Shown: piece by piece, positions 1-64,000 of the stretch | How the letters are laid out: every line of letters starts with the position of its first letter | How positions within the stretch are numbered: position 1 is the first letter of the stretch | Assembly: GCF_964204645.1 (NCBI RefSeq) | Contig: NC_134034.1 | Location: 5,988,914 to 6,052,913 of the forward strand | DNA: 64,000 nt | Source of the DNA: Tubulanus polymorphus | Taxonomy: Eukaryota; Animalia; Nemertea | Direction: 5' to 3' | Position numbers and translations under genes: made by a program | The notes under the pieces: generated by a model | The model's input: the letters and a program-made list of their open reading frames with translations, nothing else | The model's database searches: none | What the model was told of the DNA's origin: nothing

Positions 1-539
1 TACAGTGAGTTAAAATCATTTACATTAAGATAATTACAAAATTACAATTTGTGAATAACTCTGAACAAAGAATGAAATAATCGATATGTAATGATTCCAG
101 TGATAAGACCGTCGCCACTCTCACAATTTTCCACTTTGTCCCGCGTGGTAATACATGTACTATTCATCTCATTTGCTGGAATTCATGCCGCGATTAAGGA
201 TGCTGATAACTAATTAATAACAAACAAGGACCAGCCTACTGCAATGTCTAATTCACTAAATTTTCAGATTTTTGATGTTTACGTACAATTCATTCAGAAC
301 TCGTGGTCGATAATCCGCAATGCAGGTCACGGTCGATTGCACGCCACCTTTCCCGCGGAAAGTTGAAATAAAAGCACGGAACTGCATTTTCATATTCTTC
401 ACATTTTTAACCAAGAAAATACGGGGCACATTAAATTATGATTAAAAGTTTATTTTACTCACTAGATAGAATTAAGTATTGTTGTTTTTATCAAATGAAA
501 AAATATTTTTCAGATTTCGATGATAAAGAATAATTCTTG

Positions 540-1522
540 TCAGTCTTGGGCCCCCTGCTGTTTAGTATATATGTCGGTCCTCTGGGTGACATCATAGAAG
601 CACAAAATTGAGTTCCATTTCTTTGCTGATGACATCCAGCTTTACATAGTATTCCATCCGTCAGCGGTAGATGATGCTTTGCAGAGACTCGAGGTCTGTA
701 TCAATGAAATTCGACGTTGGATGGCTATCAAATTCTTGAAATTAAATGATGATAAAACCGAATTTATGATGATTCATTTAAAGCAGCACAATCTTGCTGA
801 GAACACGATATTGATCGGTGATCATTCAATATCAACGGTGTCATTGGCTAAGAATATAGGCGCATATTTTGACCAACATCTCTCACTTGAACATTATGTT
901 AATGCTATCTGCAAATCTTGCTACTTCCACCTGCATAACATTGGAAAAATCCAAAGATATCTTACTTCTGATGCTACAGCAACTCTGGTTAATTCACTTG
1001 TCACTTCCAGGTGAGATGGTCTAAAATGCCTTACTCATTGGACTCCCAAATTTCATTATTGCTAAATTACAAAAAGTTCAGAACTCTTCAGCCAGACTAG
1101 TAACTGGCACTTCAAAATACGGACACATTTCTCCTATTCTCAACAGCTGCACTGGCTCCCAGTCAAAGAGCGTATTAACTTCAAGATCCTATTGTTGGCT
1201 TACAAATGTTTCTATGGACTGGCTCCAAAATATCTGCAAGAATTTTAAAACCCCGACTAGAATGTTACTTTCAGTAGATGACCTTTTGATTACTCAACCC
1301 CGTTCAAGATTAGCTTCTCTTGGAGACAGAGCCTTCTCAGTCGCTGCTCCACGTTTGTGGAACAACCTTCCTCGCCATGTAAGAGCGGCTTCGAGTATCT
1401 CTGTCTTCAAGAGAAGCATCAAAACACATTTGTTTTCACCACATAAGATTTATACAGTAATATAGTGTCATTGATCACTTAAGTAGATTCTGGCACTTAA
1501 AATACCATAATAATAATAATAA
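540..1522 (+). mobile_element. 3' fragment of CR1/L2-group non-LTR retrotransposon (degenerate RT C-terminus)
   Basis: SVLGPLLFSIYV, FADDIQLY, LKLNDDKTEF, LHWLPV, GDRAFSVAAPRLWNNLP motifs across frameshifts; (AAT)n tail at ~1508-1522. Confidence 0.85.
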
Positions 1523-2063
1523 TTCTAGCAAAGGAAACATACAAAAACCTTACTGGGGCATCCATTTTTATGGCAAGCCATTGGTTATATTTATCATATC
1601 ATCATATATTTGAGCGTATTTATTCAATATACATGTACCTTCGTCTATGCATCTTAGATTGACTTTTTGAAAAATTAAGTTGATAAATTAAACCAGTGGA
1701 GACTATTACTTTTGTAGGACATAGTTAGTGTGAGTATGGTGAGAATGACCCTCATGAGATCCCACACCACCAGCGTTAGAAATAAATCCTTAGTGTGATC
1801 CTCAGCTAGGACAGTAACTATGATATTGTCACATTGTGGAAACCAAAACAGATGAAACTGACGAATTCTTAGTTAATTCCTTTTTTGGATGTATGGTTTT
1901 CAGGTTCATCAAAACCCTCGACAAAAAAGCTTGACATTGCGTCGTCACTCTAAAAAGGCGATAAATTTTCATGAAAATCGCTTTTAGAAAGGACATTGCT
2001 TTTAAAATACCACGTCTCTTCGTGAACATCGCTTTTAGGTCATGACGTCGCTTTTACGATGTC

Positions 2064-2898
2064 ACCACATAATTATTATTATTACCAGTTAATTCTATAT
2101 CAGCTGATAAATAAATACTATTTGAAACATAAAAATTATTTTGATTTAATCTCGGAATTCTAACATATAAAATGTCATTTGGATTAATCTAAGAGGGATT
2201 ATGAGTAATTATGTGATGACAACGTTCTCTTTAATTGCGTTAGATATTCTAGAATTATTTGAAGGATCTATATATTTTGCATTCGCCATTTATTAAGAAA
2301 AAAAATTTCTCATGTATTTTGTATCATATTTACTAATACAAAAAATGCACTTACGTACAACTGTAAATAAGAATAAAATTATATTTTCAGCAGCAAAACT
2401 AATAATATTTCCAGCAGATTTTGAAATAAAAATAACGATTGTTGCTATAATTCCAGGTAAAGCTGCAGCAGATGTTTTAGATAATTCCCATAAATATTTT
2501 GCTAATTTTCTTAGTCCATCTTTAACTTTCTCTTGTATAGAATCATTGCTTGGAGGCTACTTGGGATTTAGGTATAGATTTTAATGAATTTTATATAGCT
2601 AAACCCATTGTTGTAAAAATCATTGTTATAGCTGTTGTAACTGAAAAAATAGTAAAGCCTTCTAATTTAAATCATGATTTTATGCTATCATTCAATGATA
2701 ATTTAGAATTTGGTTTTATAGATAAATCTTTAAAATACCTTTTAATTTCTTAATTTGATTTAGATCATATGATTTTACTAATATATCTCTTTCTTCTTTC
2801 TGTAATTCAATATCATATTTTGCATCACCAATTTCTTTTTCTAAATATGAAATTTTCCTTTAATATTCAGTTTCATCAATTACTTGAAGATCTTTATT
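2064..2898 (-). pseudogene. Old Polinton fragment P0, part 1: 3' end of coiled-coil/membrane gene plus N-terminus of major capsid gene
   Basis: Reverse strand matches P2 ~38790-39630 (LAKYLWELSK, AAALPG; capsid start MANAKYIDPSNNSRISNAIK...GNNNNYV). Confidence 0.85.
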
Positions 2899-2958
2899 AG
2901 TAATTGGAAGATGTGGGTTTCATACCAGAGGGCGAGAGGGCGAGACACCACTCATCAC
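2899..2958 (+). repeat. P1 left terminal inverted repeat
   Basis: Exact reverse complement of 19950-20009. Confidence 0.95.
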
Positions 2959-2984
2959 CACAAGTATTTTTTTTTTCCTAATAA

Positions 2985-5900
2985 ATGGGAGAGAATGAAC
3001 ACCAGCCAGAAAACAATAATGTTAATAAAAATCAATATTATTGCCAATATTGTAAAAAATACATCGATACATCTCATAAACACGACATGAAAAAACTGCA
3101 AATCATATAAAAATGTAATAGATTTTGAAACTCCAGAAAATTCCAATGAAAGAAAAGAAAGATTAAAAAATATGAATGTGGATGAAATAAAATGTGAAGT
3201 TTGTAATGATTTTATAGTAAAAAGGAATTATAATAGACATCTCGAATCACAAAAACACCACCAAAATTTGAGTAATAATGTTTTAGGAAAAGATTATTTT
3301 GACGATAAACCTCAAAAAGTAAAAAAACCAAATTCAAAAACTAAATCCATTTCAAAAAAACCTTACATGGAAAATGTTAGAAAGTTGATTCACTAGAAAT
3401 AAAAGATACAATTGAAATCTTAGAAACATTACGTAGTAAAATTGGTCCTGCAGCTATTATATTTAGATTTTTTAAAGGAACAACAATAGAAGATTATAGT
3501 AAATTTAATGAAATAATAGAAAAAATACTAGATTTGATAACAGATGTTGAATATCCAAAAATTAGTATCTCTGGGAAAGTAAGTTTTATAAAGTCAGAAG
3601 AAAAAATGAATTATAATATTCAAACACACTCTGAAGAAATAATTTCAAAAACACAAATAAAAGAGAAGTTAGAAAAAATATTTAATGAATTTAAACGTCA
3701 TATTGAAGAAAGATATTTTGAGGGTTCTGGCTTAACATTGAATGAAATTATATATTTAGATTTAAATGTTTATAATACAAAAAGAAATAAAACATCAAAA
3801 AGTAATAAAATGTTTAAAAATGCTTCAAACTTTACAACAGAAAAGGATATTAAAGCATCATCTTATATTAAATTACCATTTACAACAAAAGCAGTAATAA
3901 ATGTTCAAAATGAAGATAATAAATGTTTTCTATGGTCAATTATTAGTTGCTTACACCCAACAGAAGATATGACACATAATTTTAGAATAACAAATTACCG
4001 GAAATATGAAACATTATATAAAATTGATCAATATCCAGTAACTATAAAAATGATTCCTAAAATAGAAAAAGTTAATAATTTAAAAATAAATGTATTTGAA
4101 TTAATGCAATTACCAAAGACAAAAGGTGAAAATAGTAAAGATTATACATTGGAAGCTATATATTTAACAGAATATTATGATGATGAAAATGCTATAGATT
4201 TGTTATATTACAAAAAAGATGAAAATGAACATTATATGTGGTTAAAACAAATAGATTTATTCTTTTGAACAGAAAGTGATCATCATCGTAAAATTTATCT
4301 ATGTAGAAAATGTTTATCTAAATTTATGACTGAGAATACATTATTAAAACATAAAGAATTATGTGATAATAAAGATTTTTGTAAATTAATAATGCCAACA
4401 GAAAAAGATTATAAATTGAAATTTACTAATCATAAATTTAAGAACATTGTTCCATTTGTAATTTATGGGGATTTTGAATCGTTGAATAAAGAATTAACTG
4501 ATCAAGATAGAAAAGAAATATATAACAAAAAGCAATTATTAAAATCAATGGATAAAGGAAATGAATTAAATGAAGACACAACACAAGACCCACCAATTAC
4601 AAATACAATTAAAAAAGTTCATCAAAGAGCTGCTGCTAATGGAATTTATATGAAATCAAATTATCCTGAATTATATGAAAGTCAATATATTTCTTTTAGA
4701 GGTGAAAATGTAGTTAATAATTTTTGTGATAAAATGATTGAATTAGAAAGTGATTTTGCAAAATTATTAAACAAAAATAAAAGAATAGTTATGACAAAAG
4801 AAGATGAAATTGATTTTAATTATGCAACTCATTGTTGTTATTGTGAAAAACGTTTTTATTCATTTGATAAAAAAGTTAGAGATCATGATCATTTAAATTC
4901 AATATATCGTGGAGCTGCTCATGAAGATTGCAATTTACAAGCTAAGAAAGTTAATTTCGTACCAATATTATTTCATAATTTATCAGGCTATGATACCCAT
5001 CTATTTATAAAACAATTATCAAGGAAATTGGGTACAATAATCAAGAAATAGAAGAATATAATGCTATGAATGGTGTAAATGTAAGAAAATATGATTTTAA
5101 ACTATTAGCTAAAACATCTGAAAATTATATTTCATTTCAATTTGGTTGCATTAGATTTTTAGATTCTTATAGATTTCTAGCAAGTTCATTAGATAATTTA
5201 TCAAAAAGTTTAGTTGATAATGATTTTGTTATAACTCGATATTATTATCCAAATGAACAAGATTTTAAATTATTGAGATATAAAGGTGCAATTCCTTATT
5301 CATTTTATAAAACACACAATGATTTTAATGTAACAGAATTATTAAAATATCAATTTTATGATCAATTAAAAGAGGAGTATGTGAAAGACGAAGTGTTTAA
5401 TAGAACATTAAATATTTTGAACCATTTTAAGATGAAAAATCATGGTGAATTAGTTGATTTATATTTAAAATCAGATGTTATGATATTGGCTGACATATTT
5501 GAAAAATTTAGAGAAGTTAATTTAAATCATTTTAATGTTGATCCTTGTTATTGCTACTCTAGTCCTGGTTTAACCTGGCAATGTGGTTTAAAATATACAA
5601 ATGTAGAATTAGATTTATTAAAAGAACCAGATATGGTTTTATTATTTGAAAAATCAATTAGAGGTGGAATTAGTTGTGTTATGGGAGATAGATATTTTAA
5701 AGCAAATGATGAATATAAATTATTATATATTGACGCCAATAATTTATATGGTTGGGCAATGATGCAACCTCAACCATACAAAAATTTGATATTAACAGAA
5801 GTTGAAAATGATGATAAAACTAATTGGGAAAGCGCAATTATGAGTTTAGAAGATGAAGCACCAATTGGTTATTTCTTTGTAGTTGATTTAGAATATCCTG

Positions 5901-8045
5901 AAAATATAAAGTTTAAAACAAGAAACTTACCTTATTCCCCAGAAAATTTAACTGTAGATGATAGTTATTTTAGTGAATACCAGAAGAAAATAAAACCGAA
6001 AGATCATGTTTTTACAGAAAAATTAATACTTACTCAAAATAATAAATACAATTATATTGTTCATTATAGAATGTTAAAATTTTATCTAAAACAAGGAATG
6101 AAATTAAAGAAAGTACATAGATATATTGAATTTAATCAATCGAAGTGGTTAGAAAAATATATAGATTTCAATATTCAACAGAGAACCATATCAAAAACAG
6201 ATTTTGAAAAAGATTTCTTCAAATTAATGAATAATAGTTTTTATGGAAAAACATGTGAAAATATTAGAAATATAAATGATATTGAATTAGTAAATAATTC
6301 TGAAAGATTAAGACATTTACAATCAAGCCCTAGACATTTAGGAAATAAAAGATTTGAAGATTATTTAACAGCAGTTAAATTAAAAAGAACTTCAATGAAA
6401 TTTAATAAACCAATATTTATAGGTTCAACTGTTTTAGAAATATCAAAATTATTAATGTATGATTTTTATTATAATTTTTTACAACCACTTTTTGGGGAAA
6501 AGCATATTGAAATATTATATTTTGATTCTGTAACAGCTGACACCCCAATATTATTAAAATGTAATGATAAAATATTGATAAGAAGAATTTCAGAAATAAT
6601 TCCAAAACAAAATGAATGTTATATTTCATATGGTGAAAAAGAATTAATACAAATAAATGGTTTAATGGATGTTTGGACAAGAAATGGATGGAAAAAATTA
6701 AAGAATATTATTAGGCATAAAACAAATAAGAAAATCTATAGAGTTAGAACTAAATTAGGGTTCGTTGATGTTACAGAAGATCATAGTTTAATTAAACGAA
6801 ATGGCGATGAAATAAAACCAACTGATATAAAAATTGGAGATGAATTATTACATAAAAGATTTTTCCAAAGAATGAATCATATGTCATTTGATGAAATTAT
6901 TGATAATATTTATAATATAGAACCCGAAACATTAGAAGAAAAAGAATATTTTATCAAAGGATTTTTCATGGGTGATGGTTCAGCAGGTGTGGATAATTAT
7001 GTTTGGGGTAATAAATACTGTTGGTATTTATGCAATCAAGATTTAAAATTATTAGAAAGAATTAAGAAATTCTGTGAAGAAGTTTATTCACATAAAACAT
7101 TTAGAATCATGGATCATATGAAATCATTAGCAGTTTATAGAATACTTGTAAATAATCCTAAAGATTTTGCTATAAAATATAATGATGAATTCTATATTCA
7201 TGCAATAGTGAAAGTAATACTTCAACTAAAGAAAAGATAGTTCCAGATTATGTATAAATGCAAAAAATAATTTAAGAAAATGGTTCTTCATTGGATTCTA
7301 TGCAGCAGATCGTGCTAAAAAATTTACAAAGGATAAAAGATAACCTTTGCTCAAAAAGGAAAAGTTGCTATATCAGGATTGAATATATTATGCAATTCAT
7401 TAGGTTTTAATATGGATATTGGATTGATTAAATCTAAACCAAATTGCTTTAATCTAAGCCACACAGAAAAAGATTTAACTGAAGAAGTTAAAGATTTATT
7501 TGAAATATATAACCCATTAGATTATGTTTATGATTTATCAACTGAAGATGGTACATTTAACAGTGGATTTCCATTAATTTGCTTCAATACTGACGGTTAC
7601 ATACTAAAAATCAAGACAAATGATATAACAAAAGACTTAAAAACATTAAAACATTATTTTGATTTAAGCAATTATCCCAAAGATCATGAACTATTTAGCA
7701 ATGATAATAAAAAGATTCCTGGTAAGTTTAAAGATGAATTAGGGGGTGATGAAATGATTGAATTTGTTGGGATAAGAAGTAAAATGTATAGTTACAGAAC
7801 AAAAGATCATGAAGCTAAAAAGTTAAAAGGAATAACAAAACATGTGGTTGATAAACATATAGAATTTCAAGATTATATAAAGTGTTTATATAACTCAATT
7901 GTAATGAAACACAAAATGAATTGTTTAAGATCAGAAGATCACGAGATGTACATTAATGAAGTTGAAAAAAACTAGTTTGAATCCATTTGATGATAAAAGG
8001 CATATTTTAGATGATGGTATAAAAATATTACCTTATGGTTATTAA
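2985..8045 (+). pseudogene. polB: Protein-primed family B DNA polymerase (N-terminal zinc fingers, OTU-like region, EndoVII/HNH-like finger, exonuclease, polymerase), intein-containing, disrupted
   Basis: NEDNKCFLWSI, IYGDFES, RDHDHL..YRGAAH..CN, FHNLSGYD, FLDSYRF, YIDANNLYG, KLMNNSFYGK, YFD|intein|TDG; several stops and frameshifts. Confidence 0.95.
6527..7588 (+). mobile_element. Intein with LAGLIDADG homing endonuclease in PolB motif C (frameshifted)
   Basis: Block A SVTADTPILL, block B VTEDHSL, LAGLIDADG-like FIKGFFMGDG and WFFIGFYAAD, block F/G YVYDLSTEDGTF...ICFN|T; removal restores YFD-TD as in P2/P3. Confidence 0.95.
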
Positions 8046-9356
8046 AACATAAAATCAATATCATCATACTCGAAATTACTATTGGCTTCTTCATTTTCAT
8101 TTAATTGTTTAGGTTCTTCTTCCATTTCATTTTTCTTATTTAAATAAAGTTCTATCTTGTTCCACATTTCATCTCGCTCTCTTTGTTTCTTTTTGTTTGT
8201 TAATTCATCAAATGGAATTATAATATCTATGTTTAAATAATTTACAATCTTATTTAAAAAGAATTCATAATTTATTGAATCTGTTATTCTATTTTCCAAA
8301 TGATACATTAATATTTGTTTGAATATTTTTTTTATATTTTTCATATCTTCTTCTGTTAATTTAGGTTTTTCATAATAATCGTTAAATAATAAATATAAAT
8401 ACATTTTCTTTTCTTTTGTGTTAAATGTTGACGGAATAATTGTTTTTATAATATCTTTTTTAGTTATTTCACCATTTTTATTTTCTATTATTTTCATTTT
8501 TTCAAGCCATTGCATATATTCTGGTGTATGATCTTCTATAGAAAATGTTTTAAAAATTTCATCTAGATAATTTAATTTTGGATCTATGAGAAAATTTCTA
8601 GTTTTTTCTTCACTCCATAAATTCTTTTGCCATCCACATTCATTACAAAATAACACAGTACCTTCTTGCCTTAAGGTCGCGTAACTACATTGTGGACATT
8701 TTCGTTTATAATTTATTGGTAATAGATCTTCATTAAGCTCTTGGTATTTTCTTACGTTTTCTTTACGTTTTATTGTTCTATTATGTAGATTTGAATTACT
8801 TGTAATAATCAATTTACAATATTTACAATAATATATTTTTCTTGTTAATTAATTATATTGTTTTTCTAACTTTTCAACTGTTTCTTTATTATCTGGTAAC
8901 GTTTTCTCATATTTTATTTTTTCTAATAGATTATTTTTTCTTTCATTGAATTCAGTTTCAAATTTATTAGAAATTTTATCTATATGTGCTTTACGAAATT
9001 GATGATTCTCCCAATCTTCTATATTTTCAGGGCTATATTTTATTCGACAAGGCTCACAGAAATGATCTTTTATATTATCCTTATCATAGAATAAGAAAGG
9101 TCTTTTCCAAATAATTTCAGGTTCAACTTCAACAGAATTACTATTACTTTCATCACTATCAACATTAGCCGTTGCGCCATTAATTTTACACTTCTCTGAA
9201 TGTTTTTTAACATGATTTCTTGATAATTAATTTATTACATTTTGGGCAGTTTATTTTAGGGGGTTTATAATTTTCATCATGTTTTTTCATATGTCGAGCC
9301 ATATTACTTTTTCTTAGAAGTTTACCACAAATTTCGCATGCTATCTTCTCATCCAT
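8042..9356 (-). pseudogene. Zinc-finger / VLTF3-like (poxvirus A2-type late transcription factor) gene, 5' part frameshifted
   Basis: Start at 9356 MDEKIACEICGK..RHMKKH (C2H2); ORF 8042-8812 has CPQC..CNECG zinc ribbon, SINYEFFLNKIVNYL and KKQRERDEMWNKI resembling the VLTF3 C-terminus. Confidence 0.65.
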
Positions 9357-9423
9357 TTATTAAGGAAAAATTTTATCAAAATTAATTTTTAGTGATGAGC
9401 GGTAATTTTTTATGTTATAAATA

Positions 9424-10211
9424 ATGGTAGAATTAAAAGAATACAGAATATTTGTTGATTCTAGAAAACTTACAAATTATAAATCACATAATTTATTAGT
9501 TCAATTAGATAGAGAATTTAAGAATTATGTAGATTTAAAATTAGTAAATATAAGTTTATGTAACTCATTTTACAATATATCGGATAAAACTGACGAACAT
9601 AGAACCTTTTTTATTTATGAAAGACGTAATAGAAAAATAGCTTATCAACTTATGATTACACCAGGATTATATAATTTAGAAACATTAGCGAAAGAAATAA
9701 ATAGAAAACTCGGATTATGTTAGGTAGTGATTCTAAATTTAATATTAAATTCATAAAAAGTGAGAGCTCTAATTTTATTAGAGTAAAGTTTGATGATGAA
9801 AGTGTTGATGATTCATTGATGATAAGAAAACATGCTTACATGGTAAAAAAACCTTTTTCTAAACTGTTAGGAATTCTTTCAGATACTTTTATTTACGGAA
9901 ACACATATGGTATATCAAATATAATACCTTTTACACATTTTTATATTTATTGAAATTTAATTGATCCTACAAAAACATTCGAAGCAACTAAAGAAACAAT
10001 TTGTAATTCTAGTATATTAAATATTTTACCATTAAAAAATGTTAAACAATTTGGAACGCAAATAAATTATAATTTAGCTGAATGTGATTTTAAACCTTGT
10101 ATTCCACATTTCAATAATTTCAAATTAGAAATAAGAAATCATAATGGTTATTTAATTGATTTGAATAACTTTCCTGTAATTTATGAATTAATTATAAGAT
10201 GTAGAGAGTAA
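9424..10211 (+). pseudogene. Minor capsid (penton, single jelly-roll) protein, disrupted
   Basis: IFVDS, NSFYNIS, PGLYNLE.L...IN, LEIRNHNG.LIDLN motifs; intact homolog at 34053-34808. Confidence 0.75.
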
Positions 10212-10227
10212 TTTTTTCATTATATAA

Positions 10228-10587
10228 ATGAATATAACTGTTGGACCGAGTATATGTTTTGGGTTTGATTTTAAACATGAGAAAGAAATGAAATTTAACA
10301 TTAATGATGTAATTACACAAATCAAAAATATTGTATTTTCTAATGAAACATCATTTGAGTATGAAACAACAATAGATAAAGAAACTTTAAATGTAGAAAA
10401 GATTACTAATTTAATTAGAGAATCTTTAAGATTTTATGAATTAGATGAAGATTTTATCATAGATGATATTAAAAACATATTAACCGAAATATATGATAAT
10501 CATAAAAGTAGTAATGAAATAAATGTTGAATTATTCATCACTAAGTTGACTAAATATTTTGAAGATAGTAATTTTTTTGATAAATAA
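10228..10587 (+). CDS. Conserved acidic hypothetical Polinton protein
   Basis: 119-aa ORF, homologs at the same position in P2 and P3. Confidence 0.7.
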   Translation: MNITVGPSICFGFDFKHEKEMKFNINDVITQIKNIVFSNETSFEYETTIDKETLNVEKITNLIRESLRFYELDEDFIIDDIKNILTEIYDNHKSSNEINVELFITKLTKYFEDSNFFDK

Positions 10588-10809
10588 ATGAGTGATGATA
10601 AGTGGATAATAACTGGATTATATAATGGCTCATTATTATCAGTTGGAACTGTTGGTTATTCAATGGTATTAAAAAAAGTATTTAAAATGGGAAGTGTTAA
10701 TGTTGATAGATTTGATATAAATGATATCTTAAAATTAACATTAGCAGTTACTTTATCTAATTTAACTATTGATTATTTAGAAAAACAAAAATATATTCCT
10801 CCTATATAA
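10588..10809 (+). CDS. Small hydrophobic putative virion membrane protein
   Basis: 73 aa, two hydrophobic segments, conserved in P2/P3. Confidence 0.7.
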   Translation: MSDDKWIITGLYNGSLLSVGTVGYSMVLKKVFKMGSVNVDRFDINDILKLTLAVTLSNLTIDYLEKQKYIPPI

Positions 10810-10833
10810 ATGCGTAATTATTTTGCTAAATAA

Positions 10834-11256
10834 ATGGCTTCTGCAATTATAACTATTATAGGATCGGCAATTGTTAACGCTTTAGCATTTACTGGTGGTG
10901 GATATTTATTTAAACATATTGATAAAAATAGTTCATTAGGAGAACAAAGAAGACATAATTTAGCGTTAGAAAAATTAAATAAAGCAGAGGAAGAATATAG
11001 AGAAAAGAGACAAAACTATATGGATTATATTAACAAAGAATTATATGATCAGAATATTTCACACAGAGATTTTCAATCAGTTGATGATGCAATGAGTTTA
11101 TATAACGCGGTAACCAATAAAGAAAAATTACATCTATACAAACCTAAATTATCAGATTATTATACCCCAAGTAAAGAACAACAGAAATATGAAATAATTT
11201 GGATTTTAGGTGGAACAGTTATTGTTATATTTGTAGCATATAAATTTACTAATTAG
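10834..11256 (+). CDS. Putative membrane protein (N- and C-terminal hydrophobic helices, central coiled coil)
   Basis: MASAIITIIGSAIVNALAFTGG...RRHNLALEK...IIWILGGTVIVIFV; intact in all three elements. Confidence 0.8.
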   Translation: MASAIITIIGSAIVNALAFTGGGYLFKHIDKNSSLGEQRRHNLALEKLNKAEEEYREKRQNYMDYINKELYDQNISHRDFQSVDDAMSLYNAVTNKEKLHLYKPKLSDYYTPSKEQQKYEIIWILGGTVIVIFVAYKFTN

Positions 11257-11275
11257 TAATTTTTTTTCTAAATAA

Positions 11276-11710
11276 ATGGAAGATAAAGTTGATAATATTG
11301 ATATTATTCCTCATGATATGAATAAAACTAAATTAAAAATATATTTAGAAAAACAAATATTAGAATTTGAAAATGATTTAAAAGTTAAAAAGAAAAAATA
11401 TTTAAAAAGTAAAATTATATATTATTTGATTATTAGTGGTTCGGTTACAATAAGTTCTGTAATAACATTTCTAGCAATATTCAGTCCATTAACACCTTTA
11501 GCTATATCAATTGGTGTGTTAGGATTATCATCAAGTGTATTAACTGGTATAAGTTCAAAATTAAATATAAAAAGTAATAAAGAAAAAATTAAAACTAATA
11601 TAAAAGAAATTAATAAATTAAAGAATACACTAGATTATATAATAAGTTTAAATGGTCATATAACAGTTGAAGAACAAGATAAATTATTAAAAGAATTAAT
11701 AAATTATTAA
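11276..11710 (+). CDS. Two-TM membrane protein with coiled-coil flanks
   Basis: Hydrophobic hairpin IIYYLIISGSVTISSVITFLAIF...LAISIGVLGLSSSVL; homologs in P2/P3. Confidence 0.75.
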   Translation: MEDKVDNIDIIPHDMNKTKLKIYLEKQILEFENDLKVKKKKYLKSKIIYYLIISGSVTISSVITFLAIFSPLTPLAISIGVLGLSSSVLTGISSKLNIKSNKEKIKTNIKEINKLKNTLDYIISLNGHITVEEQDKLLKELINY

Positions 11711-11726
11711 TTTTTTAGTTATATAA

Positions 11727-13115
11727 ATGGCAGATAGTTTTCAAAAAGCTTTCCAATATAATAAATCAATTAAATATAATATTCCAGCAATAGATTTTAA
11801 TAAAGATATTTCATATAGAAATGAAGTTTTAAATTCATTAATTGATTTAGAAATTTATGTTACTGAAACTAATAATTTTAATGCAAAGATGGAAAATATA
11901 TTTCATGTATATTTAATTAATTTTAAAAAATTGAAAGATGAAAAACAATGGTTATTAAAATCTAATATGAAGTATTGGCAGAACCAATTAAATTTTGCTG
12001 TTTATTGTGCAATAACAGGTTGTGGAATTAGTTGTAATGATCATTTGAATAATTCTAAATATAAATTAATTCAAAGTTTATTTAGATTTTATACATACTT
12101 TCAAATCAGAATAATATTAAATGAATTAGAGTGCGCTTTACCAGGATCTAGATATTTTAAAGAATTAGATAATAATATTAATTTATCAAAGTTTTATAGA
12201 ATTTGTAATGAATTTAATATAGATATAAATAATTCTGATTTTAGAACAAAAATTGGAACAATAAGATCACTTCCTTGCCCTAAAAAGATTGCAGAATATT
12301 GTGCACTTCCCATACCATCTAATAGTTTTTATAATATCTATAGTAATAAATTAGGTTATGGTAAAATAGAAACTAAGGATTTAGAAACATTAAATTTCAA
12401 TAAATTACCGAAATTTTATGATAATTTAAAACAAGAAAACAATAATGGTTGGGTTTATTTCATTTAAGAAAATAATGAAGGTTTTACAAAATCAGGTATA
12501 CAAAGAATAAATCAATCTATTAGAACTTATTTGATATGTATTTTAGGTGCGCAAGTTGAAACAAGATCCCCAATGATTGGAAATTTAAATACATCATTCG
12601 ATACACAAAAACAATTTAAAGTATTATTTGAAGATTCAATTCATGATGATAAAAATAGATCGATTCCAGAAAACATTGTAAGCTATCAAAATTATTTAGA
12701 TAAATCACATATTAGATTAAATTATTGTATAGGTCCTAATCAATTAATTATTTCTAATGATTTAGTATTAAAGATGGGAAACATAATTGGTTAAAATAAT
12801 CTAATTAAAACTGCAACAATAAATAATTCATTTGGATTAAATGATATAAGTAAAAAGATTATTACTGCTCCAAAATTAATGGAAGGCGAAAAAAATAAAA
12901 AACATATTCAATCAACAGAAACTAAAACTAAGAATATTAAATTAAATAATGATTCTAAAATAAAAGATTACAATACATCAGAAGATATAAAAACTGATAA
13001 GATTCAACATGAAATAATTAAACTAAATGATGATAATAAATCCCATGAAAATACTAAATTAGCTTTAACTTGTATAGGAATTGTAATCGGAGGAATATTA
13101 TATTTTAAATTTTAA
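11727..13115 (+). pseudogene. Conserved Polinton protein of unknown function with C-terminal TM anchor, disrupted by stops
   Basis: WQNQLNFAVYCA.TGCGIS motif; three in-frame pieces; homologs at 36328-37653 and 60233-61675. Confidence 0.75.
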
Positions 13116-13131
13116 TTTTTTTATTATATAA

Positions 13132-14545
13132 ATGGATGTAGAAGGTGGAGAAGATATTGGAATGGATCCTTTTGATGAACCTGGTATAAGTGATGAACAA
13201 CCACCTGATTTTGATGAAACAAGTTTTAATGACGGTAATGAGCCAGAATATAGTAATAATTTGAATATGCCTGATTATATTAAAAATGCCGAATCACAAT
13301 TAAATCCTGAAAATTGAAACCCAGATTTAGTAAAACAAGATTTAGATAATTTAAACAAAATACCCAAATAAGAACGTATAATTGAAAATTCTAAACTTAA
13401 TATAAATGATGAAGACGTTGGACTTTTAGCATATCAATTAAAATTTTTAGATAATGGTAAATGTTATTATCGTTTGAAAGGTGATTATTATATTGATATC
13501 ACTTCTAAAAATAATAAAAAAATATTAGCGGAATCAACTTCGAAAAGTTTAAAACCAGATAAAATTAAAATAATAAGTAATAGTAATGAAATAACTGATG
13601 TTACACAAAAAGAAATAGATGATAATATAGACGCATTTAAACAAAGATATAATGAATTATTTGAAATAATCAAAAAGAAATCAGACACAGAAACAACTTC
13701 TGAACCGAATATAACTTCCAAAACTAGTAAACTTAAATCAAATAAAGTTCCAATTGAAAAACTTTTACCGAATGGATTACTTGATGCAACAGATCAAGAA
13801 TTAGAAGATTTAGATATATTTTCTGATAAAGCAATTAGAGAAATTATTAGTATAAGACATGCATCTGATAAAATTGCGCATGATAAAAGTATAAGAGATT
13901 TTAAAATTCGAACTTTAGAAAAAGACAGAACTGATAAAATTAAAGAAATAGAACAATTAAAATTAGATAGAGATAATAAAGTTATTGAAGAAATTGAATT
14001 TAAAAAAAGAAATGCATATTTAGAAAAAGAAATTGATGATATAGAATATAACATAGAATTACAAAAAGAATAATATTAGAATAATATTAATAGATTAAAA
14101 GTTATTTTTAAAGATTTGTTAATAAAACCAAATTCTGAAATATCATTAAAAGATAGAATAAAATCATTATTTAAATTAGAAGGAATAACAATTCTTTCAA
14201 TTCTAACAGCTGTAACTATGTTATTTACAACAATTGGTTTAGCAATATCAAATGCATTAAAATCTACGCCTACACCCAATAAACCGGATAAACCCCCGAA
14301 TGATAATAATTCTATACAAGATAAAGTTAAGGATGGTTTTAAAAAATTAGCAAAATATTTATGGGAACTATCTAAAAAATCTGCTGCAGCTTTACCAGGA
14401 GTAATTGCATCATTGTTGGTTTTATATTGAAATGCAGGAAACATTATTAACTTTGCTGCTGAACATATTATTTTATTTTTAATTACAGTTGTAAGTGCTA
14501 TTATTTTTGGGTTAGTGAATATGATATCAAAAGGATATCAAGAAA
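13132..14545 (+). pseudogene. Large acidic/coiled-coil protein with C-terminal hydrophobic helices, disrupted
   Basis: Colinear with intact 476-aa ORF 61638-63068; 3' end approximate. Confidence 0.75.
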
Positions 14546-14586
14546 AAAATAATAAAAAATGAATAATTAATTTTTTTGTTAAATAA

Positions 14587-15829
14587 ATGAGTGGGAGTTA
14601 TATAAGTCCTTCTAAGAATTCTAGAATATCTAATGCTATTAAAGCAGAAAGATCACCTCATATAATTACTCATAACCCTTCTAATATTAATCCTGATGAA
14701 ACTTTATATGTTAGAATCCCTAGATTAACACAAAATACTTTTTATGTTCCAAATAGTATTTATTTATCAGCCGATATAAATTGGTCATGATAATAATTAT
14801 GTTGTTGATAATGTTAGGAGATATTTGATTAAAAAATTAACTATAAAGATTGGTCCAGAAACAGTTTTCTCATTAGATGATTATAATTTATTTATGCATT
14901 ATAAAGATTTATGGTTAACTAAAGAAAATAGAAATAATATGATATTTCAGGGTATTCAATCGGAAAACCATAATAAATTAAGATCAGGAGCTAATGACGC
15001 AATAGTAACTCGTGCCGCAGATAATTTGATTAAAAAGATTTATGGAAGCAAATATAAAATTCCATTAGAGTTTGAATTGATAAATAATAATGCACCTTTA
15101 TATAAATATGTAATTCAAGAAGATATTATATTTGAGATAACATTTGCTCCTGTAAATGAAATTGTATTATCTAGCGTTGTTAAAGATATGGGTTATAAAT
15201 TATCGAATATATGTTTAGAATATGATACAGTAACTAATGAAAATATTGCTAGCACAATTCAAACTCAATACAATCAAGGATTTTCATTATTATATGATTA
15301 TATTGATAAATTTAAAACTGTAACTATTAATGCAAATGATGAAATAATTAATGAAAATATTAACTTCCCAAGAAGATCTATTAAAGGTATATTAATATTT
15401 TTTACCATTGCAACGTATTCTAATGGAGCAATAAAGGTAGATAATTATTATAATCCTGAAATAACAAAAGTTGAAATAACTATCGAAGGAATAGCAAATA
15501 AAATATTTTGTCAAGGAATGAGAATGATTGATCAGTGGCCAGAAATTAGAAAACATTTTATGAATGAAAAAGTAAAATCATTTGAAAATTGTAATATTAA
15601 TCAAATTGATTATTTTACCGGCAATAAATATGCATTATGGTTAGATTTTAGAACAACAGAGGATAATTCATTACATGGTTCTGGGAAAAAACTACAAAAT
15701 ACTAAAGATGGAATACAATTATTCATGACAAAGAAAAAAGGAAGCCTAAATTTCAAAATGCACACTTATATTATATCTGACGCGCAATTAAATATTGTAA
15801 ATTCACAATTAGATAGTATTCAATATTAG
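14587..15829 (+). pseudogene. Major capsid protein (double jelly-roll type), frameshifted near 14780-14820
   Basis: ~410 codons, beta-rich, position before integrase/ATPase, highly conserved in P0/P2/P3. Confidence 0.8.
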
Positions 15830-15859
15830 AAATATAAAGTTAAAATTAAGGATATATAA

Positions 15860-16987
15860 ATGGGTGGTAAAAAAACTCCTAATACTAAAGAACAATATTT
15901 AAGAAATTTATATTACAACCCTGAGAGTTCGGTTGCTTATTCTTCTACCAAAAATATATGGAGTAAAGTAAAACAAGATAAATTAGATAAGATAATCCCA
16001 CAAAATTTAGTTAAATATAAAGATATAAATGAATTTATGTTAGAACAACCAACATATACAACACATAAAAAAATTATTAGAAAATATAAAACTCGTAAAA
16101 CTATGGTAAGTTATATAGATCAACAGTGGCAAGGAGATTTAATTGATATGAAAAATGTTAAGAAAGATAATGATGATTATTGGTGGTTATTGAATATAAT
16201 TGATATTTTTAGTCGTTATGTATGGAGTTTCCCACTTTATAGAAAAGATGCTGTACAAACATCAAATGTTTTAAGAAAATTTCTTTCGGATGATAAACTA
16301 AAACCAGAAAAAATACAATTTGATGATGGAAAAGAATTTGATAATTCACTTGTTCATGAACTCTTAGATAATCATAATATTAAATATTTTTCAACAAAAT
16401 CGGATAAAAAAGCAGCAGTTGTTGAACGATTTAATAGAACATTAAGAACAAGTGTGTGGAAATATTTTACAGCAAATAATACTTTTAAATGGATTGATGT
16501 TTTACCAAAATTGATAGAAGGATATAATAATTCTTATCATTCTTCTATTGGAATGAAACCTATCGATGCTAGAAAACCTGAAAATGCTGAAATTGTTTGG
16601 AATAATTTATATGGAGCATTTCTTGTAGATGATTTTGGTGAACCTATATTTAAAGTTGGTCAAAATGTTAGAATTTCTAAGTATAAAAAGATATTTGACA
16701 AAGGATACGATCGAAATTTTACTAGGGAAATATATAAAATAAAAAAGGTAATAACAACAAAACCATATGTCTATAAATTAGAAGATTTAGATGGTGAAGA
16801 AGTTGATGGCTACTTTTACGAAGAAGAATTAAGTTTAACTACTGAAAATCTAGAACAAGAATATAAAATTGAAAAAGTATTAAAAACAAAAACTATTAAA
16901 AGAAAAAAATATTCTTTAGTAAAATGGGTTGGATGGCCAGATAAATTTAATGAATGGATATTATCAAGTAAAATTAAAAATATATAA
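15860..16987 (+). CDS. Retroviral-like (rve) DDE integrase with C-terminal chromodomain
   Basis: QWQGDLIDM, IDIFSRY, QFDDGKEF, VERFNRTL, YNNSYHSSIGMKP; chromo YKIEKVL...LVKWVGWPDKFNEWI; intact ORF. Confidence 0.95.
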   Translation: MGGKKTPNTKEQYLRNLYYNPESSVAYSSTKNIWSKVKQDKLDKIIPQNLVKYKDINEFMLEQPTYTTHKKIIRKYKTRKTMVSYIDQQWQGDLIDMKNVKKDNDDYWWLLNIIDIFSRYVWSFPLYRKDAVQTSNVLRKFLSDDKLKPEKIQFDDGKEFDNSLVHELLDNHNIKYFSTKSDKKAAVVERFNRTLRTSVWKYFTANNTFKWIDVLPKLIEGYNNSYHSSIGMKPIDARKPENAEIVWNNLYGAFLVDDFGEPIFKVGQNVRISKYKKIFDKGYDRNFTREIYKIKKVITTKPYVYKLEDLDGEEVDGYFYEEELSLTTENLEQEYKIEKVLKTKTIKRKKYSLVKWVGWPDKFNEWILSSKIKNI

Positions 16988-17596
16988 ATGAATAAAGAAT
17001 TATTTATATTTGAGCCTCATAATATGTTAATTTCTGGCGTAACAAATTGTGGAAAAACTTATTTTATATTAAATTTATTAGAAACTGTTTATGAAAACTA
17101 TTTTGATAATATAGTATTATTTTGTCCAACATATGAATTTAATCAAACTTATGATAGAAATATTACTAAAAATAATAAATTTATTATATTAGATCCTAAA
17201 ACAGTAAAAGAAAATTTAGATATTTGTATAAAAATAGCAATTGATATTTATAAAGGATCAAATACATTATTTATCATAGATGATTGCGCAAATTTACATG
17301 ATTCAAAAGTTAGAGAAAGTGAGTTATGCTATTTAGCTTTTTCTGGTAGACATTTTGGGATAACAACTTGGGTTTTAAATCAAAAATATAATTCAATTGT
17401 TAAAGACTTTAGGGAGAATATAAGATTTCTAGTTTTATTCTACAATCAAGATAGAAAATCGATGAAAAATGCACTTGAGGAAAATGATATTATTCCACAT
17501 GATTTACATAATGAATATATGGATAAGTTGAAAAATATTAAAAGATCAAAATTACTGTTTAGATTACAACACCCATTTAAATATGAATTTATTTAA
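16988..17596 (+). CDS. A32/FtsK-like genome packaging ATPase
   Basis: Walker A GVTNCGKT, Walker B FIIDD, GRH and Q..R.N motifs; intact. Confidence 0.92.
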   Translation: MNKELFIFEPHNMLISGVTNCGKTYFILNLLETVYENYFDNIVLFCPTYEFNQTYDRNITKNNKFIILDPKTVKENLDICIKIAIDIYKGSNTLFIIDDCANLHDSKVRESELCYLAFSGRHFGITTWVLNQKYNSIVKDFRENIRFLVLFYNQDRKSMKNALEENDIIPHDLHNEYMDKLKNIKRSKLLFRLQHPFKYEFI

Positions 17597-17599
17597 ATT

Positions 17600-17868
17600 C
17601 AACTAGCTTGTTAATCTAGTTGAATTCTAGTTACATTCTAGTTGAATTCTAGTTATTGGTATTGGAACAAAAATCAACTAGATTTAACAATATTTTAACT
17701 AGCTTGTTAATCTAGTTTAATTCTAGTTACATTCTAGTTGAATTCTAGTTGTTAGTAGTTGGAACAAAAATCAACTAGATTTAACAAGAAATAAACAAAA
17801 ACAACAATATTTCAACTAGCTTGTTAATCTAGTTGAATTCTAGTTACATTCTAGTTGAATTCTAGTTG
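17600..17868. repeat. Three ~55-bp units of CTAG/GAATTC-rich non-coding repeat
   Basis: aactagcttgttaatctagttgaattctagttacattctagttgaattctagtt at ~17602, ~17697, ~17814. Confidence 0.85.
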
Positions 17869-17900
17869 CAACAACACAATTAATTTTTTTTGTTATATAA

Positions 17901-18488
17901 ATGGGAGGTGAAAAGAAAATAAAATCTAAAAATGGTGATGTTCCAATTGAAAAAACTTTAGATGATTTAGGAATAACAGAAAACAAATTAATTCCAGATG
18001 ATGGTGCTTTAAATAATGTTACAACAAATAATAATTATGAATATTATCTTTATTGTAAACATCAATTAGAAATATTAATAGCATCTGGAAAATGTAAAAA
18101 TTTTGTCGGTAAAAATTTAACTTATAATGAACTAGATTCAATGAAATCAGATGAAATTATTAGATTATTTAAGATTTATGAAGCCGCGAGAACAGCTAGA
18201 ATTAATGACGCGATATCAGAAAATGTAGTAAAAGGTTATAGTAAATTATGTAATTATACACTACCAATTGATGATGAAAATAGATTATATTCCGATTTAA
18301 AAAATGACTATTTAGTTATGACTGAATTAAATAAATGGATTGGATATTCATCATTTCAATTAGGCGGATTTATGACATTATTATCAACTGGGGTTATAAC
18401 ATTTTCAAATATTGAAAGTAAAAATATTTCTATAATAAATGAGCGAGGTGAAAGAAGTGAAGGAATTAACTGTGAAGAAAAAACCTAG
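17901..18488 (+). CDS. Conserved hypothetical Polinton protein (gene X)
   Basis: 195 aa; homolog at 41853-42455 in P2. Confidence 0.8.
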   Translation: MGGEKKIKSKNGDVPIEKTLDDLGITENKLIPDDGALNNVTTNNNYEYYLYCKHQLEILIASGKCKNFVGKNLTYNELDSMKSDEIIRLFKIYEAARTARINDAISENVVKGYSKLCNYTLPIDDENRLYSDLKNDYLVMTELNKWIGYSSFQLGGFMTLLSTGVITFSNIESKNISIINERGERSEGINCEEKT

Positions 18489-18773
18489 ATCACAGAAACA
18501 AATTGAATGGTCTCGGCAATTAGGAATTAAATCACAAGAATATAAAAAGCTGTAAAAGAAAAAATAAGTAATAAAAATGTTAATAAAAATAGTGAAAATA
18601 TTGTTATTTCTACTCCTTCTAATGATAGAATATTTGATAAATGTCTATATTTTACAGTTGGATTTGTAATTGTATTCATTTTGATTGGGTGTAATTGGTA
18701 TAAGAAATCAAATAAAATTCATGATATTAATAATTCTGAAACAACTGCTATCAAAAATGAAAATAATTCTTAA
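18439..18773 (+). pseudogene. Small basic protein with TM segment (gene Y), frameshifted
   Basis: TAAATG start; KKPRSQKQIEWSRQLG matches KKARSEKQIKWARELG in P2 (41860, minus). Confidence 0.6.
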
Positions 18774-18996
18774 ATTCCAAAATTGACAATAAAAAAATGG
18801 ATTAATATTTTAGAAAAAAAGGCAAAAAAAATAATTTTTTTTAATCAATTGAATATTAATTGAATATCTCACTACTTTTGTCTATCACTGTGTGGGTGCC
18901 GTTTATGGCACCATCTACGCGGAGCAATTAAATTGTCCAGATAAGTCATTTCGGATTCTAGATATTCATTATTTTTATTAATTTATTTTTTTAAAT

Positions 18997-19326
18997 TTAA
19001 TCAACAATTTCTAAATCATGATGTCCATCTTCATTTTTTCCATGATATAATATTATTTTAAATCCTTCTAAATCTTTTAATTCCTCTGTCCTCAATGAAA
19101 CCCATTTATCAGGTAAAAATACTTTAAATTCTCGCGATGTACTAACCTTACAGTAGCTTAAATTAGCTGATACTTTCTCTCCATATTTAGTTTTTATCTT
19201 TTCTAATTTCAATATTTTATGTTCAATTTCTTTTGTAACATCAACTAACTTTTTTATTTCAAATTGTTTTTTTGCTGGTTTTATTCTGTTATTTATTGTT
19301 GCTAAGAATGCTTTTCTATCTCCCAT
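18997..19326 (-). CDS. Small protein, possibly OB-fold ssDNA-binding
   Basis: KKL..., TKYGEKV, FKVFLPDK pattern shared with 57602-57943; fold is inference. Confidence 0.55.
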   Translation of the reverse strand: MGDRKAFLATINNRIKPAKKQFEIKKLVDVTKEIEHKILKLEKIKTKYGEKVSANLSYCKVSTSREFKVFLPDKWVSLRTEELKDLEGFKIILYHGKNEDGHHDLEIVD

Positions 19327-19348
19327 TTATTAGGAAAAAGAATTACTC

Positions 19349-19949
19349 GTGGTGATGAGCGGGGATTACTTCCCCTTGTATATAACAAACACCCTATTAA
19401 CCGTTGTCACCCAAGCCTCACAGCATCTATTTATCCGGGTACAGTTAACACACGCGCAGCTGTTGTTACGCGCACTCACTGTTTATGTGTGTCACAATTT
19501 TACTGCGTAATATTTCTAAAATTTCAATTGTATCTTTTATTTCTAGTGAATCAATATAATTTCTAACATTTTCCATGTAAGGTTTATTTGATTTATCAAT
19601 GTATTTTTTACAATATGGACAATGATATTGATTTTCATTAACATCAATTTGTTCTGTCTTATTCTCTTCCATTTATACGGAAACAAAATTATTTGTGGTG
19701 ATGAGTGGGGATTACTTCCCCTTGTATATAACAAGCACGCTATTAACCGTTCTCACCAAAGCCTCACAGCATCTATTTATCTGGGTACAGTTGACACGCA
19801 ATCACTGTACTACAGTAATAGCACACGCGTTAATAACCGTTCTCAGTAGAGACTCACTGTATCGGTCTATCCACGCGCAGCTGTTGTTACGCGCACTCAC
19901 TGTATATGTGTGTCACAGAGCAATCGTCCGTTCTCACTAGAGCCTAGCT
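19349..19949. repeat. Subterminal direct repeats enclosing a deleted inverted copy of the polB 5' end (ORF 19466-19672)
   Basis: ~19349-19497 repeats ~19695-19917; the ORF matches the P1 PolB N-terminus. Confidence 0.8.
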
Positions 19950-20009
19950 GTGATGAGTGGTGTCTCGCCCTCTCGCCCTCTGGTATGAAACCCACATCTT
20001 CCAATTACT
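19950..20009 (-). repeat. P1 right terminal inverted repeat
   Basis: Reverse complement of 2899-2958, followed by TSD TTTATT. Confidence 0.95.
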
Positions 20010-20334
20010 TTTATTTAATTTCAATTGTTCTAATTCTTCATTTGCTTCAGATAATTCTTTTTCTACAGTGATACTTTTAGAAAATCTCATCTTAATATGA
20101 GCAAATTCAAGTTTCAGTATTATCTAAAACACTAATTATCTCTTCTTCTAAATCGGCTATTTTTTCAATTTGTTTTTCTTATACTAATTGTCATTCACTT
20201 GAATCACTACTTATTTATTGAATAACTTATTTCGATGTTTTTGGTTTTGAAGATCTTAATTCATCTTATTTATCTGCAAACTCTTCCATTTCTGGATCAA
20301 CAAAAGTAGGATTTAGATTTGGATTTTTAAATGG
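20010..20334 (-). pseudogene. Old Polinton fragment P0, part 2: middle of coiled-coil gene
   Basis: Joins 2898 across the TSD to give EELEQLKLNKDLQVIDE, matching P2 EELKQLELNKNLQVIEE. Confidence 0.85.
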
Positions 20335-21147
<813 letters not shown>

Positions 21148-21245
21148 TGCTGATTTCTAATTCCGACCAACGAATGAGTTACGCATCAAATTCGGTTTTC
21201 TTTCCGAATGATTGCTTCACTGTTTATACAACACATAACCGATAT

Positions 21246-21465
21246 TATTTCGAGAGCAGAGAACAGATGTTGCCTATGGATCGCTTATAAACCTTCTTCG
21301 AGGCTTCAACATCAACGACACGAATTAATCCATCTTTTCATGGATAGACTGATTTGATTTCTCCCAATTTCCACTGCCGCCTTGGAAGACCTTTATCGAT
21401 AACTAACGCAATATCTCCGTTCGCAATGTTCTGATTCGAAGACAACCATTTTTTGCCAATGGCCA
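21246..21465 (-). mobile_element. BEL/Pao LTR retrotransposon 3' fragment (post-integrase domain)
   Basis: KW....NIANGDIALVIDKGLPRRQWKLGEI..VYP.KDGLIRVVDV...YKRSI. Confidence 0.8.
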
Positions 21466-21469
21466 AAAG

Positions 21470-24400
21470 AGAATGGGAAACGTGCTCCCTACTCCAGTAA
21501 ATAAATCGAGATTAAATTATCGTAACAAACTGAACTCATGTACACTATTACTACAACATGTCGACAGCCCCCGGACTTATACCAAAGGCCGGAAAAGCTA
21601 ACCGCAAGGTCCCTAGTCGCCCGAGCCGGGAACGAAGGGAACTTGAGACGGCTCAACGGAAGGGCCGGACATGAGCCAGCGCTTCTCTTGAGCGAGGAGC
21701 ATGGGGCCCAACGCAGTCAAAGAACCCAACTCCCCCGACACATCACATAAGTAGAAGGACGCAAAGGTAGACGGGGAGGACCAAAAAGCTGCCCTACAAA
21801 CCTGGTCTAAAGAACCACCAGAGAAAACCGCCCACGAAGTGGCCATTGACCGAACCTGGTGAGACACTACTCTCGCGGAATCGGGCACCCCTTCTGGGTT
21901 GAGCGCCTCCTTGATGAGCAAGACTATCCAGCGGGCCACCTTGGCCCTGGAAATATCAGACTCCGACTTCTCCGAAAGGGGGAGAAAAAGTCTTTCTCTG
22001 GACTTACACCTGGGCTCGGTGCGGGACAGGAACATCCTCAAAGCCCTGACTTGGCACCAGGCCGAGTCCTGCAAGTCAACGGAAACTCCCTAACTCAGCG
22101 CCTCAATTCTCCACTCCCTGCCCGCAGAGGATGGCTTCTGGTTTTTCGCCGGGATCGACAATCCCGGGCGAGGCAAAACAAACTGGTCAAGGGGGCCAAA
22201 AACAATATGACCCGCCCGAGCCGACAAGGCATGAAGCTCCGACCTGCGCGCCGCCAAACACAGTAAAAACACGGTCTTCTTTGTCAGACGTGAAAACGAC
22301 AGAGAAGCTAAAGGCTCGTACGGAGCCGAAGTCAGATCCTTCAAAACGACCGTCAAATCCCATGGGAGAAGATCCTGGATCACCCTCGGACGAGAAATGG
22401 AAAATCACGCAATCAGCTGTGAAATACGAGGATCTGCCATGACTGACGGAAGGCACGCCGAGTGATGGGTATGGGAGATCGCCGACCCATAGCCTTTCAC
22501 TGTACAGACTTTAAAACCTTTATCCTTGAATAGAAAAAGGAAAAAATCGGCTACATCTGCTACAGAGGGTGAGTGAGGATCCACCTGTCTCTCACGGCAC
22601 CAATTACTGAAGAGTTCCCACTTGGAGTCGTTAACGAGACCTGTCGAGGGTCGTGTCGAAGCGACGATAGATGAGGCAACGTTTGCCGAAAAACCTTCAC
22701 TCTGGAGACTACGCTGGACAGCGGCCACGCGTGAAGTTTGAACCAATGAACAGAACTTACCTGTCCAACAGAACTTACCTGTACCGACCAAAAACTAGCG
22801 GAACGCTGTGTTCCACTGGTCAAGCCGAGAACTGCCGATTTGAGTTTCTCTATTCGGCTGTCCGCCGGCCGGACGATCCCTCGAACGAGATCGAAAAACA
22901 TTCCGAGATAAAGGAATTTCTCCGATGGGGCAAGCTGGGACTTTTCCCCATTTACGAGGAAACCTAATTCCCGATTCGGGGAACGAGATCGACATTCTCC
23001 CTCCGAATTGCCTACCACCAACCAATCGTCTAGGTATACAAAAAGACGAATACCTTTCCTTTGTAGCCTTTTCTGGACCCCCTTTACGACCTTGGTACAT
23101 ACCCAAGTGGCTGCACTCAGGCCGAAGGGGAGCGACGTGAACTGATAGTGGATGCCTTTCCACTTTACGCGGAGATACCGATGAGACTTCGGATGCACCG
23201 GCACTTGAAAATAAGTGTATTTCATTCGATAGAAGCAGCCCATTGCCTGGGTTTCATGCCTTGAATGACTTCTTTGGGGGTCATCATTTTGAATTTTGGG
23301 CAGTCGAGAAACTTGTTTAGGAAAGAGAGAGGTCTTATCACCGTCCGAAGACCGCCGGATGCCTTGGAACGGTGAAGATCCTGGAATACCAACCCCAAGA
23401 GGGATGATCCCGAACGCGACGCAGGGCTCCTTTATCGATTGGCTCCTGGATCGCCGGGATAATGTGCTGCTCCTGACCTTTCTTGGGTCGCATGTCCGGA
23501 GGGGACCTTCCCCAGGGAGGTTTCTTGCGAAACTGAAACCGGTTCCCGGCCGAGACGGTTCGTGTCAGCCAGGTATCGCCAATGAGCTCGTACCAGCGGA
23601 AAGCACAGCTTCTTAGGCATGCTCCCACTGGTACGGAGCCTTCATTGCGTTTGATTAGTCTGCCTCCGAAAGGGATTGACCTTTTTTGGACCTTTACCCT
23701 TAGCAGAGAACTTCCTGCCCGACTTCTGATTCGAAATTAAGGCATTAGAACCATTCGCAGACCAGCCGGCCTGCCGATACTGGGCCGAGCGGTTAGCACC
23801 GTCCTGTACTGCAACCAAAGCTGATTTCCCGGACGAAGACGCCGTAGGCTTGGCCGCGTCCTTTTTCTTAGGAATAAGCCATGGGGCCGTCTTATGCTGC
23901 GAATCCTTCAGCCTTTGAGCTTGTTGAGCTGTCGGCCAACACCAACCCGAAAACAAACGACTTGACAGCCCCAACAGGGCCCTATACAAGTTTTGTTTAA
24001 TCGCATCTGAGAGTTTGGCATCTTTTAACAAGAAGTGCCGAGCTATCAGGGCCAGATTAGCCTGTAACCTGAATGCCACTGGCACTTGATGGCAAATCGC
24101 TCTTGCTGATGACTGTAGGAGTCTGTCAATCGTAGTGACCCATCCGAAACCATATCCAAATCTGGCGCCGACGAAGCCAATAGGGATTTTATCGCGACCA
24201 GTTCCCCGTGCATCGCGAACAGAGCAATGTCTTGAAGGAACCGATTTGGCAAATGCTTTCGCTTAAGGACTGCATAGCCTCCATTGCCTGTTTAGGCGTG
24301 GCATACGTGCTAGGTTGAGCCGTGAAAATGCCCAACGTACCCAAATCCCACATCGGCATCGGCATCGATAGCCGTGGTTGGCTTAAATGACGAACCTGGA

Positions 24401-25400
24401 GTCGCATGATAGCTAGGCCGAATTCCGGTAATATGCGGCTCCGTACACGAAAGGAACTTTAGATCTTTGTTAACGGATTACAGAGGAGGCCAGGACCAGT
24501 CCTGGGATCCTGCTTGTAGTGCTTATAGCTCTTCGCTGAAGGCCAACACTTGCGCTTGAATGGCTAGTAATATGGAACTAACTTCGTCCGAAGGAGCCGA
24601 CCTGTGGCTGGAATGAGACTTCCTTCGGTGTCGCACCGGAGACCGGGAACGTGACCGATAGGTCGACGATACCGTCGACATTTATCTCCTGCGGTAGATC
24701 TCACTATCCCTGTTGCGCGCGAAACAGAGCTCCTATTCGGAGATCGAGAACGGTGTCACCTACCGCCGTGCTTATCCGTTTTCCTACGGCGCTCTCGTGG
24801 GCGACGCTCACTGTGCGCACTTAACGAGCGATCGGCTGTAGATCCTTTGCAGGGTGATACAGAGATCGAGTATTCACGTGCCTTGCGGACCTTGACCGGG
24901 GTCCGGGACCGGGTACTGGCACCTGAATGTAAACCAGTTCCTGACCAGGACCGTGTTTTTGACCGAGACCGGACCTTCGACCGGATGACCGGGTCCGTGA
25001 CCGGACCAGGGACCGAATTCTTTAATGCGACCGGGACCCGCAAATCTGACGTGAGCGGGCCGGTTGTCGCGATCGAGATCCCGTGGAGACCGAATCCGCC
25101 GGGACGAGGTGGGTTCGAAACCTGCGTGACCGGCCGATCAAGGGCAGGGGGAGCAGGAATACTCGGAGAGTTAGTAACCACTGACGTATTGTCAGCACTA
25201 CTAGTCGACTTCTCTTTCCGAGAAGCGTAGGAGCGAGACTTGGCGTTGGCCCCTTGGGGGCGGAAATACCACTGTCCGCCATAATCTGAAAAAAATACCA
25301 AACAACCTCTCCTTACGGAGGATATGTAATATTGGAGACAAGATATATTTGAAAATACACTCTTGAAAGAGAAGAATATATTATCTGTAGGATGAATATA
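21470..25400 (-). mobile_element. DIRS-type tyrosine-recombinase retrotransposon, degenerate and internally deleted
   Basis: GC-rich; RT (YFQVPV, LPFGLS, YLDDWL) 22800-23630; SAM-like/YR region 21613-22750 (PWDLTVVL, KTVFLL.LAARRSEL, HQVRSMATSWA, WSSPSTFASFY); gag-like remnants upstream; ends approximate. Confidence 0.9.
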
Positions 25401-27923
25401 TTTATTATAGTATCGAACGATAACCGGAAGAAATTCAAGATATAGACCAAATCATCGACTTGTATTCATGTATTAAACCGGAGAGGAGAGCACGTACGAA
25501 CCACCCGAGAATCGACGAATCTAATTCAATGGATTCGATCCCCCAACCGACCGATCGCGATCAATATCAACAATCTTCCACTTCTCTGTCTCGATCAGTG
25601 ACTGTTAATCTACAACTAGATGGGCGTTTAACAACCGATAATTTCAACCGATTTTCCGACCAACAATTCAAGCCGTCTTGCTCAGCGTAAAAAGATGGTG
25701 AATCTCCCGTTGAGGGCGCCACTATACGGGTTCACAAAGTCGTTATTTCTGGCGTTTTCCGGCCAAGCTAGTGTTGGCTACGTATGTTTTTACAGGGAAC
25801 GTATTGAAGGGAATAGGAATTTCCTGGACCTCTTTTGCTCGGAGTATGGGTACCAAAAACGGTGGGGCATTCGGCTCGGATGTACTGGCATACCTTTACT
25901 GGGATTCCCCTCCTTTCTATAGGTTTGATTTCAAAAGTTAAGTTGGTTAGGCCTATGTCGCTAAGATGCTGGCCAATGCCATAAGCAGGATTTCCCTTGA
26001 ATTAACGCGCTTATATATGAACTAAACTCTCGGATTCCTTATTTTTACTATGTTATAGGATATAGAAGATTTTGGAATAGTGGTCTGTGCTCAACTTTTG
26101 ATCGATTGATTGAGGACCTCATTTCTTTGACAAAAGCCGGAATCTTCAGTTGAATCAGGAGAAACAAAAATTGTTCAGGACACACTATATCATGATACTT
26201 ACTAGCCAAAAATTAGTTCATCAAAACTACGTCAGTTCCAAAAACTACCATCATGCTTCCCCAAAATGGAAAATTAAATAAATAATATTTTACTTCATTT
26301 ATTTACATTTCATTTGTCTGTACATCATGATATAAATTGTTGTTATTGTTTTATGTGCATGTACCCGTATGAGCTGAAGTTTTCACTTCATTTGAATAAA
26401 TTCTTAAATACAGTAATTCTAATTCTCAATAGTTTTTCTTATTGTTTGGTAATTCCTTGTAACTTCTCATTGTAATTCTATTTCCACAATTCATACAAGA
26501 ACTAGTTGAATGAAAGTACAGTTAGGCTGGACCTGACAACCCATAATGAGTGCTAGCATCGAAATTTGATTATTTTGATTTTATTTTCGGTGTCATTAAA
26601 CTTCGTAAATAAAGGTTCAACTGACATTGTACTTAGCATAGCTTCGATTGGGTTTCATATTTCTACATTTTCTACAAGGAGGAGCCTTAAAAGGTCGACC
26701 CCGGGTAGAGGTCAAAACTTGGTTTACTTTCTCAACTTGCTGGAGACTAGCATCTGCATTCATGCCTCGATTTGTCTGGCCTATGAGAGTCGAAAAACAT
26801 TTTCCCATACACAGGCTTGGCTTTAGTGTAGATTAAGGCTAGGCACTGGATTAAGTGGAACTCTTAACTCGCAAAATTAAACGAGTCAACAAGAAAGATC
26901 CAATAATTGAACATTTATCTATCTATATCAATTAACAGCTTTAAATATACATTCTGCAAGAGTACACAAAAGTACACATTTTATCCGAATCAAGCGTTAA
27001 AGCCACAGATTGGCTTAGCTTGGACTTGAATCCTGGTTCCATTGCTTAAAGTTCTATTGAAATCCCCTTGGTTACCTCGGAATATCGCTTAGATTTTAAA
27101 GACTACAAATTTGGTCCCAGGAAAACCAAGTAAAGCGGGGTACTACTGTACATCAGCTGTTGACCTATTTTTCTCTGGTTGAATCAAGTTATTACTGAAA
27201 TAGCGTTCGTTTTATTTTATCTTTAAAAAATTGTGTCGTTAAGCTATCCTGCTGCAAATTTCACAGTTGTAGTTCACTGGTGGCATCTGATATGAAATAT
27301 AATCACTGCTACAAGAAGTATTTTCTCGGTATCTGTATGTCCATCTTAGCAAATCAACTTGGTCCATGATTCCTCCTTTTATAGATAGTCTAAAAATAAG
27401 AATTGATACATTTTTCGAACAGATGGTATGCCATTTCTTTAAAAAACCTGATGATTATAGCAAATTAATTATTCGCAATTGTTAAATCCATTAATACTCA
27501 CGGTGAATTAAAACGAAATTAAGTAAAGATCCTTTTGTCCAAAAGCCGCATCATCATTATAAGTAGCTATCAAATTTAACTTACCTCCAGTCTCCAACAC
27601 AGAATAGGCCTACCACAATCACCCATTGTCATGCGTGACGTGTTGACAAAAGAAAAGTGGCTCTTATAATCATATTTTACATACATTTGAAATGTTGAAA
27701 TAAAATTTTTTCGTCTTGTAAAGAAGTAAACCACATTCTTGGAATATTCAGCATAGTGTTTAAAGTTGGCTTGTAGGGTTGTGATAGGGTTTTGATAGGT
27801 TTTCAAACTCCACAAATGCTGTGTATGCATGTCTCTATAACCAATAATTAGGTAGAGACTAAAGCAAAGGTTCAGGACTCGGCAGCGGTCCCGGCCCGGA
27901 AAATATTTAAAAACGTGTATTGT

Positions 27924-28094
27924 CGGTTCCTAGCACGATTTCAGCAGCATTTTTCGAAAATTCGCTGAAATTTCAGCATTTTTCGGAAATTCCCTGAAAT
28001 TTCAGCGTTTTTCGGAAATCCCCTGAAATTTCAGTGTTTTCTTTTCAGCGTTTCACTGTTTCAAGGTTTCAGCTTTTTCAGCGGAGTTCAGGAA
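27924..28094. repeat. Short foldback/minisatellite element
   Basis: CGGTTCCT...AGGAACCG ends enclosing ~27-bp tandem units ctgaaatttcagcatttttcggaaattcc. Confidence 0.45.
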
Positions 28095-28219
28095 CCGTCA
28101 AAAGAAGGTATCTTTTCGCTCTAGCCCGACCTCCGCCCATCTTAACGGAAAACGGACCCGCCAAATCCAGACCGATTTCTGAATTTATTTTGACGAGCTA
28201 GTTCCCGAGTGCACTGCTA

Positions 28220-29098
28220 GTTGTTACACATTATCATTATGTGCTTATACTATCAAAAGTCCTGTAATGTCACTCGATTTTGACAGATTTATCGGAAATT
28301 TGGTTTCTTCCGGTAATAATTCGCATCTTTCGACTCTCGCTCGCGATCGGACAACTCCATTTTCATCCAGGTACGGGTTCAACCCTGCGAGTTTACTACT
28401 GAGTAATACATTTTCCTTCTTTTCTAACGCTACTATTTTTTCACTGAAAGTTTCTCGCTGACGTACTTTCACCAACTCTACATCCACTGCTTTCAGTTCT
28501 TCTGGAGACAATACGCGATCATATAATTTCTACTCGACTTACACGTTTTACAGTTCAATACGAATCGCTTAACCCATGAATAAATTCGAACCAACGAAAA
28601 CATTCCTGTCGAGGATATACCACCGTTTTGTACAGTTAACCATGTTGACCATGGACTAGGTTTCAAACTCCACACAAATTCGTCGAATGGAATATTCGTC
28701 ATCGAAACATCATTTCCTTTGCGATTTTCTGTATTTTCAACGTGTAAATCCAACGCACGAATCATAAGCCCAGTAGGTTTTTCTACGTCTGGATTTTCGA
28801 CTGTTTCATGAGTAATATAATCTCCCCAATCTTTACGAATTTCATCCATGGCTTTGGATGATATTTTGATCTCTGTTTCCGGCCATCAGTCTGAGATATC
28901 GCATAGAAATTGTGGTCCATGCCACCATAACTGTTCATCTTTCAACCGAGCTATACTGCAGCCTCTTGACGCGACATCTGCTGGATTACAACTTATCTCC
29001 ACTGAGACGGAGAAGTAACTTCGTGAATTTTACCGATACGATTTGAAACAAACGTCTTGTAACTTCGACTTTCTCCTCTTAACCAGAACAAAACATCA
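28220..29098 (-). mobile_element. BEL/Pao LTR retrotransposon pol fragment (RNase H and downstream)
   Basis: VLFWL...[11 protein letters not shown]...QWR...NPADVASRG...WWHGPQFL; LNPYLDENGVVR. Confidence 0.88.
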
Positions 29099-29134
29099 TA
29101 ACCGAATCCACCGAATCTGGCGACAGTCGTAGGC

Positions 29135-29613
29135 AGTAATAGGCGTAATGGGCTTTCAAGCCAAAGGTCGAACGGTCGAGTGAGTAAAAAATGAAAAACA
29201 TGAAAATAATTACAATTTCTACTTGAATTACTCGCGAAACTCATAAAAATGAAAAATAAATTCTCACACGCTCTAATTTATTTTTCATTTTTATGAGTTT
29301 CACTCCTAATTCAAGTAGAAATTGTAATTATTTTCATGTTTTTCATTTTTTACTCACTCGCCCCTTCAACCTTTAACCTGAAAGCCTATTATCCCTATTA
29401 CTCTTAAAATAATCATATACGTGAATAACATTCAAATTGACAGATTATTCAATATCAAAGTGTAAGCTCTTATAGAATAAATATAAAAGTATATATTTAC
29501 AACATTATTTCAATATTCATATTTGTATGAGTTAGATTTTAAACATTAAAAGTGTTAGTAAAGTGTGATTGAAATAATACATGATATAAATCATTGAACT
29601 TCTAAAATCAATT
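29135..29613 (+). repeat. P2 left TIR containing a 268-bp imperfect palindrome (29135-29402)
   Basis: Inverted match to ~44772-45227; internal arms fold back around a loop at ~29262-29275. Confidence 0.93.
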
Positions 29614-29636
29614 TTAATAAAAAATTTAGTATTAAA

Positions 29637-32600
29637 ATGGAAGCAAATAAGTACTACTGTCCAACATGTAATATCAATATAGATAAATCCCAAAAAGCAA
29701 GGCACAATAAAACTAAAACACATTTAGAGAATAAATTGAAACTAGAATATAAAGATGATATATTAGAATCTAAATTAGATGAATTAAAGAATGAAAAAGA
29801 AATATATAAATGTGATACATGTAATCAATCATTCAGTGATAAAAGATATTATAATAAACATTTAAAATCTAAAAGTCATATTAGAAATAAGAATAATGAT
29901 ATTTTAGGTGAAGATTATTTTGATTAAGATAATGATAAGAAACAGAAGACAATTAAAAGCATAAAAAGTAAATTAAACAATAAAAGACCATACATGGAAG
30001 ATGTAAGAAATTATATTAATTCATTAGATAATAAAAAAGATATAGAGATAACCGAAGCATTTAAAAGTGATATTGGCCCAGCAGCTATCGAGTTTAAATT
30101 TCATGAAGGAAAAACATTAGAAGAAAATAAAAAACATTTAGAAAATATGAAAAATATTATAAAAATAATTACTGATGTTGATTACCCTAAAATTAGTATA
30201 TCTTCTAAAGTTAAATTCATAAAATCTGAAGATAAACCAATATATAATATAAATTCTCATTCACAACATATTATATCTAAACAACATATAGATGATGAAT
30301 TAGATAAATGTTATAATGAAGTAAAAACTAAAATAGAAGAGAAATATTTTGAAGGATCTGGTTTAATATTTGATGAAATAATATTTATGACTTTACATGT
30401 GTATAACACAAAATATAATAAGTTAACTAAATCAAAACAAATAGATGAAAATAATGTATCATATTATAAAGAACAAGATATTGAAGCATCGAGTTATATT
30501 AAACTACCATTTAAAACTAATGCTGTAATAAATGTACAAAATGAAGATGATAAATGTTTTCTATGGGCTATAACAAGTTGTTTACACCCAGTTGAAGATT
30601 ATAAACAACATAGTTTTAGATTAACTCATCATAAACCATTTGAAAATAGTTATAAGATAGATAAGTATCCTGTTAGAATTAAAAACGTCCCAAAGATAGA
30701 AAGAGATAATAATTTAAGAATAAATGTATTTGATTTAATCAAATTACCAAATACAAAAGGTAACAATATAAAACATTATACATTAGAACCTTTATATCTA
30801 TCAAAAGATTATGATTCAAACGATGTTATAGATATATCATATTATGAGAATCATTATATGTGGATTAAACAAATAGATTTATTTTTTAAATCAGAAAATG
30901 ATCACCATAAAATATATCTATGTAGAAAATGTTTACATAAATTCAGTAATGAAAGTACATTATTAAATCATAAACAATTATGTGAAAATCATGATAATTG
31001 TAAATTAGTTTTACCAAATGAAAAGGATAAAATATTAGAATTCAAAAAATATGATTACAAAAATAAAGTTCCATTTGTAATATATGGAGATTTTGAATCA
31101 TTAAATAAAGAATTAACTGATCAAGATAGAAAAGAAATATATTATAAAAGATAGAAATTAAATTCTAATGAAAATGATTTTTCAGATGAACCACCAAAAA
31201 CAAATACAATTAAAAAGATTCATCAATCAGCTGCAGCTTTCGGGTTATATATTAAATCTGATTATCCAGAACTAATTAAAAGTGAATATTATCATTATAG
31301 AAATGAAAATGTTATCAATCATTTTTGTGACTTATTAATTGAATATGAAATAAGATTTAGTAAATTATTGAATACAAATATAGAAATTATAATGACAGAA
31401 GAAGATAAAGAAAAATTTGCGTTTGCAGATAAATGTTATTATTGTGAAAAGATATTTAATTATAAAGATAAAAAGTAAGAGACCATGATCATTTGAATGG
31501 AAAGTTTAGAGGCGCTGCACATAAGAATTGTAACTTACAAGCTAAGAAAATTAATTTTGTACCAGTTATATTTCATAATCTATCAGGATATGATGCACAT
31601 TTATTCATCAAACAGTTATGCCATAAAATAGAAGAAATTAATAATGAAATAGAAAGATTAAATTCAAATAGATCAAAAGATAAAATACCAACTTATAAAT
31701 TTAGAATGTTAGCTAAAACATCTGAGAATTATATATCATTCCAATTTAGTTGCCTAAGATTTATAGATTCATATAGATTTTTAAATAGTTCATTAGATAA
31801 CTTATCAAAATCATTAGTTGATGATGAATTAAAAATATTAAAACAACACTATGCAAATAATGATGATTTGCAATTAATGAGATATAAAGGAGCAATTCCA
31901 TATTCATTTTATAAATCACATAATGATTTTAATATAACTGAATCAAAAAATGAATATGTTAAAGATGAAGTATATAATAGAACATTGAATATTTGGAATC
32001 ATTTCAAAATAACAAATCATGGACAATTAGTAGATTTATATTTAAAATCAGATGTATTATTATTATCGGATATATTCGAAAGGTTTAGAGATGTAAACCT
32101 AAAATATTTTAACATTGATCCTTGTCATTGTTATTCATCACCAGGTTTAACATGGGATTGTGGATTAAAATTTACAGATATAAAAATGGATTTGTTAACA
32201 AATATAGATCAATTATCATTATTTGAAAAATCTATAAGAGGAGGAGTTTCAGGTGTATTAGGTGATAGATATTTCAATGTAAATGATAAACCTGGTTATT
32301 ATAAAAGTTATTATATATAGATGCAAATAATTTGTATGGTTGGGTAATGATGGAACCACAACCTTATCGAGTATTTGAAATAAGTGAAGTTTTACAGAAT
32401 GAAAATAATGATAAATTTGATTGGAAGAAAAGAATTCTAGATATTGCAGATGATTCAGATACTGGTTACTTCTTTGTTGTAGATTTAGAATATCCTGAAC
32501 ATATTAAATTTAAATCTAGAAATCTAGCATACTGTCCCGAACATAAAACTGTAACTCATGAAGAATTATCAAATTACCAAAAAAGAATTAAACCCGAAAA

Positions 32601-33653
32601 TCATATTCATACAGAAAAGTTAATGGTAACTCAAGAAGATAAATATAATTATGTAGTACATTACAGAATGTTAAAGTTTTATTTGAGTCAAGGAATGATT
32701 CTAAAAAAAGTACATAGATATATTTCATTTAGTCAATCTAAGTGGTTAGAAAAATATATAGATTTTAACACCAAACAGAGAAATGAAGCTAAAACCGATT
32801 TTAAGAAAGATTTCTTCAAGTTAATGAACAATGCATTCTATGGTAACACTTGTGAAAATATTAGAAATAGAAATGATATTGAGTTAGTTAGTAATGGTAA
32901 AAGAATTAGACATTTACAAACATATCCTAAGTTCATTGGTAACAGAATATTTGATGAAAATTTAGCCGCAGTTAAGATGAGAAGAACATCAATGAAATTT
33001 AATAAACCAATCTATGTTGGCGCTTCAGTTTTAGAATTATCAAAATTACTAATGTATGAATTCTATTATAATGTATTACAACCACTTTTTCGAGAAAAAC
33101 ATATAGAAATATTATATTTTGATACTGACAGTTACATATTAAAGATAAAAACTGATAACATAACTGATGATTTAAAAACATTAAAACATCATTTTGATTT
33201 CAGTAATTATCCTAAAGATCATGAATTGTTTAGCAATGATAATAAAAAAGTTCCCGGTAAATTCAAAGATGAATTAGGTGGTGAAGAAATGATTGAATTC
33301 ATCGGTATTAGATCTAAAATGTCTTCATATAAAACTAGAGAACATGAAGCTAAAAAGTTAAAAGGAATAACCAAAAGTGTAGTAGAAAAGAATATTCATT
33401 TCAAAGATTACATCAATTGTATATTCAATGAAGAAGTTAGAAAACATAAGATGAGATGTTTAAGATCTGAAGATCATGAAATGTTTATTGAAGAAATTGA
33501 AAAATAAGTCTAAACCCATTTGATGATAAAAGATATATTTTAGATGATGGAATTCATACAGTTGCTTATGGTTGTAATTCAGATGAATATTTAAAATTTA
33601 AAAGAGAAGAAACAAAAGAGAACGAGATAATGAAAAGAATTCTAACGTGTTAA
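29637..33653 (+). pseudogene. polB: Protein-primed PolB, intein-free, disrupted
   Basis: Same motifs as P1; ILYFDTDSY uninterrupted at ~33110-33135; several stops and frameshifts. Confidence 0.95.
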
Positions 33654-33682
33654 TCAAATTTTAATAAAAATATGTTATTAAA

Positions 33683-34035
33683 ATGGAGAGTAAACAAGCG
33701 GAAGTGAGAACAACAAATCATTTCTAGATAGAATAAAAGATACTTCAAATATCAAATCAGTAGATTAAAAATTCAAAAAGTTAACAGAATTAACAATTCA
33801 TAAGAAATATTTAATTACAAATATTGAAACAATTACTAACAAATATGGAGATAAATTAGTTATACACTTAGAATATGAAGGATTAAAAGGAAATACATAT
33901 AAATTCAGAACATATTTACCAGATAGATTTCATAGATTATCAAGTGAAGATTTAGAAGAATTATGTTCTGGAGATTTCTATTTCGTAAACAAAGGTTAGA
34001 ATGAAAAAGGGCACCATGAAATAGATTTCGAATAA
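33683..34035 (+). pseudogene. Small putative ssDNA-binding protein, with stops
   Basis: Near-identical to 57602-57955. Confidence 0.6.
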
Positions 34036-34052
34036 GAAAATATGTAAAATAA

Positions 34053-34808
34053 ATGGTGGAATTAAAAGAATACAGAATATTTGTTGATTCAAGAAAACTT
34101 ACAAATTATAAATCTCATAATTTACTAGTACAATTAGATAGAGAATTTAAGAATTGTGTAGATTTAAAATTAGTAAATATAAGTTTATGTAATTCTTTTT
34201 ATAATATATCGGATAAAACTTTTGAACATAGAGGGTTTATGATTTATATGAGAAATAAAGGTAAATGGTTTCATATATTTTTAAAACCAGGATTATATAA
34301 TTTAGAATCATTAGCGCAGGAAATTAATAGAAGAGCTCGGTTGAAAATCGGGGGCACTTCTGTATTTGAAATTAAATTTAATAAAATTGATAGTACTAAT
34401 AAAATTAGAATAAAGATATCTAATGAACAACATAAATTCATGGTAAACAAACCACTGGCTAAAATGTTAGGAATTAAACCGCTTACAGTTACTGGAAACG
34501 CAGAAGGCAGCTCAAATATAATACCTTTTACACAATTTTATATTTATTGCAATTTAATCGAGCCTACAAAAACTTTCGAAGCAACTAAAAAAACAATTTG
34601 TAGTTCTAGTATACTAAATATTTTACCGCTAAAAAATGTTAAACAATTTGGAACTCAAATAAATTATAATTTAACAGAATGTGATTTCAAACCATGCATT
34701 CCTAAATTTAATAATTTTAAATTAGAAATAAGAAATCATAATGGATATTTAATTGATTTGAATAACTTTCCTGTGATATATGAATTAGTTATAAGATGTA
34801 GAGAGTAA
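34053..34808 (+). CDS. Minor capsid (penton) protein
   Basis: Intact 251-aa ORF with the motifs listed for P1. Confidence 0.8.
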   Translation: MVELKEYRIFVDSRKLTNYKSHNLLVQLDREFKNCVDLKLVNISLCNSFYNISDKTFEHRGFMIYMRNKGKWFHIFLKPGLYNLESLAQEINRRARLKIGGTSVFEIKFNKIDSTNKIRIKISNEQHKFMVNKPLAKMLGIKPLTVTGNAEGSSNIIPFTQFYIYCNLIEPTKTFEATKKTICSSSILNILPLKNVKQFGTQINYNLTECDFKPCIPKFNNFKLEIRNHNGYLIDLNNFPVIYELVIRCRE

Positions 34809-34825
34809 TTTTTTCACTATATAAA

Positions 34826-36311
34826 TTAATATTACTGTTGGGCCGAGCATATGTTTTGGATTTGATTTTAAACGTGAGAAAGAAAATAAAATTTAACGTT
34901 AATGATGTAATTACACATATAAAAAATATTGCATTTTCTAATGAAACAACATTTGAGTATGAAACAACAATAAATAAAGAAACTTTAAATGTAGAAAAGA
35001 TTACTAATTTAATTAGAGAATCTTTAAGATTTTATGAATTAGATGAAGATTTTATTATAGATGATATTAAAAAAATAATAATTGAAATATATGATAATCA
35101 TAAAAGTAGTAATGAAATAAATGTTGAATTAATCATAAATAAGTTAACGAAATATTTTGATGATAGTAATTTTTTTGATAAATATATGAGTGATAATAAG
35201 TGGATAATAACTGGATTATATAATGGCGCATTACTATCAGTTGGAACTGTTGGTTATTCAATGGTATTAAAAAAAGTATTTAAAATGGGAAGTGTTAATG
35301 TTGATAGATTTGATATAAATGATATTTTAAAATTAACATTAGCAGTTACTTTATCTAATTTAACTATTGATTATTTGGAAAAACAAAAATATATAAGTCT
35401 CCCATATAAATGCATAATTATTTTACTAAATAAATGGCTTCTGCAGTTATAACTATTATAGGATCGGCAATTGTTAACGCTTTAGCATTTACTGGTGGTG
35501 GTTATTTATTCAAGCATATTGATAAAAATGGTTCATTAACAGAACAAAAAAGACATAACTTAGCATTAGAGAAATACAATAAAGCAGTGGAAGAATATAG
35601 AGAAAAGAGGCAAAACTATATGGATTACATCAATAAAGAATTATATGATCAGAAGATTTCACATAGAGATTTTCAATCAGTTGATGATGCAATGAGTTTA
35701 TATAACGCGGTAACCAATAAAGAAAAATTACATCTATACAAACCAAAATTATCAGATTATTATACCCCAAGTAATGAACAGAAGAAATATGAAATAATTT
35801 GGATTTTAGGTGGAACTGTTATTGTTATATTTGTAGCATATAAGTTTACTAATTAGTAATTTTTTTTCTAAATAAATGGAAGATAAAGTTGATAATATTG
35901 ATATTATTCCTCATGATATAAATAAAACTAAATTAAAAATATATTTAGAAAAACAAATATTAGAATTTGAAAGTGACTTAAAGATAAAAAAAGAAAAAAT
36001 ATTTAAAAAGTAAAATTATATATTATTTGATTATAAGTGGTTCGGTTACAATAAGTTCTGTAATAACATTTCTAGCAATATTCAGTCCATTAACACCTTT
36101 AGCTATATCAATTGGTGTATTATGATTAAGTTCAAGTGTTTTAACTGGTATAAGTTCAAAATTCAATATAAAAAGTAATTAAGAAAAAATTAAAACTAAT
36201 ATGAAAGAAATAAATAAATTAAAGAATACACTAGATTATATAATTAGTTTAAATGGTCATATAACAGTTAAAGAACAAGATAAATTATTAAAAGAATTAA
36301 TAAATTATTAA
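34826..36311 (+). other. P2 cassette of four small genes (acidic protein and three membrane proteins); 35434-35856 intact, most others damaged
   Basis: Colinear with P1 10228-11710. Confidence 0.8.
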
Positions 36312-36327
36312 TTTTTTAGTTATATAA

Positions 36328-37653
36328 ATGGCAGATAGTTTTCCAAAAGCTTTCCAATATAATAAATCAATTAAATATAATATTCCAGCAATAGATTTTA
36401 ATAAAGATATTTCATATAGAAATGAAGTTTTAAATTCATTAATTGATTTAGAAATTTATGTTACTGAAACTAATAATTTTAATGCAAAGATGGAAAATAT
36501 ATTTCATGTATATTTAATTAATTTTAAAAAATTGAAAGATGAAAAACAATGTTTATTAAAATCTAATATGAAGTATTGGCAGAACCAATTAAATTTTGCT
36601 GTTTATTGTGCAACAACAGGATGTGGAATTAGTTGGAATGATCATTTAAACAAATCAAGTTTACCATTGATGTTATCACTTTTTAGATTTCATACATATT
36701 TTCAAATAAAATTAATATTAGATGAATTAGAATGTCCTTTACCAGGTTCAAAATATTTTAAAGAATTGAATAATAATATTAATTTTTCTAAGTTTTATAA
36801 AATATGTAATGAATTTAATATTAATTAAAATAAAGATTTTAGAGCAAAAATTGGAACAATGGGTGGATTAGGAATATTATATACTAAAGAATTTGGAAAA
36901 ATAATGACAAATTCAGATGTAAGAACACTAAATTGGAAGGAATTACCAAAATATTATGATAATATACAACAACAAAATAATAATGGTTGGGTTAATTTCA
37001 TTTTAGAAAATAGTGAAGGTTTTACTAAAGCTGGAATACAAAGAATAAATCAATCTATTAGAACTTATTTGATATGTATTTTAGGTGCGCAAGTTGAAAC
37101 AAGATCCCCAATAATTGGAAATGATAACACTTCATTCGATGCGCAGAAACAATTCAAAGTATTATTTGAAGATTCAATTCATAATGATAAAAATAGATCG
37201 ATTCCAGAAAACATTGTAAGATATCAAAATTATTTAGATAAATCACATATTAGATTAAATTATTGTATAGGCCCTAATCTATTTATTATTTCTAATGATT
37301 TAGTATTAAAGATGGGAAATATAATTGGTTATAATAATCTAATTAAAACTGCAACAATAAATAATTCATTTGGATTAAATGATATAAATAAAAAGATTAT
37401 TACTGCTCCAAAATTAATGGAAGGTGAAAAAAATAAAAAACATATTCAATCAACAGAAACTAAAACTAAGAATATTAAATTAAATAATGATTCTAAAATA
37501 AAAGATTACAATACATCAGAAGATATAAAAACTGATAATATTCAACATGAAATAATTAAACTAAATGATGATAATAAATCCCATGAAAATACTAAATTAG
37601 CTATAACTTGTATAGGAATTGTAATCGGAGGAATATTATATTTTAGATTTTAA
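36328..37653 (+). pseudogene. Conserved NQLNFAV-motif protein with TM anchor, one stop
   Basis: Homolog of P1 11727-13115. Confidence 0.78.
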
Positions 37654-37669
37654 TTTTTTTATTATGTAA

Positions 37670-39388
37670 ATGGCAGAAGGTGGAGAAGATATTGGAATTG
37701 ATACTTTTGGTGACGCTCCCGGTATAAGTGATGAACAACCACCTAATTTTGATGAAACAAGTTTCAGTAATGATAATAAAACGGCATATAATACTAATTT
37801 AGGTGAAGATGATGATTATGATGATGATTATGATGGAATTAATTCCGAATTACGTGAAAAATTAATTAAATATTTAAAAGCTCCTGAAAGTGGTAGAATT
37901 TCAACTAGAACACAAAGAAAAGAATTTATGAAACTATTAGAAAAACAACAAGAAAAATATCCTGATAAACCTATGGAATTATATAGAATGAAATCTAGAG
38001 TAACAGATACAATTGTAAACGAATTATTACCAAAAGTTGTAATAGATGAAATTGATTCAGAAGGTGTTGTAGAACAAATTTATAAAGATGACCCATTTTT
38101 CATCAATAATTTAGAATTTAAAAATGATTCATGGTATTATAATCTTGAATTAAATAGGAATATTGTAACAATTCAATTATCTAAAATGGGTCAAGAAAAT
38201 ATTTTTGAACCTGGAATGCGAGCATTATCTACAATTGAAGGTTCAAAAGGTGGTAGAGAATTTCTCAGAATTATATGGAATGCACTCGACAGAATAAATA
38301 AAGAAGAACCAATTCCTAATATTGATATAAACAAATATTCACCATTTAAAAATCCAAATCCAAATCCTACTGATGTTGATCCAGAAACTGATGAAGATTT
38401 TGCAAATCGATTAGGTAAATTAAGAACTTCAACACCAGAAACATCGAGAAGAGACACTCAACCAATTGATAATGATTCAAGTCAATTACAATTAACATTA
38501 GAAAAACAAATTGATAGATTAAGAGATTCAGAAGAAGAGATGAATAGTATATCAGATACATCTGGTGCTGAAACTGGAATAAATCAAATACAATCTTTAC
38601 TAGAAAAAGGATTACTTGATTTAACTGATGAAGAATTAAAACAATTTCCTGAAAAAGCACGTAGAGAAATTAAAGGTGTACAGATATCAGCTGGTGAAAT
38701 TGCTAATATTAAGATGAGATTTTCTAAAATAACCATGTTAGAAAAAGAATTAGCTAATGCAAATGAAGAATTAAAACAATTAGAATTAAATAAAAATCTT
38801 CAAGTAATAGAGGAAGCTGATTATGAAAGCAGAAAGTTAGCTTTAGAAAAAGAAATAGATGATTTAAAATATAACAAAGAATTACAGGAAAAAGAAAGAG
38901 ATACATTATTAAAATCATATGATCTTAATCATATTAAAAAATTAAAAGTTGTTGTTAAAGATTTGTTGATAAAACCAAATTCTAAAATATCATTGAAAGA
39001 TAGAATAAAATTATAATTTAAGTTAGAAGGTATAACAATTCTTTCAATTCTAACAGCTGTAACTATGTTATTTACAACAATTGGTTTAGCAATATCAAAT
39101 GCTTTAAAATCTACTCCTACTCCCAATAAATCAGATAAGCCCCCAGGTAATAATTCTATACAAGATAAAGTTAAAGATGGTTTAAAAAAATTAGCAAAAT
39201 ATTTATGGGAACTATCTAAAAAATCTGCTGCAGCATTGCCAGGAGTTATTGCATCAATTGTTGGTTTTATATTGAAATCTGCTGGGAATATTATTAACTT
39301 TGCTGCTGAACATATTATTTTATTTTTAATTACAGTTGTAAGTGCTATTATTTTTGGGTTAGTAAATATGATATCAAAAAATAAATAA
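37670..39388 (+). pseudogene. Large coiled-coil/membrane protein, one stop at ~39016
   Basis: N- and C-termini shared with P1/P3, central part unrelated. Confidence 0.78.
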
Positions 39389-39409
39389 TTAATTTTTTTT
39401 GTTAAATAA

Positions 39410-40657
39410 ATGAGTGGGAGTTATATAAGATCTTCTAAGATTTCTAGAATATCTAATGCTATTAAAGCAGAAAGATCACATCATATAATTACTCATAACC
39501 CTTCTAATATTAATCCCGATGAAACTTTATATGTTAGAATTCCGAGATTAACACAAAATACTTTTTATGTTCCAAATAGTATTTATTTATCAGCCGATAT
39601 AAAAGTAATCGGTAATAATAATAATTATGTTGTTGATAATGTTGGAAGATATTTGATTAAAAAATTAACTATAAAGATTGGTCCAGAAACAGTTTTCTCA
39701 TTAGATGATTATAATTTATTCATGCATTATAAAGATTTATGGTTAACTAAAGAAAATAGAAATAATATGATATTTCAAGGAATCCAATCAGAAAACCAAA
39801 ATAAATTAAGATCAGAAGCTAATAGCGCAATATTAACTAATTCTGTAGATAAATTGATAAAAAGTATATATGGAAGCAAATATAAAATTCCATTAGACTT
39901 TGAATTGATAAATAACAATGCACCTTTATATAAATACGCAATTCAAGAAGACGTTATATTCGAAATAACATTTGCTCCTGTTAATGAAATTGTAATATCT
40001 AGCGTTAATAAAGATATGAGTTATAAATTATCGAATATATGTTTAGAATATGACACAGTTACTGATGAAAATATTTCAAGTATAATTCAAACTCAATACA
40101 ATCAAGGATTTTCATTATTATATGATTATATTGATAAATCTAAAACTGTAACTATTAATGCAAATGATGAAATAATTAATGAGAATATTAACTTCCCAAG
40201 AAGATCTATTAAAAGTATATTAATATTTTTTACCATTGCAACATATACTAATGGCGCAATAAATGTTGATAATTATTATAATCCTGAAATAACAAAAGTA
40301 GAAATAACTATCGAAGGAATAGCAAATAAAATATTTTGTCAAGGAATGAGAATGATTGATCAATGGCCAGAAATTAGAAAACATTTTATGAATGAAAAAG
40401 TAAAATCATCTGAAAATTGTAATATTAATTAAATTGATTATAATACCGGTAATAAATATGCATTATGGTTAGATTTTGGAACAACAGAGGATAATTCATT
40501 ACATGGTTCTGGAAAAAAATTACAGAACACTAAAGATGGAATACAATTATTCATGACAAAGAATTAAGGAATCAAAAATTTCAAAATGCACATTTATATT
40601 ATATCTGACGCGCAATTAAATATTGTAAATTCTCAATTAAATAGTGTTATGTATTAA
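39410..40657 (+). pseudogene. Major capsid protein, premature stop at 40432
   Basis: Homolog of P1 14587-15829. Confidence 0.82.
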
Positions 40658-40689
40658 AATTTTAACTTTAATAAAAATTTATATAATAA

Positions 40690-41199
40690 ATGGAAGGAGG
40701 TGAAGTATATAAACATATTCCATACATCGATACACATGAAAATAATGATGGTTTATATTATGTAATACCTTGTAATATAGCTTTGATATTTGATCCTATT
40801 TTCAAAATTTATAAAACTAAACTAATAGAAATCGATAATAATAAAAGTGAAGTTGTTGATAATTTAAGTAATGTAATTGATAATAATGTAATACCTTCTA
40901 CATCTAATAATGTAATACCTTCTACATCTAATAATGTAATACCTTCTACATCTAATAATGTAATACCTTCTACATCTAATAATGTAATACCTTCTACATC
41001 AAATAATGTATTACCTTCTACATCTAATAATGCAATAATATTAAATGTTAGTGAAAATAGAAATTATTGTGATTATTGTAAAGGTGAATTTTCAAACGCT
41101 CCATCAAATTGGAATAATCATATGAATACAAATTCACATATTACTAATGTTATAAAACGTGTTGGTTTAAGAGAATTTATAGAACACCCATTTAGATAA
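40690..41199 (+). CDS. Zinc-finger protein with NNVIPSTS octapeptide repeats
   Basis: 24-bp tandem repeat, ~6 copies at 40882-41030; YCDYC..WNNHMNTNSH finger. Confidence 0.7.
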   Translation: MEGGEVYKHIPYIDTHENNDGLYYVIPCNIALIFDPIFKIYKTKLIEIDNNKSEVVDNLSNVIDNNVIPSTSNNVIPSTSNNVIPSTSNNVIPSTSNNVIPSTSNNVLPSTSNNAIILNVSENRNYCDYCKGEFSNAPSNWNNHMNTNSHITNVIKRVGLREFIEHPFR

Positions 41200-41486
41200 G
41201 TTCTTCATGTCAATTAAATCAGCTTGCCATTGTTGATCGATATATGAAACCATAACTTTTCTTGTTAAATAAGTTTTATCCATTTTTTGTGGATTTGATA
41301 TGTTGGTTGATTTTGTAACCATAATCTTAGTTCACTATATTTTATATCACCATATGGGTGCCGTACGGCACCATTACCATTTTCATTATCAGATTTAATT
41401 TTATTCCATAATTCTGAAACGTTAGAATATGATACTTCACTTTCTGGGTTATAATATAAATCTCTTAAATATTGTTCTTTTTTCAT
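41200..41486 (-). pseudogene. Truncated integrase N-terminus
   Basis: EQYLRDLYYNPES...QPTYQIHKK, then after a frameshift RKVMVSYIDQQWQADLIDMK; homology ends ~41200. Confidence 0.88.
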
Positions 41487-41493
41487 CTTATTT

Positions 41494-41860
41494 TAATCCA
41501 TTAATAATAATTTAGATTTAGTTTCAATGGCTTTATGATTTGACTTATTTTCTGGTATAATAGGTTTATTGTCATTGGAATCATATTTATCATCAGATTT
41601 GAATTTGATTTATATATTACACCGGATAATATAATAACTGTTACTAATCCAATTGTAATATATAATTTATAATTACTTCCAGCATTAGAAGAATCAGATG
41701 GATTATCATTCGAATCAATATCAGATAAAGTCTGTGATTCATTTATATCAGTTAATTTCTTTTTCTTAGCTTTTTTTAATTCTGAAGATCTTTAACCTAA
41801 TTCTCTTGCCCATTTAATTTGTTTCTCGGATCTAGCCTTTTTCTTAACTCCATCACTCAT
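41494..41860 (-). pseudogene. Gene Y homolog (basic N-terminus plus TM)
   Basis: Matches P1 18439-18773. Confidence 0.6.
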
Positions 41861-42455
41861 TTATTTTAGTTAGTTTTTGTTCTGATTCATTTTCTGTTTC
41901 GCTGTTTGGTTGTAGTACATCTGTTTCGTTCTTACCTGATTTACATTCCATAGGCTTGATATTCGAAAATGTTATGACGCCAGTAGAAATTAATGTCATA
42001 ACCGATCCTAATTGAAATGAAGCATATCCAACCCATTTTTGTAATTCAGTCCTAACTAAGTAGTCATGTTTCAAATCACTATATAATTTATTTTCATCAT
42101 CAATTGGTATTAACTGGTTACATAACTTAGAATAACATTTGACAATACCATCTGAAATAGAATCATTTATTCGGGCTAATCTTGCCTCTTCATAAATCTT
42201 AAAATATTTTATTACTTTATCTGGTTTCATAGCATCTAATTCTTGAAAAGTAATATTCTTAGTTAAAAACTCTTTAGTTTTTCCACCGGCAATCAATAGT
42301 TCTAGATGATGCTTACAATATAAATAGTATTCATAATCTGTATTACAATTAACTTGAGCACAATTAGTTACAACTGTATCTTTATTATCACTTATACCCA
42401 AATCATCTAATGTTTTTTCAATATCAATACTATTTTTATTAGATTTCTTAGACAT
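41853..42455 (-). CDS. Gene X homolog
   Basis: IEKTLDDLGI, YEYYLYCKH.LE.LIA shared with 17901-18488. Confidence 0.8.
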   Translation of the reverse strand: MSKKSNKNSIDIEKTLDDLGISDNKDTVVTNCAQVNCNTDYEYYLYCKHHLELLIAGGKTKEFLTKNITFQELDAMKPDKVIKYFKIYEEARLARINDSISDGIVKCYSKLCNQLIPIDDENKLYSDLKHDYLVRTELQKWVGYASFQLGSVMTLISTGVITFSNIKPMECKSGKNETDVLQPNSETENESEQKLTKINE

Positions 42456-42864
42456 TTATATTAGAGAAAAAAAGCAAAAAAATATTATAAGTATTCTTCA
42501 AATGATACTAGCTAGTTAAAGCTAAAGAATTCTAGTATTGACTACTGATACTAGCTATTTGAATTTAAAGAATTTCTATTTGAATCTATTCAAAATATAA
42601 AGTATTCTCTTTTTGAAAAGAAAATATTAAAAATATAATAGAATTCACTAGCTAGTTGAAGTTATTGTTTTTTTTATTATATTTTATTTAAATTCTATTT
42701 GATATCTCACTACTATTGTTTATCTATTAGGAGCAGTAATTATAACTGTCCAGATAAGTCATTTCGGACCCTTGATATCAAATTCCTCAAACTGAAAATA
42801 AATTCAAAGAAACGACTGGTGGAATTACTATTTCATAAACACATATATTTATTATACAAATTTT

Positions 42865-43220
42865 AGCGATCGATAATAGAACAATGGAGAACAATAGAAA
42901 AGCGGTTCAATCGGACTGGTTATTGCGCAATACACAGTTATATTTTTATTCTGTAAACTACAACATTCAAACATAGAAATGTAACCAATCAATATTGAGC
43001 AGCTGTTTCCGTCAACAACGATCAATAATAGAACAATGGAGAACAATAGAAATGCGGTCCAATCGGACCGGTTATTGCGCAATACACAGTTAACAGTAAA
43101 CAATCAATACAGAACAACCGCCGCCATTAACAACGATCAATAAAAGAACAATGGAGAACAATAGAAATGCGGTCCAATCGGACCGGTTATTGCGCAATAC
43201 TTAGTTAACAGTAAACAATA
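42865..43220. repeat. Three imperfect direct repeats with palindromic cores
   Basis: gaacaatggagaacaatagaaatgcggtccaatcggaccggttattgcgcaatac at ~42880, ~43030, ~43146. Confidence 0.85.
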
Positions 43221-44093
43221 CAATATTAAAACAGATATATACAATCGAGATTACATTTTTTGATATCTAAGACCTACAGTGTTATAATTTATAATTTTGT
43301 CCAGAATTCTTTAATTACTGGATTGTTTCCAATCATTTCTACAATTTCTGGTAAATATCTGACTACTTCACTAAATGCTAATCCTAATATTTTGAATTTT
43401 TCATATTTTATTAATCTACCTACTCTTCTCAGTTTGAAAGAAAACCGGCACTGATATCTCCACTCATTTTCTTAGTTTTCGATTCTTTGAGTCCGAACAG
43501 CAATTTAAGTCGCGTTGCTGGTAATTTTGGTAATTGTAGTTCGCGCGGTAATTGTTTATTATGTATTACATCACTCAGAATTTTCACCATGGATGATAGT
43601 CCAAATGTTCTTGTAGTTTTTGTTCGTCAATTACGAGAGTTTTATCCTCCATTTCTAATGATTCCTGAGTTTCACTATCCGTCGTTTCTGGTTCCTCATC
43701 CGTTGGTTGACTTGGAATTTCTGGTCGATCTCTGTATTCCATTTTAATCTAAAAGATGTCGTAAAAATGAATTACTGTACTTAAATATGTTTAAAGGTTT
43801 CCCTACTTCATAATATATGTACTTACATTTAGATTTAGAACTGTAAACTGTGTTTTGAGAGAGAATATCCAATGCGTACTATGTATGTGAAAGTTGATTT
43901 CTAACTGCCGACGTGGCGCACGTTCAACCAAACTAATTACTTCTGCACAGATGTTCTTTATGATGAAGTTAATTAATTCTTTAGAATTGAAAACAAGATA
44001 TATTTGGCAACATATGTTTTAGTAGTAAACAACCTAATACAATTACATATAGGCGGTTTGACATAGATCGAGAGTAACCGGTTTACTAAGCGC

Positions 44094-44750
44094 TTAAGCT
44101 TCAACGTATTTTTCATTATGTGTTGAATTCCATAATTCAACAAATGTCTTTGCTTTATCCAGTTGATCTAAACATAACTGTAAATCTAGTTTATTAGATT
44201 TAATTATATTTTCTTTCTTTTCTAAAGGTCTCAGATTCTTCCAATTCCAAATAAGTTTTTTATTGTATTCATCATTCATGTTAAATTTAGAAATCGGCAA
44301 CACATGATCAATATGAAAGTATTCACCATAATTATCTATATTCATTTTATCATCGAATTGATATATTATCCATGATATGAAAAATTCATCTGAACAACCC
44401 AATAAATTAGATAGTGTTTCTGAATGTGTTTCTTTGTTGAATAATTGTGTTAATTTAGATCTTAAGCATTGTTTCAATCTAAAATTAAGATCTGTTTGAT
44501 ATCTTTCTCTCATATATTCTGCCATATAATAATTATAATGTTCTATATTATCTTCTCGATATTGTTTGGTATATAGTTTAAAACAAGTTTTACAGCAATA
44601 TTGAAAACCATCTTTGCTAATCTTACGCTTACTAAATTCTGTTAAAGCTAATTTATCTAATTCACATTTAGAACACTTCTTGTAATATATATTTATAACA
44701 CCACCAGTGTTATTTGTAATATTTATGGTTTGTGGTTGTTCTGATTCCAT
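44094..44750 (-). CDS. Zinc-ribbon plus HNH (His-Me finger) endonuclease
   Basis: CSKC..CKTC; LLGCS; NYGEYFHIDHVLPISKF..NWKNLRPL..EN..K; intact. Confidence 0.85.
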   Translation of the reverse strand: MESEQPQTINITNNTGGVINIYYKKCSKCELDKLALTEFSKRKISKDGFQYCCKTCFKLYTKQYREDNIEHYNYYMAEYMRERYQTDLNFRLKQCLRSKLTQLFNKETHSETLSNLLGCSDEFFISWIIYQFDDKMNIDNYGEYFHIDHVLPISKFNMNDEYNKKLIWNWKNLRPLEKKENIIKSNKLDLQLCLDQLDKAKTFVELWNSTHNEKYVEA

Positions 44751-44771
44751 TTATTATACATATTTTTTCCT

Positions 44772-45227
44772 AAATTGATTTTAGAAGTTCAATGATTTAT
44801 ATCATGTATTATTTCAATCACACTTTACTAACTCACACAAATATGAATATTGAAATAATGTTGTAAATATATACTTTTATATCTATTCTATAAGAGCTTA
44901 AACTTTTATATTGAATAATCTGTCAATTTAAATGTTATTCATGTATATGATTATTTTAAGAGTAATAGGGGTAATGGGCTTTCAGGTTAAAGGGTGAAGG
45001 GGCGAGTGAGTAAAAAATGAAAAACATGAAAATAATTACAATTTCTACTTGAATTAGGAGTGAAACTCATAAAAATGAAAAATAAATTCGAGCGTGTGAG
45101 AATTTATTTTTCATTTTTATGAGTTTCGCGAGTAATTCAAGTAGAAATTGTAATTATTTTCATGTTTTTCATTTTTACGAGCTCGACCGTTCGACCTTTG
45201 GCTTGAAAGCCCATTACCCCTATTACT
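44772..45227 (-). repeat. P2 right TIR with palindrome 44961-45227
   Basis: Reverse complement of the left TIR. Confidence 0.93.
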
Positions 45228-45649
45228 GTAGGCAAATAAGGCAATCGCATACTCGACTAGAATCATGCTCGAATATATACTCCGAAAAATCGAACTCATA
45301 ACCATAAAAAGTAACAAGTCAAAGCCTAGTTAAAATTATATATGTGTACATTCATATATTTATTGTGGGTTCACTCGAAGTCGAATAAATGTAACCATAC
45401 GGAATAAAAGGCTATGATGTTCTTCCATTGCGCTGATCCTTGGTCGGAGTCGCCTTCGATTTTGGGTTCGAACGAAGTATTCGAGCGGGGCCGGAGCCCC
45501 GTCCGAGCGACGTGGTTTAAAATGACTTATCGCATCATTTCGGGGTCAATACAGACCTGGATAAGGCAATTAGATTACGTCTAGCGATTTTGTTACGTTT
45601 TCATTCTCTAAATTTTAATCACTTCAGTGTTGTTTTGTAAATATTTGTA

Positions 45650-48476
45650 TATTATATACAAATAAGTATTTACAATACTATATATACTATTGGAGGGATC
45701 TATATACATCTAAGCCGGTCTTAATGAATTTGGCTAAGTTGACCGTTGGGTTTTTCGGAATGTCAAGGGTATTAAAGGTATTCAAATTCAAATAGTTTTT
45801 GCGGGGTTCGTTAAGTAAGGTACAGTCAAAAAGAAAATGGGATTCGTCACCTAAAGTATTACAAGTGGGGCATATTCTATCGGCTCTGTCTAATTAAAGG
45901 TTTGTTCACAGGTAAAATATAGGACCCGACCCTAAATTCAAATAAACTAGTTCCTAAGTCATCACCAAGTTCTATTATATACTTCTCTAACCTAATATCA
46001 TTTTTATATTGCCTCAAGATAGTGTATATCGGATTAGTATTTATGGCAGATACGGTTTCTTGAAGGTGCTGGTCACGGAGTATCTGTTTTATTCGTTTTG
46101 AAAAAGATTTACTGTTAGTCATGAATTGCTGCGTCCAAATAAAGGACAAACCACAGTCATCAAACGTTTTCTTAATATATGATAACTAAGGGCTCTTAAA
46201 TTTATCCCTTAGAAATAAATTGAAAGATATTTTATAAAGTATTGAATTAAGTTTGGTTTGCTTTCCAGATACTGTTTTAACCCAAAAGTTAATCATCCTG
46301 CGTCTAACATCTATATTCAAAGGATAACGTCCTAGCTCTGATAAAACTTGTAATTTGTGAGAATATTTCGTCACTTTCATTAAGATTTTACAGAAGATGC
46401 AATGAATATTTTCTACAAGATTTTCGTACCCCCAGATCTCACACCCATACATGGCTATTGGAGCAACACACATATCAAATAATTTAAACATAACATCAAT
46501 GGGCAATTTCAAACGTCTGCCTTTTTGAACGATCGAAAACATAGCTCTCATAGCTTTATCGTAAAGATACTTTTTTGCCTTAGCAAAGTTACCATTCCAA
46601 TTAAATTTTACTCCGAGATAAACATAATCTTCAACTAACTCTAACTCTTGATCACCAAACATAAATTTCGAAATCGTTTTTATCAGGGATTGACTTCGCG
46701 CAAATACCAGTACTTTAGTCTTCTCTGGGTTTACAGTGAGACCATTAGCGGCACAATATTCATATAGGGTATCTAAGTGTAGCTAAAGAGATTTCTCATC
46801 CTCAGCAAGAATAACTGTATCATCCGCGTATAGTATTATGAATAAATTCAGTAAAGTATCAATATCCTGGTCACGATTCATATTTAATTTTTCAATAAAT
46901 GATTAAGTCGGTTTTCCACGAACCATGAAAAATTCTTCAATGTCGTTTAAGAATAACGAAAAGAGGATAGGTGAGAGATTTTCGCCTTGTGTTAAGCCTC
47001 TATCAGCTGCAAAGTATTGTGACGTGCAACCATTAAATTTTACACATGATTTTATGGAATTATACATATTTTTGACCACATTGAAAAAGTTTCCATTGAC
47101 ACTGTTAGCAATTAATTTTCGCCATAACGTTACCCTACAAATCGAGTCGAAAGCTTTCTTAAAATCAACAAAGGCGCAAAAAAGTCTTCTTCCCTTACAA
47201 AGATACAGCTCTACGATTGTTTTTAGCGTGTAAATATGATCAATGGTGGAATATTTCGATCTAAAGCCAGCCTAGGCTTCACTTATAATGTCATTCGAAT
47301 CTAGGAATGTTGACAATCTTTGATTTAGGATACTTGTAAATAACTTACCAAGACAGCTAACTAAGGTAATACCTCTATAATTATCGGGATTAAAGGGATC
47401 GCCATTCTTTTTGAAAATGGGTTTGATGACGCCTATAGACCACATCTCTGGAACATCCTGTTTAACTAAAGTGAATAATTTTTGTAATATATCAACTTAA
47501 AACGGGTACTGACTAACTCCCAACAGCTCATTCGTGATTCCATCAATGCCTGGGTCCTTATTGTTTTTGAGTAAAGAGATAGCCTTAACTACTTCATCAC
47601 TGGTTATATCAATGTTCAAAACATAATTGTCATGGACAGGAGGGTCACCCACGTCTGGGGGCTCATCACCGTCATCGGTTTCGTTGTCAACATTATTCAA
47701 ATCATTTAATCTCATAAAATGTTCAAGAAAAATATCAATATCTATATTTGCCTCATTATCTTTTGTTCTGCTCGCAGAGTTTAGCATCGACCGATACTTT
47801 TTTGGGTTATTAATTTCGCATTCTCTCAATTCCTTAATAAATTCATCTTTTTGTTTTTTCTTATTTTCTCGGATGACCTTTTTATAGTTTTTAGATGAGT
47901 TCTTAAGGGATTCAAAATTGGAAGGGGTAGGGCAACCCCTATATCTTTTTTTCATATAATTATATTTCTTCTGTGCATCTCTCCAGTCCCTGCCAAACCA
48001 TCTGTTGCGAACCGGTTTTTTGCAGTTATTACTTTTCCTACTTTTTCTATGGTACAACAAATTACACTCATCAGCACTTGATAATAAAGAAGATACAAAT
48101 CTATCGGTAAGTCCATTAATGTCATCTGGCGATTGATTTCCTAGATCCTGCAACCCATCCAAAAGTAACTTATCTAAATCATTATCTCGTAATTTTGATT
48201 GTACATTCAGGAAAAATTGATTTGATCTAGTACTGTCCCATCTAATGGAAGTGTTAAAGTTTGCGTGTTCATTACCCCTTTCATTATCGCTTGCAATGGT
48301 GTCCCTAAAGTTCGTATACACGCACAGATTATGTCCATCAGATAATAAAGGGTCAAAAGGCATTAATTCAAAGTCCTCAACATAACCAAACAGTTCTAAA
48401 TCACACACAAAATAATCGATGACACTAGTGTTCCTAAAAGTATAATTACCTGTCTGATCATTGCCACATCTGCCAT
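45650..48476 (-). mobile_element. LINE A, 3' part (APE C-terminus and RT); continues at 51851
   Basis: SVIDYF, SDGH, PGIDGI.NE, NYRGITL, FVDFKKAFDS, QGENLSP, YADD, YGCEIWG; left end approximate. Confidence 0.9.
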
Positions 48477-51400
48477 ACGGGATATCGACAAATTCAAGTT
48501 CTTGAATTACTCGTTTGATGGCGCTAGTCAGAACCGGCAATTGGAACCTAAATCCGCCATGTTCTAGTTCATTTGCAATAAAAATCTCTCGCTTCAAATT
48601 TTTAGTTAGCAATATTTTACTTACTATACATAGGCAAGCATAATCCTTTAAGTATGATATCCTGACAATGTGCTAAATTCGATAAAACCTCACTATGAAT
48701 GCTAAAGATCACTAGAAATGTCAAAAAACTACCAAAATTCACAAATTTAGCGATGACGCTCGAAGCAGCTAACGGAAGTAATGACTGGCGCCCGGTGTCA
48801 TCACTCTGTTGTTGAGTTCAAGACTCTAACGTAATTTATTGCAGGCTACACTGATAAATATGAAATAATATTGGGAAATAAAATTGATTTTTGAAGGACT
48901 ACACTCGTAGATACATAATAAAAATATGAAAAGTACCAGGACTCGAACCAACAATCGAAATTGGGCCGTCAAGTGCTGGCACCATGTGATACCTGGCAAC
49001 CAGTCTTTACATCTTTAGCCGTTGCAAAATGTTTTTTGATAATTTTAGGACACTTATAGTGATTTCTAGCCTTTGCAGTGAGGTTTTATCATATCCAACG
49101 TTACGGTAGATTATCATATTTAAAGGATTACGCATGACGCTATATAGTAAAGTAGAATATCGCTGATTGAAAACTTGAAGCGAGAGATTTTCATTGCAAA
49201 TGAACTAGAGCATGGCGGATTTAGGTTCCAATTAAGGTTTAAGGTTTATTTATTTCGCTCTAACCAAACATTGGTATATAGAGAATATATATATATAGAA
49301 TTTACAAAACCTAAAAACAAGAAAACAGAGATACACATAGAATAGAATAATAATAGAGATAACAGATATGTATATATGAATTTTACTTAAGTAGCTTGAG
49401 ACCAGCATTTACAAATCTAGCGAGTTTAATTAATATATTGTTATTTACAGCATTAAGGAATTGTGACATTTTAAAAGTGTTGGGTCTATTTACATAAAAA
49501 GGTGATAAGAAAACTCTTCGTATATTCTTTAGTTTGGAACATTCAAAAAGAGAATGGAATTCATCGCCGATTTTGTTAAGACTACAATATGTACAAATAC
49601 GTTCGTTTCTATCAATATTTACATTGCTAAGTTTGTTGTCAACTTATTTACGGCTACCGATCCGAAATTCAGCGAGACTATACATGAGGTGGTTTGGTAC
49701 AACGGATAAATAGTTTTCATAATCATATTTAAGTTCAAAGATTCTATAATTTACGCATATGTCACTATTTTGCAATTTTTCCCTCCATGTCTGAATGTTT
49801 CTATCTTTTAGAGATTGTTTTATGATATTTATCGACCGTAGATCGATTAGCTGGTCTTGCCACACATAGTTCAGCCCACAGTTTTGTATAATTTCCTTAA
49901 TTTGGCAAATCCAATCAGATACATATAAATCTTTTCTGTATAAGTCGTACAAAATATTATACATGACTAGATTCAGCTTTGACTTGTGAGCATTCAAAGT
50001 TTTGTTCCAATATTTAATCATTCTAAGTTTAATAGTAGTCGATAAATGTAATCTGCCAGTCTCGCCATATATCATAGTATTATGGCAGAATTTTGGTACT
50101 TTTAGAACTAATTTACAAAACCTTGTGTGGACTTTTACTAGTATATCGATATTTTCATGGCCCCATATTTCACACCCGTACAATAAAATTGGTGCCACAC
50201 AACAATCAAATAATTTAAAACGTAAGTCTGGAGGAAGATTACATCTTCTGCCTTTTTGAATAATAGCAAACATTGCTCGAACAGCTTTGTCGTGAATTGC
50301 ATTTTTCGCTTTTGTAAATTTTCCATCCCAATTAAACAAAATTCTAAGATAATTGTACTCATCTACTCTTTCCAATGTCTCATCACCGAATAGAAAATCG
50401 GGAAGGTTTTTTAATCTTTGCTTCGATCTTGCGAAAATCATTATTTTCGTTTTATCAATGTTGACGAATAACTTGTTTACTTGGCAATGATCAAAGAGTA
50501 TATTTAAATTGTTTTGTAATTCAGATTCTGATTCTGCAAATAGAATTGTGTCGTCTGCATATAATTATACAAATAATTTCAGTAATATCTCAATTTCTTC
50601 TTCAAAACTTTTTTGTATAGGTTGCTAATAAAGCTGAGTGAGTTACTATTGTTATCATTGAAGAATTTATCAATATCGTTAAGGAAAATAGCGAATAACA
50701 GGGGGGAAAGACTTTCACCTTGTCTAACTCAGATGTTTGAAGGGAAAAAATTTGAAGTATCACCTTTAAACGATACGCAAGATTTGGAATTCAAATAGAG
50801 GTTGTGAACGGTGTTAAAAAAGAGACCTTTTATACCTAAAGCCAGCATCTTTTTCCATAAAGCAATTCTCCATACGGAGTCAAAGGCCTTGCGGAAGTCT
50901 ACGAAGCAACAGAAAAGATGTCTACCTTGATTAAGGTATAGCTCAACAATAGACTTAAATGTGAATAGATGATCGGTAGTAGAATACCCCGCTCTAAAAC
51001 CTGCTTGATTTTCACTTAAAAGTTGATTTACCTTCATAAAACATGTGAATCTATTATTAAGGATATTTGTAAAAAGTTTGCCTAAACAACTAACTAGCGT
51101 TATACCTATATAATTATCCGTACAATTAATATTGCCTTTATTCTTAAATATCGGTTTAATAGAGCCTATAGTCCAGCTTTCTGGGATAATGCCACTCATC
51201 AATACAATATTAAAGAGTTGAAGAAAGGATGAGCGTAAGTTATCATCGGAATTTTTTATCATTTCATTACAAATTAGATCCATACCGGTAGCTTTGTTGT
51301 TTTTTAAGGAAGAAATGGCTTTATTTAATTCTTGCATAGTTATTTCAGCATTAAGCATAGAGTCATCTATATCGTCTAAAAGTAGATCTGTTTCCGTATC

Positions 51401-51850
51401 CAAAACTTCAGTCTCATCGTGAGCGTTTAGGTCAGCGAAGTGATTGAAAAAGTCATTGGATGTAAGGGTGACAGTGTCAGTTGGAATGTTAGAATTGCTG
51501 TGCGAACTTATCAATTTCCAAAATTGTTTTGGATCTTTTGATTCACAGGATCTTAGTTCATTAATGAATGTAGTCTCGGCGGATTTTTGACGTTCAAACA
51601 TAGCTTTTTTATAGTTTTTGCCAGCAATTTTCATATCATTTAAATTCGTATCCGATTTGTTATATCTATATTTGTTCCTACGACTATCAAATATCTTTTT
51701 TAGTCTCTTACATTCATTATCATACCATTTATGTTTCCCTTTAGTGGTTACTTTTCTAGGCCGACTTAGTCTGGACATACCACAGTTTTCCGGTTCTGAC
51801 TAGTGCCATCAAACGAGTAATCCAAGAACTTGAATTTGTAGATATCCCGT
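48477..51850. mobile_element. Non-coding foldback/MITE-like element with long imperfect TIRs; right arm split by LINE B
   Basis: 48477-48720 is the inverted copy of ~49030-49233 plus 51790-51850; termini ACGGGATATC/GATATCCCGT flanked by AT. Confidence 0.8.
49234..51789 (-). mobile_element. LINE B, 5'-truncated, inserted in the MITE arm
   Basis: RT motifs QAGFRAGYST.DH, FVDFRKAFDSV, QGESLSP, YADD; AATAAA plus (TAAACCT)n-like tail at ~49234-49255. Confidence 0.88.
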
Positions 51851-53128
51851 ATTGAGGATAATTAGTGAATGGTTCTTACACAAATCTATTAGCTGATAGC
51901 CTGTATTATTCGTTGTTTTGTCCTGATTATTTCTAGTAGTGGGAACGCCTAAATTAATCAACGAATCAACAATAGGGTCTACGTGATCATCTTGAATTAT
52001 CTGATTATCAGGTTCCAAAAAGTCTGGCATACAAGCGGTGTGAGCATTAAAGTCACCAGAAATTAACACATTGAAATCATACTCAACTTTCAATTTTAAT
52101 AACTCTATTTCAATTTCTCTGATAGCTATTTCTGAATAATAACGACTATTTTCTGGAGGAATAATTACACCTGAAAGTACATGTTTGTTGCGATTAAAAA
52201 AAATCTTTATCTGATAAATACCAAGATACAAACTGAGAGTCAGTCGAAATTGGTTTTATTTTATTTTTCAAGAACTTCCTGTATATGATACCGACGCCAC
52301 CTGCTCCTTTTTTGAAAACTTTTTCCTATTTATAAAGTGCGCCATATGGGAGGCGGGCAAGCTACAACCTAAATTACCGTCTAAATCATCTAAGTGAGTT
52401 TCAGTGAGACATGTGATGTCATTATTGCTAATGAATTCACTAAATTCTGGGATATCGAGTTTAGCTAAAAGGCCACATACATTCAGCGTAGAAAACTTTA
52501 ATGATGATTTGATACAAGGCATTTCACTTATGTTTGCTGCGTTTGCAGTACTAGTTAAATTGTCCTTATTTAAATCAGAAGTGTCAACATTTCGTATTTT
52601 TACATCAGAAATGACAATGTTAGGAGTTACATCAGGTACATGATTGTTACTAATTACATCAGGGTATGTATCTAGAGAATTTACATGCGAGCCAACGATA
52701 TTTCTATTTACATTTGGATTACTGTCACATAAGTTTACACTATTTACAAATTCAATAACATAACAACAACTTCGAGATACAAGAACAGTCCGGTCTACGA
52801 ATTGTACGTGTAGTCCCTCCGCTGGTTCCTAGTGGCTGTCCATCGGTACGCGGTCACGGTTTTCGCAAATAACGAGTTTGTCCCGAACAAAGAAAGCTTC
52901 TTTTCCGTTCGCTTTCGCGGCTCTCAGCTCAGGGAGCTTTTCGCGTCTTCTCGCCGCCCATTCCTCAGGTACCTGCTCATTTAGTCCTAAAGACGAGCCC
53001 GCGAGATTCTTTGCAACTGAACGTACCAGTTCACGATCTTTGAAAAACTCGAATTTCGCAACAATTGGGCGCGGTTTTTTCTGGTCGTTTTTCTTTCGTC
53101 CAAGGCGATGTGTTCTTGCGAATTTTAA
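51851..53128 (-). mobile_element. LINE A, 5' part (ORF1 C-terminus and APE endonuclease N-terminus)
   Basis: ORF1 RTHRLG..PRPIVAKF..DRELV; APE LNVCGL, CLTETH, IPPENS, GDFNAH, LIILN. Confidence 0.85.
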
Positions 53129-53263
53129 TGTGTACCAGGGCGATGGCGCCCTCTGGTGGAGTTTGAGAGAAATAGAGTTTATAATATAGCGATTATGGAG
53201 TTGGTTGTTCATTTGTCGTAGCTAGAGGAATCCAAAAACACAACATGGTGTCAGAAGTGGGAT
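53129..53263 (+). mobile_element. Short LTR (TG...ACA, ~117 bp) plus tRNA-Leu primer-binding site of a Gypsy-type element
   Basis: TGGTGTCAGAAGTGGGAT at 53246-53263 is complementary to the tRNA-Leu 3' end and directly follows ...CAACA; LTR start inferred from the break in LINE ORF1. Confidence 0.7.
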
Positions 53264-53300
53264 ACATTATATTCTGTCTGCCAAAAAGATAGATAGTCTC

Positions 53301-53452
53301 AGTAATAGGGGTTTTGTTGTTTCATACCAAAGGTCGAAGGGTCGAGTGAGTAAAAAATAAAAAATAAATTCTCGCACCCTCGAATTTAAGTTTTATTTTT
53401 TACTCACTCGCCCCCTCAACCTTTGATATGAAACAACTAAACCCCTATTACT
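53301..53452. repeat. P3 terminal 152-bp imperfect palindrome
   Basis: agtaataggggttt...aaacccctattact. Confidence 0.9.
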
Positions 53453-53531
53453 CTTAAAATATTCATATATATGAATAAAATATAAATGAATAACTTCTAA
53501 AATCAATTTTAATAAAAAATTTGATATTAAA

Positions 53532-56500
53532 ATGGAAGCAAATAAGTACTACTGCCCAACATGTAAAATCAATATAGATAAATCCCAAAAATCAAGACAC
53601 AATAAAACTAAAACACATTTAGAGAATAAATTGAAACTAGAATATAAAGATGATATATTAGAAACTAAATTAGATGAATTAAAGAATGAAAAAGAAACAT
53701 ACAAATGTGATACATGTAATCAATCATTCAGTGATAAAAGATATTATAATGAACATTTAAAATCTAAAAGCCATATTAGAAATATGAATAATGATATTTT
53801 AGGTGAGGATTATTTTGATAATGATAACGATAAGAAACATAAGACAATTAAAAGCATAAAAAATAAATTAAACAATAAAAGACCATACATGGAAGATGTA
53901 AGAAATTATATTAATTCATTAGATAATAAAAAAGATATAGAGATAACCGAAGCATTTAAAAGTGATATTGGTCCAGCAGCGATTGAGTTTAAATTTCATA
54001 AAGGAAAAACATTAGAAGAAAATAAAAAACATTTAGAAAATATGAAAAATATTATAAAAATAATTACAGATGTTGAATACCATAAAATAAGTATATATTC
54101 TAAAGTTAAATTCATAAAATCTGAAGATAAACCAATATATAATATAAATTCTCATTCACAACATATTATATCTAAACAACTTATAGATGATGAATTAGAT
54201 AAATGTTATAATGAAGTAAAAACTAAAATAGAAGAGAAATATTTTGAAGGATCAGGTTTAATATTTGATGAAATAATATCTATGACTTTACATGTGTATA
54301 ACACAAAATATAATAAGTTAACTAAATCAAAACCAATTGATGAAAATAATTTATCATATTATAAAGAACCAGATATTGAAGCATCGAGTTATATTAAACT
54401 ACCATTTAAAACTAATGCTGTAATAAATGTACAAAATTTTGATGATAAATGTTTTCTATGGGCAATTATAAGTTGCTTACATCCAACAGAAGATATTACA
54501 CATAGTTTTAGATTAACTCATTATAAACCATTTGAAAATAATTATAAGATAGATAAGTATCCTGTTATAATTAAAAACATCCCAAAAATAGAAAGAGATA
54601 ATAATATAAAGATAAATGTATTTGATTTAATCAAATTGCCAAATACAAAAGGTAACAATATAAAACATTATACATTAAAACCTTTATATCTATCAAAAGA
54701 TTATGATTCAAACGATGTTATAGATATATTATATTATGAGAATCATTATATGTGGATTAAAAGAATTGATTTATTTTTTAAATCAGAAAATGATTTTGAT
54801 AATAAAATATATCTATGTAGAAAACGTTTACATAAATTCAGAACTGAAAGTGCATTATTAAATCATAAACAATTATGTGAAAATCATGATTATTGTAAAT
54901 TAGTTTTACCAAATGAAAAAGATAAAATATTAGAATTCAAAAAATATGATTACAAAAATAAAGTACCATTTGTAATATATGGAGATTTTGAATCATTAAA
55001 TAAAGAACTAACTGATCAAGATAGAAAAGAAATATATTATAAAAGAAAGAAATTAAATTCTAATGAAAATGATTTTTCAGATGAACCACCAAAAACAAAT
55101 ACAATTAAAAAGATTCATCAATCAGCTGCTGCTTTCGGGTTATATATAAAATCTGATTATCCAGAACTAATTAAAAGTGAATAATATCAATATAGAAATG
55201 AAAATGTTATTAATCATTTTTGTGACTTATTAATTGAATATGAAATAAGATTTAGTAAATTATTGAATACAAATAAAGAAATAATTATGACAGAAGAAGA
55301 TAAAGAAGAATTTGTGTTTACAGGTAAATGTTATTATTGTGAAAAGATATTTAATTATAAAGATAAAAAAGTAAGAGACCATGATCATTTGAATGGAAAG
55401 TTTAGAGGTGCTGCACATGAGAATTGTAACTTACAAGCTAAGAAAATTAACTTTGTACCAGCTATATTTCATAATTTATCAGGATATGATGCTCATTTTT
55501 TTATCAAACAGCTATGTTATAAAATAGAAGAAATTAATAATGAAATAGAAAGATTAAATTCAAATAGATCGAAAGATAAAATACCAACTTATAAATTTAA
55601 AATGTTAGCTAAAACATCTGAGAATTATATATCATTCCAATTTTGTTGCCTAAGATTTATAGATTCATATAGATTTTTAAATAGTTCATTAGATAACTTA
55701 TCAAAATCATTAGTTGATGATGAATTAAAAATATTAAAGCAACACTACCCAAATAATGATGATTTCCAATTAATGAGATATAAAGGCGCAATTCCATATT
55801 CTTTCTATAAAAATCATGATGATTTTAACATAACTGAATTATTGAAAGAACAATTCTATGATGAATTAAAAAATGAATATGTTAAAGATGAAGTCTATAA
55901 TAGAACATTGAATATTTGGAATCATTTCAAAATAGAAAATCATGGGCAATTAGTAGATTCATATCTAAAATCAGATGTTCTATTATTAACTGATATATTT
56001 GAAAGGTTTAGAGATGTAAACCTAAAATATTTGAATATTGATCCTTGTCATTGTTATTCAAGTCCAGGATTAACATGGGATTGTGGATTAAAATTTACAG
56101 ATATAAAAATGGATTTGTTAACAAATATAGATCAATTATTATTATTCGAAAAATCTATAAGAGGAGGAGTTTCAGGTGTATTAGGGGATAGATATTTCAA
56201 TGTAAATGATAACCCTGGATATAAGTTATTATATATAGATGCAAATAATTTGTATGGTTGGGCAATGATGGAACCACAACCTTATGGAGTATTTGAAATA
56301 AGTGAAGTTTCACAACATGAAAATAATGATAAATTTGATTGGAAGAAAAGAATCCTAGATATTGCAGATGATTCAGATACTGGTTACTTCTTTGTTGTAG
56401 ATTTAGAATATCCTGAACATATTAAATTTAAATCTAGAAATCTAGCATACTGTCCAGAACATAAAACTGTAACTCATGAAGAATTATCAAATTACCAAAA

Positions 56501-57572
56501 AAGAATTAAACCTGAAAATCATATTCATACAGAAAAGTTAATGGTAACTCAAGAAGATAAATATAATTATGTAGTACATTATTGAATATTAAAGTTTTAT
56601 CTAAAACAAGGAATGATCCTAAAAAAAGTACATAGTTATATTTCATTTAGTCAATCTAAGTGGTTAGAAAAATATATAGATTTTAACACCAAACAGAGAA
56701 CTGAAGCTAAAACTGATTTCGAGAAAGATTTTTTTCAAGTTAATGAATAATGCATTCTATGGTAAGACTTGTGAAAATATTATAAATAGAAATGATATTG
56801 AGTTAGTAAGTAATGGCAAAAGGATAAGGCATTTACAATCATATCCTAAGTTTTTAGGTAACAGAATATTTGATGAAAATTTAGCCGCAGTTAAAATGAG
56901 AAGAACATCAATGAAATTTAATAAACCAATCTATGTTGGAGCATCAGTTTTAGAATTATCAAAATGACTAATGTATGAATTCTATTATAATGTATTACAA
57001 CCACTTTTCGGAGAAAAACATATAGAAATCTTATATTTTGATACTGACAGTTACATATTAAAGATAAAAACTAATAACATAACTGATGATTTAAAAACAT
57101 TAAAACATCATTTTGATTTCATAATTATCCTAAAAATCATGAATTGTTTAGCAATGATAATAAAAAAGTTCCCGGTAAATTCAAAGATGAATTAGGTGGT
57201 GAAGAAGTGATTGAATTCATTGGTATTAGATCTAAAATGTATTCATATAAAACTAAAGAACATGAAGCTAAAAAGTTAAAAGGAATAACCAAAAGTGTAG
57301 TAGAAAAGAATATTCATTTCAAAGATTACATCAATTGTATATTCAATGAAGAAGTTAGAAAACATAAGATGAGATGTTTATGATCTGAAGATCATGAAAT
57401 GTTTATTGAAGAAATTGAAAAGATAAGTCTAAACCCATTTGATGATAAAAGATATATTTTAGATGATGGAATTCATACTGTTGCTTATGGTTGTAATTTA
57501 GATGAATACTTAAAATTTAAAAGAGAAGAAACAAAAGAGAACGAGATAATGAAAAGAATTCTAACGTGTTAA
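53532..57572 (+). pseudogene. polB: Protein-primed PolB, intein-free, disrupted
   Basis: Highly similar to P2 polB; ILYFDTDSY uninterrupted. Confidence 0.95.
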
Positions 57573-57601
57573 TCAAATTTTAATAAAAATATGTATTATA
57601 A

Positions 57602-57943
57602 ATGGAGAGTAAACAAGCGCACAGTGAGAACAACAAATTATTTTTAGATAGAATAAAAGATACTTCAAATGTCAAATCAGTAGATTATAAATTTAAGAAG
57701 TTAAAAGAATTAATAATCCATAAGAAATATCTAATTACAAATATTGATACAGTTACTAACAAATATGGAGATAAATTAGTTATACACTTAGAATATGAAG
57801 GATTAAAAGGAAATACATATAAATTCAGAACATATTTACCAGATAGATTTCATAGATTATCAAGTGAAGATCTAGAAGAATTATGTTCTGGAGATTTCTA
57901 TTTCGTATACAAAGGTAAGAATGAAAAAGGGCACCATGAATAG
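57602..57943 (+). CDS. Small putative ssDNA-binding protein
   Basis: Homolog of P1 18997-19326. Confidence 0.6.
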   Translation: MESKQAHSENNKLFLDRIKDTSNVKSVDYKFKKLKELIIHKKYLITNIDTVTNKYGDKLVIHLEYEGLKGNTYKFRTYLPDRFHRLSSEDLEELCSGDFYFVYKGKNEKGHHE

Positions 57944-57971
57944 ATTTCGAATAAGAAAATATGTAAAATAA

Positions 57972-58726
57972 ATGGTAGAATTAAAAGAATACAGAACATT
58001 TGTTGATCCTAGAAAACTTACAAATTATAAATCACATAATTTACTAGTTCAATTAGATAGAGAATTCAAGAATTGTGTTGATTTAAAATTAGTTAATATA
58101 AGTTTATGTAATTCTTTTTACAATGTATCGGATAAAAGTCTTGAACATTTATTTTTTTCAATCAGGAGTAAGAATAAATGGAATTATCTATTTTTAAAAC
58201 CAGAATTATATAATTTAGAATCATTAACGCAAGAAATTAATAAAAAAAGCTCGGATCAAATTAGGTAGTGATGCTGGATTTAACATTAGATTTTTGAAAA
58301 GTGATAATTCTAATAAAATGAAGATAAGGTTAGCTCATAATGAAAAATATCAATTTTCAGTTAAAAAACCTGTAGCTAAACTGTTAGGAATTACACCAGA
58401 TAAACTTTATTCAAATGTTGATACTACACCAAATATAATACCTTACACACATTTCTATATTTATTGCAATTTAATTGATCCTACAAAAACATTTGAAGCA
58501 ACTAAAGATAAAACTTGCAATTCTAGTATACTAAATATTCTACCATTAAAAAATGTTTAAACAATTTGGAACTCAAATAAATTATAATTTAACAGAATGT
58601 GATTTTAAACCTTGCATTCCACATTTCAATAATTTCAAATTAGAAATAAGAAATCATAATGGATATTTAATTGATTTAAATAATTTTCCTGTGATATATG
58701 AATTAGTTATAAGATGTAGAGAGTAA
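57972..58726 (+). pseudogene. Penton, frameshifted
   Basis: Homolog of 34053-34808. Confidence 0.75.
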
Positions 58727-58742
58727 TTTTTTCATTATATAA

Positions 58743-60216
58743 ATGAATATAACTGTTGGACCGAGTATATGTTTTGGGTTTGATTTTAAACATGAGAAAG
58801 AAATGAAATTTAACATTAATGATGTAATTACACATATTAAAAATATTGCATCTTCTAATGAAACAACATTTGAGTATGAAAAAACAATAGATAAAGAAAC
58901 TTTAAATGTAGAAAAGATTACTAATTTAATTAGAGAATCTTTAAGATTTTATGAATTAGATGAAGATTTTATCATAGATGATATTAAAAACATATTAAAC
59001 AAAATATATGATAATCATGAAACTAGTAATGAAATAAATGTTTAAATAATTATAAATAAGATAACTAAATATTTTGATGATAGCAATTTTTTTGATAAAT
59101 AAATGAGTGATAATAAGTGGATAATAACTGGATTATATAATGGAGCATTACTATCAGTTGGAACTGTTGGTTATTCAATGGTATTAAAAAAGTATTCAAA
59201 ATGGGAAGTGTTAATGTTGATAGATTTGATATAAATGATATCTTAAAAATTAACATTAGCAGTTACTTTATCTAATTTAACTATTGATTATTTGGAAAAA
59301 CAAAAATATATTCCTCCCAAATAAATGCGTAATTATTTTACTAAATAAATGGCTTCTGCAATTATAACTATTATAGGATCGGCAATTGTTAACGCTTTAG
59401 CATTTACTGGTGGTTGTTATTTATTTAAGCATATTGATAAAAATAGTTCATTAGGAGAACAAAGAAGACATAACTTGGCATTAGAAAAATACAATAAAGC
59501 AGCAGAAGAATATAGAGAAAAGAGGCAAAACTATATGGATTATATTAACAAGGAATTATATGATCAGAAGATTTCACATAGAGATTTTCAATCAGTCGAT
59601 GATGCAATGAGTTTATATAACGCAGTAACCAATAATGAAAAATTACATCTATACAAACCTAAATTATCAGATTATTATACCCCAAGTAAAGAACAACAGA
59701 AATATGAAATAATATGGATTTTAGGTGGAACTGTTATTGTTATATTTGTTGCTTATAAATTTACTTATAAGTAATTTTTTTGCTAAATAAATGGATGATA
59801 ATATTGATATTATTCCTCATGATATAAATAAAACTAAATTAAAAATATATTTAGAAAAACAAATATTAGAATTTGAAAGTGATTTAAAGATAAAAAAGAA
59901 AAAATATTTAAAAAGTAAAATTATATATTATCTTATTATTAGTGGTTCGGTTAAAATTAGTTCTGTAATGATATTTTTAGCAATATTCAGTCCATTAACA
60001 CCTTTAGCTATTTTAATTGGTGTATTAGGATTAAGTTCAAGTGTTTTAACTGGTATAAGTTCAAAATTAAATATAAAAAGTAATAAAGAAAAAATTAAAA
60101 CTAATATAAAAGAAATTAATAAATTAAAGAATACACTAGATTATATAATAAGTTTAAATGGTCATATAACAGTTGAAGAACAAGATAAATTATTAAGAGA
60201 ATTAGTTAATTATTAA
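58743..60216 (+). other. P3 cassette of four small genes; 59349-59774 and 59791-60216 intact
   Basis: Colinear with P1 10228-11710. Confidence 0.8.
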
Positions 60217-60232
60217 TTTTTTAATTATATAA

Positions 60233-61675
60233 ATGGTAGATAGTTTTCCAAAAGCTTTCCAATATAATAAATCAATTAAATATAATATTCCAGCAATAGA
60301 TTTTAATAAAGATATTACATATAGAAATGAAGTTTTAGATTCATTAACTAATTTAGAAATTTATGTCACTGAAACTAATAATTTTAATGCAAAGATGAAA
60401 AATATATTTCATGTATATTTAATTAATTTTAAAAAATTGAAAGATGAAAAACAATGGTTATTAAAATCTAATATGAAGTATTGTCAGAACCAATTAAATT
60501 TTAGTGTTTATTGCGCTACAACAGGATGTGGAATGAGTTGGAATGATCATTTGAATAGTTCTAAATATAAATTAATTCAAAGTTTATTTAGATTTCATAC
60601 GTACTTTCAAATCAGAATAATATTAAATGAATTAGAGTGTGCTTTACCAGGATCTAGATATTTTAAAGAATTAGATAATAATATTAATTTATCAAAGTTT
60701 TATAAAATTTGCAATGAATTTAATATAGATATAAATAATTCTGATTTTAGAACAAAAATTGGAACAATAAGATCACTTCCTTGCCCTGAAAATGTTGCAG
60801 CATAATGTACACTTCCCATACCATCTAATAGCTTTTATAATATCTATAATAATAAATAAGGTTATGGTTAAATAGAAACAAAGGATTTAGAAACATGAAA
60901 TTTCAATAAATTACCGAAATTTTATGATCATTTAAAACAAGAAAACAATAATGGTTGGGTTTATTTTATTTTAGAAAATAGTGAAGGTTTTACTAAATCA
61001 GGTATACAAAGAATAAATCAATCTATTAGAACTTATTTGATATGTATTCTAGGATCATAGGTTGAAACAAGATCCCCAATAATTGGAAATTTTAATACAT
61101 CATTTGATACACAGACACAATTCAAAGTATTATTTGAAGATTCCATTCATAATGATAAAAACAGATCGATTCCAGAAAACATTGTAAGATATCAAAATTA
61201 TTCAGATAAATCACATATTAGATTAAATTATTGTATAGGCCCTAATCTATTAATTATTTCTAATGATTTAGTATTAAAGATGGGAAATATAATTGGTTAT
61301 AATAATCTAATTAAAACTGCAACAATAAATAATTCATTTGGATTAAATGATATAAATAAAAAGATTATTACTGCTCCAAAATTAATGGAAGGTGAAAAAA
61401 ATAAAAAACACATTCAATCAACAGAAACTAAAACTAAGAATATTAAATTAAATAATGATTCTAAAATAAAAGATTACAATACATCAGAAGATATAAAAAC
61501 TGATAATATTCAACATGATATAATTAAACTAAATGATGATAATGAATCCCATGAAAATACTAAATTAGCTATAACTTGTATAGGAATTGTAATCGGAGGA
61601 ATATTATATTTTAAATTTCAATTTTTCTATTATGTAAATGGATGTAGAAGGTGGAGAAGATATTGGAATGGATAA
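60233..61675 (+). pseudogene. NQLNF-motif protein, multiple stops
   Basis: Homolog of P1 11727-13115. Confidence 0.75.
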
Positions 61676-63068
61676 TTTTGATGAACCTGGCATAACTGAT
61701 GAACAACAACCTGATTTTGATGAAACAAGTTTTAATGACGGTAATGAGCCAGAATATAATAATTTAAATACGCCTGATTATATTAAAAATGCAGAATCAC
61801 AATTAAATCCTGAAAATCTAGACCCAGATTTAGTAAAACAAGATTTATATAATTTAAACAAAATACCTAAATTAGAACGTATAATTGAAAATTCTAAACT
61901 TAACATAAATTATGAAGACGTTGGACCTATAGCAGATCAATTAAAATTTTTAGATAATGGTAAATGGTATTATCATTTGAAAGATGATTATTATATTGAT
62001 ATCTCTTATAAAAAACAAAACAAAATATTAACAAAATCAACTTTGAGTAATTTAGATCCAGATAGAATTAAAAGAATTAGTAATAGTAATGTAATAACTG
62101 ATGTTATAAAACAAGAATTAACTGGTAATGATATAGACGTATTTAAACAAAGAATTAATGAATTATTTGAAATAATCAAAAAGAAATCAGAAACAGAAAC
62201 AACTTCTGAACAGAATATAACTTCCAAAACTAGTAAACTTAAATCAAATAAAGTTCCAATTGAAAAACTTTTACCGAATGGATTAATTAATGCAATAGAT
62301 CAACAATTAGAAGATTTAAATATATTTTCTGATGAAGCAATTAGAGAAATTATTAGTATAAGAAATGAAGCTGATAAAATTGCACATAATAAAAGTATAA
62401 GAGATCAAAAAATTATGTATTTGGAAAAAGAATTAACTAATCCAAATAAAGAAATAGAACAACTAAAGTCTGATTTAGATCATCAAGTAATTGATGAAAT
62501 AGAATATAGGCAAAAAGAATTACGTTTAGAAAAAGAAATTAATAATTTAAAAGATAATTTAGAAGTACAGAAAGAAGAAATTAAATTATTATTAAAATCA
62601 TATGATTATGATATTAATAGATTAAAAGTTATTCTTAAAAGTTTGTTGATAAAACCAAATTCTGAAATATCATTAAAAGATAGAATAAAGTTATTATTTA
62701 AATTAGAAGGAATAACAATTCTTTCAGTTCTAACAGCTGAAACTATGTTATTTACAACAATTGGTTTAGCACTATCAAATTCTTTGAAATCGACTCCTAC
62801 TCCCAATAAACTGGATAAACCCCCGAATGATAATAATTCTATACAAGATAAAGTTAAGGATGGTTTAAAAAAATTAGCAAAATATTTATGGGAACTATCT
62901 AAAATATCTGCTGCAGCATTACCAGGAATTATTGCATTAATTGTTGGTTTTATATTGAAATCTGCAGGAAACATTATTAACTTTGCTGCTGAACGTATTA
63001 TTTTATTTTTAATTACAGTTGTAAGTGCTATTATTTTTGGGTTAGTAAACATGATAAAAAATAAATAA
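61638..63068 (+). CDS. Large coiled-coil protein with C-terminal hydrophobic helices
   Basis: Intact 476-aa ORF. Confidence 0.8.
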   Translation: MDVEGGEDIGMDNFDEPGITDEQQPDFDETSFNDGNEPEYNNLNTPDYIKNAESQLNPENLDPDLVKQDLYNLNKIPKLERIIENSKLNINYEDVGPIADQLKFLDNGKWYYHLKDDYYIDISYKKQNKILTKSTLSNLDPDRIKRISNSNVITDVIKQELTGNDIDVFKQRINELFEIIKKKSETETTSEQNITSKTSKLKSNKVPIEKLLPNGLINAIDQQLEDLNIFSDEAIREIISIRNEADKIAHNKSIRDQKIMYLEKELTNPNKEIEQLKSDLDHQVIDEIEYRQKELRLEKEINNLKDNLEVQKEEIKLLLKSYDYDINRLKVILKSLLIKPNSEISLKDRIKLLFKLEGITILSVLTAETMLFTTIGLALSNSLKSTPTPNKLDKPPNDNNSIQDKVKDGLKKLAKYLWELSKISAAALPGIIALIVGFILKSAGNIINFAAERIILFLITVVSAIIFGLVNMIKNK

Positions 63069-63088
63069 TTAATTTTTTTGTTAAATAA

Positions 63089-64000
63089 ATGAGTGGCAGT
63101 TATATCAATCCTTCTAAGAATCATAGAATATCTAATGCTATTAAAGCAGAAAGATCACATCATATAATTACTCATAACCCTTCTAATATTAATCCTGATG
63201 AAACTTTATATGTTAGAATTCCTCGAATAACACAAAATACTTTTTATGTTCCAAATAGTATTTATTTATCAGCCGATATAAAAGTAATCGGTAATAATAA
63301 TAATTATGTTGTTGATAATGTTGGAAGATATTTGATTAAAAATTTAACAGTAAAGATTGGCCCAGAAACAGTTTTCTCATTAGATGATTATAATTTATTT
63401 ATGCATTATAAAGATTTATGGTTAACTAAAGAAAATAGAAATAATATGATATTTCAAGGAATCCAATCAGAAAACCAAAATAAATTAAGATCAGAAGCAC
63501 ATAATGCAATATTAACTAATTCTATAGATAAATTGATAAAAAGTATATATGGAAGCAAATATAAAATTACATTAGACTTTGAATTGATAAATAATAATGC
63601 GCCTTTATATAAATACGCAATTCAAGAAGATGTTATATTCGAAATAACATTTGCTCCTGTTAATGAAATTGTAATATCTAGCGTTAATAAAGATATGGGT
63701 TATAAATTATCGAATATATGTTTAGAATATGATACAGTAACTGATGAAAATATTTCAAGTATAATTCAAACTAAATACAATCAAGGATTTTCATTATTAT
63801 ATGATTATATTGATAAATTTAAAACTGTAACTATTAATGCAAATGATGAAATTATTAATGAGAATAATAACTTCCCACGAAGATCTATTAAAGGTATATT
63901 AATATTTTTTACCATTGCAACATATACTAATGGCGCAATAAATGTTGATTATTATTATAATCCTGAAATAACAAAAGTAGAAATAACTATCGAAGGAATA
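63089..64000 (+). CDS. Major capsid protein, partial (window end)
   Basis: MSGSYINPSKNHRISNAIKAERS..., homologous to the P1/P2 capsid. Confidence 0.8.
   Translation, partial: MSGSYINPSKNHRISNAIKAERSHHIITHNPSNINPDETLYVRIPRITQNTFYVPNSIYLSADIKVIGNNNNYVVDNVGRYLIKNLTVKIGPETVFSLDDYNLFMHYKDLWLTKENRNNMIFQGIQSENQNKLRSEAHNAILTNSIDKLIKSIYGSKYKITLDFELINNNAPLYKYAIQEDVIFEITFAPVNEIVISSVNKDMGYKLSNICLEYDTVTDENISSIIQTKYNQGFSLLYDYIDKFKTVTINANDEIINENNNFPRRSIKGILIFFTIATYTNGAINVDYYYNPEITKVEITIEGI

Follow-up and report, generated by a model that had tools for sequence, protein, structure and literature searches.

A germline Polinton family with poxvirus-like gene starts and a giant-virus-type polymerase intein: a possible virophage of a large DNA virus

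Gene content and termini of the elements

The window analysed here, 64,000 nucleotides of Tubulanus polymorphus DNA, contains a full-length, decayed Polinton, P1 (2899-20009, 17.1 kb, 24% GC), and two siblings, P2 and P3 (Table 1). P1 ends in 60 identical bases of inverted repeat, with a 6-bp target duplication, TTTATT, on both sides. All three are broken copies of a multi-copy family, for which the reads show many insertion sites. The flanks of the elements hold a LINE reverse transcriptase and a BEL-type DUF5641 sequence, which, together with an adintovirus-type virion module, point to an animal host.

P1 is assigned to the Polintons/Mavericks on the basis of its protein-primed PolB (pPolB; PF03175, E 6.6e-15, 55.4 bits), retrovirus-like integrase, packaging ATPase, AG..CT ends of the terminal inverted repeats (TIRs) and a target-site duplication (TSD) of 5-6 bp. 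The endonuclease-VII-like insert of PolB (PF02945) is weak in P1 and above the cut-off in P3. The frames at 9424..10211 and 14587..15829 are the likely penton and major capsid protein, the latter judged by its position; the capsid family PF16903 gave only a weak match (E 0.01, on the P2 copy), a PDB search with the likely capsid protein gave no match, and none of eight candidates from a capsid scan of viral contigs was confirmed. The coiled-coil frame may be GasderminX-like. Each of the five conserved virion-module ORFs is preceded by a T-rich TAAATG start. Among the ORFs lacking an assigned function, Pfam and PHROGs searches revealed no pox RNA-polymerase subunit. A separate terminal motif scan gave 0 matches. 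Neither tblastn with the proteases of loci L001 and L002 (best E 3.3) nor a six-frame motif scan detected an adenain protease. Because of this, the element is classed as adintovirus-like only, not as a full Beta adintovirus; nor is it placed in Lavidaviridae/Maveriviricetes, for which a virophage-type capsid and maturation protease are expected; no protease was found.

P2 lacks the VLTF3-like gene and the ATPase, and has a 5' integrase remnant. An earlier, sequence-only reading of this DNA had attributed terminal hairpins and an HNH gene to both siblings. The hairpins are present, at both ends of P2 and at the left end of P3, while tblastn located the HNH gene in P2 only, P3 being incomplete in the window. 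The hairpin ends of P2, P3 and a related locus, L007, show covariation, and mismatches in their stems are conserved; a search of P2 for flip/flop isomers revealed none. The element termini may resemble the poxvirus concatemer-resolution sequence. The HNH gene matches phrog_1035 (E 1.5e-13), is 55-56% identical to copies in L005/L006, and has 61 homologs, none with a taxonomic name. Since its nearest families are endonuclease VII types of tailed phages, its description as giant-virus style is not supported; judged from these matches, it looks phage-like.

Table 1. Positions of features in the 64,000-nucleotide window
Feature	Position	Strand	Details
P1 left TIR	2899..2958		60 bp, begins AGTAAT; no hairpin, fold -5.2 kcal/mol
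T6-N7-TAAATG, example	2969..2987	+	first gene (PolB) after TIR
P1 protein-primed PolB	2985..8040	+	at least 6 frame pieces; carries endonuclease-VII-like insert and intein
Predicted intein in P1 PolB	6527..7588	+	354 codons, Ser1...Asn|Thr, block B TEDH, LAGLIDADG endonuclease
P1 zinc-finger and VLTF3-like gene	8042..9356	-	three frame pieces; VLTF3 part 8042-8848
P1 likely penton (minor capsid)	9424..10211	+	in pieces; weak DUF5901, E 3e-4
T6-N7-TAAATG, further P1 sites	10212, 10572, 11260, 11711, 13116, 14571, 17885		
P1 five conserved virion-module ORFs	10228..13115	+	119, 73, 140, 144, ~460 aa
P1 coiled-coil ORF with membrane tail	13132..14540	+	in pieces
P1 likely major capsid protein	14587..15829	+	two pieces; assigned by position
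P1 rve integrase with chromodomain	15860..16987	+	open frame; PF00665 40.8 bits
P1 A32-type packaging ATPase	16988..17596	+	open frame; PF04665 48.4 bits
P1 conserved 195-aa ORF	17901..18488	+	61-65% to P2 and L005 copies
P1 right TIR	19950..20009		60 bases identical to left end
P2 sibling	29135..45227	+	TSD GTAGGC; TIRs ~500 bp; intein site empty
P2 left terminal palindrome	29135..29402		268 nt, -99.8 kcal/mol as ssDNA
P2 free-standing HNH/endonuclease-VII gene	44094..44750	-	A-rich TAAATG start upstream
P2 right terminal palindrome	44961-45227		267 nt; isomer identical to left end
P3 sibling	53301..64000	+	runs past window end; intein site empty
P3 left terminal palindrome	53301-53452		152 nt

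Start motif, VLTF3-like gene and intein

The motif TAAATG marks 14 of 15 gene starts in P1, versus 38 of 656 other ATGs (Fisher p 7e-16), and all 15 starts have T at -10. It recurs at 18 of 20 valid starts in P2 and P3 together (-10 is T in 13 and A in 7), at 11/14 in the relatives L005-L009, and at 7/7 in L002, a separate PolB lineage. By comparison, it occurs at 0/28 starts of flank ORFs and at 13/232 starts in 23 other Polinton-like (pPolB) control loci. The extended form T6-N7-TAAATG, recognised already in the sequence-only reading, was confirmed: it precedes 8/15 P1 starts and none of the 656 other ATGs, and the window contains 18 copies where 0.31 would be expected (0/100 shuffles). The matches listed for viral contigs are single, scattered and uninformative. 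T6 and TAAATG are fixed while the 7-nt spacers vary between paralogous starts, and T6 holds this spacing where no upstream gene ends. The intergenic spacer is exactly the 16-nt motif in 7/26 cases, and the upstream stop doubles as the TAA at only 2/26 starts. Relatives with 69-82% PolB identity retain both open frames and the motif.

As described in the part of PMC11980589 drawn on here, vaccinia late promoters carry TAAAT(G) with T at -10, and intermediate promoters are A-rich, with TAAA and no T(-10); a T core lies 5-7 bp ahead of TAAAT in the poxvirus promoters treated in PMC5294985. The start motif of the elements thus matches the published consensus, which is that of vaccinia and may not be that of the actual helper. 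The A-rich core sits at -10 to -16 in the elements versus -15 to -19 in vaccinia.

The VLTF3-like gene of P1, also claimed previously, is borne out by profile and fold. PF04947 scores 27.4 bits (cut-off 25) on the C-terminal 157 aa, with no match on the whole 268-aa frame; the Atlas score is 0.96, and 27/30 Atlas matches are VLTF3. The gene has the zinc ribbon and the helical C-terminal domain (PF04947) that define VLTF3. In Foldseek, the best match of the model is an entomopoxvirus factor and the best TM-score is to cowpox A2; with a model pLDDT of 65, the E-values for pandora-, mega- and marseillevirus matches differ from those of the pox matches by no more than about tenfold. Its counterpart in locus L008, a single 697-aa ORF that likewise joins zinc fingers to the VLTF3-like part, matches P1 at 45-48%. 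Word-index searches and a viral-contig scan returned no VLTF3 relatives. VLTF3 has already been reported in coral polintoviruses (PMC11131425), and its presence in a Polinton is not new.

The predicted intein splits motif C of the P1 PolB exactly in frame (FD|TD). It scores 32.6 bits against TIGR01445 (cut-off 24.5) and has the attributes expected of an intein, i.e., an exact in-frame insertion, Ser/Cys1, TxxH, a terminal Asn and Ser/Thr/Cys at +1. This copy is broken: a frame shift lies between the two endonuclease motifs, the first being in frame and the second in the shifted stretch, and the endonuclease match to PF14528 is weak. The penultimate residue is Phe, not His, which is not disqualifying because non-His residues are common among the intein matches (KN, SN; FN in P0162). 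As many as 125 of the best 150 matches occupy the same YGD site of DNA-primed PolBs. The named structural neighbours are giant-virus PolB inteins of the Megaviricetes, with no pox or asfar among 50 rows, and in a FastTree analysis the P1 intein nests among YGD-site inteins as a clade of its own (stem 0.55). These comparisons agree with the giant-virus type first proposed. The tree had no outgroup and its rows were picked by likeness to the query, so that the direction of transfer rests on parsimony. GC3 (0.14 vs 0.12) indicates compositional amelioration, and the transfer may therefore be old. Separately, an intein scan of viral contigs left one of six candidates, which proved to be a fortuitous RNase H match within a prophage.

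Motif-C (YGD|TDS) PolB inteins are known in Phycodnaviridae, Iridoviridae and Mimiviridae (PMC5784728, Table 1); among eukaryotes, the same 2018 survey reports inteins from fungi, plastids, some protists and large viruses, and its table has no animal row. We found no publication that describes an intein of this kind in a Polinton. Its presence, in multiple copies, in the polymerase of an integrated Polinton would widen the known eukaryotic range and would document that a Polinton and a giant virus were in physical contact. As we read it, the intein shows past co-infection, not present dependence on a helper; the finding stands even if helper dependence fails.

How the family may be transcribed

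The sequence-only reading proposed transcription in the cytoplasmic factory of a co-infecting Nucleocytoviricota virus, and a role as a heritable antiviral reservoir, which is speculative. The proposal on transcription gains support because the motif is vaccinia-late-like, lineage-wide, absent as a start signal from the 23 pPolB controls, and used even by PolB. Its HNH argument is weak, and the premise that VLTF3 acts with a virus-encoded RNA polymerase does not hold: mriyaviruses, as far as described in the part of PMC11253617 cited here, keep VLTF3, have no RNA polymerase and are probably nuclear. The retention of promoters in P2, which lacks VLTF3, also weighs against a helper. Germline integration, moreover, requires a nuclear step. 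AATAAA is not depleted in element coding strands (O/E 0.89-1.01, 17-24 sites per PolB; flank LINE frames 0.36), which speaks for a helper, but its density tracks GC: locus L152, at 22% GC and free of TAAATG, reaches 5.8 per kb, and L001 and L003 are undepleted too. AATAAA and T5NT counts are thus weak, GC-dependent evidence. On balance, we judge it an even call whether the family is a virophage-like parasite that relies for its transcription on the post-replicative machinery of a large cytoplasmic DNA virus infecting the same cell, most likely of pox/asfar type; helper dependence as such is just as evenly poised. The Megaviricetes-like intein and the pox-like promoters do not name one helper.

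The family integrates with 6-bp target duplications, and its genes start at poxvirus-like TAAATG signals. A parasite outside the helper's virion core would reach only intermediate and late factors, which fits the use of TAAATG even by PolB. Starts with T at -10 would be late, and those with A at -10 (in P2-type copies PolB, SSB-like, HNH and penton) intermediate; the P1 subfamily, in which every start has T at -10, may bring a VLTF3 of its own to attract late transcription. The intein probably homed from the PolB of a giant virus into the corresponding motif C at the time of a shared infection, and would then have spread among Polintons. Hairpin ends could allow a displaced single strand to fold on itself and to prime synthesis or re-form an origin. 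The full scenario, to which we give slightly less than even credence, is a germline animal Polinton family acting as virophage of an undiscovered pox/asfar-type virus, with a two-stage A-core/T-core TAAATG programme on the helper polymerase, its own late factor in one subfamily, and a giant-virus homing intein that it brought in many copies into the genome of an animal and handed on between Polinton lineages.

The family could instead be an autonomous nuclear Polinton whose VLTF3-like protein directs host RNA polymerase II to a T-rich/TAAAT initiator specific to the lineage, in cis for P1-type copies and in trans for P2-type copies, as is thought for polymerase-less Nucleocytoviricota. The mriyaviruses favour this, as does the T at -10 in 17/17 starts listed for P1 and L008, the two VLTF3-bearing elements; we nevertheless consider it rather unlikely. 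The VLTF3 gene itself has a TAAATG start, the separate L002 lineage uses the motif throughout, and the further factors A1 and G8, which vaccinia late transcription requires, were not found in these elements. With T at -3, translation would start in a poor context, unless that base is replaced by an A leader. In addition, with the motif running into the ATG and in many cases taking up the whole 16-nt spacer, a TATA-to-start distance of 25-30 nt (as given in the part of PMC5294985 used here) cannot be accommodated.

That the lineage was once helper-dependent and now only spreads as a transposon or is dying, its promoters persisting by descent, would suit the broken copies, the ameliorated intein and the protease gene that was not found. 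The fixed T6 and TAAATG beside differing spacers, the intact frames and motif of the relatives, the identical P1 TIRs and the many insertion sites make it improbable. We give least credence, and very little, to TAAATG as a translation signal (stop-start coupling on polycistronic RNA) with T6 as terminator of the upstream gene: T6 often directly follows an upstream stop and two starts are coupled, but 24/26 are not, and T6-N7-TAAATG keeps its spacing at 2969, ahead of the first gene past the TIR, and at 17885, 304 nt after the last stop.

For a helper-dependent family, the pox-like motif predicts that this host carries a large virus not yet seen. The family bears on how Polintons are transcribed and on whether those of animals are autonomous viruses or parasites of large DNA viruses; a start motif this sharp and lineage-restricted makes the mode of transcription testable.

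Comparison with known systems

Beta adintoviruses reportedly carry an OTU domain on PolB, and GasderminX and Cupiennin genes. Polintons/Mavericks of this type, as far as covered by the part of PMC8502044 cited, share with the element the rve-chromo integrase and A32 ATPase, a likely capsid module, AG..CT ends and the 6-bp TSD; the element differs in the adenain protease, which was not found, and in its motif-C intein, TAAATG starts and long terminal hairpins (P2, P3, L007). Its pPolB insert of endonuclease-VII/HNH type recalls pPolB2 with an HNH insert (10.1101/2023.08.22.554363). VLTF3 homologs occur in polintoviruses of stony corals (PMC11131425) and in MELD viruses (PMC8502044), whereas that of P1 is joined to zinc fingers and occurs alongside a start motif that matches it; the parts of those two papers cited here give no promoter analysis. 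The P1 intein shares with giant-virus motif-C inteins the site, the Ser/Asn|Thr ends, LAGLIDADG and ~35-45% identity over the first 237 aa, and differs in its host (the protein-primed PolB of an integrated element), its separate clade and its penultimate Phe.

Mavirus, like the present family, has a pPolB and an rve integrase. Mavirus, Sputnik and PgVV/Gezel-14T provide precedent for a promoter motif borrowed from the helper, but have protist hosts, mimivirus-type helpers and motifs, and a dependence shown by culture (10.1101/2022.07.28.501842, in part). AHEV_PLV1/2 and CBEV_PLV1, found in entomopoxvirus occlusion bodies, are Mavpol-related animal elements and proposed poxvirus parasites; they differ as ~12-kb contigs with other replication and integration modules (PMC11296320, whose main text lacks the words promoter, transcription, motif, intein and VLTF). 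They are physically tied to a poxvirus, whereas the case for the present element rests on promoters known from sequence. Finally, the palindrome-ended virophages and PLVs of Halocafeteria (10.64898/2026.07.28.741278) also carry palindromes inside TIRs beside the TSD, proposed as replication primers; the example given is 52 nt and the replicases are mostly non-pPolB, whereas the hairpins described here span 152-268 nt, accompany a pPolB, and have covarying stems with conserved mismatches.

Anatomy and termini of the Polinton lineage

Three sibling Polintons, P1 to P3, occupy the window at 22-25% GC. Their flanks are richer in GC (33-53%) and contain LINE reverse transcriptase as well as BEL-type fragments. 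P1, the element under study, has genes for a protein-primed PolB, an rve-chromo integrase and an A32 ATPase; most of its genes are fragmented. A capsid module is likely, its matches being weak only, and no protease was found in P1 by tblastn with the proteases of two fetched loci (L001 and L002) or by a six-frame motif scan. Nor was an RNA polymerase subunit recognised by Pfam or PHROGs. Together with relatives among the pPolB loci fetched from outside the window (L-numbers), these elements make up a genuine Polinton lineage whose combination of traits is new.

Features of the Polintons and of fetched loci (window positions unless a locus is named)
Feature	Coordinates	Strand	Remarks
P1	2899-20009		Inverted repeat with 60 identical bases; TTTATT duplication
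P1 intein	6527-7588		Exact 354-codon insertion in motif C (FD/TD)
P1 CTAG-rich repeats, weak palindromes	17575-17870		96-bp units containing TCTAGTTGAAT 11-mers
P1 subterminal repeat	19319-19797		133 bp, GC-richer
Older sibling of P1	2064-2898 and 20010-20334	-	P1 nested inside, on the opposite strand
Further capsid fragment	20335-20936	+	Follows older sibling; terminates at (AT)86 run
P2	29135-45227		GTAGGC duplication; no VLTF3, no ATPase
P2 rearranged region	40690-42455		Integrase/195-aa module inverted and deleted, ATPase absent; 169-aa ORF with 24-bp repeat (6.5 copies) and zinc finger
P2 CTAG-rich repeats, weak palindromes	42480-42720
P2 subterminal repeat	42867-43225		115 bp, GC-richer
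P3			Extends past window end
L005 CTAG-rich repeats, weak palindromes	L005:5677-5765
L002, distant Polinton	L002:684-4984		38% GC; 35% PolB identity; TAAATG at 7/7 starts

The CTAG-rich zone precedes the 195-aa gene in all three elements where it is listed, and is a possible cis site. The right end of P1 also duplicates pieces of its left zinc-finger region.

Terminal palindromes of 152-268 nt, running from AGTAAT to ATTACT, are present in P2 (at both ends, as the same isomer), in P3 and in L007. Their outer 26 pairs are paired at 25, 25 and 24 positions, respectively, and of 15 columns that vary on both sides, 12 remain paired in all three elements; therefore, the structure of the hairpins, which the sequence-only reading had noted in P2 and P3, has been kept. 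A GA-rich box with a mismatched partner is common to the hairpins, and its 5' arm also occurs in the P1 terminal repeat. The hairpins would prime replication by fold-back.

That reading had also assigned P1 a VLTF3-like gene. The C-terminal 157 aa of an antisense ORF pass PF04947, while the full frame does not. Atlas places the ORF in VLTF3 clusters at 0.96, and its structural model (pLDDT 65) has 12 matches with E no higher than 0.001, the first being an entomopoxvirus factor; the best TM-score is to cowpox A2, with giant-virus homologs close behind. In L008 the gene is an open 697-aa zinc-finger fusion. An HNH gene of giant-virus style, attributed to P2 and P3, was not borne out in that form: among the siblings it is found in P2 only (P3 leaves the window), as well as in L005, L006 and L007, and PHROGs and Atlas group it with tailed-phage endonuclease VII.

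An intein in PolB motif C

The P1 intein exceeds the TIGR01445 cut-off and displays Ser1, TEDH, an Asn/Thr junction and two LAGLIDADG motifs, the second within a shifted stretch. The site is empty in P2, P3 and L006-L009; L008, which lacks the intein, is the nearest relative of P1 (82% PolB). The first 237 residues of the P1 intein returned 1,889 matches among 1.84 billion representatives, and the best 150 of these comprise 125 in a YGD context, one in a pPolB and 24 at other sites or in fragments. Pfam identified 23 of 28 matches submitted to it as DNA-primed PolBs, the other five being fragments without a hit. The Foldseek rows at the top that carry names belong to the PolBs of a phycodnavirus, of pandoraviruses and megaviruses, and of a pithovirus, with no pox- or asfarvirus among 50 rows.

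A FastTree was built from P1 and 143 of the 150 matches, seven having yielded no extractable intein. P1, a pPolB match (P0165, 75%) and five decayed fragments on 75-624-kb contigs (P0064, P0090, P0130, P0153, P0200) form a clade with SH-like support of 99, a stem of 0.55 and no resolved sister. The giant-virus type noted for this intein fits its match context and fold. One of the fragments has an MD/C junction resembling Polinton motif C, and these sequences suggest that P1-clade inteins also reside in Polintons of another genome. The intein would have made a single homing jump from a giant-virus PolB to the equivalent motif of a Polinton PolB, and then moved among Polintons. It shows past co-infection, not present dependence.

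Reads from a DNA run of a different sample under the same species label (1,934 million letters) gave depths of 189-262 for the intein, 242-285 for adjoining PolB and 237-284 for VLTF3, which, having no single-copy control, are not copy numbers. At the left end of P1, 324 reads run out into mixed flanks (agreement 0.36); with these depths, they indicate many insertions of the intein-bearing subfamily. No intein-skipping joint was present among the joints listed from this run (15/190), and several frame breaks of the window's P1 copy are absent from most reads.

In the accessible literature we found no published motif-C intein in a Polinton polymerase; the adintovirus maps that supplement PMC8502044 could contain an intein or a VLTF3. 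Endonuclease inserts in pPolB have been suggested to stem from intein invasions (PMC11071308); the accessible parts of that paper describe no splicing intein, and the word intein is absent from those of 10.1101/2023.08.22.554363.

The TAAATG start motif and transcription

With P1 starts picked from ORFs and sibling homology, TAAATG is found at 14/15 starts vs 38/656 other ATGs, and the fullest form, T6-N7-TAAATG, at 8/15 vs 0/656, which confirms the gene starts first described for P1. A mechanical count (first ATG, >=60 aa) gives 12/29 in P1 and 0/28 in the flanks. T occupies -10 without exception in P1 (15 starts) and in L008 (two starts). In P2 and P3, leaving out two P2 starts with a mutated motif or ATG, TAAATG is present at 18/20 starts, with T at -10 in 13 and A in seven; in P2-type copies, A is found at the starts of PolB, SSB-like, HNH, penton and one ORF without assigned function. 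L005-L007 have A in 7/9 listed starts.

Among fetched loci, TAAATG occurs at 11/14 starts in L005-L009, which form one clade with P1 (100), at 13/232 in L137-L159 (two of which repeat the contig or PolB of another locus), 1/13 in L010, 0/3 in L013 and 0/1 in L003. The PolB start of L003 (L003:115) shows a closely related variant, TAGATG behind a T-run. L002, separate from this clade, also carries a fused protease-integrase and, ahead of PolB, a palindrome of 184 nt; it is possibly a second, independent pox-wired lineage.

Whether a helper, i.e., a co-infecting cytoplasmic large DNA virus, drives transcription of the family is in our view evenly balanced. A host Pol II programme directed by the element's own VLTF3 is somewhat unlikely by comparison; AATAAA depletion is absent in the P1 lineage, a weak argument because some controls also lack it. 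That the lineage is a relic of past helper dependence is improbable, and that TAAATG is a translation signal most improbable, since stop-start coupling accounts for only 2/26 starts. Antiviral protection of the host, which requires helper dependence and intact inducible copies, is an unlikely, putative role. TTTTTNT is rarer than expected in coding strands of L005-L007 PolB and P1 ORFs (O/E 0.34-0.57), not in L008 (0.95); this could mean that a terminator or a promoter core is being avoided.

None of the papers listed in a search on the motif has TAAATG in it, and a related search returned three protist systems. The comparison literature, consulted as excerpts, comprised PMC11296320, PMC3671162, PMC8502044, PMC11131425, PMC11253617, PMC12220804, PMC5784728, 10.64898/2026.07.28.741278, 10.1101/2024.03.23.586382 and 10.1101/2022.07.28.501842. 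Vaccinia late promoters, as excerpted from PMC11980589, have TAAAT(G) and a conserved T at -10, and intermediate promoters have TAAA, lack that T and are A-rich upstream; the bipartite layout also occurs in ASFV late promoters (PMC5294985, in excerpt).

Follow-up and report, generated by a model that had tools for sequence, protein, structure and literature searches.

A decayed pol-c intein, likely of giant-virus origin, in the protein-primed DNA polymerase of a Polinton

The window, the whole stretch of 64,000 nucleotides analysed here, carries a genuine LAGLIDADG intein of the pol-c type. Its host protein, a protein-primed family B DNA polymerase (pPolB), belongs to a class new for such inteins, and the kingdom of the host genome is likely new as well. 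In our view the insert is probably a defective copy of a pol-c intein of full size; giant-virus DNA polymerases are its likely source, and homing among Polinton polymerase genes is its predicted mode of spread. The range of pol-c alleles is thereby extended over the deepest divide within the family B polymerases.

The insert and its host element

The 1062 nt insert at positions 6527–7588 (forward strand) splits the polymerase gene of the first Polinton of the window, P1, between the Asp and the Thr of catalytic motif C. Six-frame translation gave ILYFD|SVTADTP at the left junction and CFN|TDGY at the right one, and the insert length and residue strings of the preliminary description were confirmed by translation and alignment. 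The flanks of the insert align base for base with empty sites at 33123/33124 in the element P2 and at 57042/57043 in P3, whose polymerase genes read ILYFDTDSY without interruption in six-frame translation. The coding region was delimited from translation, homology, an intein model and the tree described below. The N-terminal Hint (splicing) region covers 6527 to approximately 6860, with Ser1 at 6527 and the block-B motif TEDH at 6773–6784. This N-terminal piece passed the TIGR01445 intein_Nterm model (32.6 bits for a cut-off of 24.5) and the window piece matched PI-PkoII (E = 3.5e-5), while the Pfam Intein_splicing model PF14890 gave E = 8e-5, below its cut-off. The first LAGLIDADG motif, FIKGFFMGDG, at 6950–6979, is conserved in the family alignment. 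The second one, at 7284–7313 (FFIGFYAAD at 7284–7310), was recognised from the translation and the reads; it is out of frame here and its last codon departs from the family motif. The C-terminal Hint region, at 7526–7588, consists of block F (VYDLST, 7526–7543) and of block G ending with Asn (7586–7588), and bears an FN[STC]GFPL signature. Thr+1, the first residue after the insert, starts the C-terminal extein.

The class-1 intein residues Ser1, block-B TxxH, block-F Asp, terminal Asn and Thr+1 are thus all present. Judged by its sequence, this in-frame insertion, lacking in the homologues P2, P3 and P0127, is a LAGLIDADG intein with both motifs, placed at the pol-c site (FD|TD) in a protein-primed polymerase, and the insertion site, the motifs and the TIGR01445 match bear out the earlier claim of a LAGLIDADG intein in the PolB active site. 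The endonuclease model PF14528 scored above its cut-off in the relatives P0138, P0005 and P0258. At an E-value of at most 0.001, 238 proteins were homologous to the N-terminal piece, the best being 60% identical over the whole query. Block B reads TxDH in 175 of the 178 full-size family members. Two features singled out earlier are ordinary in this family. The penultimate residue is Phe, the usual but non-obligatory His being absent; of the 234 distinct members of the family, only 94 have His at this position, 115 have Lys and 5 have Phe. The change from TDS to TDG after the insert had been taken as a sign of decay, but nine topoisomerase inteins of the family are also followed by TDG, as are the archaeal pol-c sites (PMC549080).

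P1 is a Polinton/Maverick element with a pPolB, an integrase, an ATPase, terminal inverted repeats and a 6-bp target-site duplication. It is integrated, complete and 17.1 kb long (2899–20009, forward strand). Its 60-bp termini (2899–2958 and 19950–20009) are 100% identical in inverted orientation, and the duplication lies at 2893–2898 and 20010–20015. The N-terminal extein (3091–6526) was defined by PF03175 (E = 6.6e-15), a weak Endonuclease_7 match, tblastn frames against P0001 and the list of open reading frames, and is broken near 3390, 4268 and 5040–5085. The C-terminal extein (7589–8042), traced by translation, reads and comparison with P0001, has a frame break near 7965. Further along the same strand, a 349-aa open reading frame common to P1–P3 (14780–15826) is, by its position and size, probably the major capsid protein. 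It is followed by an rve integrase with a chromodomain (15860–16984; PF00665, E = 2.8e-10) and by an A32-like packaging ATPase (16988–17593; PF04665, E = 1.1e-12). The candidate capsid and protease open reading frames had no match in Pfam, the NCBIfam capsid models or PHROG.

The empty site of P2 is at 33118–33132, in an element that extends from 29135 to 45227 with a 6-bp target duplication and a polymerase of a different subtype; that of P3 is at 57037–57051, in an element which starts at about 53300 and runs off the window. Both were located on the forward strand by alignment. The middle part of the three elements is shared at about 87–92% identity. In 150-nt windows of the polymerase module, P1 is about 66–84% identical to P2 and P3 (about 76% overall), whereas P2 and P3 are 90–99% identical to each other. 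On the integrase side P1 and P2/P3 share only 68–74% identity and P2 is inverted relative to P1. Since both modules are divergent, P2 and P3 represent another replication-integration subtype on a shared structural core. The preliminary description was therefore right that the neighbouring sites are empty, but they are not alleles of P1. In 64 kb, three Polintons thus combine a common core of about 90% identity with two distinct sets of polymerase, terminal repeats and integrase; module swapping has been described for this virus group (10.64898/2026.10.13.758929).

Other features of the locus were observed. One or more zinc-finger open reading frames specific to P1 (8045–9226, reverse strand) lie between the polymerase and the shared core; P2 and P3 lack them. 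On both sides, at 2064–2900 and 20009–20936, P1 is bordered by fragments of a further Polinton core, in part inverted and 75–87% identical to P1–P3, so that P1 seems to have been inserted into an older Polinton. A near-perfect palindrome of 176 nt (20972–21147) adjoins these fragments. The surrounding DNA contains non-LTR retrotransposons. Among named sequences, their relatives are a protein from a limpet and contigs deposited as clam symbionts; on this basis the host is probably an animal, perhaps a lophotrochozoan.

Reads, copies and decay

The run X6 consists of raw reads with the same species label as the best-matching sample, from a different study, and about 12% of it was used. The summed depth was 238–340 upstream of the insert, 182–246 over 6577–7218, 92–146 over 7219–7646 and 191–321 downstream. 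At the empty P2-type site it was 272–491 with no dip at the site; these depths, obtained at likeness thresholds of 90 for the filled and 92 for the empty form, only show that both forms are abundant. No joint skipping 6527–7588 was present among the 15 joints listed of 17 in X6, hence the P1-type copies appear mostly filled. Among the 6 loose ends listed of 59, no filled P2-type read or intein-like end was found.

An assembly chimera between a Polinton and contaminating giant-virus DNA is extremely improbable. It could draw on the right junction, which is spanned by a single listed contig (X4 record 15) with an overlap of only 21 letters. The raw-read depth is continuous, with no pile-up of X6 read ends across the insert, and the 5′ two-thirds of the insert are covered nearly as deeply as the flanks. 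The left junction is spanned by contigs from two samples. The GC content of the insert (25%) is that of its flanks (23–26%), and independent records have identical junctions, among them the fragment P0201, which is 74% identical to the window across the right junction.

The window copy of the intein is dead. Two compensating frameshifts had been reported between about 7200 and 7340; translation and reads gave three frame breaks in the region 7210–7334 (near 7210, 7254 and 7334), and they are specific to the window copy. X6 reads lacking these breaks numbered 149 of 182, 114 of 158 and 43 of 52, respectively. At position 7311, where the second LAGLIDADG motif departs from that of the family, the X6 reads disagree with the window copy in 99 of 100 cases. 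The intein is multi-copy in the species and its other copies are mostly unbroken. The polymerase gene of P1 has seven breaks in total, three of them inside the insert, a distribution expected by chance (binomial p = 0.17); a decay specific to the intein was therefore discarded and the decay is element-wide. Together with the integration of the element between target duplications, the breaks agree with the earlier description of an endogenised, decayed copy. The X6 depth was halved over 7326–7646, the 3′ third of the intein, which suggests either that many copies are damaged there or that the intein has a second subtype of greater divergence.

The intein family and its origin

The best match, P0001, is an unbroken pPolB of 1693 aa with the intein at YGD|TDS. 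P0003/P0138–140, P0004, P0005, P0143 and L051 are pPolBs filled at the identical site, and P0153, P0174 and P0201 are close fragments with an intein there. Sequence comparison thus places the intein at this one site in no fewer than seven lineages of Polinton polymerases. A profile search recovered many further fragments on long ENA contigs, including clusters of 55 and 41 members, which look like decaying chromosomal copies in other eukaryotes. Scans for related loci gave one weak locus with the window piece and none with P0001.

Two cases bear on the mobility of the intein. The 90% cluster of P0004 has 121 members, of which 15 were listed; in it, P0127 is empty and P0004, P0124 and P0129 are filled. 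Upstream of the site, the empty and filled members show 100% identity along 140 aa, and downstream of it 99.4–100% along 160 aa, which makes this a true filled/empty dimorphism, by a very recent gain or a precise loss. P0005 belongs to a far polymerase class. Its exteins are 19–32% and its intein 41–49% identical to those of the other hosts of the clade, and its end branch measures 2.92 in the extein tree versus 0.78 in the intein tree. These values point to a lateral spread of the intein between Polinton polymerase classes, although the topology does not force this transfer (p-AU 0.30). In the four whole pPolB inteins, the endonuclease region is 41–51% identical, as compared to 40–65% and 39–53% for the splicing region. 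The conservation of the endonuclease is similar to that of the Hint region, which is what continued homing would predict.

The fold was predicted for P0138, a close relative 46% identical to the window piece. Computed from a 47-row alignment, the model (pLDDT 89.8, pTM 0.90) corresponds to a Hint domain with a homing endonuclease. Foldseek placed endonuclease-bearing inteins at the top (7qsu with E = 3e-17, 2cw7, 1dq3, PI-SceI), and the endonuclease part matched I-DmoI with a TMt of about 0.72. Among viral models, fragments of giant-virus PolB ranked first. A fold from a 6-row alignment was set aside because of a pLDDT of 58 in the Hint region.

Most homologues are inteins of RNA-primed PolBs at YGD|TDS, and a few are in type II topoisomerases at D|TDG. 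The FN[STC]G[FST]PL ending shared with the window was present in 58 public loci, which a BLAST test assigned to 44 RNA-primed PolBs and one pPolB, leaving 13 unclassified. Among the signature-bearing loci, 13 of the 15 viral contigs were labelled GVMAG. A search of 50% representatives revealed no pPolB host among the inteins excisable from the best 150 matches (89 new ones, in 85 RNA-primed PolBs and four topoisomerases). A tree of 69 inteins combined that of the window with 68 others, which remained after the thinning of a set of 93 full-size sequences. In this tree the eight pPolB rows with the C-terminal signature formed one clade (100/100) inside a starred set of 27 rows, the other 19 being RNA-primed PolB inteins. 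An 85-row tree that included representatives of the whole library kept the pPolB clade but not its exact sister; the giant-virus sister (98/71 in the 69-row tree) was replaced by other neighbours. The trees were drawn with midpoint or outgroup placement, without an independent root, and the direction of transfer consequently rests on nesting and numbers.

The kinship with inteins of RNA-primed giant-virus PolBs, which had been proposed, is borne out by these trees. The accompanying proposal of homing from an RNA-primed large-virus PolB into a pPolB stands as far as this kinship goes, but the jump was not into P1 itself, the intein being already widespread in Polinton polymerases. It is very unlikely that the intein is instead ancient in protein-primed polymerases or passed from Polintons to giant viruses. 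Its presence in both deep polymerase classes (P0005 versus the rest) and the missing independent root would be compatible with such a history, but the pPolB clade has few members and branches from within a large and varied array of RNA-primed PolB inteins, and the identity of inteins across classes is far above that of the active-site exteins.

There is about an even chance that the intein entered Polinton polymerases on several independent occasions, with different giant viruses as sources, and not in a single invasion. The pPolB fragment P0163, which has a different C-terminal signature, grouped away from the main clade, with the RNA-primed PolB inteins P0022 and P0028 (100/96) and, in the 85-row tree, with P0306 (94). 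However, P0163 is a lone fragment from a contig of 1.7 kb, a tree uniting all nine pPolB rows in one clade was not rejected (p-AU 0.125), and the main clade of eight rows had a single origin in every tree.

Two observations concern other hosts of the family. The inteins at D|TDG of type II topoisomerases (P0006, P0059, P0073, P0077, P0084, P0092, P0111, P0115) formed one clade (100/99) among PolB inteins, which on sequence grounds would mean that the intein switched to another host gene with a similar motif. P0287–P0297 are RNA-primed PolBs with two or three inteins each and lengths of up to 2400 aa.

Homing and comparison with known systems

We propose the following scheme. In unbroken elements, the precursor would splice through a Ser1 acyl shift, transesterification by Thr+1 and Asn cyclisation; in known inteins, the acyl shift at Ser1 is helped by the block-B Thr and His and is followed by Thr+1 attack and Asn cyclisation (PMC7765530). 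Splicing would rebuild the polymerase active site, which is needed for the replication of the element. Because the insert separates the catalytic DTD residues, unbroken elements would have to splice to replicate and the intein would be shielded from purging. Once freed, the endonuclease would cut motif C where it is still empty, in Polintons that reside in or infect the same cell; wherever filled and empty elements meet in this way, repair would copy the intein into the cut site. The main Polinton clade would go back to a single ancient transfer from a giant virus, with a later spread from Polinton to Polinton, including across the two polymerase classes.

In the genome studied here, the empty P2-type copies of the other subtype are still abundant and homing has therefore not swept them. 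No co-conversion tract was visible at the P1 flanks, where the synonymous difference was 0.16 just upstream and 0.38 just downstream versus 0.20–0.58 elsewhere. In approximately 30% of the X6 reads, the Thr-Asp-Ser that directly follows the empty site of P2 (33126–33131) is encoded by other codons, including a switch of serine codon family. This recoding was not distinguishable from the background divergence of a third subtype. It is no evidence of an escape or immunity of the target site, as equally dense synonymous clusters exist elsewhere (33255–33267) and both types of Ser codon flank filled giant-virus sites (24 and 10 of 34).

It is possible, though somewhat doubtful, that in this species the intein still splices but no longer homes. 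It would have been fixed long ago in the P1-type polymerase and have multiplied only through Polinton replication and integration, its endonuclease being blind to the P2-type site. The apparently near-complete filling of P1-type copies beside P2-type copies that look empty agrees with this, as does the intein tree, which roughly tracks the extein tree for the window and P0001, and the halved depth in the 3′ third could reflect divergent or damaged endonuclease ends. The near-identical filled and empty alleles around P0127 in another data set, the endonuclease motifs kept across lineages and the majority of unbroken reads argue against it. A loss of homing would be limited to this species and does not conflict with homing elsewhere in the family.

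Returning to the homing scheme, we consider the odds slightly in favour of a broader interpretation. A giant-virus intein lineage would have crossed into protein-primed polymerases and would today be an active homing element of animal-integrated Polintons, providing the first true splicing and homing inteins in animal nuclear genomes. These would cut and convert rival copies in the germ line and record ancestors which shared cells with giant viruses as virophages do. A multi-copy and mostly unbroken intein family in animal Polintons implies that giant viruses and Polintons have exchanged DNA within the same cell and bears on whether animal Polintons depend on large DNA viruses or descend from their parasites. 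The existence of filled and empty alleles in single genomes makes homing measurable in an animal lineage.

Eukaryotic inteins have been reported from fungi, algae, some protists and large DNA viruses (PMC5784728), and giant-virus-type polymerases with inteins are found on algal and protist nuclear scaffolds (PMC10710043). In their accessible text, surveys place eukaryotic inteins neither in animals nor in protein-primed polymerases (PMC5784728, PMC10710043, PMC7765530), and the accessible parts of four other articles mention inteins only in passing (PMC12220804, PMC3671162, PMC9939771, PMC5718144). In the passages covered, from the main text of openly accessible articles, no Hint-domain intein was found in a Polinton, an adintovirus, a protein-primed polymerase or an animal genome.

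Several known systems can be compared. The HNH and VSR domains of Polinton pPolB2 (10.1101/2023.08.22.554363; PMC11071308) are likewise endonucleases inside Polinton polymerases, but no Hint domain is described for them in the accessible text, whereas the Polinton intein is complete and located in the active site. Insertions of the HNH/VSR type in pPolBs were suggested to stem from intein invasions (PMC11071308); the accessible text of the work cited for this suggestion (10.1101/2023.08.22.554363) never uses the words "intein" or "hint". The viral-like DNA polymerases of Klebsormidium, Tetrabaena and a labyrinthulid and the nuclear inteins of Anaeramoeba (PMC10710043) are also virus-borne inteins in eukaryotic nuclear genomes. 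Their hosts are giant-virus-type polymerases or host genes of algae and protists, and the accessible text does not mention animal, metazoa, polinton or maverick. PI-PkoII (2cw7), PI-PfuI (1dq3), TliVMA (7qsu) and PI-SceI have in common with the predicted fold of P0138 a Hint domain and a two-domain LAGLIDADG endonuclease. The archaeal pol-c inteins occupy the homologous site, followed by TDG (PMC549080). Archaeal and solved endonuclease inteins are only 12–20% identical to the Polinton intein and have other hosts and, except for the pol-c members, other sites.

The closest known systems are the pol-c inteins of giant viruses. The 351 aa intein of Mimivirus R322 (PMC549080) has the same site (motif C, YGD|TDS), Ser1, Asn and Thr+1, the block-B Thr and His, two LAGLIDADG motifs and a similar size, and the sister sequences of the Polinton inteins lie in GVMAG contigs. 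The Polinton inteins differ from them in their flanks, which read FD|, MD|, SD| and LD| besides GD|, and in their host, here the protein-primed PolB of a 17-kb integrating Polinton with many chromosomal copies in what is likely an animal.

Follow-up and report, generated by a model that had tools for sequence, protein, structure and literature searches.

The window analysed here, a stretch of 64,000 nucleotides from the nemertean Tubulanus polymorphus (NCBI RefSeq assembly GCF_964204645.1, contig NC_134034.1, positions 5,988,914 to 6,052,913 of the forward strand), contains three related AT-rich Polintons (P1, P2 and P3) among LINE remnants, with an AT content of about 77%. P1 carries the marks of the Polinton/Maverick class, i.e. 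a protein-primed DNA polymerase (pPolB), an rve integrase, a packaging ATPase, terminal inverted repeats (TIRs) and a 6-bp target site duplication (Table 1), and is inserted within a fragment of an older copy. The labels of its capsid genes rest on Pfam matches under the cut-off (Capsid_N, E 0.01; DUF5901, E 3e-4). A cysteine protease was not recognised in P1, an RNA polymerase subunit was not detected in the element, and neither VLTF2 nor another partner factor was recognised there, the latter being a weak test.

Table 1. Features of P1 and of the corresponding slots in P2 and P3 (positions are those of the window).
Feature	Position	Strand	Remarks
Polinton P1, complete integrated copy	2899..20009	.	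6-bp target duplication TTTATT
Left terminal inverted repeat, 60 bp, matched perfectly by the right one	2899..2958	+	
Protein-primed PolB gene, broken into several frames	2985..8045	+	tail-to-tail with the VLTF3-like gene
Intein (YFD^...^TD) within motif C of PolB, disrupted in the window copy	6527..7588	+	TIGR01445, 31.6 bits, cut-off 24.5
VLTF3-like gene fused to zinc fingers	8042..9356	-	pseudogene in the window, with an in-frame stop (8849-8851) and a frame change (near 9227)
Third gene piece: ribbon, SINYEFFLNKI, KKQRERDEMWNKI	8848-8042	-	
Helical VLTF3 domain	8120..8596	-	predicted single cyclin/TFIIB-type repeat
C4 zinc ribbon, opens the VLTF3 moiety	8636..8698	-	CPQC..CNEC
Finger 4, U1/JAZ-like, degenerate in the window copy	8760..8827	-	Pfam zf-U1, E 2.4e-5; VIA-align to JAZ finger, Z 5.8, 42 aligned
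Second gene piece, after the frame change near 9227	9226-8852	-	
Finger 3, long-spaced C2H2	8984..9058	-	JAZ/matrin-like in P0002
Finger 2 (CPKC...)	9190..9248, end approximate	-	split by the frame change; whole in P0001 and P0002
First gene piece: start codon, CEIC..HMKKH finger, CPKC	9356-9213	-	
Finger 1 (C2H2)	9279..9338	-	Pfam zf-C2H2, E 7e-5, under cut-off; also pattern match
Promoter-like element of the VLTF3-like gene	9354..9375	-	A-run, T-run with T at -10, TAA/ATG
Structural block; first gene DUF5901-like (putative minor capsid), last gene putative major capsid (14587-15829)	9424..15829	+	
rve integrase and A32-like ATPase genes	15860..17596	+	TAA/ATG starts, A-rich upstream
Homologue in P1 of the slot gene of P2 and P3, possibly an ssDNA-binding protein	18997..19326	-	31/104 identical, E 6e-14 pairwise
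Right terminal inverted repeat	19950..20009	-	
P2 slot gene, broken	near 33603-33999		
P3 slot gene, 113 aa	57602..57943	+	

Between polB and the structural block lies an antisense gene whose stop (8042-8044, minus strand) shares two bases with the stop of the polB tail (8043-8045, plus strand). This overlap had been reported in the initial annotation, and the zinc ribbon, the SINYEFFLNKI motif and the other motifs quoted there were all recovered in the gene. The frameshifted 5' part with zinc fingers described at the same time is real as regards the frame change near 9227, while the fusion contains four fingers and not two; the finger pattern itself is unmatched at finger 4 of the window copy. 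The in-frame stop at 8849-8851 is a second break, absent from that annotation. The window copy of this gene is a pseudogene and dead. The two breaks are either an assembly error or mutations private to this copy, and in both cases the frame is open in the family.

A homology search of 1.84 billion representatives gave five matches, including P0001 (697 aa), P0002 (446 aa), P0003, P0004 and P0005. The only Pfam-verified VLTF3 among them is P0005, which is entomopox-like and carries an A2L ribbon (phmmer E 1.6e-4); P0004 was dropped as a VLTF3 relative, being a generic zinc-ribbon repeat protein. In P0001 and P0002 four fingers, ribbon and helical domain are all encoded within one frame, and the fusion proposed from the broken window copy is thereby confirmed in intact form. 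The window pieces are collinear with the intact ORF of P0001 (23/42 identical over the first piece, 45% over the rest), and at locus L001 a pPolB, intact and without intein, stands tail-to-tail with P0001, the same arrangement as in the window. A word-seeded homologue search with the window ORF matched none of 743 candidates, and searches with the VLTF3-like gene, P0018, P0003, the capsid and polB gave no relatives in viral_contigs and none in phages, PHROGs or NCBIfam.

A share of about 12% of the raw reads of run X7 was also aligned to the window gene, and the depth across it was about 190-310. At the position of the stop codon (8849-8851) 253 of 255 reads disagree with the window, as do 145 of 185 at the site of the frame change, where 29 further reads end loose. 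Together, depth and differences show that the VLTF3-like family is multi-copy and mostly free of the two breaks in the window copy. At 8017 and 9423 reads of X7 depart from the alignment and continue as P2/P3-type sequence, which reveals two subfamilies that differ at this slot. Runs X5 and X6 gave small shares only, in short scattered pieces that carry no information on habitat, and no reads of runs X8 and X9 aligned, which counts neither for nor against.

The resemblance to poxvirus A2/VLTF3 seen in the initial annotation was upheld by profile, pairwise, fold and language-model searches, all of which return VLTF3, though Pfam does not: even with the threshold relaxed to E<=5, PF04947 scores neither the window ORF nor P0001, P0002 or P0003. 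A C4 ribbon (CPQC..CNEC) stands before the helical domain, as in the VLTF3/A2 family, PF08792 itself not being scored. The window ORF and the VLTF3 of Amsacta entomopoxvirus (AmEPV) are identical at 28/74 positions (blastp), residues 326-530 of P0001 align with residues 5-189 of P0005, nearly all of that protein, and residues 220-420 of P0002 score 0.95 to PF04947 clusters in the Atlas. With a profile that included P0005, six of 7988 candidates were matched, three of them named entomopox VLTF3, a biased set. Because of this bias, comparisons with a Polinton-only profile and a refold run were made. The Polinton-only profile aligned with an entomopox-type VLTF3 profile at an hhalign probability of 96.2 over 121 columns; a second hhalign comparison gave 95.4. 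A model of the window ORF (pLDDT 72.5, from an alignment with one true VLTF3 row) has pox VLTF3 at Foldseek places 1, 2 and 4, and a model of P0002 from a Polinton-only alignment (pLDDT 60.5) has six of 11 Foldseek matches at E<=0.001 named VLTF3, so that both the profile and the structural comparison proposed as checks return this family.

Foldseek against pdb gave nothing at E<=0.001, and a sequence search for a solved VLTF3 structure found none. The top VIA-align rows are TFIIB/cyclin folds on model residues 85-243 (best Z 6.7, rmsd 3.4, 92 aligned, one repeat), which is middling for a helical domain; the human TFIIB core reaches Z 5.8, and a JAZ finger is set on model residues 2-43. The predicted fold is consistent, at this middling level, with a ribbon and one cyclin repeat. 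We conclude that the protein is a VLTF3 homologue. Its nearest sequences are of the entomopoxvirus type, and by sequence a pox origin is likely; this affinity rests on sequence scores because the fold ranks are mixed (in the P0002 model the VLTF3 of the algal Tetraselmis virus ranks first and that of cowpox fourth). Compared with poxvirus A2/VLTF3 (PF04947 and PF08792; AmEPV, CrEPV and MySEV; P0014-P0016), the Polinton protein has the same order of ribbon and helical domain, 38% identity over 74 aa to the AmEPV protein and a predicted fold match. Unlike the poxvirus protein it has four N-terminal zinc fingers and falls below Pfam detection, and its gene resides on a 17-kb integrating element with no recognised RNA polymerase or other late factor.

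At the corresponding slot P2 and P3 both have a small sense-strand gene, in agreement with the initial annotation. Its family is nearest to phi29-type ssDNA-binding proteins (score 0.84, a lead only), and its nearest Atlas clusters are mostly from arthropods. This gene has not been lost from P1, where a homologue is retained elsewhere in the element (Table 1). The VLTF3-like gene is therefore an addition, and its role as a functional replacement of the small gene is ruled out by the same homologue.

The layout upstream of the VLTF3-like gene recurs in P0001, and P0002 has TAA/ATG (TAA directly before the start codon) at its start. Across P1 this motif is found at 14/15 gene starts, compared with 52/675 of all P1 ATGs. 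Each of the 14 motif starts has a T ten bases upstream of TAAAT, and 12/14 have a T-run at that place, compared with 6/38 of the TAAATG occurrences that are not starts. In the structural block six of the seven listed starts have a T-run and TAA/ATG, and a variant is found at 9424. Since the 15 starts had been listed by hand after the motif had already been seen, a blind rule was applied, taking the first ATG of every ORF of at least 100 aa, with 91 viral loci as controls from which the selecting match was removed. The motif was then counted at 8/15 starts in P1, 8/13 in P2 and 6/10 in P3, counts that are not independent as the three elements are homologous, and at 2/2 in L001 and 1/1 in L002. 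The controls gave 32/575 ORFs in all 91 loci and 5/113 in those with GC<=28%, and the conventional Polinton L004, a single such control and GC-rich (54%), gave 0/26. Judged from the start list, most of the misses in P1-P3 fall on antisense frames or on internal fragments of broken genes. P2 and P3 carry the motif without a VLTF3-like gene, which makes the factor optional for motif use.

The vaccinia late promoter is described as TAAAT followed by G across the start codon, with other Ts around a conserved T that lies ten bases upstream (PMC11980589; also PMC5294985), and its type is described in entomopoxviruses (PMC3061580). The motif starts of P1 fit this sequence in both respects: TAAAT(G) spans the start codon, and the T at -10 belongs to a T-run. 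Avoidance of the T5NT early-termination signal gave no signal, and a role of the motif as splice acceptor is ruled out, there being no AG ahead of the ATG.

The PolB gene of P1 also contains an intein, which is absent from P2, P3 and L001; the intein-free L001 shows that the VLTF3 module needs no intein. Its relatives comprise 124 of 417 candidates. The 120 matches listed include two pPolBs, the remainder belonging mostly to RNA-primed PolB or topoisomerase II; 77 have the GD^S context, i.e. an RNA-primed PolB intein at the same motif as that of P1, and none is named as belonging to a large DNA virus. Intein homing requires shared compartments, and the P1 intein therefore fits contact with large DNA viruses. 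A possible origin from inteins is described for homing-endonuclease insertions in polinton pPolB (PMC11071308). A complete Polinton intein was not found in the literature searched, most subscription papers lying outside the search.

To account for these data we propose, at about even chance, that P1 is a helper-dependent, virophage-like Polinton, and that its zinc-finger-fused VLTF3 factor, of predicted TFIIB type, directs the RNA polymerase of a poxvirus-like co-infecting virus to the promoters of the Polinton. The functional steps are all inferred. The TAA/ATG motif would act as promoter, with transcription beginning within TAAAT, and the cytoplasmic factory of the helper would be the source of RNA polymerase and late factors. 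This supply is suggested by an element with no detected polymerase subunit in which the factor's own gene stands behind the same motif, so that it would not start itself. Ribbon and cyclin repeat may bind the helper polymerase, by analogy with what is thought for A2, and the added fingers may bind nucleic acid and bias the complex toward Polinton DNA. P2/P3-type elements would use the helper's own factor, or P1-type copies in trans, and Polinton genes, including polB and the factor, would await the post-replicative machinery of the poxvirus-like helper. Such a virophage-like life is the simplest joint account of factor, motif and intein. Against this account, P2 and P3 keep the motif though lacking the VLTF3-like gene, and VLTF3 is described as retained by nucleus-replicating viruses with no RNA polymerase of their own (PMC11253617; bioRxiv 2026.08.29.747986).

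The latter viruses lend some plausibility to a helper-free switch in the nucleus, in which the factor would recruit the RNA polymerase II and TBP of the host to the element's own TAAAT-type promoters and P1-type copies would serve P2 and P3 in trans. For the viruses concerned, mriyaviruses and ariadnaviruses, recruitment from the host is likewise inferred in the sources cited above. The TFIIB-like fold predicted for the factor would suit this reading, and the integrase and chromosomal residence imply a nuclear phase. Against it, no VLTF2 or other partner is recognised in P1, weak as this test is, and the factor gene and polB stand behind the same motif, hence no early class is evident. A start within TAAAT moreover gives no templated leader, a trait described for poxviruses (PMC5294985). 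We consider the nuclear switch unlikely, a helper with poxvirus-type late transcription, as supposed in the initial annotation, being more likely in view of the element-wide motif and the shared intein, neither of which was mentioned there.

Somewhat less credible still is that the fusion acts as a competitor or decoy, binding the polymerase or late factors of the helper and throttling its late genes, which would favour the Polinton and may protect the host. The strong divergence from pox VLTF3, the four added fingers and the dispensability of the factor for motif use in P2 and P3 all speak for such a role, and a factor whose start is post-replicative in type would appear during helper late transcription. 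A general block would, however, silence the identical promoters of the Polinton too, and the ribbon and whole helical domain are conserved jointly among relatives that are 35-46% identical, as for a working factor.

Least probable of all, and in our view quite improbable, is that the motif is no promoter but a product of AT-rich compaction, stop-start coupling, translation context or a poly(A) signal, the gene being passenger cargo or having another nucleic-acid-binding role: the AT content, a TAA that is the stop of the preceding gene in 2/14 motif starts, the reading AATAAA in 7/14 (mostly TATAAA in the remainder) and the weak resemblance of the fingers to N-terminal fingers of Polinton PolBs (9-17 bits) would agree with this, but the spacing is fixed with the T at -10 invariant, the motif also precedes first genes, which have no upstream neighbour, its frequency in AT-rich viral controls is 4-6%, an AG acceptor is lacking, and T at -3 is a poor translation context.

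The helper-dependent reading that we prefer has several known counterparts. Although VLTF3 was introduced in the initial annotation as a Nucleocytoviricota core gene, it is already known outside that phylum in Polintons and Polinton-like viruses (PLVs): stony-coral polintoviruses carry it (PMC11131425, citing Krupovic and Koonin 2016), and VLTF3-bearing PLV/MELD viruses are described (PMC8502044; bioRxiv 2026.06.19.733378). In all of these, as in the present elements, VLTF3 is a patchy accessory gene read as gained from large DNA viruses, whereas the coral and PLV/MELD viruses, compared by their descriptions, come with no finger fusion, promoter analysis or pox-type assignment. PLVs described from entomopoxvirus occlusion bodies (PMC11296320) resemble P1 in being Polinton-class, proposed poxvirus hyperparasites with mosaic replication and virion modules, but in the described cases lack rve integrase or pPolB, and the words 'promoter', 'VLTF', 'transcription factor' and 'intein' occur nowhere in the main text of that paper. 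Virophages are described as using helper promoters, and in Sputnik, Mavirus and the PLV Gezel-14T the genes stand behind the promoter motif of the helper as proposed for P1 (bioRxiv 2022.07.28.501842); their helpers are mimiviruses in protists, the motif differs, and the dependence is shown by experiment where for P1 it is inferred. Mriyaviruses and ariadnaviruses (PMC11253617; bioRxiv 2026.08.29.747986) share with P1 a small genome, VLTF3 and the lack of RNA polymerase. Unlike P1 they are members of the Nucleocytoviricota, with replication presumed nuclear, and are described as keeping VLTF2 and lacking pPolB and rve. Thus VLTF3 in Polintons is already reported, while the element-wide TAA/ATG with T at -10 is new; neither pox-type promoters in Mavericks nor a finger-fused VLTF3 was found in the literature, again with most subscription papers outside the search.

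These results bear on an open question, namely whether the Polintons of animals are autonomous viruses of the nucleus or instead parasitise larger ones. With somewhat less than even confidence we suggest that the high-copy canonical Mavericks of an animal genome may be endogenous virophages of poxvirus-like viruses, with all genes on post-replicative promoters of the helper, one subfamily that captured a helper late factor and re-engineered it with four fingers to commandeer the polymerase, and an intein that records the shared factory. That a diverged, finger-fused VLTF3 escapes Pfam makes VLTF3 less reliable as a diagnostic marker of Nucleocytoviricota, and the fusion is a natural probe of A2 function. 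The promoter signature points to a candidate class of helper, and may be used as a screen across all Polintons.

Sequence identities indicate that P1, the Polinton with the broken VLTF3-like gene, is a mosaic of a polymerase region and a structural region. The pieces of its polymerase (3220-8040) are 58-78% identical in amino acids to those of the related Polintons P2 and P3, versus 68-83% to that of L001, the locus of the intact relative, while the structural genes (9419-15863) are mostly 87-96% identical to those of P2/P3. The VLTF3-like gene and polB seem to move together as a single module. The 281-aa relatives P0003 and P0008 have the helical C-terminal domain and an N-terminus of another kind.

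P1 polB is also interrupted by an intein (Table). Among the 120 matches listed of 124, the same intein is found intact in two further pPolBs (P0018 and P0020), and the majority of the other 118 belong to RNA-primed PolB or topoisomerase II, carriers that we infer to be of large-DNA-virus type. No account of a complete Polinton intein was found in the literature searched.

P1 is nested inside an older Polinton fragment of the same family (2064-2898 and 20010-20936). Within P1, two inward genes start from a direct repeat (Table), and one of them is a fragment resembling the polB N-terminus. The right arm of P2 (40690-45228) lies on the minus strand and contains a truncated integrase and no other, and no ATPase match was found in this arm. 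In P3 the terminal sequence recurs, inverted, roughly 150 bases inside the left end (53300-53450).

Features of the three Polintons and their surroundings
Feature	Position	Strand	Remark
Intein with LAGLIDADG remnant	6527-7588		motif C of P1 pPolB
Direct repeat	19319-19451 and 19665-19797		includes part of terminal sequence and T-run/TAA|ATG start
Long (TA)n run	20966-21145		right of P1
LINE-type reverse transcriptase remnants	21600-25300; 46400-52300		in gaps between Polintons
Endonuclease VII-like gene of P2	44094-44750	-	phrog_1035, E 1.5e-13

One control for the TAA|ATG motif was L004, a conventional and nearly complete Polinton with pPolB, integrase, protease, ATPase and capsid; its contig is filed under a bacterial MAG and is probably misbinned eukaryotic DNA. 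In P2 the motif precedes the endonuclease VII-like gene. A second class of starts, with an upstream A-run, and the TAAA|ATG at which polB of P2/P3 begins account together for the starts at 29637, 53532, 57602, 40690, 44750, 15860 and 16988, and qualitatively resemble vaccinia intermediate promoters. The T-run class is found at structural genes.

What the first reader, a model, noticed from the sequence alone, without database searches (positions are those of the whole stretch)
10212..17903. Fixed-spacing T6-N7-TAAATG motif before structural genes, like a poxvirus late promoter
Seen: tttttt-cattata-taaatg (ATG 10228), tttttt-tgataaa-taaatg (10588), tttttt-ttctaaa-taaatg (11276), tttttt-agttata-taaatg (11727), tttttt-tattata-taaatg (13132), tttttt-tgttaaa-taaatg (14587), tttttt-tgttata-taaatg (17901). 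The same or a one-base-shifted arrangement occurs at 35876, 36328, 37670, 39410, 42455(-), 58743, 59791, 60233 and 63089. TAAATG alone precedes 10834, 15860, 16988 and 18439. Intergenic gaps are only 0-40 bp. Known: vaccinia late promoters are a T-run, a ~6-bp spacer and TAAAT(G), and the concatemer resolution sequence is T6-N7-9-(T/C)AAA(T/A). Inference: leaderless transcription by a pox-like polymerase.
Basis: partly seen in the sequence, partly recalled or inferred. Interest (0 to 1): 0.85.

Follow-up and report, generated by a model that had tools for sequence, protein, structure and literature searches.

The report
Polinton with poxvirus-style gene promoters
A virus-like jumping element, present here as three broken copies, starts nearly all its genes at a short signal laid out like a poxvirus late promoter, so it likely depended on an unseen poxvirus-type virus to read its genes.

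Summary
The motif is real: T6-N7-TAAATG occurs 7 times in 10212-17903 against 0.04-0.06 expected (0 of 300 shuffles). The window holds three decayed Polinton/Maverick copies. The signal is not limited to structural genes: polymerase, integrase, ATPase and accessory genes also start at TAAATG. It marks one capsid clade: 45 of 54 gene starts in 15 related loci, against 1 of 222 in 59 more distant Polintons. A matrix built only from poxvirus TAAATG starts recognises the upstream A-then-T tract in register, divergent gene pairs copy the poxvirus back-to-back layout, and 103 other large-virus loci show no such pattern. No RNA polymerase, TBP or TFIIB was detected; one copy encodes a VLTF3-like protein. 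Best reading (0.6): post-replicative promoters read in trans by a poxvirus-type helper, a virophage-like life. Not shown: no RNA data, no helper found, the polymerase intein points to non-pox relatives, and entomopox-, asfar- and egoviruses were not sampled. Shared helper promoters are known for protist virophages; ten literature searches found none for animal Polintons. This scan noted the same idea earlier in another genome (e1-8580207).

The parts
2899..20009 (.). Element 1: decayed Polinton/Maverick copy with AGT...ACT ends and a 6-bp target duplication, inserted in an older copy of the same family
   Evidence: breaks counted
29135..45227 (.). Element 2: decayed copy with about 510-bp terminal inverted repeats and a 6-bp target duplication; no ATPase found and only an integrase fragment
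53301..64000 (.). Element 3: decayed copy running off the window
2966..2987 (+). T-tract + TAAATG at the start of the protein-primed polymerase gene (broken; 2985 to about 8040, with intein)
9354..9375 (-). A/T-tract + TAAATG at the start of a broken zinc-finger/VLTF3-like gene (9356 to 8042), divergent from 9424
9403..9426 (+). T6-N6-TAAAT with the ATG just downstream, putative penton gene start
   Evidence: penton label is inferred (weak DUF5901 hit only)
10209..10230 (+). T6-N7-TAAATG, 119-aa gene of unknown function
10569..10590 (+). T6-N7-TAAATG, 73-aa gene; its TAA is also the upstream stop here
10815..10836 (+). Interrupted T-tract + TAAATG, 140-aa gene
11257..11278 (+). T6-N7-TAAATG, 144-aa gene (weak SLATT hit)
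11708..11729 (+). T6-N7-TAAATG, broken gene (442 aa in relative L001)
13113..13134 (+). T6-N7-TAAATG, broken gene of about 480 codons
14568..14589 (+). T6-N7-TAAATG, major capsid gene (frameshifted here); jelly-roll capsid fold shown for the element-2 copy
15841..15862 (+). TAAATG without T-run, rve integrase with chromodomain (15860-16987)
16969..16990 (+). A-tract + TAAATG, A32-like packaging ATPase (16988-17596); its TAA is also the integrase stop
17882..17903 (+). T6-N7-TAAATG, 195-aa conserved gene
18420..18441 (+). A-then-T tract + TAAATG, broken small gene
19324..19345 (-). T-tract + TAAATG, 109-aa accessory gene; a duplicate start lies at 19672(-)
34034..44769 (.). Element-2 starts with TAAATG: 34053, 35434, 35876, 36328, 37670, 39410, 40690 (+); 41860, 42455, 44750 (-)
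57583..63091 (+). Element-3 starts with TAAATG: 57602, 57972, 58743, 59103, 59349, 59791, 60233, 61638, 63089
2287..2308 (-). T6-N7-TAAATG at the capsid gene start of the older fragmented copy

Best explanation
The motif sits at the start codon of nearly every gene of one Polinton clade and is likely a poxvirus-type post-replicative (late/intermediate) promoter, likely read in trans by the RNA polymerase of a co-infecting poxvirus-type helper virus. Shown: position, clade restriction, register of the upstream tract (A at -18/-17, T peak at -13/-12), back-to-back use, no conserved signal further upstream, no polymerase detected in the element. Inferred from vaccinia: transcription would start in the AAA of TAAAT, and slippage would add a 5' poly(A) leader that replaces the T at -3, so mRNAs would have no templated leader. 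Inferred from Mavirus/Sputnik: the integrated element would stay silent until helper infection, then express polymerase, capsid and integrase in the helper's factory and re-integrate. The VLTF3-like protein of some copies would supplement or redirect the helper's late machinery (untested). The copies in this window are broken relics, so the function concerns their active ancestors.
For: Enrichment 7 vs 0.04-0.06; 0 of 37 non-start TAAATG in element 1 have a T6 run. First ATG directly after TAA: 45 of 54 homology-checked starts in 15 clade loci vs 1 of 222 in 59 other Polinton loci; 19 of 23 (clade, GC 0.29-0.44) vs 0 of 36 (outgroup, GC up to 0.40), p=6e-12; composition background 195 of 3045. 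Clade SH-aLRT 96 in a quick capsid tree. Gene order is shuffled and accessory genes such as a deoxynucleoside kinase carry the motif. A matrix (-22..-8) from 206 TAAATG starts of 19 chordopoxvirus loci scores element 1 (14 starts) and relatives (23 and 18 starts) above all 5000 shuffles, with best shift within -2..0; non-start control 1349 of 5000; same result with a matrix from 61 starts of GC-rich poxviruses. Other large viruses: TAAATG at 16 of 124 starts in 22 loci and 105 of 1026 in 81 loci, no matrix excess, vs 202 of 484 in poxviruses. Divergent pairs CATTTA...TAAATG with 14-30 nt between ATGs in relatives, 7-30 nt in poxvirus loci. Information content at most 0.11 bit from -60 to -21. 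Vaccinia late promoter has T at the 10th base before TAAAT (PMC11980589); slippage leader (PMC6211774). No RNA polymerase, TBP or TFIIB Pfam match among 73 proteins scanned from the window and loci (two of these were controls from giant-virus locus L110, one of which matched Rpb5).
Against: No transcript evidence and no helper virus. A first profile test on 10 poxvirus starts did not separate signal from control (element 1 r=0.47, close relatives r=0.12, non-start control r=0.49). AT-rich outgroup Polintons also score weakly above shuffles (24 of 5000; 36 of 3000), and they too have divergent pairs 12-46 nt apart. The clade conserves T-A-W-A at -7..-4, which chordopoxviruses do not. The polymerase intein's nearest relatives after two other protein-primed polymerases are mostly in RNA-primed family B polymerases; the two checked hit polymerase delta best and no poxvirus chain was listed. 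TTTTTNT is only mildly depleted in coding strands (9 vs 16.3; 5 of 500) and 5 of the 9 lie in the polymerase gene, so no pox-like early programme is seen. VLTF3 also occurs in viruses without RNA polymerase that probably use the nucleus (PMC11253617), and it is absent from element 2 and the sequenced part of element 3. Element-1 starts of broken genes were picked by hand, partly by the motif.
Confidence: 0.6

Rival explanations
1. Helper-independent promoter: host RNA polymerase II is likely recruited in the nucleus by an element-encoded factor (the zinc-finger/VLTF3-like protein, acting in trans between copies), and the likeness to poxvirus promoters comes with that borrowed factor.
For: VLTF3-like gene in element 1 and relatives; not detected in 17 outgroup loci of 8 kb or more; polymerase-less mriyaviruses carry VLTF3; earlier scan notes describe Polintons with their own TBP and box (unchecked); the element integrates in nuclear DNA.
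Against: No TBP/TFIIB match; no conserved box upstream of -21; T at -3 and no room for a leader in divergent pairs only 14-30 nt apart fit polymerase II poorly (Kozak rule recalled); the VLTF3-like gene is missing from two of three copies here.
Confidence: 0.2
2. A translation signal: the U-rich tract and in-frame stop would guide initiation or re-initiation on long or polycistronic mRNAs.
For: Fixed distance to the ATG; G at +4 in 15 of 20 starts; stop and start abut at 10588 and 16988; 16-nt gaps between tandem genes.
Against: TAA is the upstream stop at only 2 of 32 starts; the motif heads first genes and both members of divergent pairs; it matches a DNA promoter register.
Confidence: 0.1
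3. A DNA-level replication, resolution or packaging signal like the poxvirus concatemer resolution sequence.
Against: All 19 T6-flanked sites are at start codons along the element; none lies in the terminal palindromes; the element has a protein-primed polymerase and integrase-type ends.
Confidence: 0.04
4. Chance in AT-rich DNA plus stop-codon and Kozak context.
For: Elements are 23-25% GC; the 18 sites are only 8 distinct starts.
Against: the motif persists in relatives at 36-44% GC.
Confidence: 0.01

Closest known systems
Vaccinia/chordopoxvirus late and intermediate promoters (PMC11980589, PMC5294985; loci L193-L225)
   Same: TAAATG overlapping the start codon; T peak 10 bases before TAAAT with A-rich bases before it; back-to-back promoters 13-30 nt apart; T-rich and A-rich variants.
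   Different: Here it heads about 83% of genes (42% in the poxvirus loci), including the DNA polymerase of element 1; T-A-W-A at -7..-4 is also conserved; the element has no RNA polymerase; activity is untested.
Mavirus/EMALEs, Sputnik and PgVV (Gezel-14T): small viruses sharing promoters with a giant helper (bioRxiv 2022.07.28.501842, 2025.10.09.676808)
   Same: Small polymerase-less capsid-coding element, integrated in the case of Mavirus, with a helper-type promoter at most genes.
   Different: Those hosts are protists and the helpers mimivirus-like, with other motifs; their dependence is shown by experiment. Here host DNA looks animal (inferred) and the promoter is poxvirus-type.
Entomopoxvirus-associated Polinton-like viruses (Barth et al. 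2024, PMC11296320)
   Same: Polinton-like elements proposed as parasites of poxviruses; one is integrated in a beetle genome.
   Different: They were linked by co-packaging and shared genes; the main text has no mention of promoter, motif or TAAAT; about 12 kb, with a protease, and the two PolB elements lack a detectable integrase. Relationship to this clade was not tested.
Animal Polintons/Mavericks ('adintoviruses', PMC8502044; coral polintoviruses, PMC11131425)
   Same: Protein-primed PolB, rve integrase, A32-like ATPase, jelly-roll capsid, terminal repeats; VLTF3 in a subset is already reported.
   Different: Neither paper mentions promoters; relatives with the same gene set at 30-43% capsid identity mostly lack the motif; no protease was detected here.
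Yeast cytoplasmic linear elements pGKL1/2 (PMC6211774)
   Same: Linear elements with a TAAAN initiator that yields 5' poly(A) leaders by slippage.
   Different: Those elements encode their own RNA polymerase and capping enzyme; no capsid or integrase is known for them (recalled).

Membership tests
Polinton/Maverick | Protein-primed family B DNA polymerase | tested here: met
   DNA_pol_B_2 E 4e-15 and 3e-12; broken in all three copies
Polinton/Maverick | Retrovirus-like integrase | tested here: met
   rve E 3e-10 at 15860-16987
Polinton/Maverick | Terminal inverted repeats, AG...CT ends, 6-bp target duplication (criteria recalled) | tested here: met
   Elements 1 and 2
Polinton/Maverick | Double jelly-roll capsid and packaging ATPase | tested here: met
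   Foldseek hits to vaccinia D13 and PBCV-1 capsid, E about 1e-7; Pox_A32 E 1e-12
Polinton/Maverick | Maturation protease (usual, not universal; recalled) | tested here: inconclusive
   No Pfam match; several genes remain unassigned
Poxvirus post-replicative promoter | TAAAT(G) overlapping the start codon | tested here: met
   14 of 15 element-1 starts, the other with TAAAT just upstream; 45 of 54 in relatives
Poxvirus post-replicative promoter | T-rich core centred 10 bases before TAAAT, A-rich bases upstream | tested here: met
   T at -13/-12 in 84%/87% of 55 clade starts vs 70%/59% of 206 poxvirus starts; matrix test; small-sample test ambiguous
Poxvirus post-replicative promoter | Initiation within AAA with an untemplated 5' poly(A) leader | not testable with these tools
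   No RNA holder listed; contigs cannot show starts
Poxvirus post-replicative promoter | Activity needs viral RNA polymerase and late factors | not testable with these tools
   Needs a reporter assay
Poxvirus early programme | Early promoter before replication genes and TTTTTNT avoided in them (terminator recalled) | tested here: not met
   Element-1 polymerase has the T-tract motif and holds 5 of 9 TTTTTNT sites
Virophage-like hyperparasite | No RNA polymerase of its own | tested here: met
   No Pfam match in element proteins; divergent genes could be missed
Virophage-like hyperparasite | Promoter shared with an identified helper of the same host | tested here: inconclusive
   Promoter type matches chordopoxviruses; no helper found
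Virophage-like hyperparasite | Replication depends on helper infection | not testable with these tools
   Needs infection experiments
Poxvirus concatemer resolution sequence | Located only beside hairpin termini (recalled) | tested here: not met
   Sites head genes throughout; none in the terminal palindromes

The most novel reading that the evidence does not exclude
A whole clade of animal-integrated Polintons are endogenous 'poxvirus virophages': every gene is wired to the late transcription machinery of a still undiscovered poxvirus-type virus of their hosts, some copies carry their own VLTF3 to capture that machinery, and the many integrated copies are the footprint of, and perhaps a heritable defence against, that virus.
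Probability: 0.4. Interest if true: 0.88.

Novelty: new variant of a known kind. Interest (0 to 1): 0.72.

Why it matters
How animal Polintons, which lack an RNA polymerase, are transcribed and mobilised is open; they are usually assumed to use host polymerase II (recalled). A clade-wide poxvirus-type promoter splits Polintons with one gene set into two lifestyles, gives a sequence marker for helper dependence, predicts an undescribed poxvirus-type virus in the hosts, and can be tested with a 25-30 bp reporter.

Tried and rejected
No whole genome is held. Three contig runs covered all 30 bins of 9300-18600 (10767, 2535 and 331 records laid) and one guessed RNA run laid none; contigs cannot show starts, and summed depth is not copy number. 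Helper hunt: the extended motif hit 102 viral stretches once each; in the 80 with flanks TAAATG headed 58 of 501 ORFs; pattern counts in five records were 14 vs 3, 8 vs 6, 25 vs 10, 5 vs 5 and 2 vs 5 controls, but G001, read further, had TAAATG at 4 of 22 starts, and G003 was read over 6 kb only; a poxvirus polymerase alignment reached only chordopoxviruses; kinase and VLTF3-like queries gave 1 and 0 loci; capsid relatives were absent from viral contigs. L128 holds a canonical VLTF3 end, but its motif match heads no ORF. Single-sequence fold of the VLTF3-like protein failed (pLDDT 45); the word-based homologue search found none; the atlas did not complete. The careful tree did not finish; the quick tree used 58 of 80 loci plus 3 window rows. 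TATA-box reading rejected: the box would overlap the start codon, and capsid homology begins at residues 1-3. Trans-splice acceptor rejected: no AG before the ATG. Separate T-class and A-class promoters by gene function: not consistent, as polymerase, putative penton and capsid starts switch class between elements.
Full report
OBSERVATION. T6-N7-TAAATG occurs 7 times in 10212-17903 against 0.04-0.06 in shuffles that keep 2-, 4- or 6-mers (0 of 300 each), and 18 times in the window against 0.27-0.52 (0 of 60 each). Spacers of 3, 4, 10, 11 and 12 give no match. All 19 sites with a 6-8 base spacer are at gene starts; none of 37 non-start TAAATG in element 1 has a T6 run. The sites lie in homologous copies, so the 18 reduce to 8 distinct starts.

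WHAT THE DNA IS. The window holds three AT-rich (23-25% GC) copies of one Polinton family in DNA with retroelements, which I take to be animal (inferred). Element 1 is 2899-20009 and element 2 is 29135-45227, each with AGT...ACT ends and a 6-bp target duplication; element 3 starts at 53301 and runs off. Pfam finds a protein-primed polymerase, an rve integrase with chromodomain and an A32-like ATPase; the capsid model matches vaccinia D13 and PBCV-1 capsid folds. All copies carry stops or frameshifts. In element 1, 14 of 15 gene starts read TAAATG and the fifteenth has TAAAT just upstream. These starts were hand-picked, so the mechanical counts in relatives carry more weight.

CLADE TEST. A capsid alignment fetched 80 loci, the best of 160 confirmed. 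Taking the first ATG of each ORF with a BLAST match to a window gene, TAA directly precedes it at 45 of 54 starts in 15 loci with capsids about 48-75% identical, and at 1 of 222 starts in 59 more distant loci that share the gene set; four further distant loci form a second positive group (7 of 7) and were counted apart. At overlapping GC the counts are 19 of 23 and 0 of 36 (p=6e-12; loci are related, so p is overstated). An order-2 model of element 1 gives 195 of 3045. In a quick tree the positive loci form one branch (SH-aLRT 96; 16 of 17 rows, L012 the exception). Gene order differs among members and accessory genes carry the motif. The T6 run itself is local: 8 of 14 starts in element 1, 2 of 18 in relatives at 48-55%. 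What is conserved is A at -18/-17, T at -13/-12, T-A-W-A at -7..-4 and TAAATG, with nothing above 0.11 bit from -60 to -21 (64 starts).

POXVIRUS COMPARISON. Reviews place a conserved T ten bases before TAAAT in vaccinia late promoters and an A-rich stretch in intermediate ones (PMC11980589, passages; PMC5294985, passages). I fetched chordopoxvirus stretches and used 19 of the 35 loci, one per divergent group. TAAATG heads 202 of 484 ORFs there. The 206 TAAATG starts of ORFs of 70 codons or more show A at -19..-15 and a T peak at -13/-12; these are homologous genes across genera, so they are not independent. A matrix from -22..-8 scores element 1 (14 starts), close relatives (23), distant clade members (18) and the second group (6) above all 5000 position shuffles, with best shift 0 for the last two and a plateau from -2 to +1 for the first two. 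Non-start TAAATG sites do not score (1349 of 5000); AT-rich outgroup starts score weakly (24 of 5000). A matrix from GC-rich poxviruses alone gives the same picture. An earlier correlation on 10 starts was uninformative. Other large viruses do not match: 16 of 124 and 105 of 1026 starts, scores at or below shuffles; their taxa are unknown, and entomopox-, asfar-, ego- and iridoviruses were not knowingly sampled. Divergent pairs in the clade read CATTTA...TAAATG with 14-30 nt between ATGs, as do poxvirus pairs at 7-30 nt; outgroup Polintons have short divergent gaps too (12-46 nt) but without that layout.

RIVALS. Stop-start coupling explains 2 of 32 starts. Position -3 is T in the clade and A in 83% of AT-rich outgroup starts; a slippage poly(A) leader, shown for vaccinia and yeast linear elements (PMC6211774, passages), would supply the A (inferred). 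No RNA polymerase, TBP or TFIIB was detected, which I checked after earlier scan notes on TBP-bearing Polintons. Element 1 has a broken zinc-finger/VLTF3-like gene: Pfam E 3e-6 on the C-terminal ORF, lost on the longer piece, but linked at E 2e-4 to a strong VLTF3 (P0227, Pfam E 1e-24) and to relatives P0223-P0225. It was not detected in elements 2 and 3 or in 17 outgroup loci of 8 kb or more. VLTF3 in Polintons is reported (PMC11131425, passages) and also occurs in polymerase-less viruses thought to be nuclear (PMC11253617, passages), so it does not decide between helper and host polymerase. The intein and kinase point to gene traffic with large DNA viruses, but the intein relatives checked are delta-like polymerases, not poxviral.

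MECHANISM. I commit to poxvirus-type post-replicative promoters read in trans by a helper's polymerase (0.6): initiation in the AAA, a slippage leader, expression of all genes in the helper's factory, and re-integration by the element's integrase. Only the sequence anatomy is shown. No RNA run was listed and no helper was found.

WHAT IS KNOWN. Promoter sharing with a helper is established for Mavirus, Sputnik and PgVV (bioRxiv 2022.07.28.501842 and 2025.10.09.676808, passages; PMC10328495, passages). Polinton-like viruses associated with entomopoxviruses are described (PMC11296320: abstract, outline, section 5 and a term search with no hit for promoter, motif or TAAAT; its supplements were not read and could bear on novelty). 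PMC8502044, PMC11131425, bioRxiv 2026.10.13.758929 and 2024.03.23.586382 have no hit for promoter (term searches and passages). PMC12917281 was seen as two passages. Ten searches listed no paper on poxvirus-type promoters in animal Polintons; most hits were seen as listings only, and the library lacks most subscription papers. The scan's own note e1-8580207 reports the same idea in another genome; sequence look-ups did not link it to this family, and it is unchecked and not independent support.

VERDICT. A real, clade-wide signal with a specific match to poxvirus promoters among the viruses sampled. New variant of a known kind; interest 0.72.

Noticed in passing
window 6527 to about 7560 (+): Element-1 protein-primed polymerase carries a decayed intein at the catalytic YxD|TDS-type site; elements 2 and 3 do not show it. 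Among 120 listed relatives, 2 are protein-primed polymerases and most others are RNA-primed family B polymerases, some type II topoisomerases. It suggests intein traffic between Polintons and large DNA viruses (inferred).
   Followed up: partly
window 29135-29402, 44961-45227, 53301-53452: The ends of elements 2 and 3 are long palindromes (about 270 and 150 bp; -100, -113 and -56 kcal/mol as single-stranded DNA); element 1 lacks the second arm. Element 2's palindromes hold all 8 AAAAATGAAAAA matches of the window (0.48 expected), which resemble a poxvirus early core, but they are one or two units multiplied by symmetry and element 3 lacks the G.
   Followed up: partly
window 2064-2898 and 20010-20936: An older fragmented copy of the same family into which element 1 inserted.
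   Followed up: yes
L001:10343-10981(-), L008:2898-3377(-): Deoxynucleoside kinase genes (Pfam dNK, E about 1e-31) in two clade members; the L001 gene has the motif and is divergent from a gene whose N-terminus matches the VLTF3-like fusion P0223.
   Followed up: partly
L054, L056, L057, L065: A second, distant Polinton group (capsid about 32% identical) has TAAATG at 7 of 7 checked starts and scores on the poxvirus matrix (6 starts, 0 of 5000 shuffles); L054 sits on a long branch, so one or two origins cannot be told.
   Followed up: partly
window 17598-17868 and 42867-43225: Short tandem-repeat blocks inside elements 1 and 2.
   Followed up: no
window 21613-23243, 46186-51778, 20973-21144: Host retroelement fragments with reverse transcriptase (DIRS-like and LINE-like labels are recalled) and a long (AT)n microsatellite.
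   Followed up: no
elements vs flanks: CpG observed/expected is 0.44-0.66 in the elements and 0.74-1.04 in flanking DNA.
   Followed up: no

Follow-up and report, generated by a model that had tools for sequence, protein, structure and literature searches.

Polintons, or Mavericks, with a pPolB2-type polymerase have been described by Jeong et al. (10.1101/2023.08.22.554363) and, in the available part of their text, by Krupovic et al. (PMC11071308). The words "hairpin" and "palindrome" are absent from the main texts of Jeong et al., of Starrett et al. (PMC8502044) and of a coral survey (10.1101/2023.10.06.561300); subscription papers, Repbase entries and supplements may describe such ends. The closest report, as given in the accessible portion of the preprint, concerns palindromes at the ends of Halocafeteria virophages and of PLV subtype 4, for which hairpin priming was proposed (10.64898/2026.07.28.741278). 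At the Streptomyces telomere, according to the sections available of PMC5449611, the 3' end folds back to serve as template for mending the tip, and the fold is then opened so that protein priming can take place. For Polintons, the literature searched held no direct test of the copying model in which the TIRs pair end to end before protein priming. Here we analysed 64 kb of the nemertean Tubulanus polymorphus (the window, meaning the whole stretch) and describe long fold-back ends on its Polintons, a genuine structure that is shared across the family and sits on an otherwise ordinary Polinton backbone.

Three Polintons in the window

The window is eukaryotic DNA of ~35% GC, in which three AT-rich elements of 20-26% GC are embedded:

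2899-20009: P1, with the TSD TTTATT on both sides
29135-45227: P2, 16,093 bp (16.1 kb), with the 6-bp TSD GTAGGC
from 53301, running beyond the window end: P3

All three are Polintons (virus-like DNA transposons), as judged from a pPolB in each of them, an rve integrase and an A32 ATPase in P1, the EndoVII-like domain, and a capsid relative in P2. The size of P2 and its TIR of ~500 bp at 91% lie within the Polinton ranges (13-25 kb; TIRs of 100-1500 bp), as do the TSDs of P1 and P2 (5-8 bp). The genes are broken in all three copies, and our Pfam search covered 39 ORFs of the window, which do not include every frame. In P1 it returned the rve integrase (PF00665, E 2.8e-10) and the A32-type packaging ATPase (PF04665, E 1.1e-12). 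For the ATPase, no matching counterpart was seen in P2; of the integrase, P2 keeps a 280-bp remnant only (68% identity), and that of P3 would lie outside the window. An adenovirus-like maturation protease had no Pfam match among the 39 ORFs scanned, with some frames unscanned and the copies broken. Two further genes of P2 are:

39410-40432, + strand: major capsid protein gene (piece), double jelly-roll by way of its close relative P0002
44094-44750, - strand: ORF adjoining the right TIR; its HNH-like motif is weak (HNH_4 at E 0.13, short of the cut-off)

The capsid ORF is 75% identical to P0002, whose model matches iridovirus, PBCV-1 and mavirus capsids (E 3e-15 for iridovirus/PBCV-1). The P2 TIR stops at a start codon on both sides, that of the polymerase gene at 29637 on the left and that of the HNH-like ORF at 44750 on the right, and therefore probably drives both genes. 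As to the surroundings, the Polintons are nested: P1 sits inside an inverted fragment of another family copy (2064-2898 and 20010-20936), beyond which come a capsid-gene fragment in forward orientation and an (AT)n run of 172 bp, and reverse-transcriptase fragments lie between the Polintons (22560-23243 and 50729-51778).

Palindromic ends and their paired arms

The ends of P2 and the left end of P3 are built as follows:

29129-29134, + strand: P2 left TSD GTAGGC, the identical 6 bases recurring at 45228-45233
29135-29645, + strand: P2 left TIR, ~500 bp, up to the polymerase start codon, 91% to 44742-45228 inverted
29135-29262, + strand: outer arm of the P2 left palindrome, beginning with a 46-bp end motif
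29263-29274, + strand: 12-nt loop of the P2 left palindrome
29275-29402, - strand: inner arm of the P2 left palindrome, with a complete inverted copy of the end motif
44961-45089, + strand: inner arm of the P2 right palindrome
45090-45099, + strand: 10-nt loop of the P2 right palindrome
45100-45227, - strand: outer arm of the P2 right palindrome, the same arm type being outermost as at the left end
45228-45233, + strand: P2 right TSD GTAGGC
53301-53452, + strand: P3 left palindrome, 152 bp, arms 53301-53371 and 53382-53452, 10-nt loop

An earlier note on this DNA had taken the first 268 bp of P2, their mirror at 44961-45227 and the first 152 bp of P3 for imperfect palindromes ending in an inverted AGTAAT, and had proposed folding them; both the arms and the folds bear it out. 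The P2 left arms measure 128 nt each and are 90% complementary (268 bp overall with the loop), the right palindrome spans 267 bp with its arms in the same order, and each of the three palindromes terminates in ATTACT, the inverted AGTAAT tip. As DNA, the P2 left end folds at -100.5 kcal/mol (z -23.5) and the P3 palindrome at -55.8 kcal/mol (z -14.8), with 0/200 shuffles equally good in either case, and in the P2 and P3 folds the tip of the hairpin pairs up to its last base. When the 64-kb window was scanned for long hairpins, these three ends were the only ones returned besides an (AT)n run. The 46-bp end motif consists of the AGTAAT tip, TTTCA and two GG[GT][CT]GA boxes at positions 32 and 40. 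It occurs eight times in the window, at both P1 ends and in both arms of the three hairpins, and shuffled sequence gives none. Each hairpin thus runs from the end motif through an AT-rich stem and a GC-rich loop to a second full motif facing the opposite way. The letters specific to the inner arm of the P2 left end are found at positions 25, 27, 28, 35, 39, 42 and 97-101. The idea that this arm is a dead origin found no support, both boxes being kept in register. Separately, a 3-base switch in the outer arm (29181-29183 and 45179-45181) yields a small palindrome, CGAGCTCG, at the right end of P2, and this form prevails in the reads (887/1269 at 29181).

Direct alignment of the three hairpin ends of the window confirmed that the arms change together between P2 and P3. 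Six of the 51 outermost pairs (positions 13, 14, 17, 18, 19 and 26) changed on both sides, a count reached in 2/500 shuffles, which for three related ends is not a probability. Thirty of the other pairs are invariant and two changed in a single arm, while 13 lack pairing in one end or more. Position 25 shows the same base substituted in both arms of P3, and a 58-nt block present in both P2 arms is gone from both P3 arms. The persistence of arm-specific mismatches, also claimed before, is equally plain: positions 27, 35 and 42 are unpaired in all three ends, and position 26 was altered in both arms with the neighbouring 27 still mismatched in P2 and P3. These mismatches are mostly G-T or purine-purine when read on the strand bearing the 3' end, and A-C or pyrimidine-pyrimidine on the opposite one. 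In folding energy the 3'-end strand has the advantage, by 10.4, 12.4 and 6.2 kcal/mol at the three ends. This bias was matched by 11, 4 and 16 of 200 random flip controls, for ends that share ancestry. Counted by position, the bias stands at 16 against 3 with 2 neutral, and grouped into events at ~10 against 3 (sign test ~0.09, not significant). We take this as a hint, suggestive only, that selection for folding acts on the 3'-end strand.

To look beyond the window, we used raw reads filed under the same species label by another study (run X4, of which ~12% was read); runs X1-X3 may be what the window itself derives from, and we do not treat them as independent evidence. In X4 the depth rises from ~45 on the flank, which may itself be repeat, to ~2,400 at the tip, and 2057 reads pass the tip into mixed flanks with the left end as reference; the sample therefore contains many insertions of the family. 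An assembly artefact was rejected, as raw reads cover both arms and the loop with many flanks. The co-variation seen between P2 and P3 extends across the family. Of the 15 joints listed, two are deletions centred exactly on the axis (29236->29301, 112 reads; 29197->29340, 15 reads), in which a single molecule has lost length from both of its arms; at the right end, the joint 45062->45127 has 99 reads. At position 77, 970/1201 outer-arm and 830/1084 inner-arm reads depart from P2, so that most hairpins carry both changes. At the right end, three positions vary in both arms: 11 (503/1472 and 857/2739 reads), 16 (512/1431 and 1195/2815) and 26 (299/1421 and 1317/3257), although such shares are no proof that the changes sit in the same molecule. 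A third stem type is indicated by loose ends at mirrored positions (29180, 1035 reads; 29356, 386 reads), which look complementary by eye. In all, stem lengths of 268, about 206, 152 and about 142 bp occur.

Further observations in these reads concern the variety of copies. Deletion joints just inside the hairpin (29411-29597) mark subfamilies with shorter TIRs, like P3. A strand-switch joint near the loop (45070-45080; 47 reads, 35 start places) could be a real variant or a library fold-back artefact. P2's own letters are nearly absent from X4 (2407/2409 reads differ at 29144 and 1484/1503 at 44994), and the P2 insertion may therefore be missing from that sample.

The search for flip/flop isomers, which the earlier note had advised, turned up a single dominant orientation. 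The same arm is outermost in 3/3 window ends. With the right end as reference, the outer arm takes 2307 host-junction reads; the inner boundary ranks outside the six largest loose ends (<323). Position 35, which defines the arms, is absent in either arm from the 40 variants listed, the lowest share listed being ~20%. Flop ends would thus lie below ~20%, against the 50% of AAV-type resolution, as read from that table, whose ranking rule is unstated. No 50:50 flip/flop was seen in the window ends or the X4 reads, which represent integrated copies only. Flop isomers or solo hairpins had been suggested by 358 mixed-flank reads at the inner boundary under the left reference. We mostly rejected them: under the right reference the inner count drops below 323 and the outer one rises from 2057 to 2307, so that we read most of them as misplaced ordinary outer ends, although a minority class may exist. 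Coverage is, however, lower across the inner boundary (about 1,500-1,770 reads) than at the tip (about 2,300-2,800), which tells against a clean picture of orientation. Taken together, the data support a maintained fold-back end whose arms are homogenised within the molecule over many copies, with a few lasting mismatches. To this extent the proposal of a selected or repeatedly regenerated fold-back end stands; as to its cause, selection and an accident maintained by conversion both remain candidates.

Proposed priming at a folded end

The polymerase was examined for signs that the hairpin replaces protein priming, and the following features were placed:

29637-33507, + strand: protein-primed PolB gene region of P2, in five reading-frame pieces
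30042-30407, + strand: predicted terminal-protein domain of P2, with EGSG loop and candidate linking Ser; 92% identical stretch to the modelled P3 piece
53937-54302, + strand: predicted terminal-protein domain of P3, beta-alpha-beta-beta-alpha-EGSG-beta, AlphaFold block with pLDDT 71-94
55320-55439, + strand: EndoVII/HNH-like nuclease insert of the P3 polymerase (PF02945, E 2.3e-5, 24.6 bits against a cut-off of 23.6)

A protein-primed family B polymerase is present in P1, P2 and P3 (PF03175, E 4e-15 to 2e-8), and in P2 its domains run from zinc fingers through the terminal-protein domain and vOTU to an exonuclease with the EndoVII-like insert and the palm. An AlphaFold model of 442 P3 residues (mean pLDDT 80) has a beta-alpha-beta-beta-alpha-loop-beta order plus one extra strand, the layout given for Polinton terminal proteins in the available text of PMC11071308. 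Against the PDB it matches Y-family polymerases best, over ~120 columns and at E about 0.01-0.05 (lowest 0.009, none <0.001); these hits include a little-finger-only chain, and a likeness of Polinton terminal proteins to Y-family polymerases is described in the same part of that paper (PMC11071308). In the alignment, the linking position of the EGSG loop is Ser in 28/30 and Thr in 2/30 rows, the Cys and His of the vOTU dyad are invariant, and P1 shares the terminal-protein and vOTU motifs of P2 and P3. The nuclease insert, with its Cys pairs and DHDH motif, scores above the PF02945 cut-off in P3 and below it in P1; a PDB sequence search with it gave no match (best E 1.1). No Rep/HUH family (Rep/NS1 nickase-helicase) was found among the 39 ORFs scanned against Pfam. 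The ends had earlier been thought unexpected for purely protein-primed replication. This was not supported: the hairpin-ended elements P2 and P3 keep the predicted terminal-protein domain, the linking Ser and the vOTU Cys/His, from which we predict that protein priming is kept and that the hairpin is an addition to it. For palindromic ends of protein-capped DNA, moreover, there is a precedent in the Streptomyces telomere (PMC5449611, in the part available).

P1 serves as the comparison element that has no hairpin:

2899-2958, + strand: P1 left TIR, 60 bp, carrying the 46-bp end motif and no hairpin
19950-20009, - strand: P1 right TIR, 60 bp, the element having TSD TTTATT on both sides

The earlier description of a 60-bp TIR with no hairpin is right in that the 60 bp are perfect and the P1 ends show no fold-back (folds of -13 to -24 kcal/mol). 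It falls short in that the inverted match continues in interrupted pieces (left 50-196 at 79%, 454-546 at 91%), by which the TIR was probably once longer. The right end of P1 (19319-19950) holds pieces of the left end, some duplicated (133 bp at 89%, 46 bp at 98%) and some inverted, and by its sequence it is a rearranged longer TIR. Since P1 has the same domain set and end motif, the fold is dispensable in the wider family. P1 is also a mosaic, its polymerase region (3220-6530) being 73-75% identical to P2/P3 and its structural block (9419-15863) 87-92% identical, and across P1, P2 and P3 the end type goes with the polymerase type. The P1 polymerase has an insert (5066-7237) that matches an intein weakly (PF14890 at E 2e-4, under the cut-off) and is absent from P2 and P3.

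Our preferred reading, tentative and with a probability of roughly 0.45, is that the palindrome acts as a local panhandle, which restores and repairs the origin for protein priming and does not replace it. Strand-displacement copying or excision would free a single strand. Its 3' end could then pair with the inner arm, independently of the other end, which lies 16 kb off. This fold would make the end motif double-stranded again and give the predicted terminal protein its site for priming. If protein-primed copying began at the tip and continued across outer arm, loop and inner arm, the orientation would be kept without a nuclease step. The paired arms would template each other's repair, giving mirrored substitutions and indels, and G-T and purine-purine pairs, if tolerated on the 3'-end strand, would be the mismatches that last. 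For this reading speak the palindrome itself, the co-change of its arms, the single dominant orientation, the full 46-bp motif in both arms, the predicted terminal protein, the better fold of the 3'-end strand and the Streptomyces precedent; against it stand hairpin-less P1, the weakness of the strand bias after grouping into events, and the yield of 0 element ends from 83 loci of relatives outside this host. Its weak point lies in the folded 3' end, which forms a primer-template junction. Polymerases of the protein-primed family can extend DNA primers, so something must block self-priming.

Conversion alone, without any function, can give co-varying arms. The end might thus be a neutral fold-back, born of a single template switch of the polymerase onto the displaced strand, its symmetry kept by conversion or cruciform-driven repair and its mismatches lasting by descent or by making the palindrome stable in the chromosome. 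P1 manages without a hairpin, stem length and sequence vary so widely that little sequence constraint can rest on the stem, and accidental annealing is the alternative that the Halocafeteria preprint itself offers in its accessible portion (10.64898/2026.07.28.741278). We nevertheless regard a structure with no role as less likely. Random conversion tracts poorly explain how position 26 changed in both arms next to a still mismatched 27. Long palindromes are usually unstable, and here the hairpin has been kept across subfamilies with replaced stems; the mismatches also lean to one strand.

Slightly less probable still is self-priming by the folded 3' end as in parvoviruses, with asymmetric resolution and with protein priming at open ends only. 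The EndoVII-like polymerase domain would then nick at the lasting mismatches or at a dimer-junction cruciform. The geometry does supply a ready primer, paired to its last base, and the polymerase has the EndoVII-like domain with its Cys pairs and DHDH motif. The MVM dimer junction is resolved asymmetrically around a mismatch bubble (PMC1185569, in the part available), and the same model was proposed for the protist virophage and PLV palindromes in the text accessible of 10.64898/2026.07.28.741278. The strand-switch joint of 47 reads would also fit, but it is possibly the library artefact mentioned above. The lack of 50:50 flip/flop means that resolution would need asymmetry, and the lack of a Rep/HUH family among the scanned ORFs, the same nuclease insert in hairpin-less P1 and an intact predicted terminal protein all weigh against this account. 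A hybrid replicon, in which a protein-primed Polinton also primes from its folded 3' end and the EndoVII-like nuclease cuts at the fixed G-T mismatches, seems to us quite improbable. If true, a single element would combine parvovirus-type hairpin priming with protein priming, and the HNH/VSR inserts of pPolB2 polymerases, which lack an explanation, would gain a function. Least probable is a function in some step besides copying, such as protection of the ends, packaging, docking of the integrase or a hairpin RNA. In vaccinia, mismatches in the hairpins are important for assembling virions but not for synthesising DNA (PMC8956199, in the sections available), and the family encodes a capsid, with A32 ATPase and rve integrase in P1. 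Integration, however, occurs at the outer tip with a clean 6-bp TSD, hairpin or not, and an Rfam search gave 0/9 hits at gathering score, with sub-threshold matches to long miRNA stems only.

Comparison with known systems

Beyond this host, the end-motif patterns had 0 matches in IMG/VR, protein-led scans of IMG/VR gave 0 loci, and the end motif was seen in 0/83 loci of relatives (80 metagenome and 3 genome loci). Seven of these 83 loci contain long hairpins; the three that were examined (L029, L068 and L076) are not element tips. L076, a capsid-bearing contig, opens with tandem repeats folded about a short TTAGGG run (1-210). Capsid-gene relatives also turned up in three contigs of prokaryotic MAGs (L081, L082 and L083), which are probably misbinned eukaryotic or viral DNA.

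Among hairpin-ended replicons, the parvoviruses (MVM left end, AAV ITR) have hairpins of similar size that pair to the last base, and the MVM left end likewise has a lasting mismatch bubble and one orientation. Unlike parvoviruses, this is a double-stranded integrating element with a protein-primed polymerase; the terminal hairpin pairing to the 3' end is present, and neither an HUH Rep/NS1 (in the ORFs scanned) nor flip/flop isomers (in window ends and reads) were found. With poxvirus telomeres, as described in the available sections of PMC8956199, the ends share an AT-rich imperfect hairpin with kept mismatches. Poxvirus ends, however, are closed loops in flip and flop forms, whereas the palindrome here is open, integrated and of one dominant orientation (PMC8956199). 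The terminal-protein-capped telomeres of Streptomyces resemble it, by analogy only, in having a palindromic 3' end on protein-primed linear DNA; in the part of PMC5449611 available they differ by several short palindromes, Tap/Tpg and internal origins, where here one long stem goes with a fused pPolB and an integrase.

The Halocafeteria virophages and PLV subtype 4 come nearest in placing palindromes within TIRs beside the TSD of integrated capsid-encoding elements (10.64898/2026.07.28.741278, accessible portion). Their palindromes measure 52 nt in the subtype drawn there and go mostly with non-pPolB replicases; those described here are 3-5 times longer and combine an intact predicted terminal protein with arm co-variation and fixed mismatches. 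Contrary to what that text suggests for protist elements, end palindromes are therefore not restricted to elements that lack pPolB. The ends also define a short DNA substrate with a candidate linking Ser and a candidate nuclease, and P1 provides a hairpin-less control with a related polymerase from the same genome; local fold-back, self-priming and end-to-end pairing thereby become separable in vitro.

In most respects, the elements resemble pPolB2 Polintons: a size of 13-25 kb, TIRs, a 6-bp TSD, a pPolB with terminal protein and vOTU, the HNH/VSR-type nuclease insert (PF02945 above cut-off in P3), an rve integrase, a packaging ATPase and a double jelly-roll capsid. What sets them apart from the pPolB2 Polintons described is the TIR, which here opens with a 150-270-bp palindrome holding a second, inward-facing full end motif.
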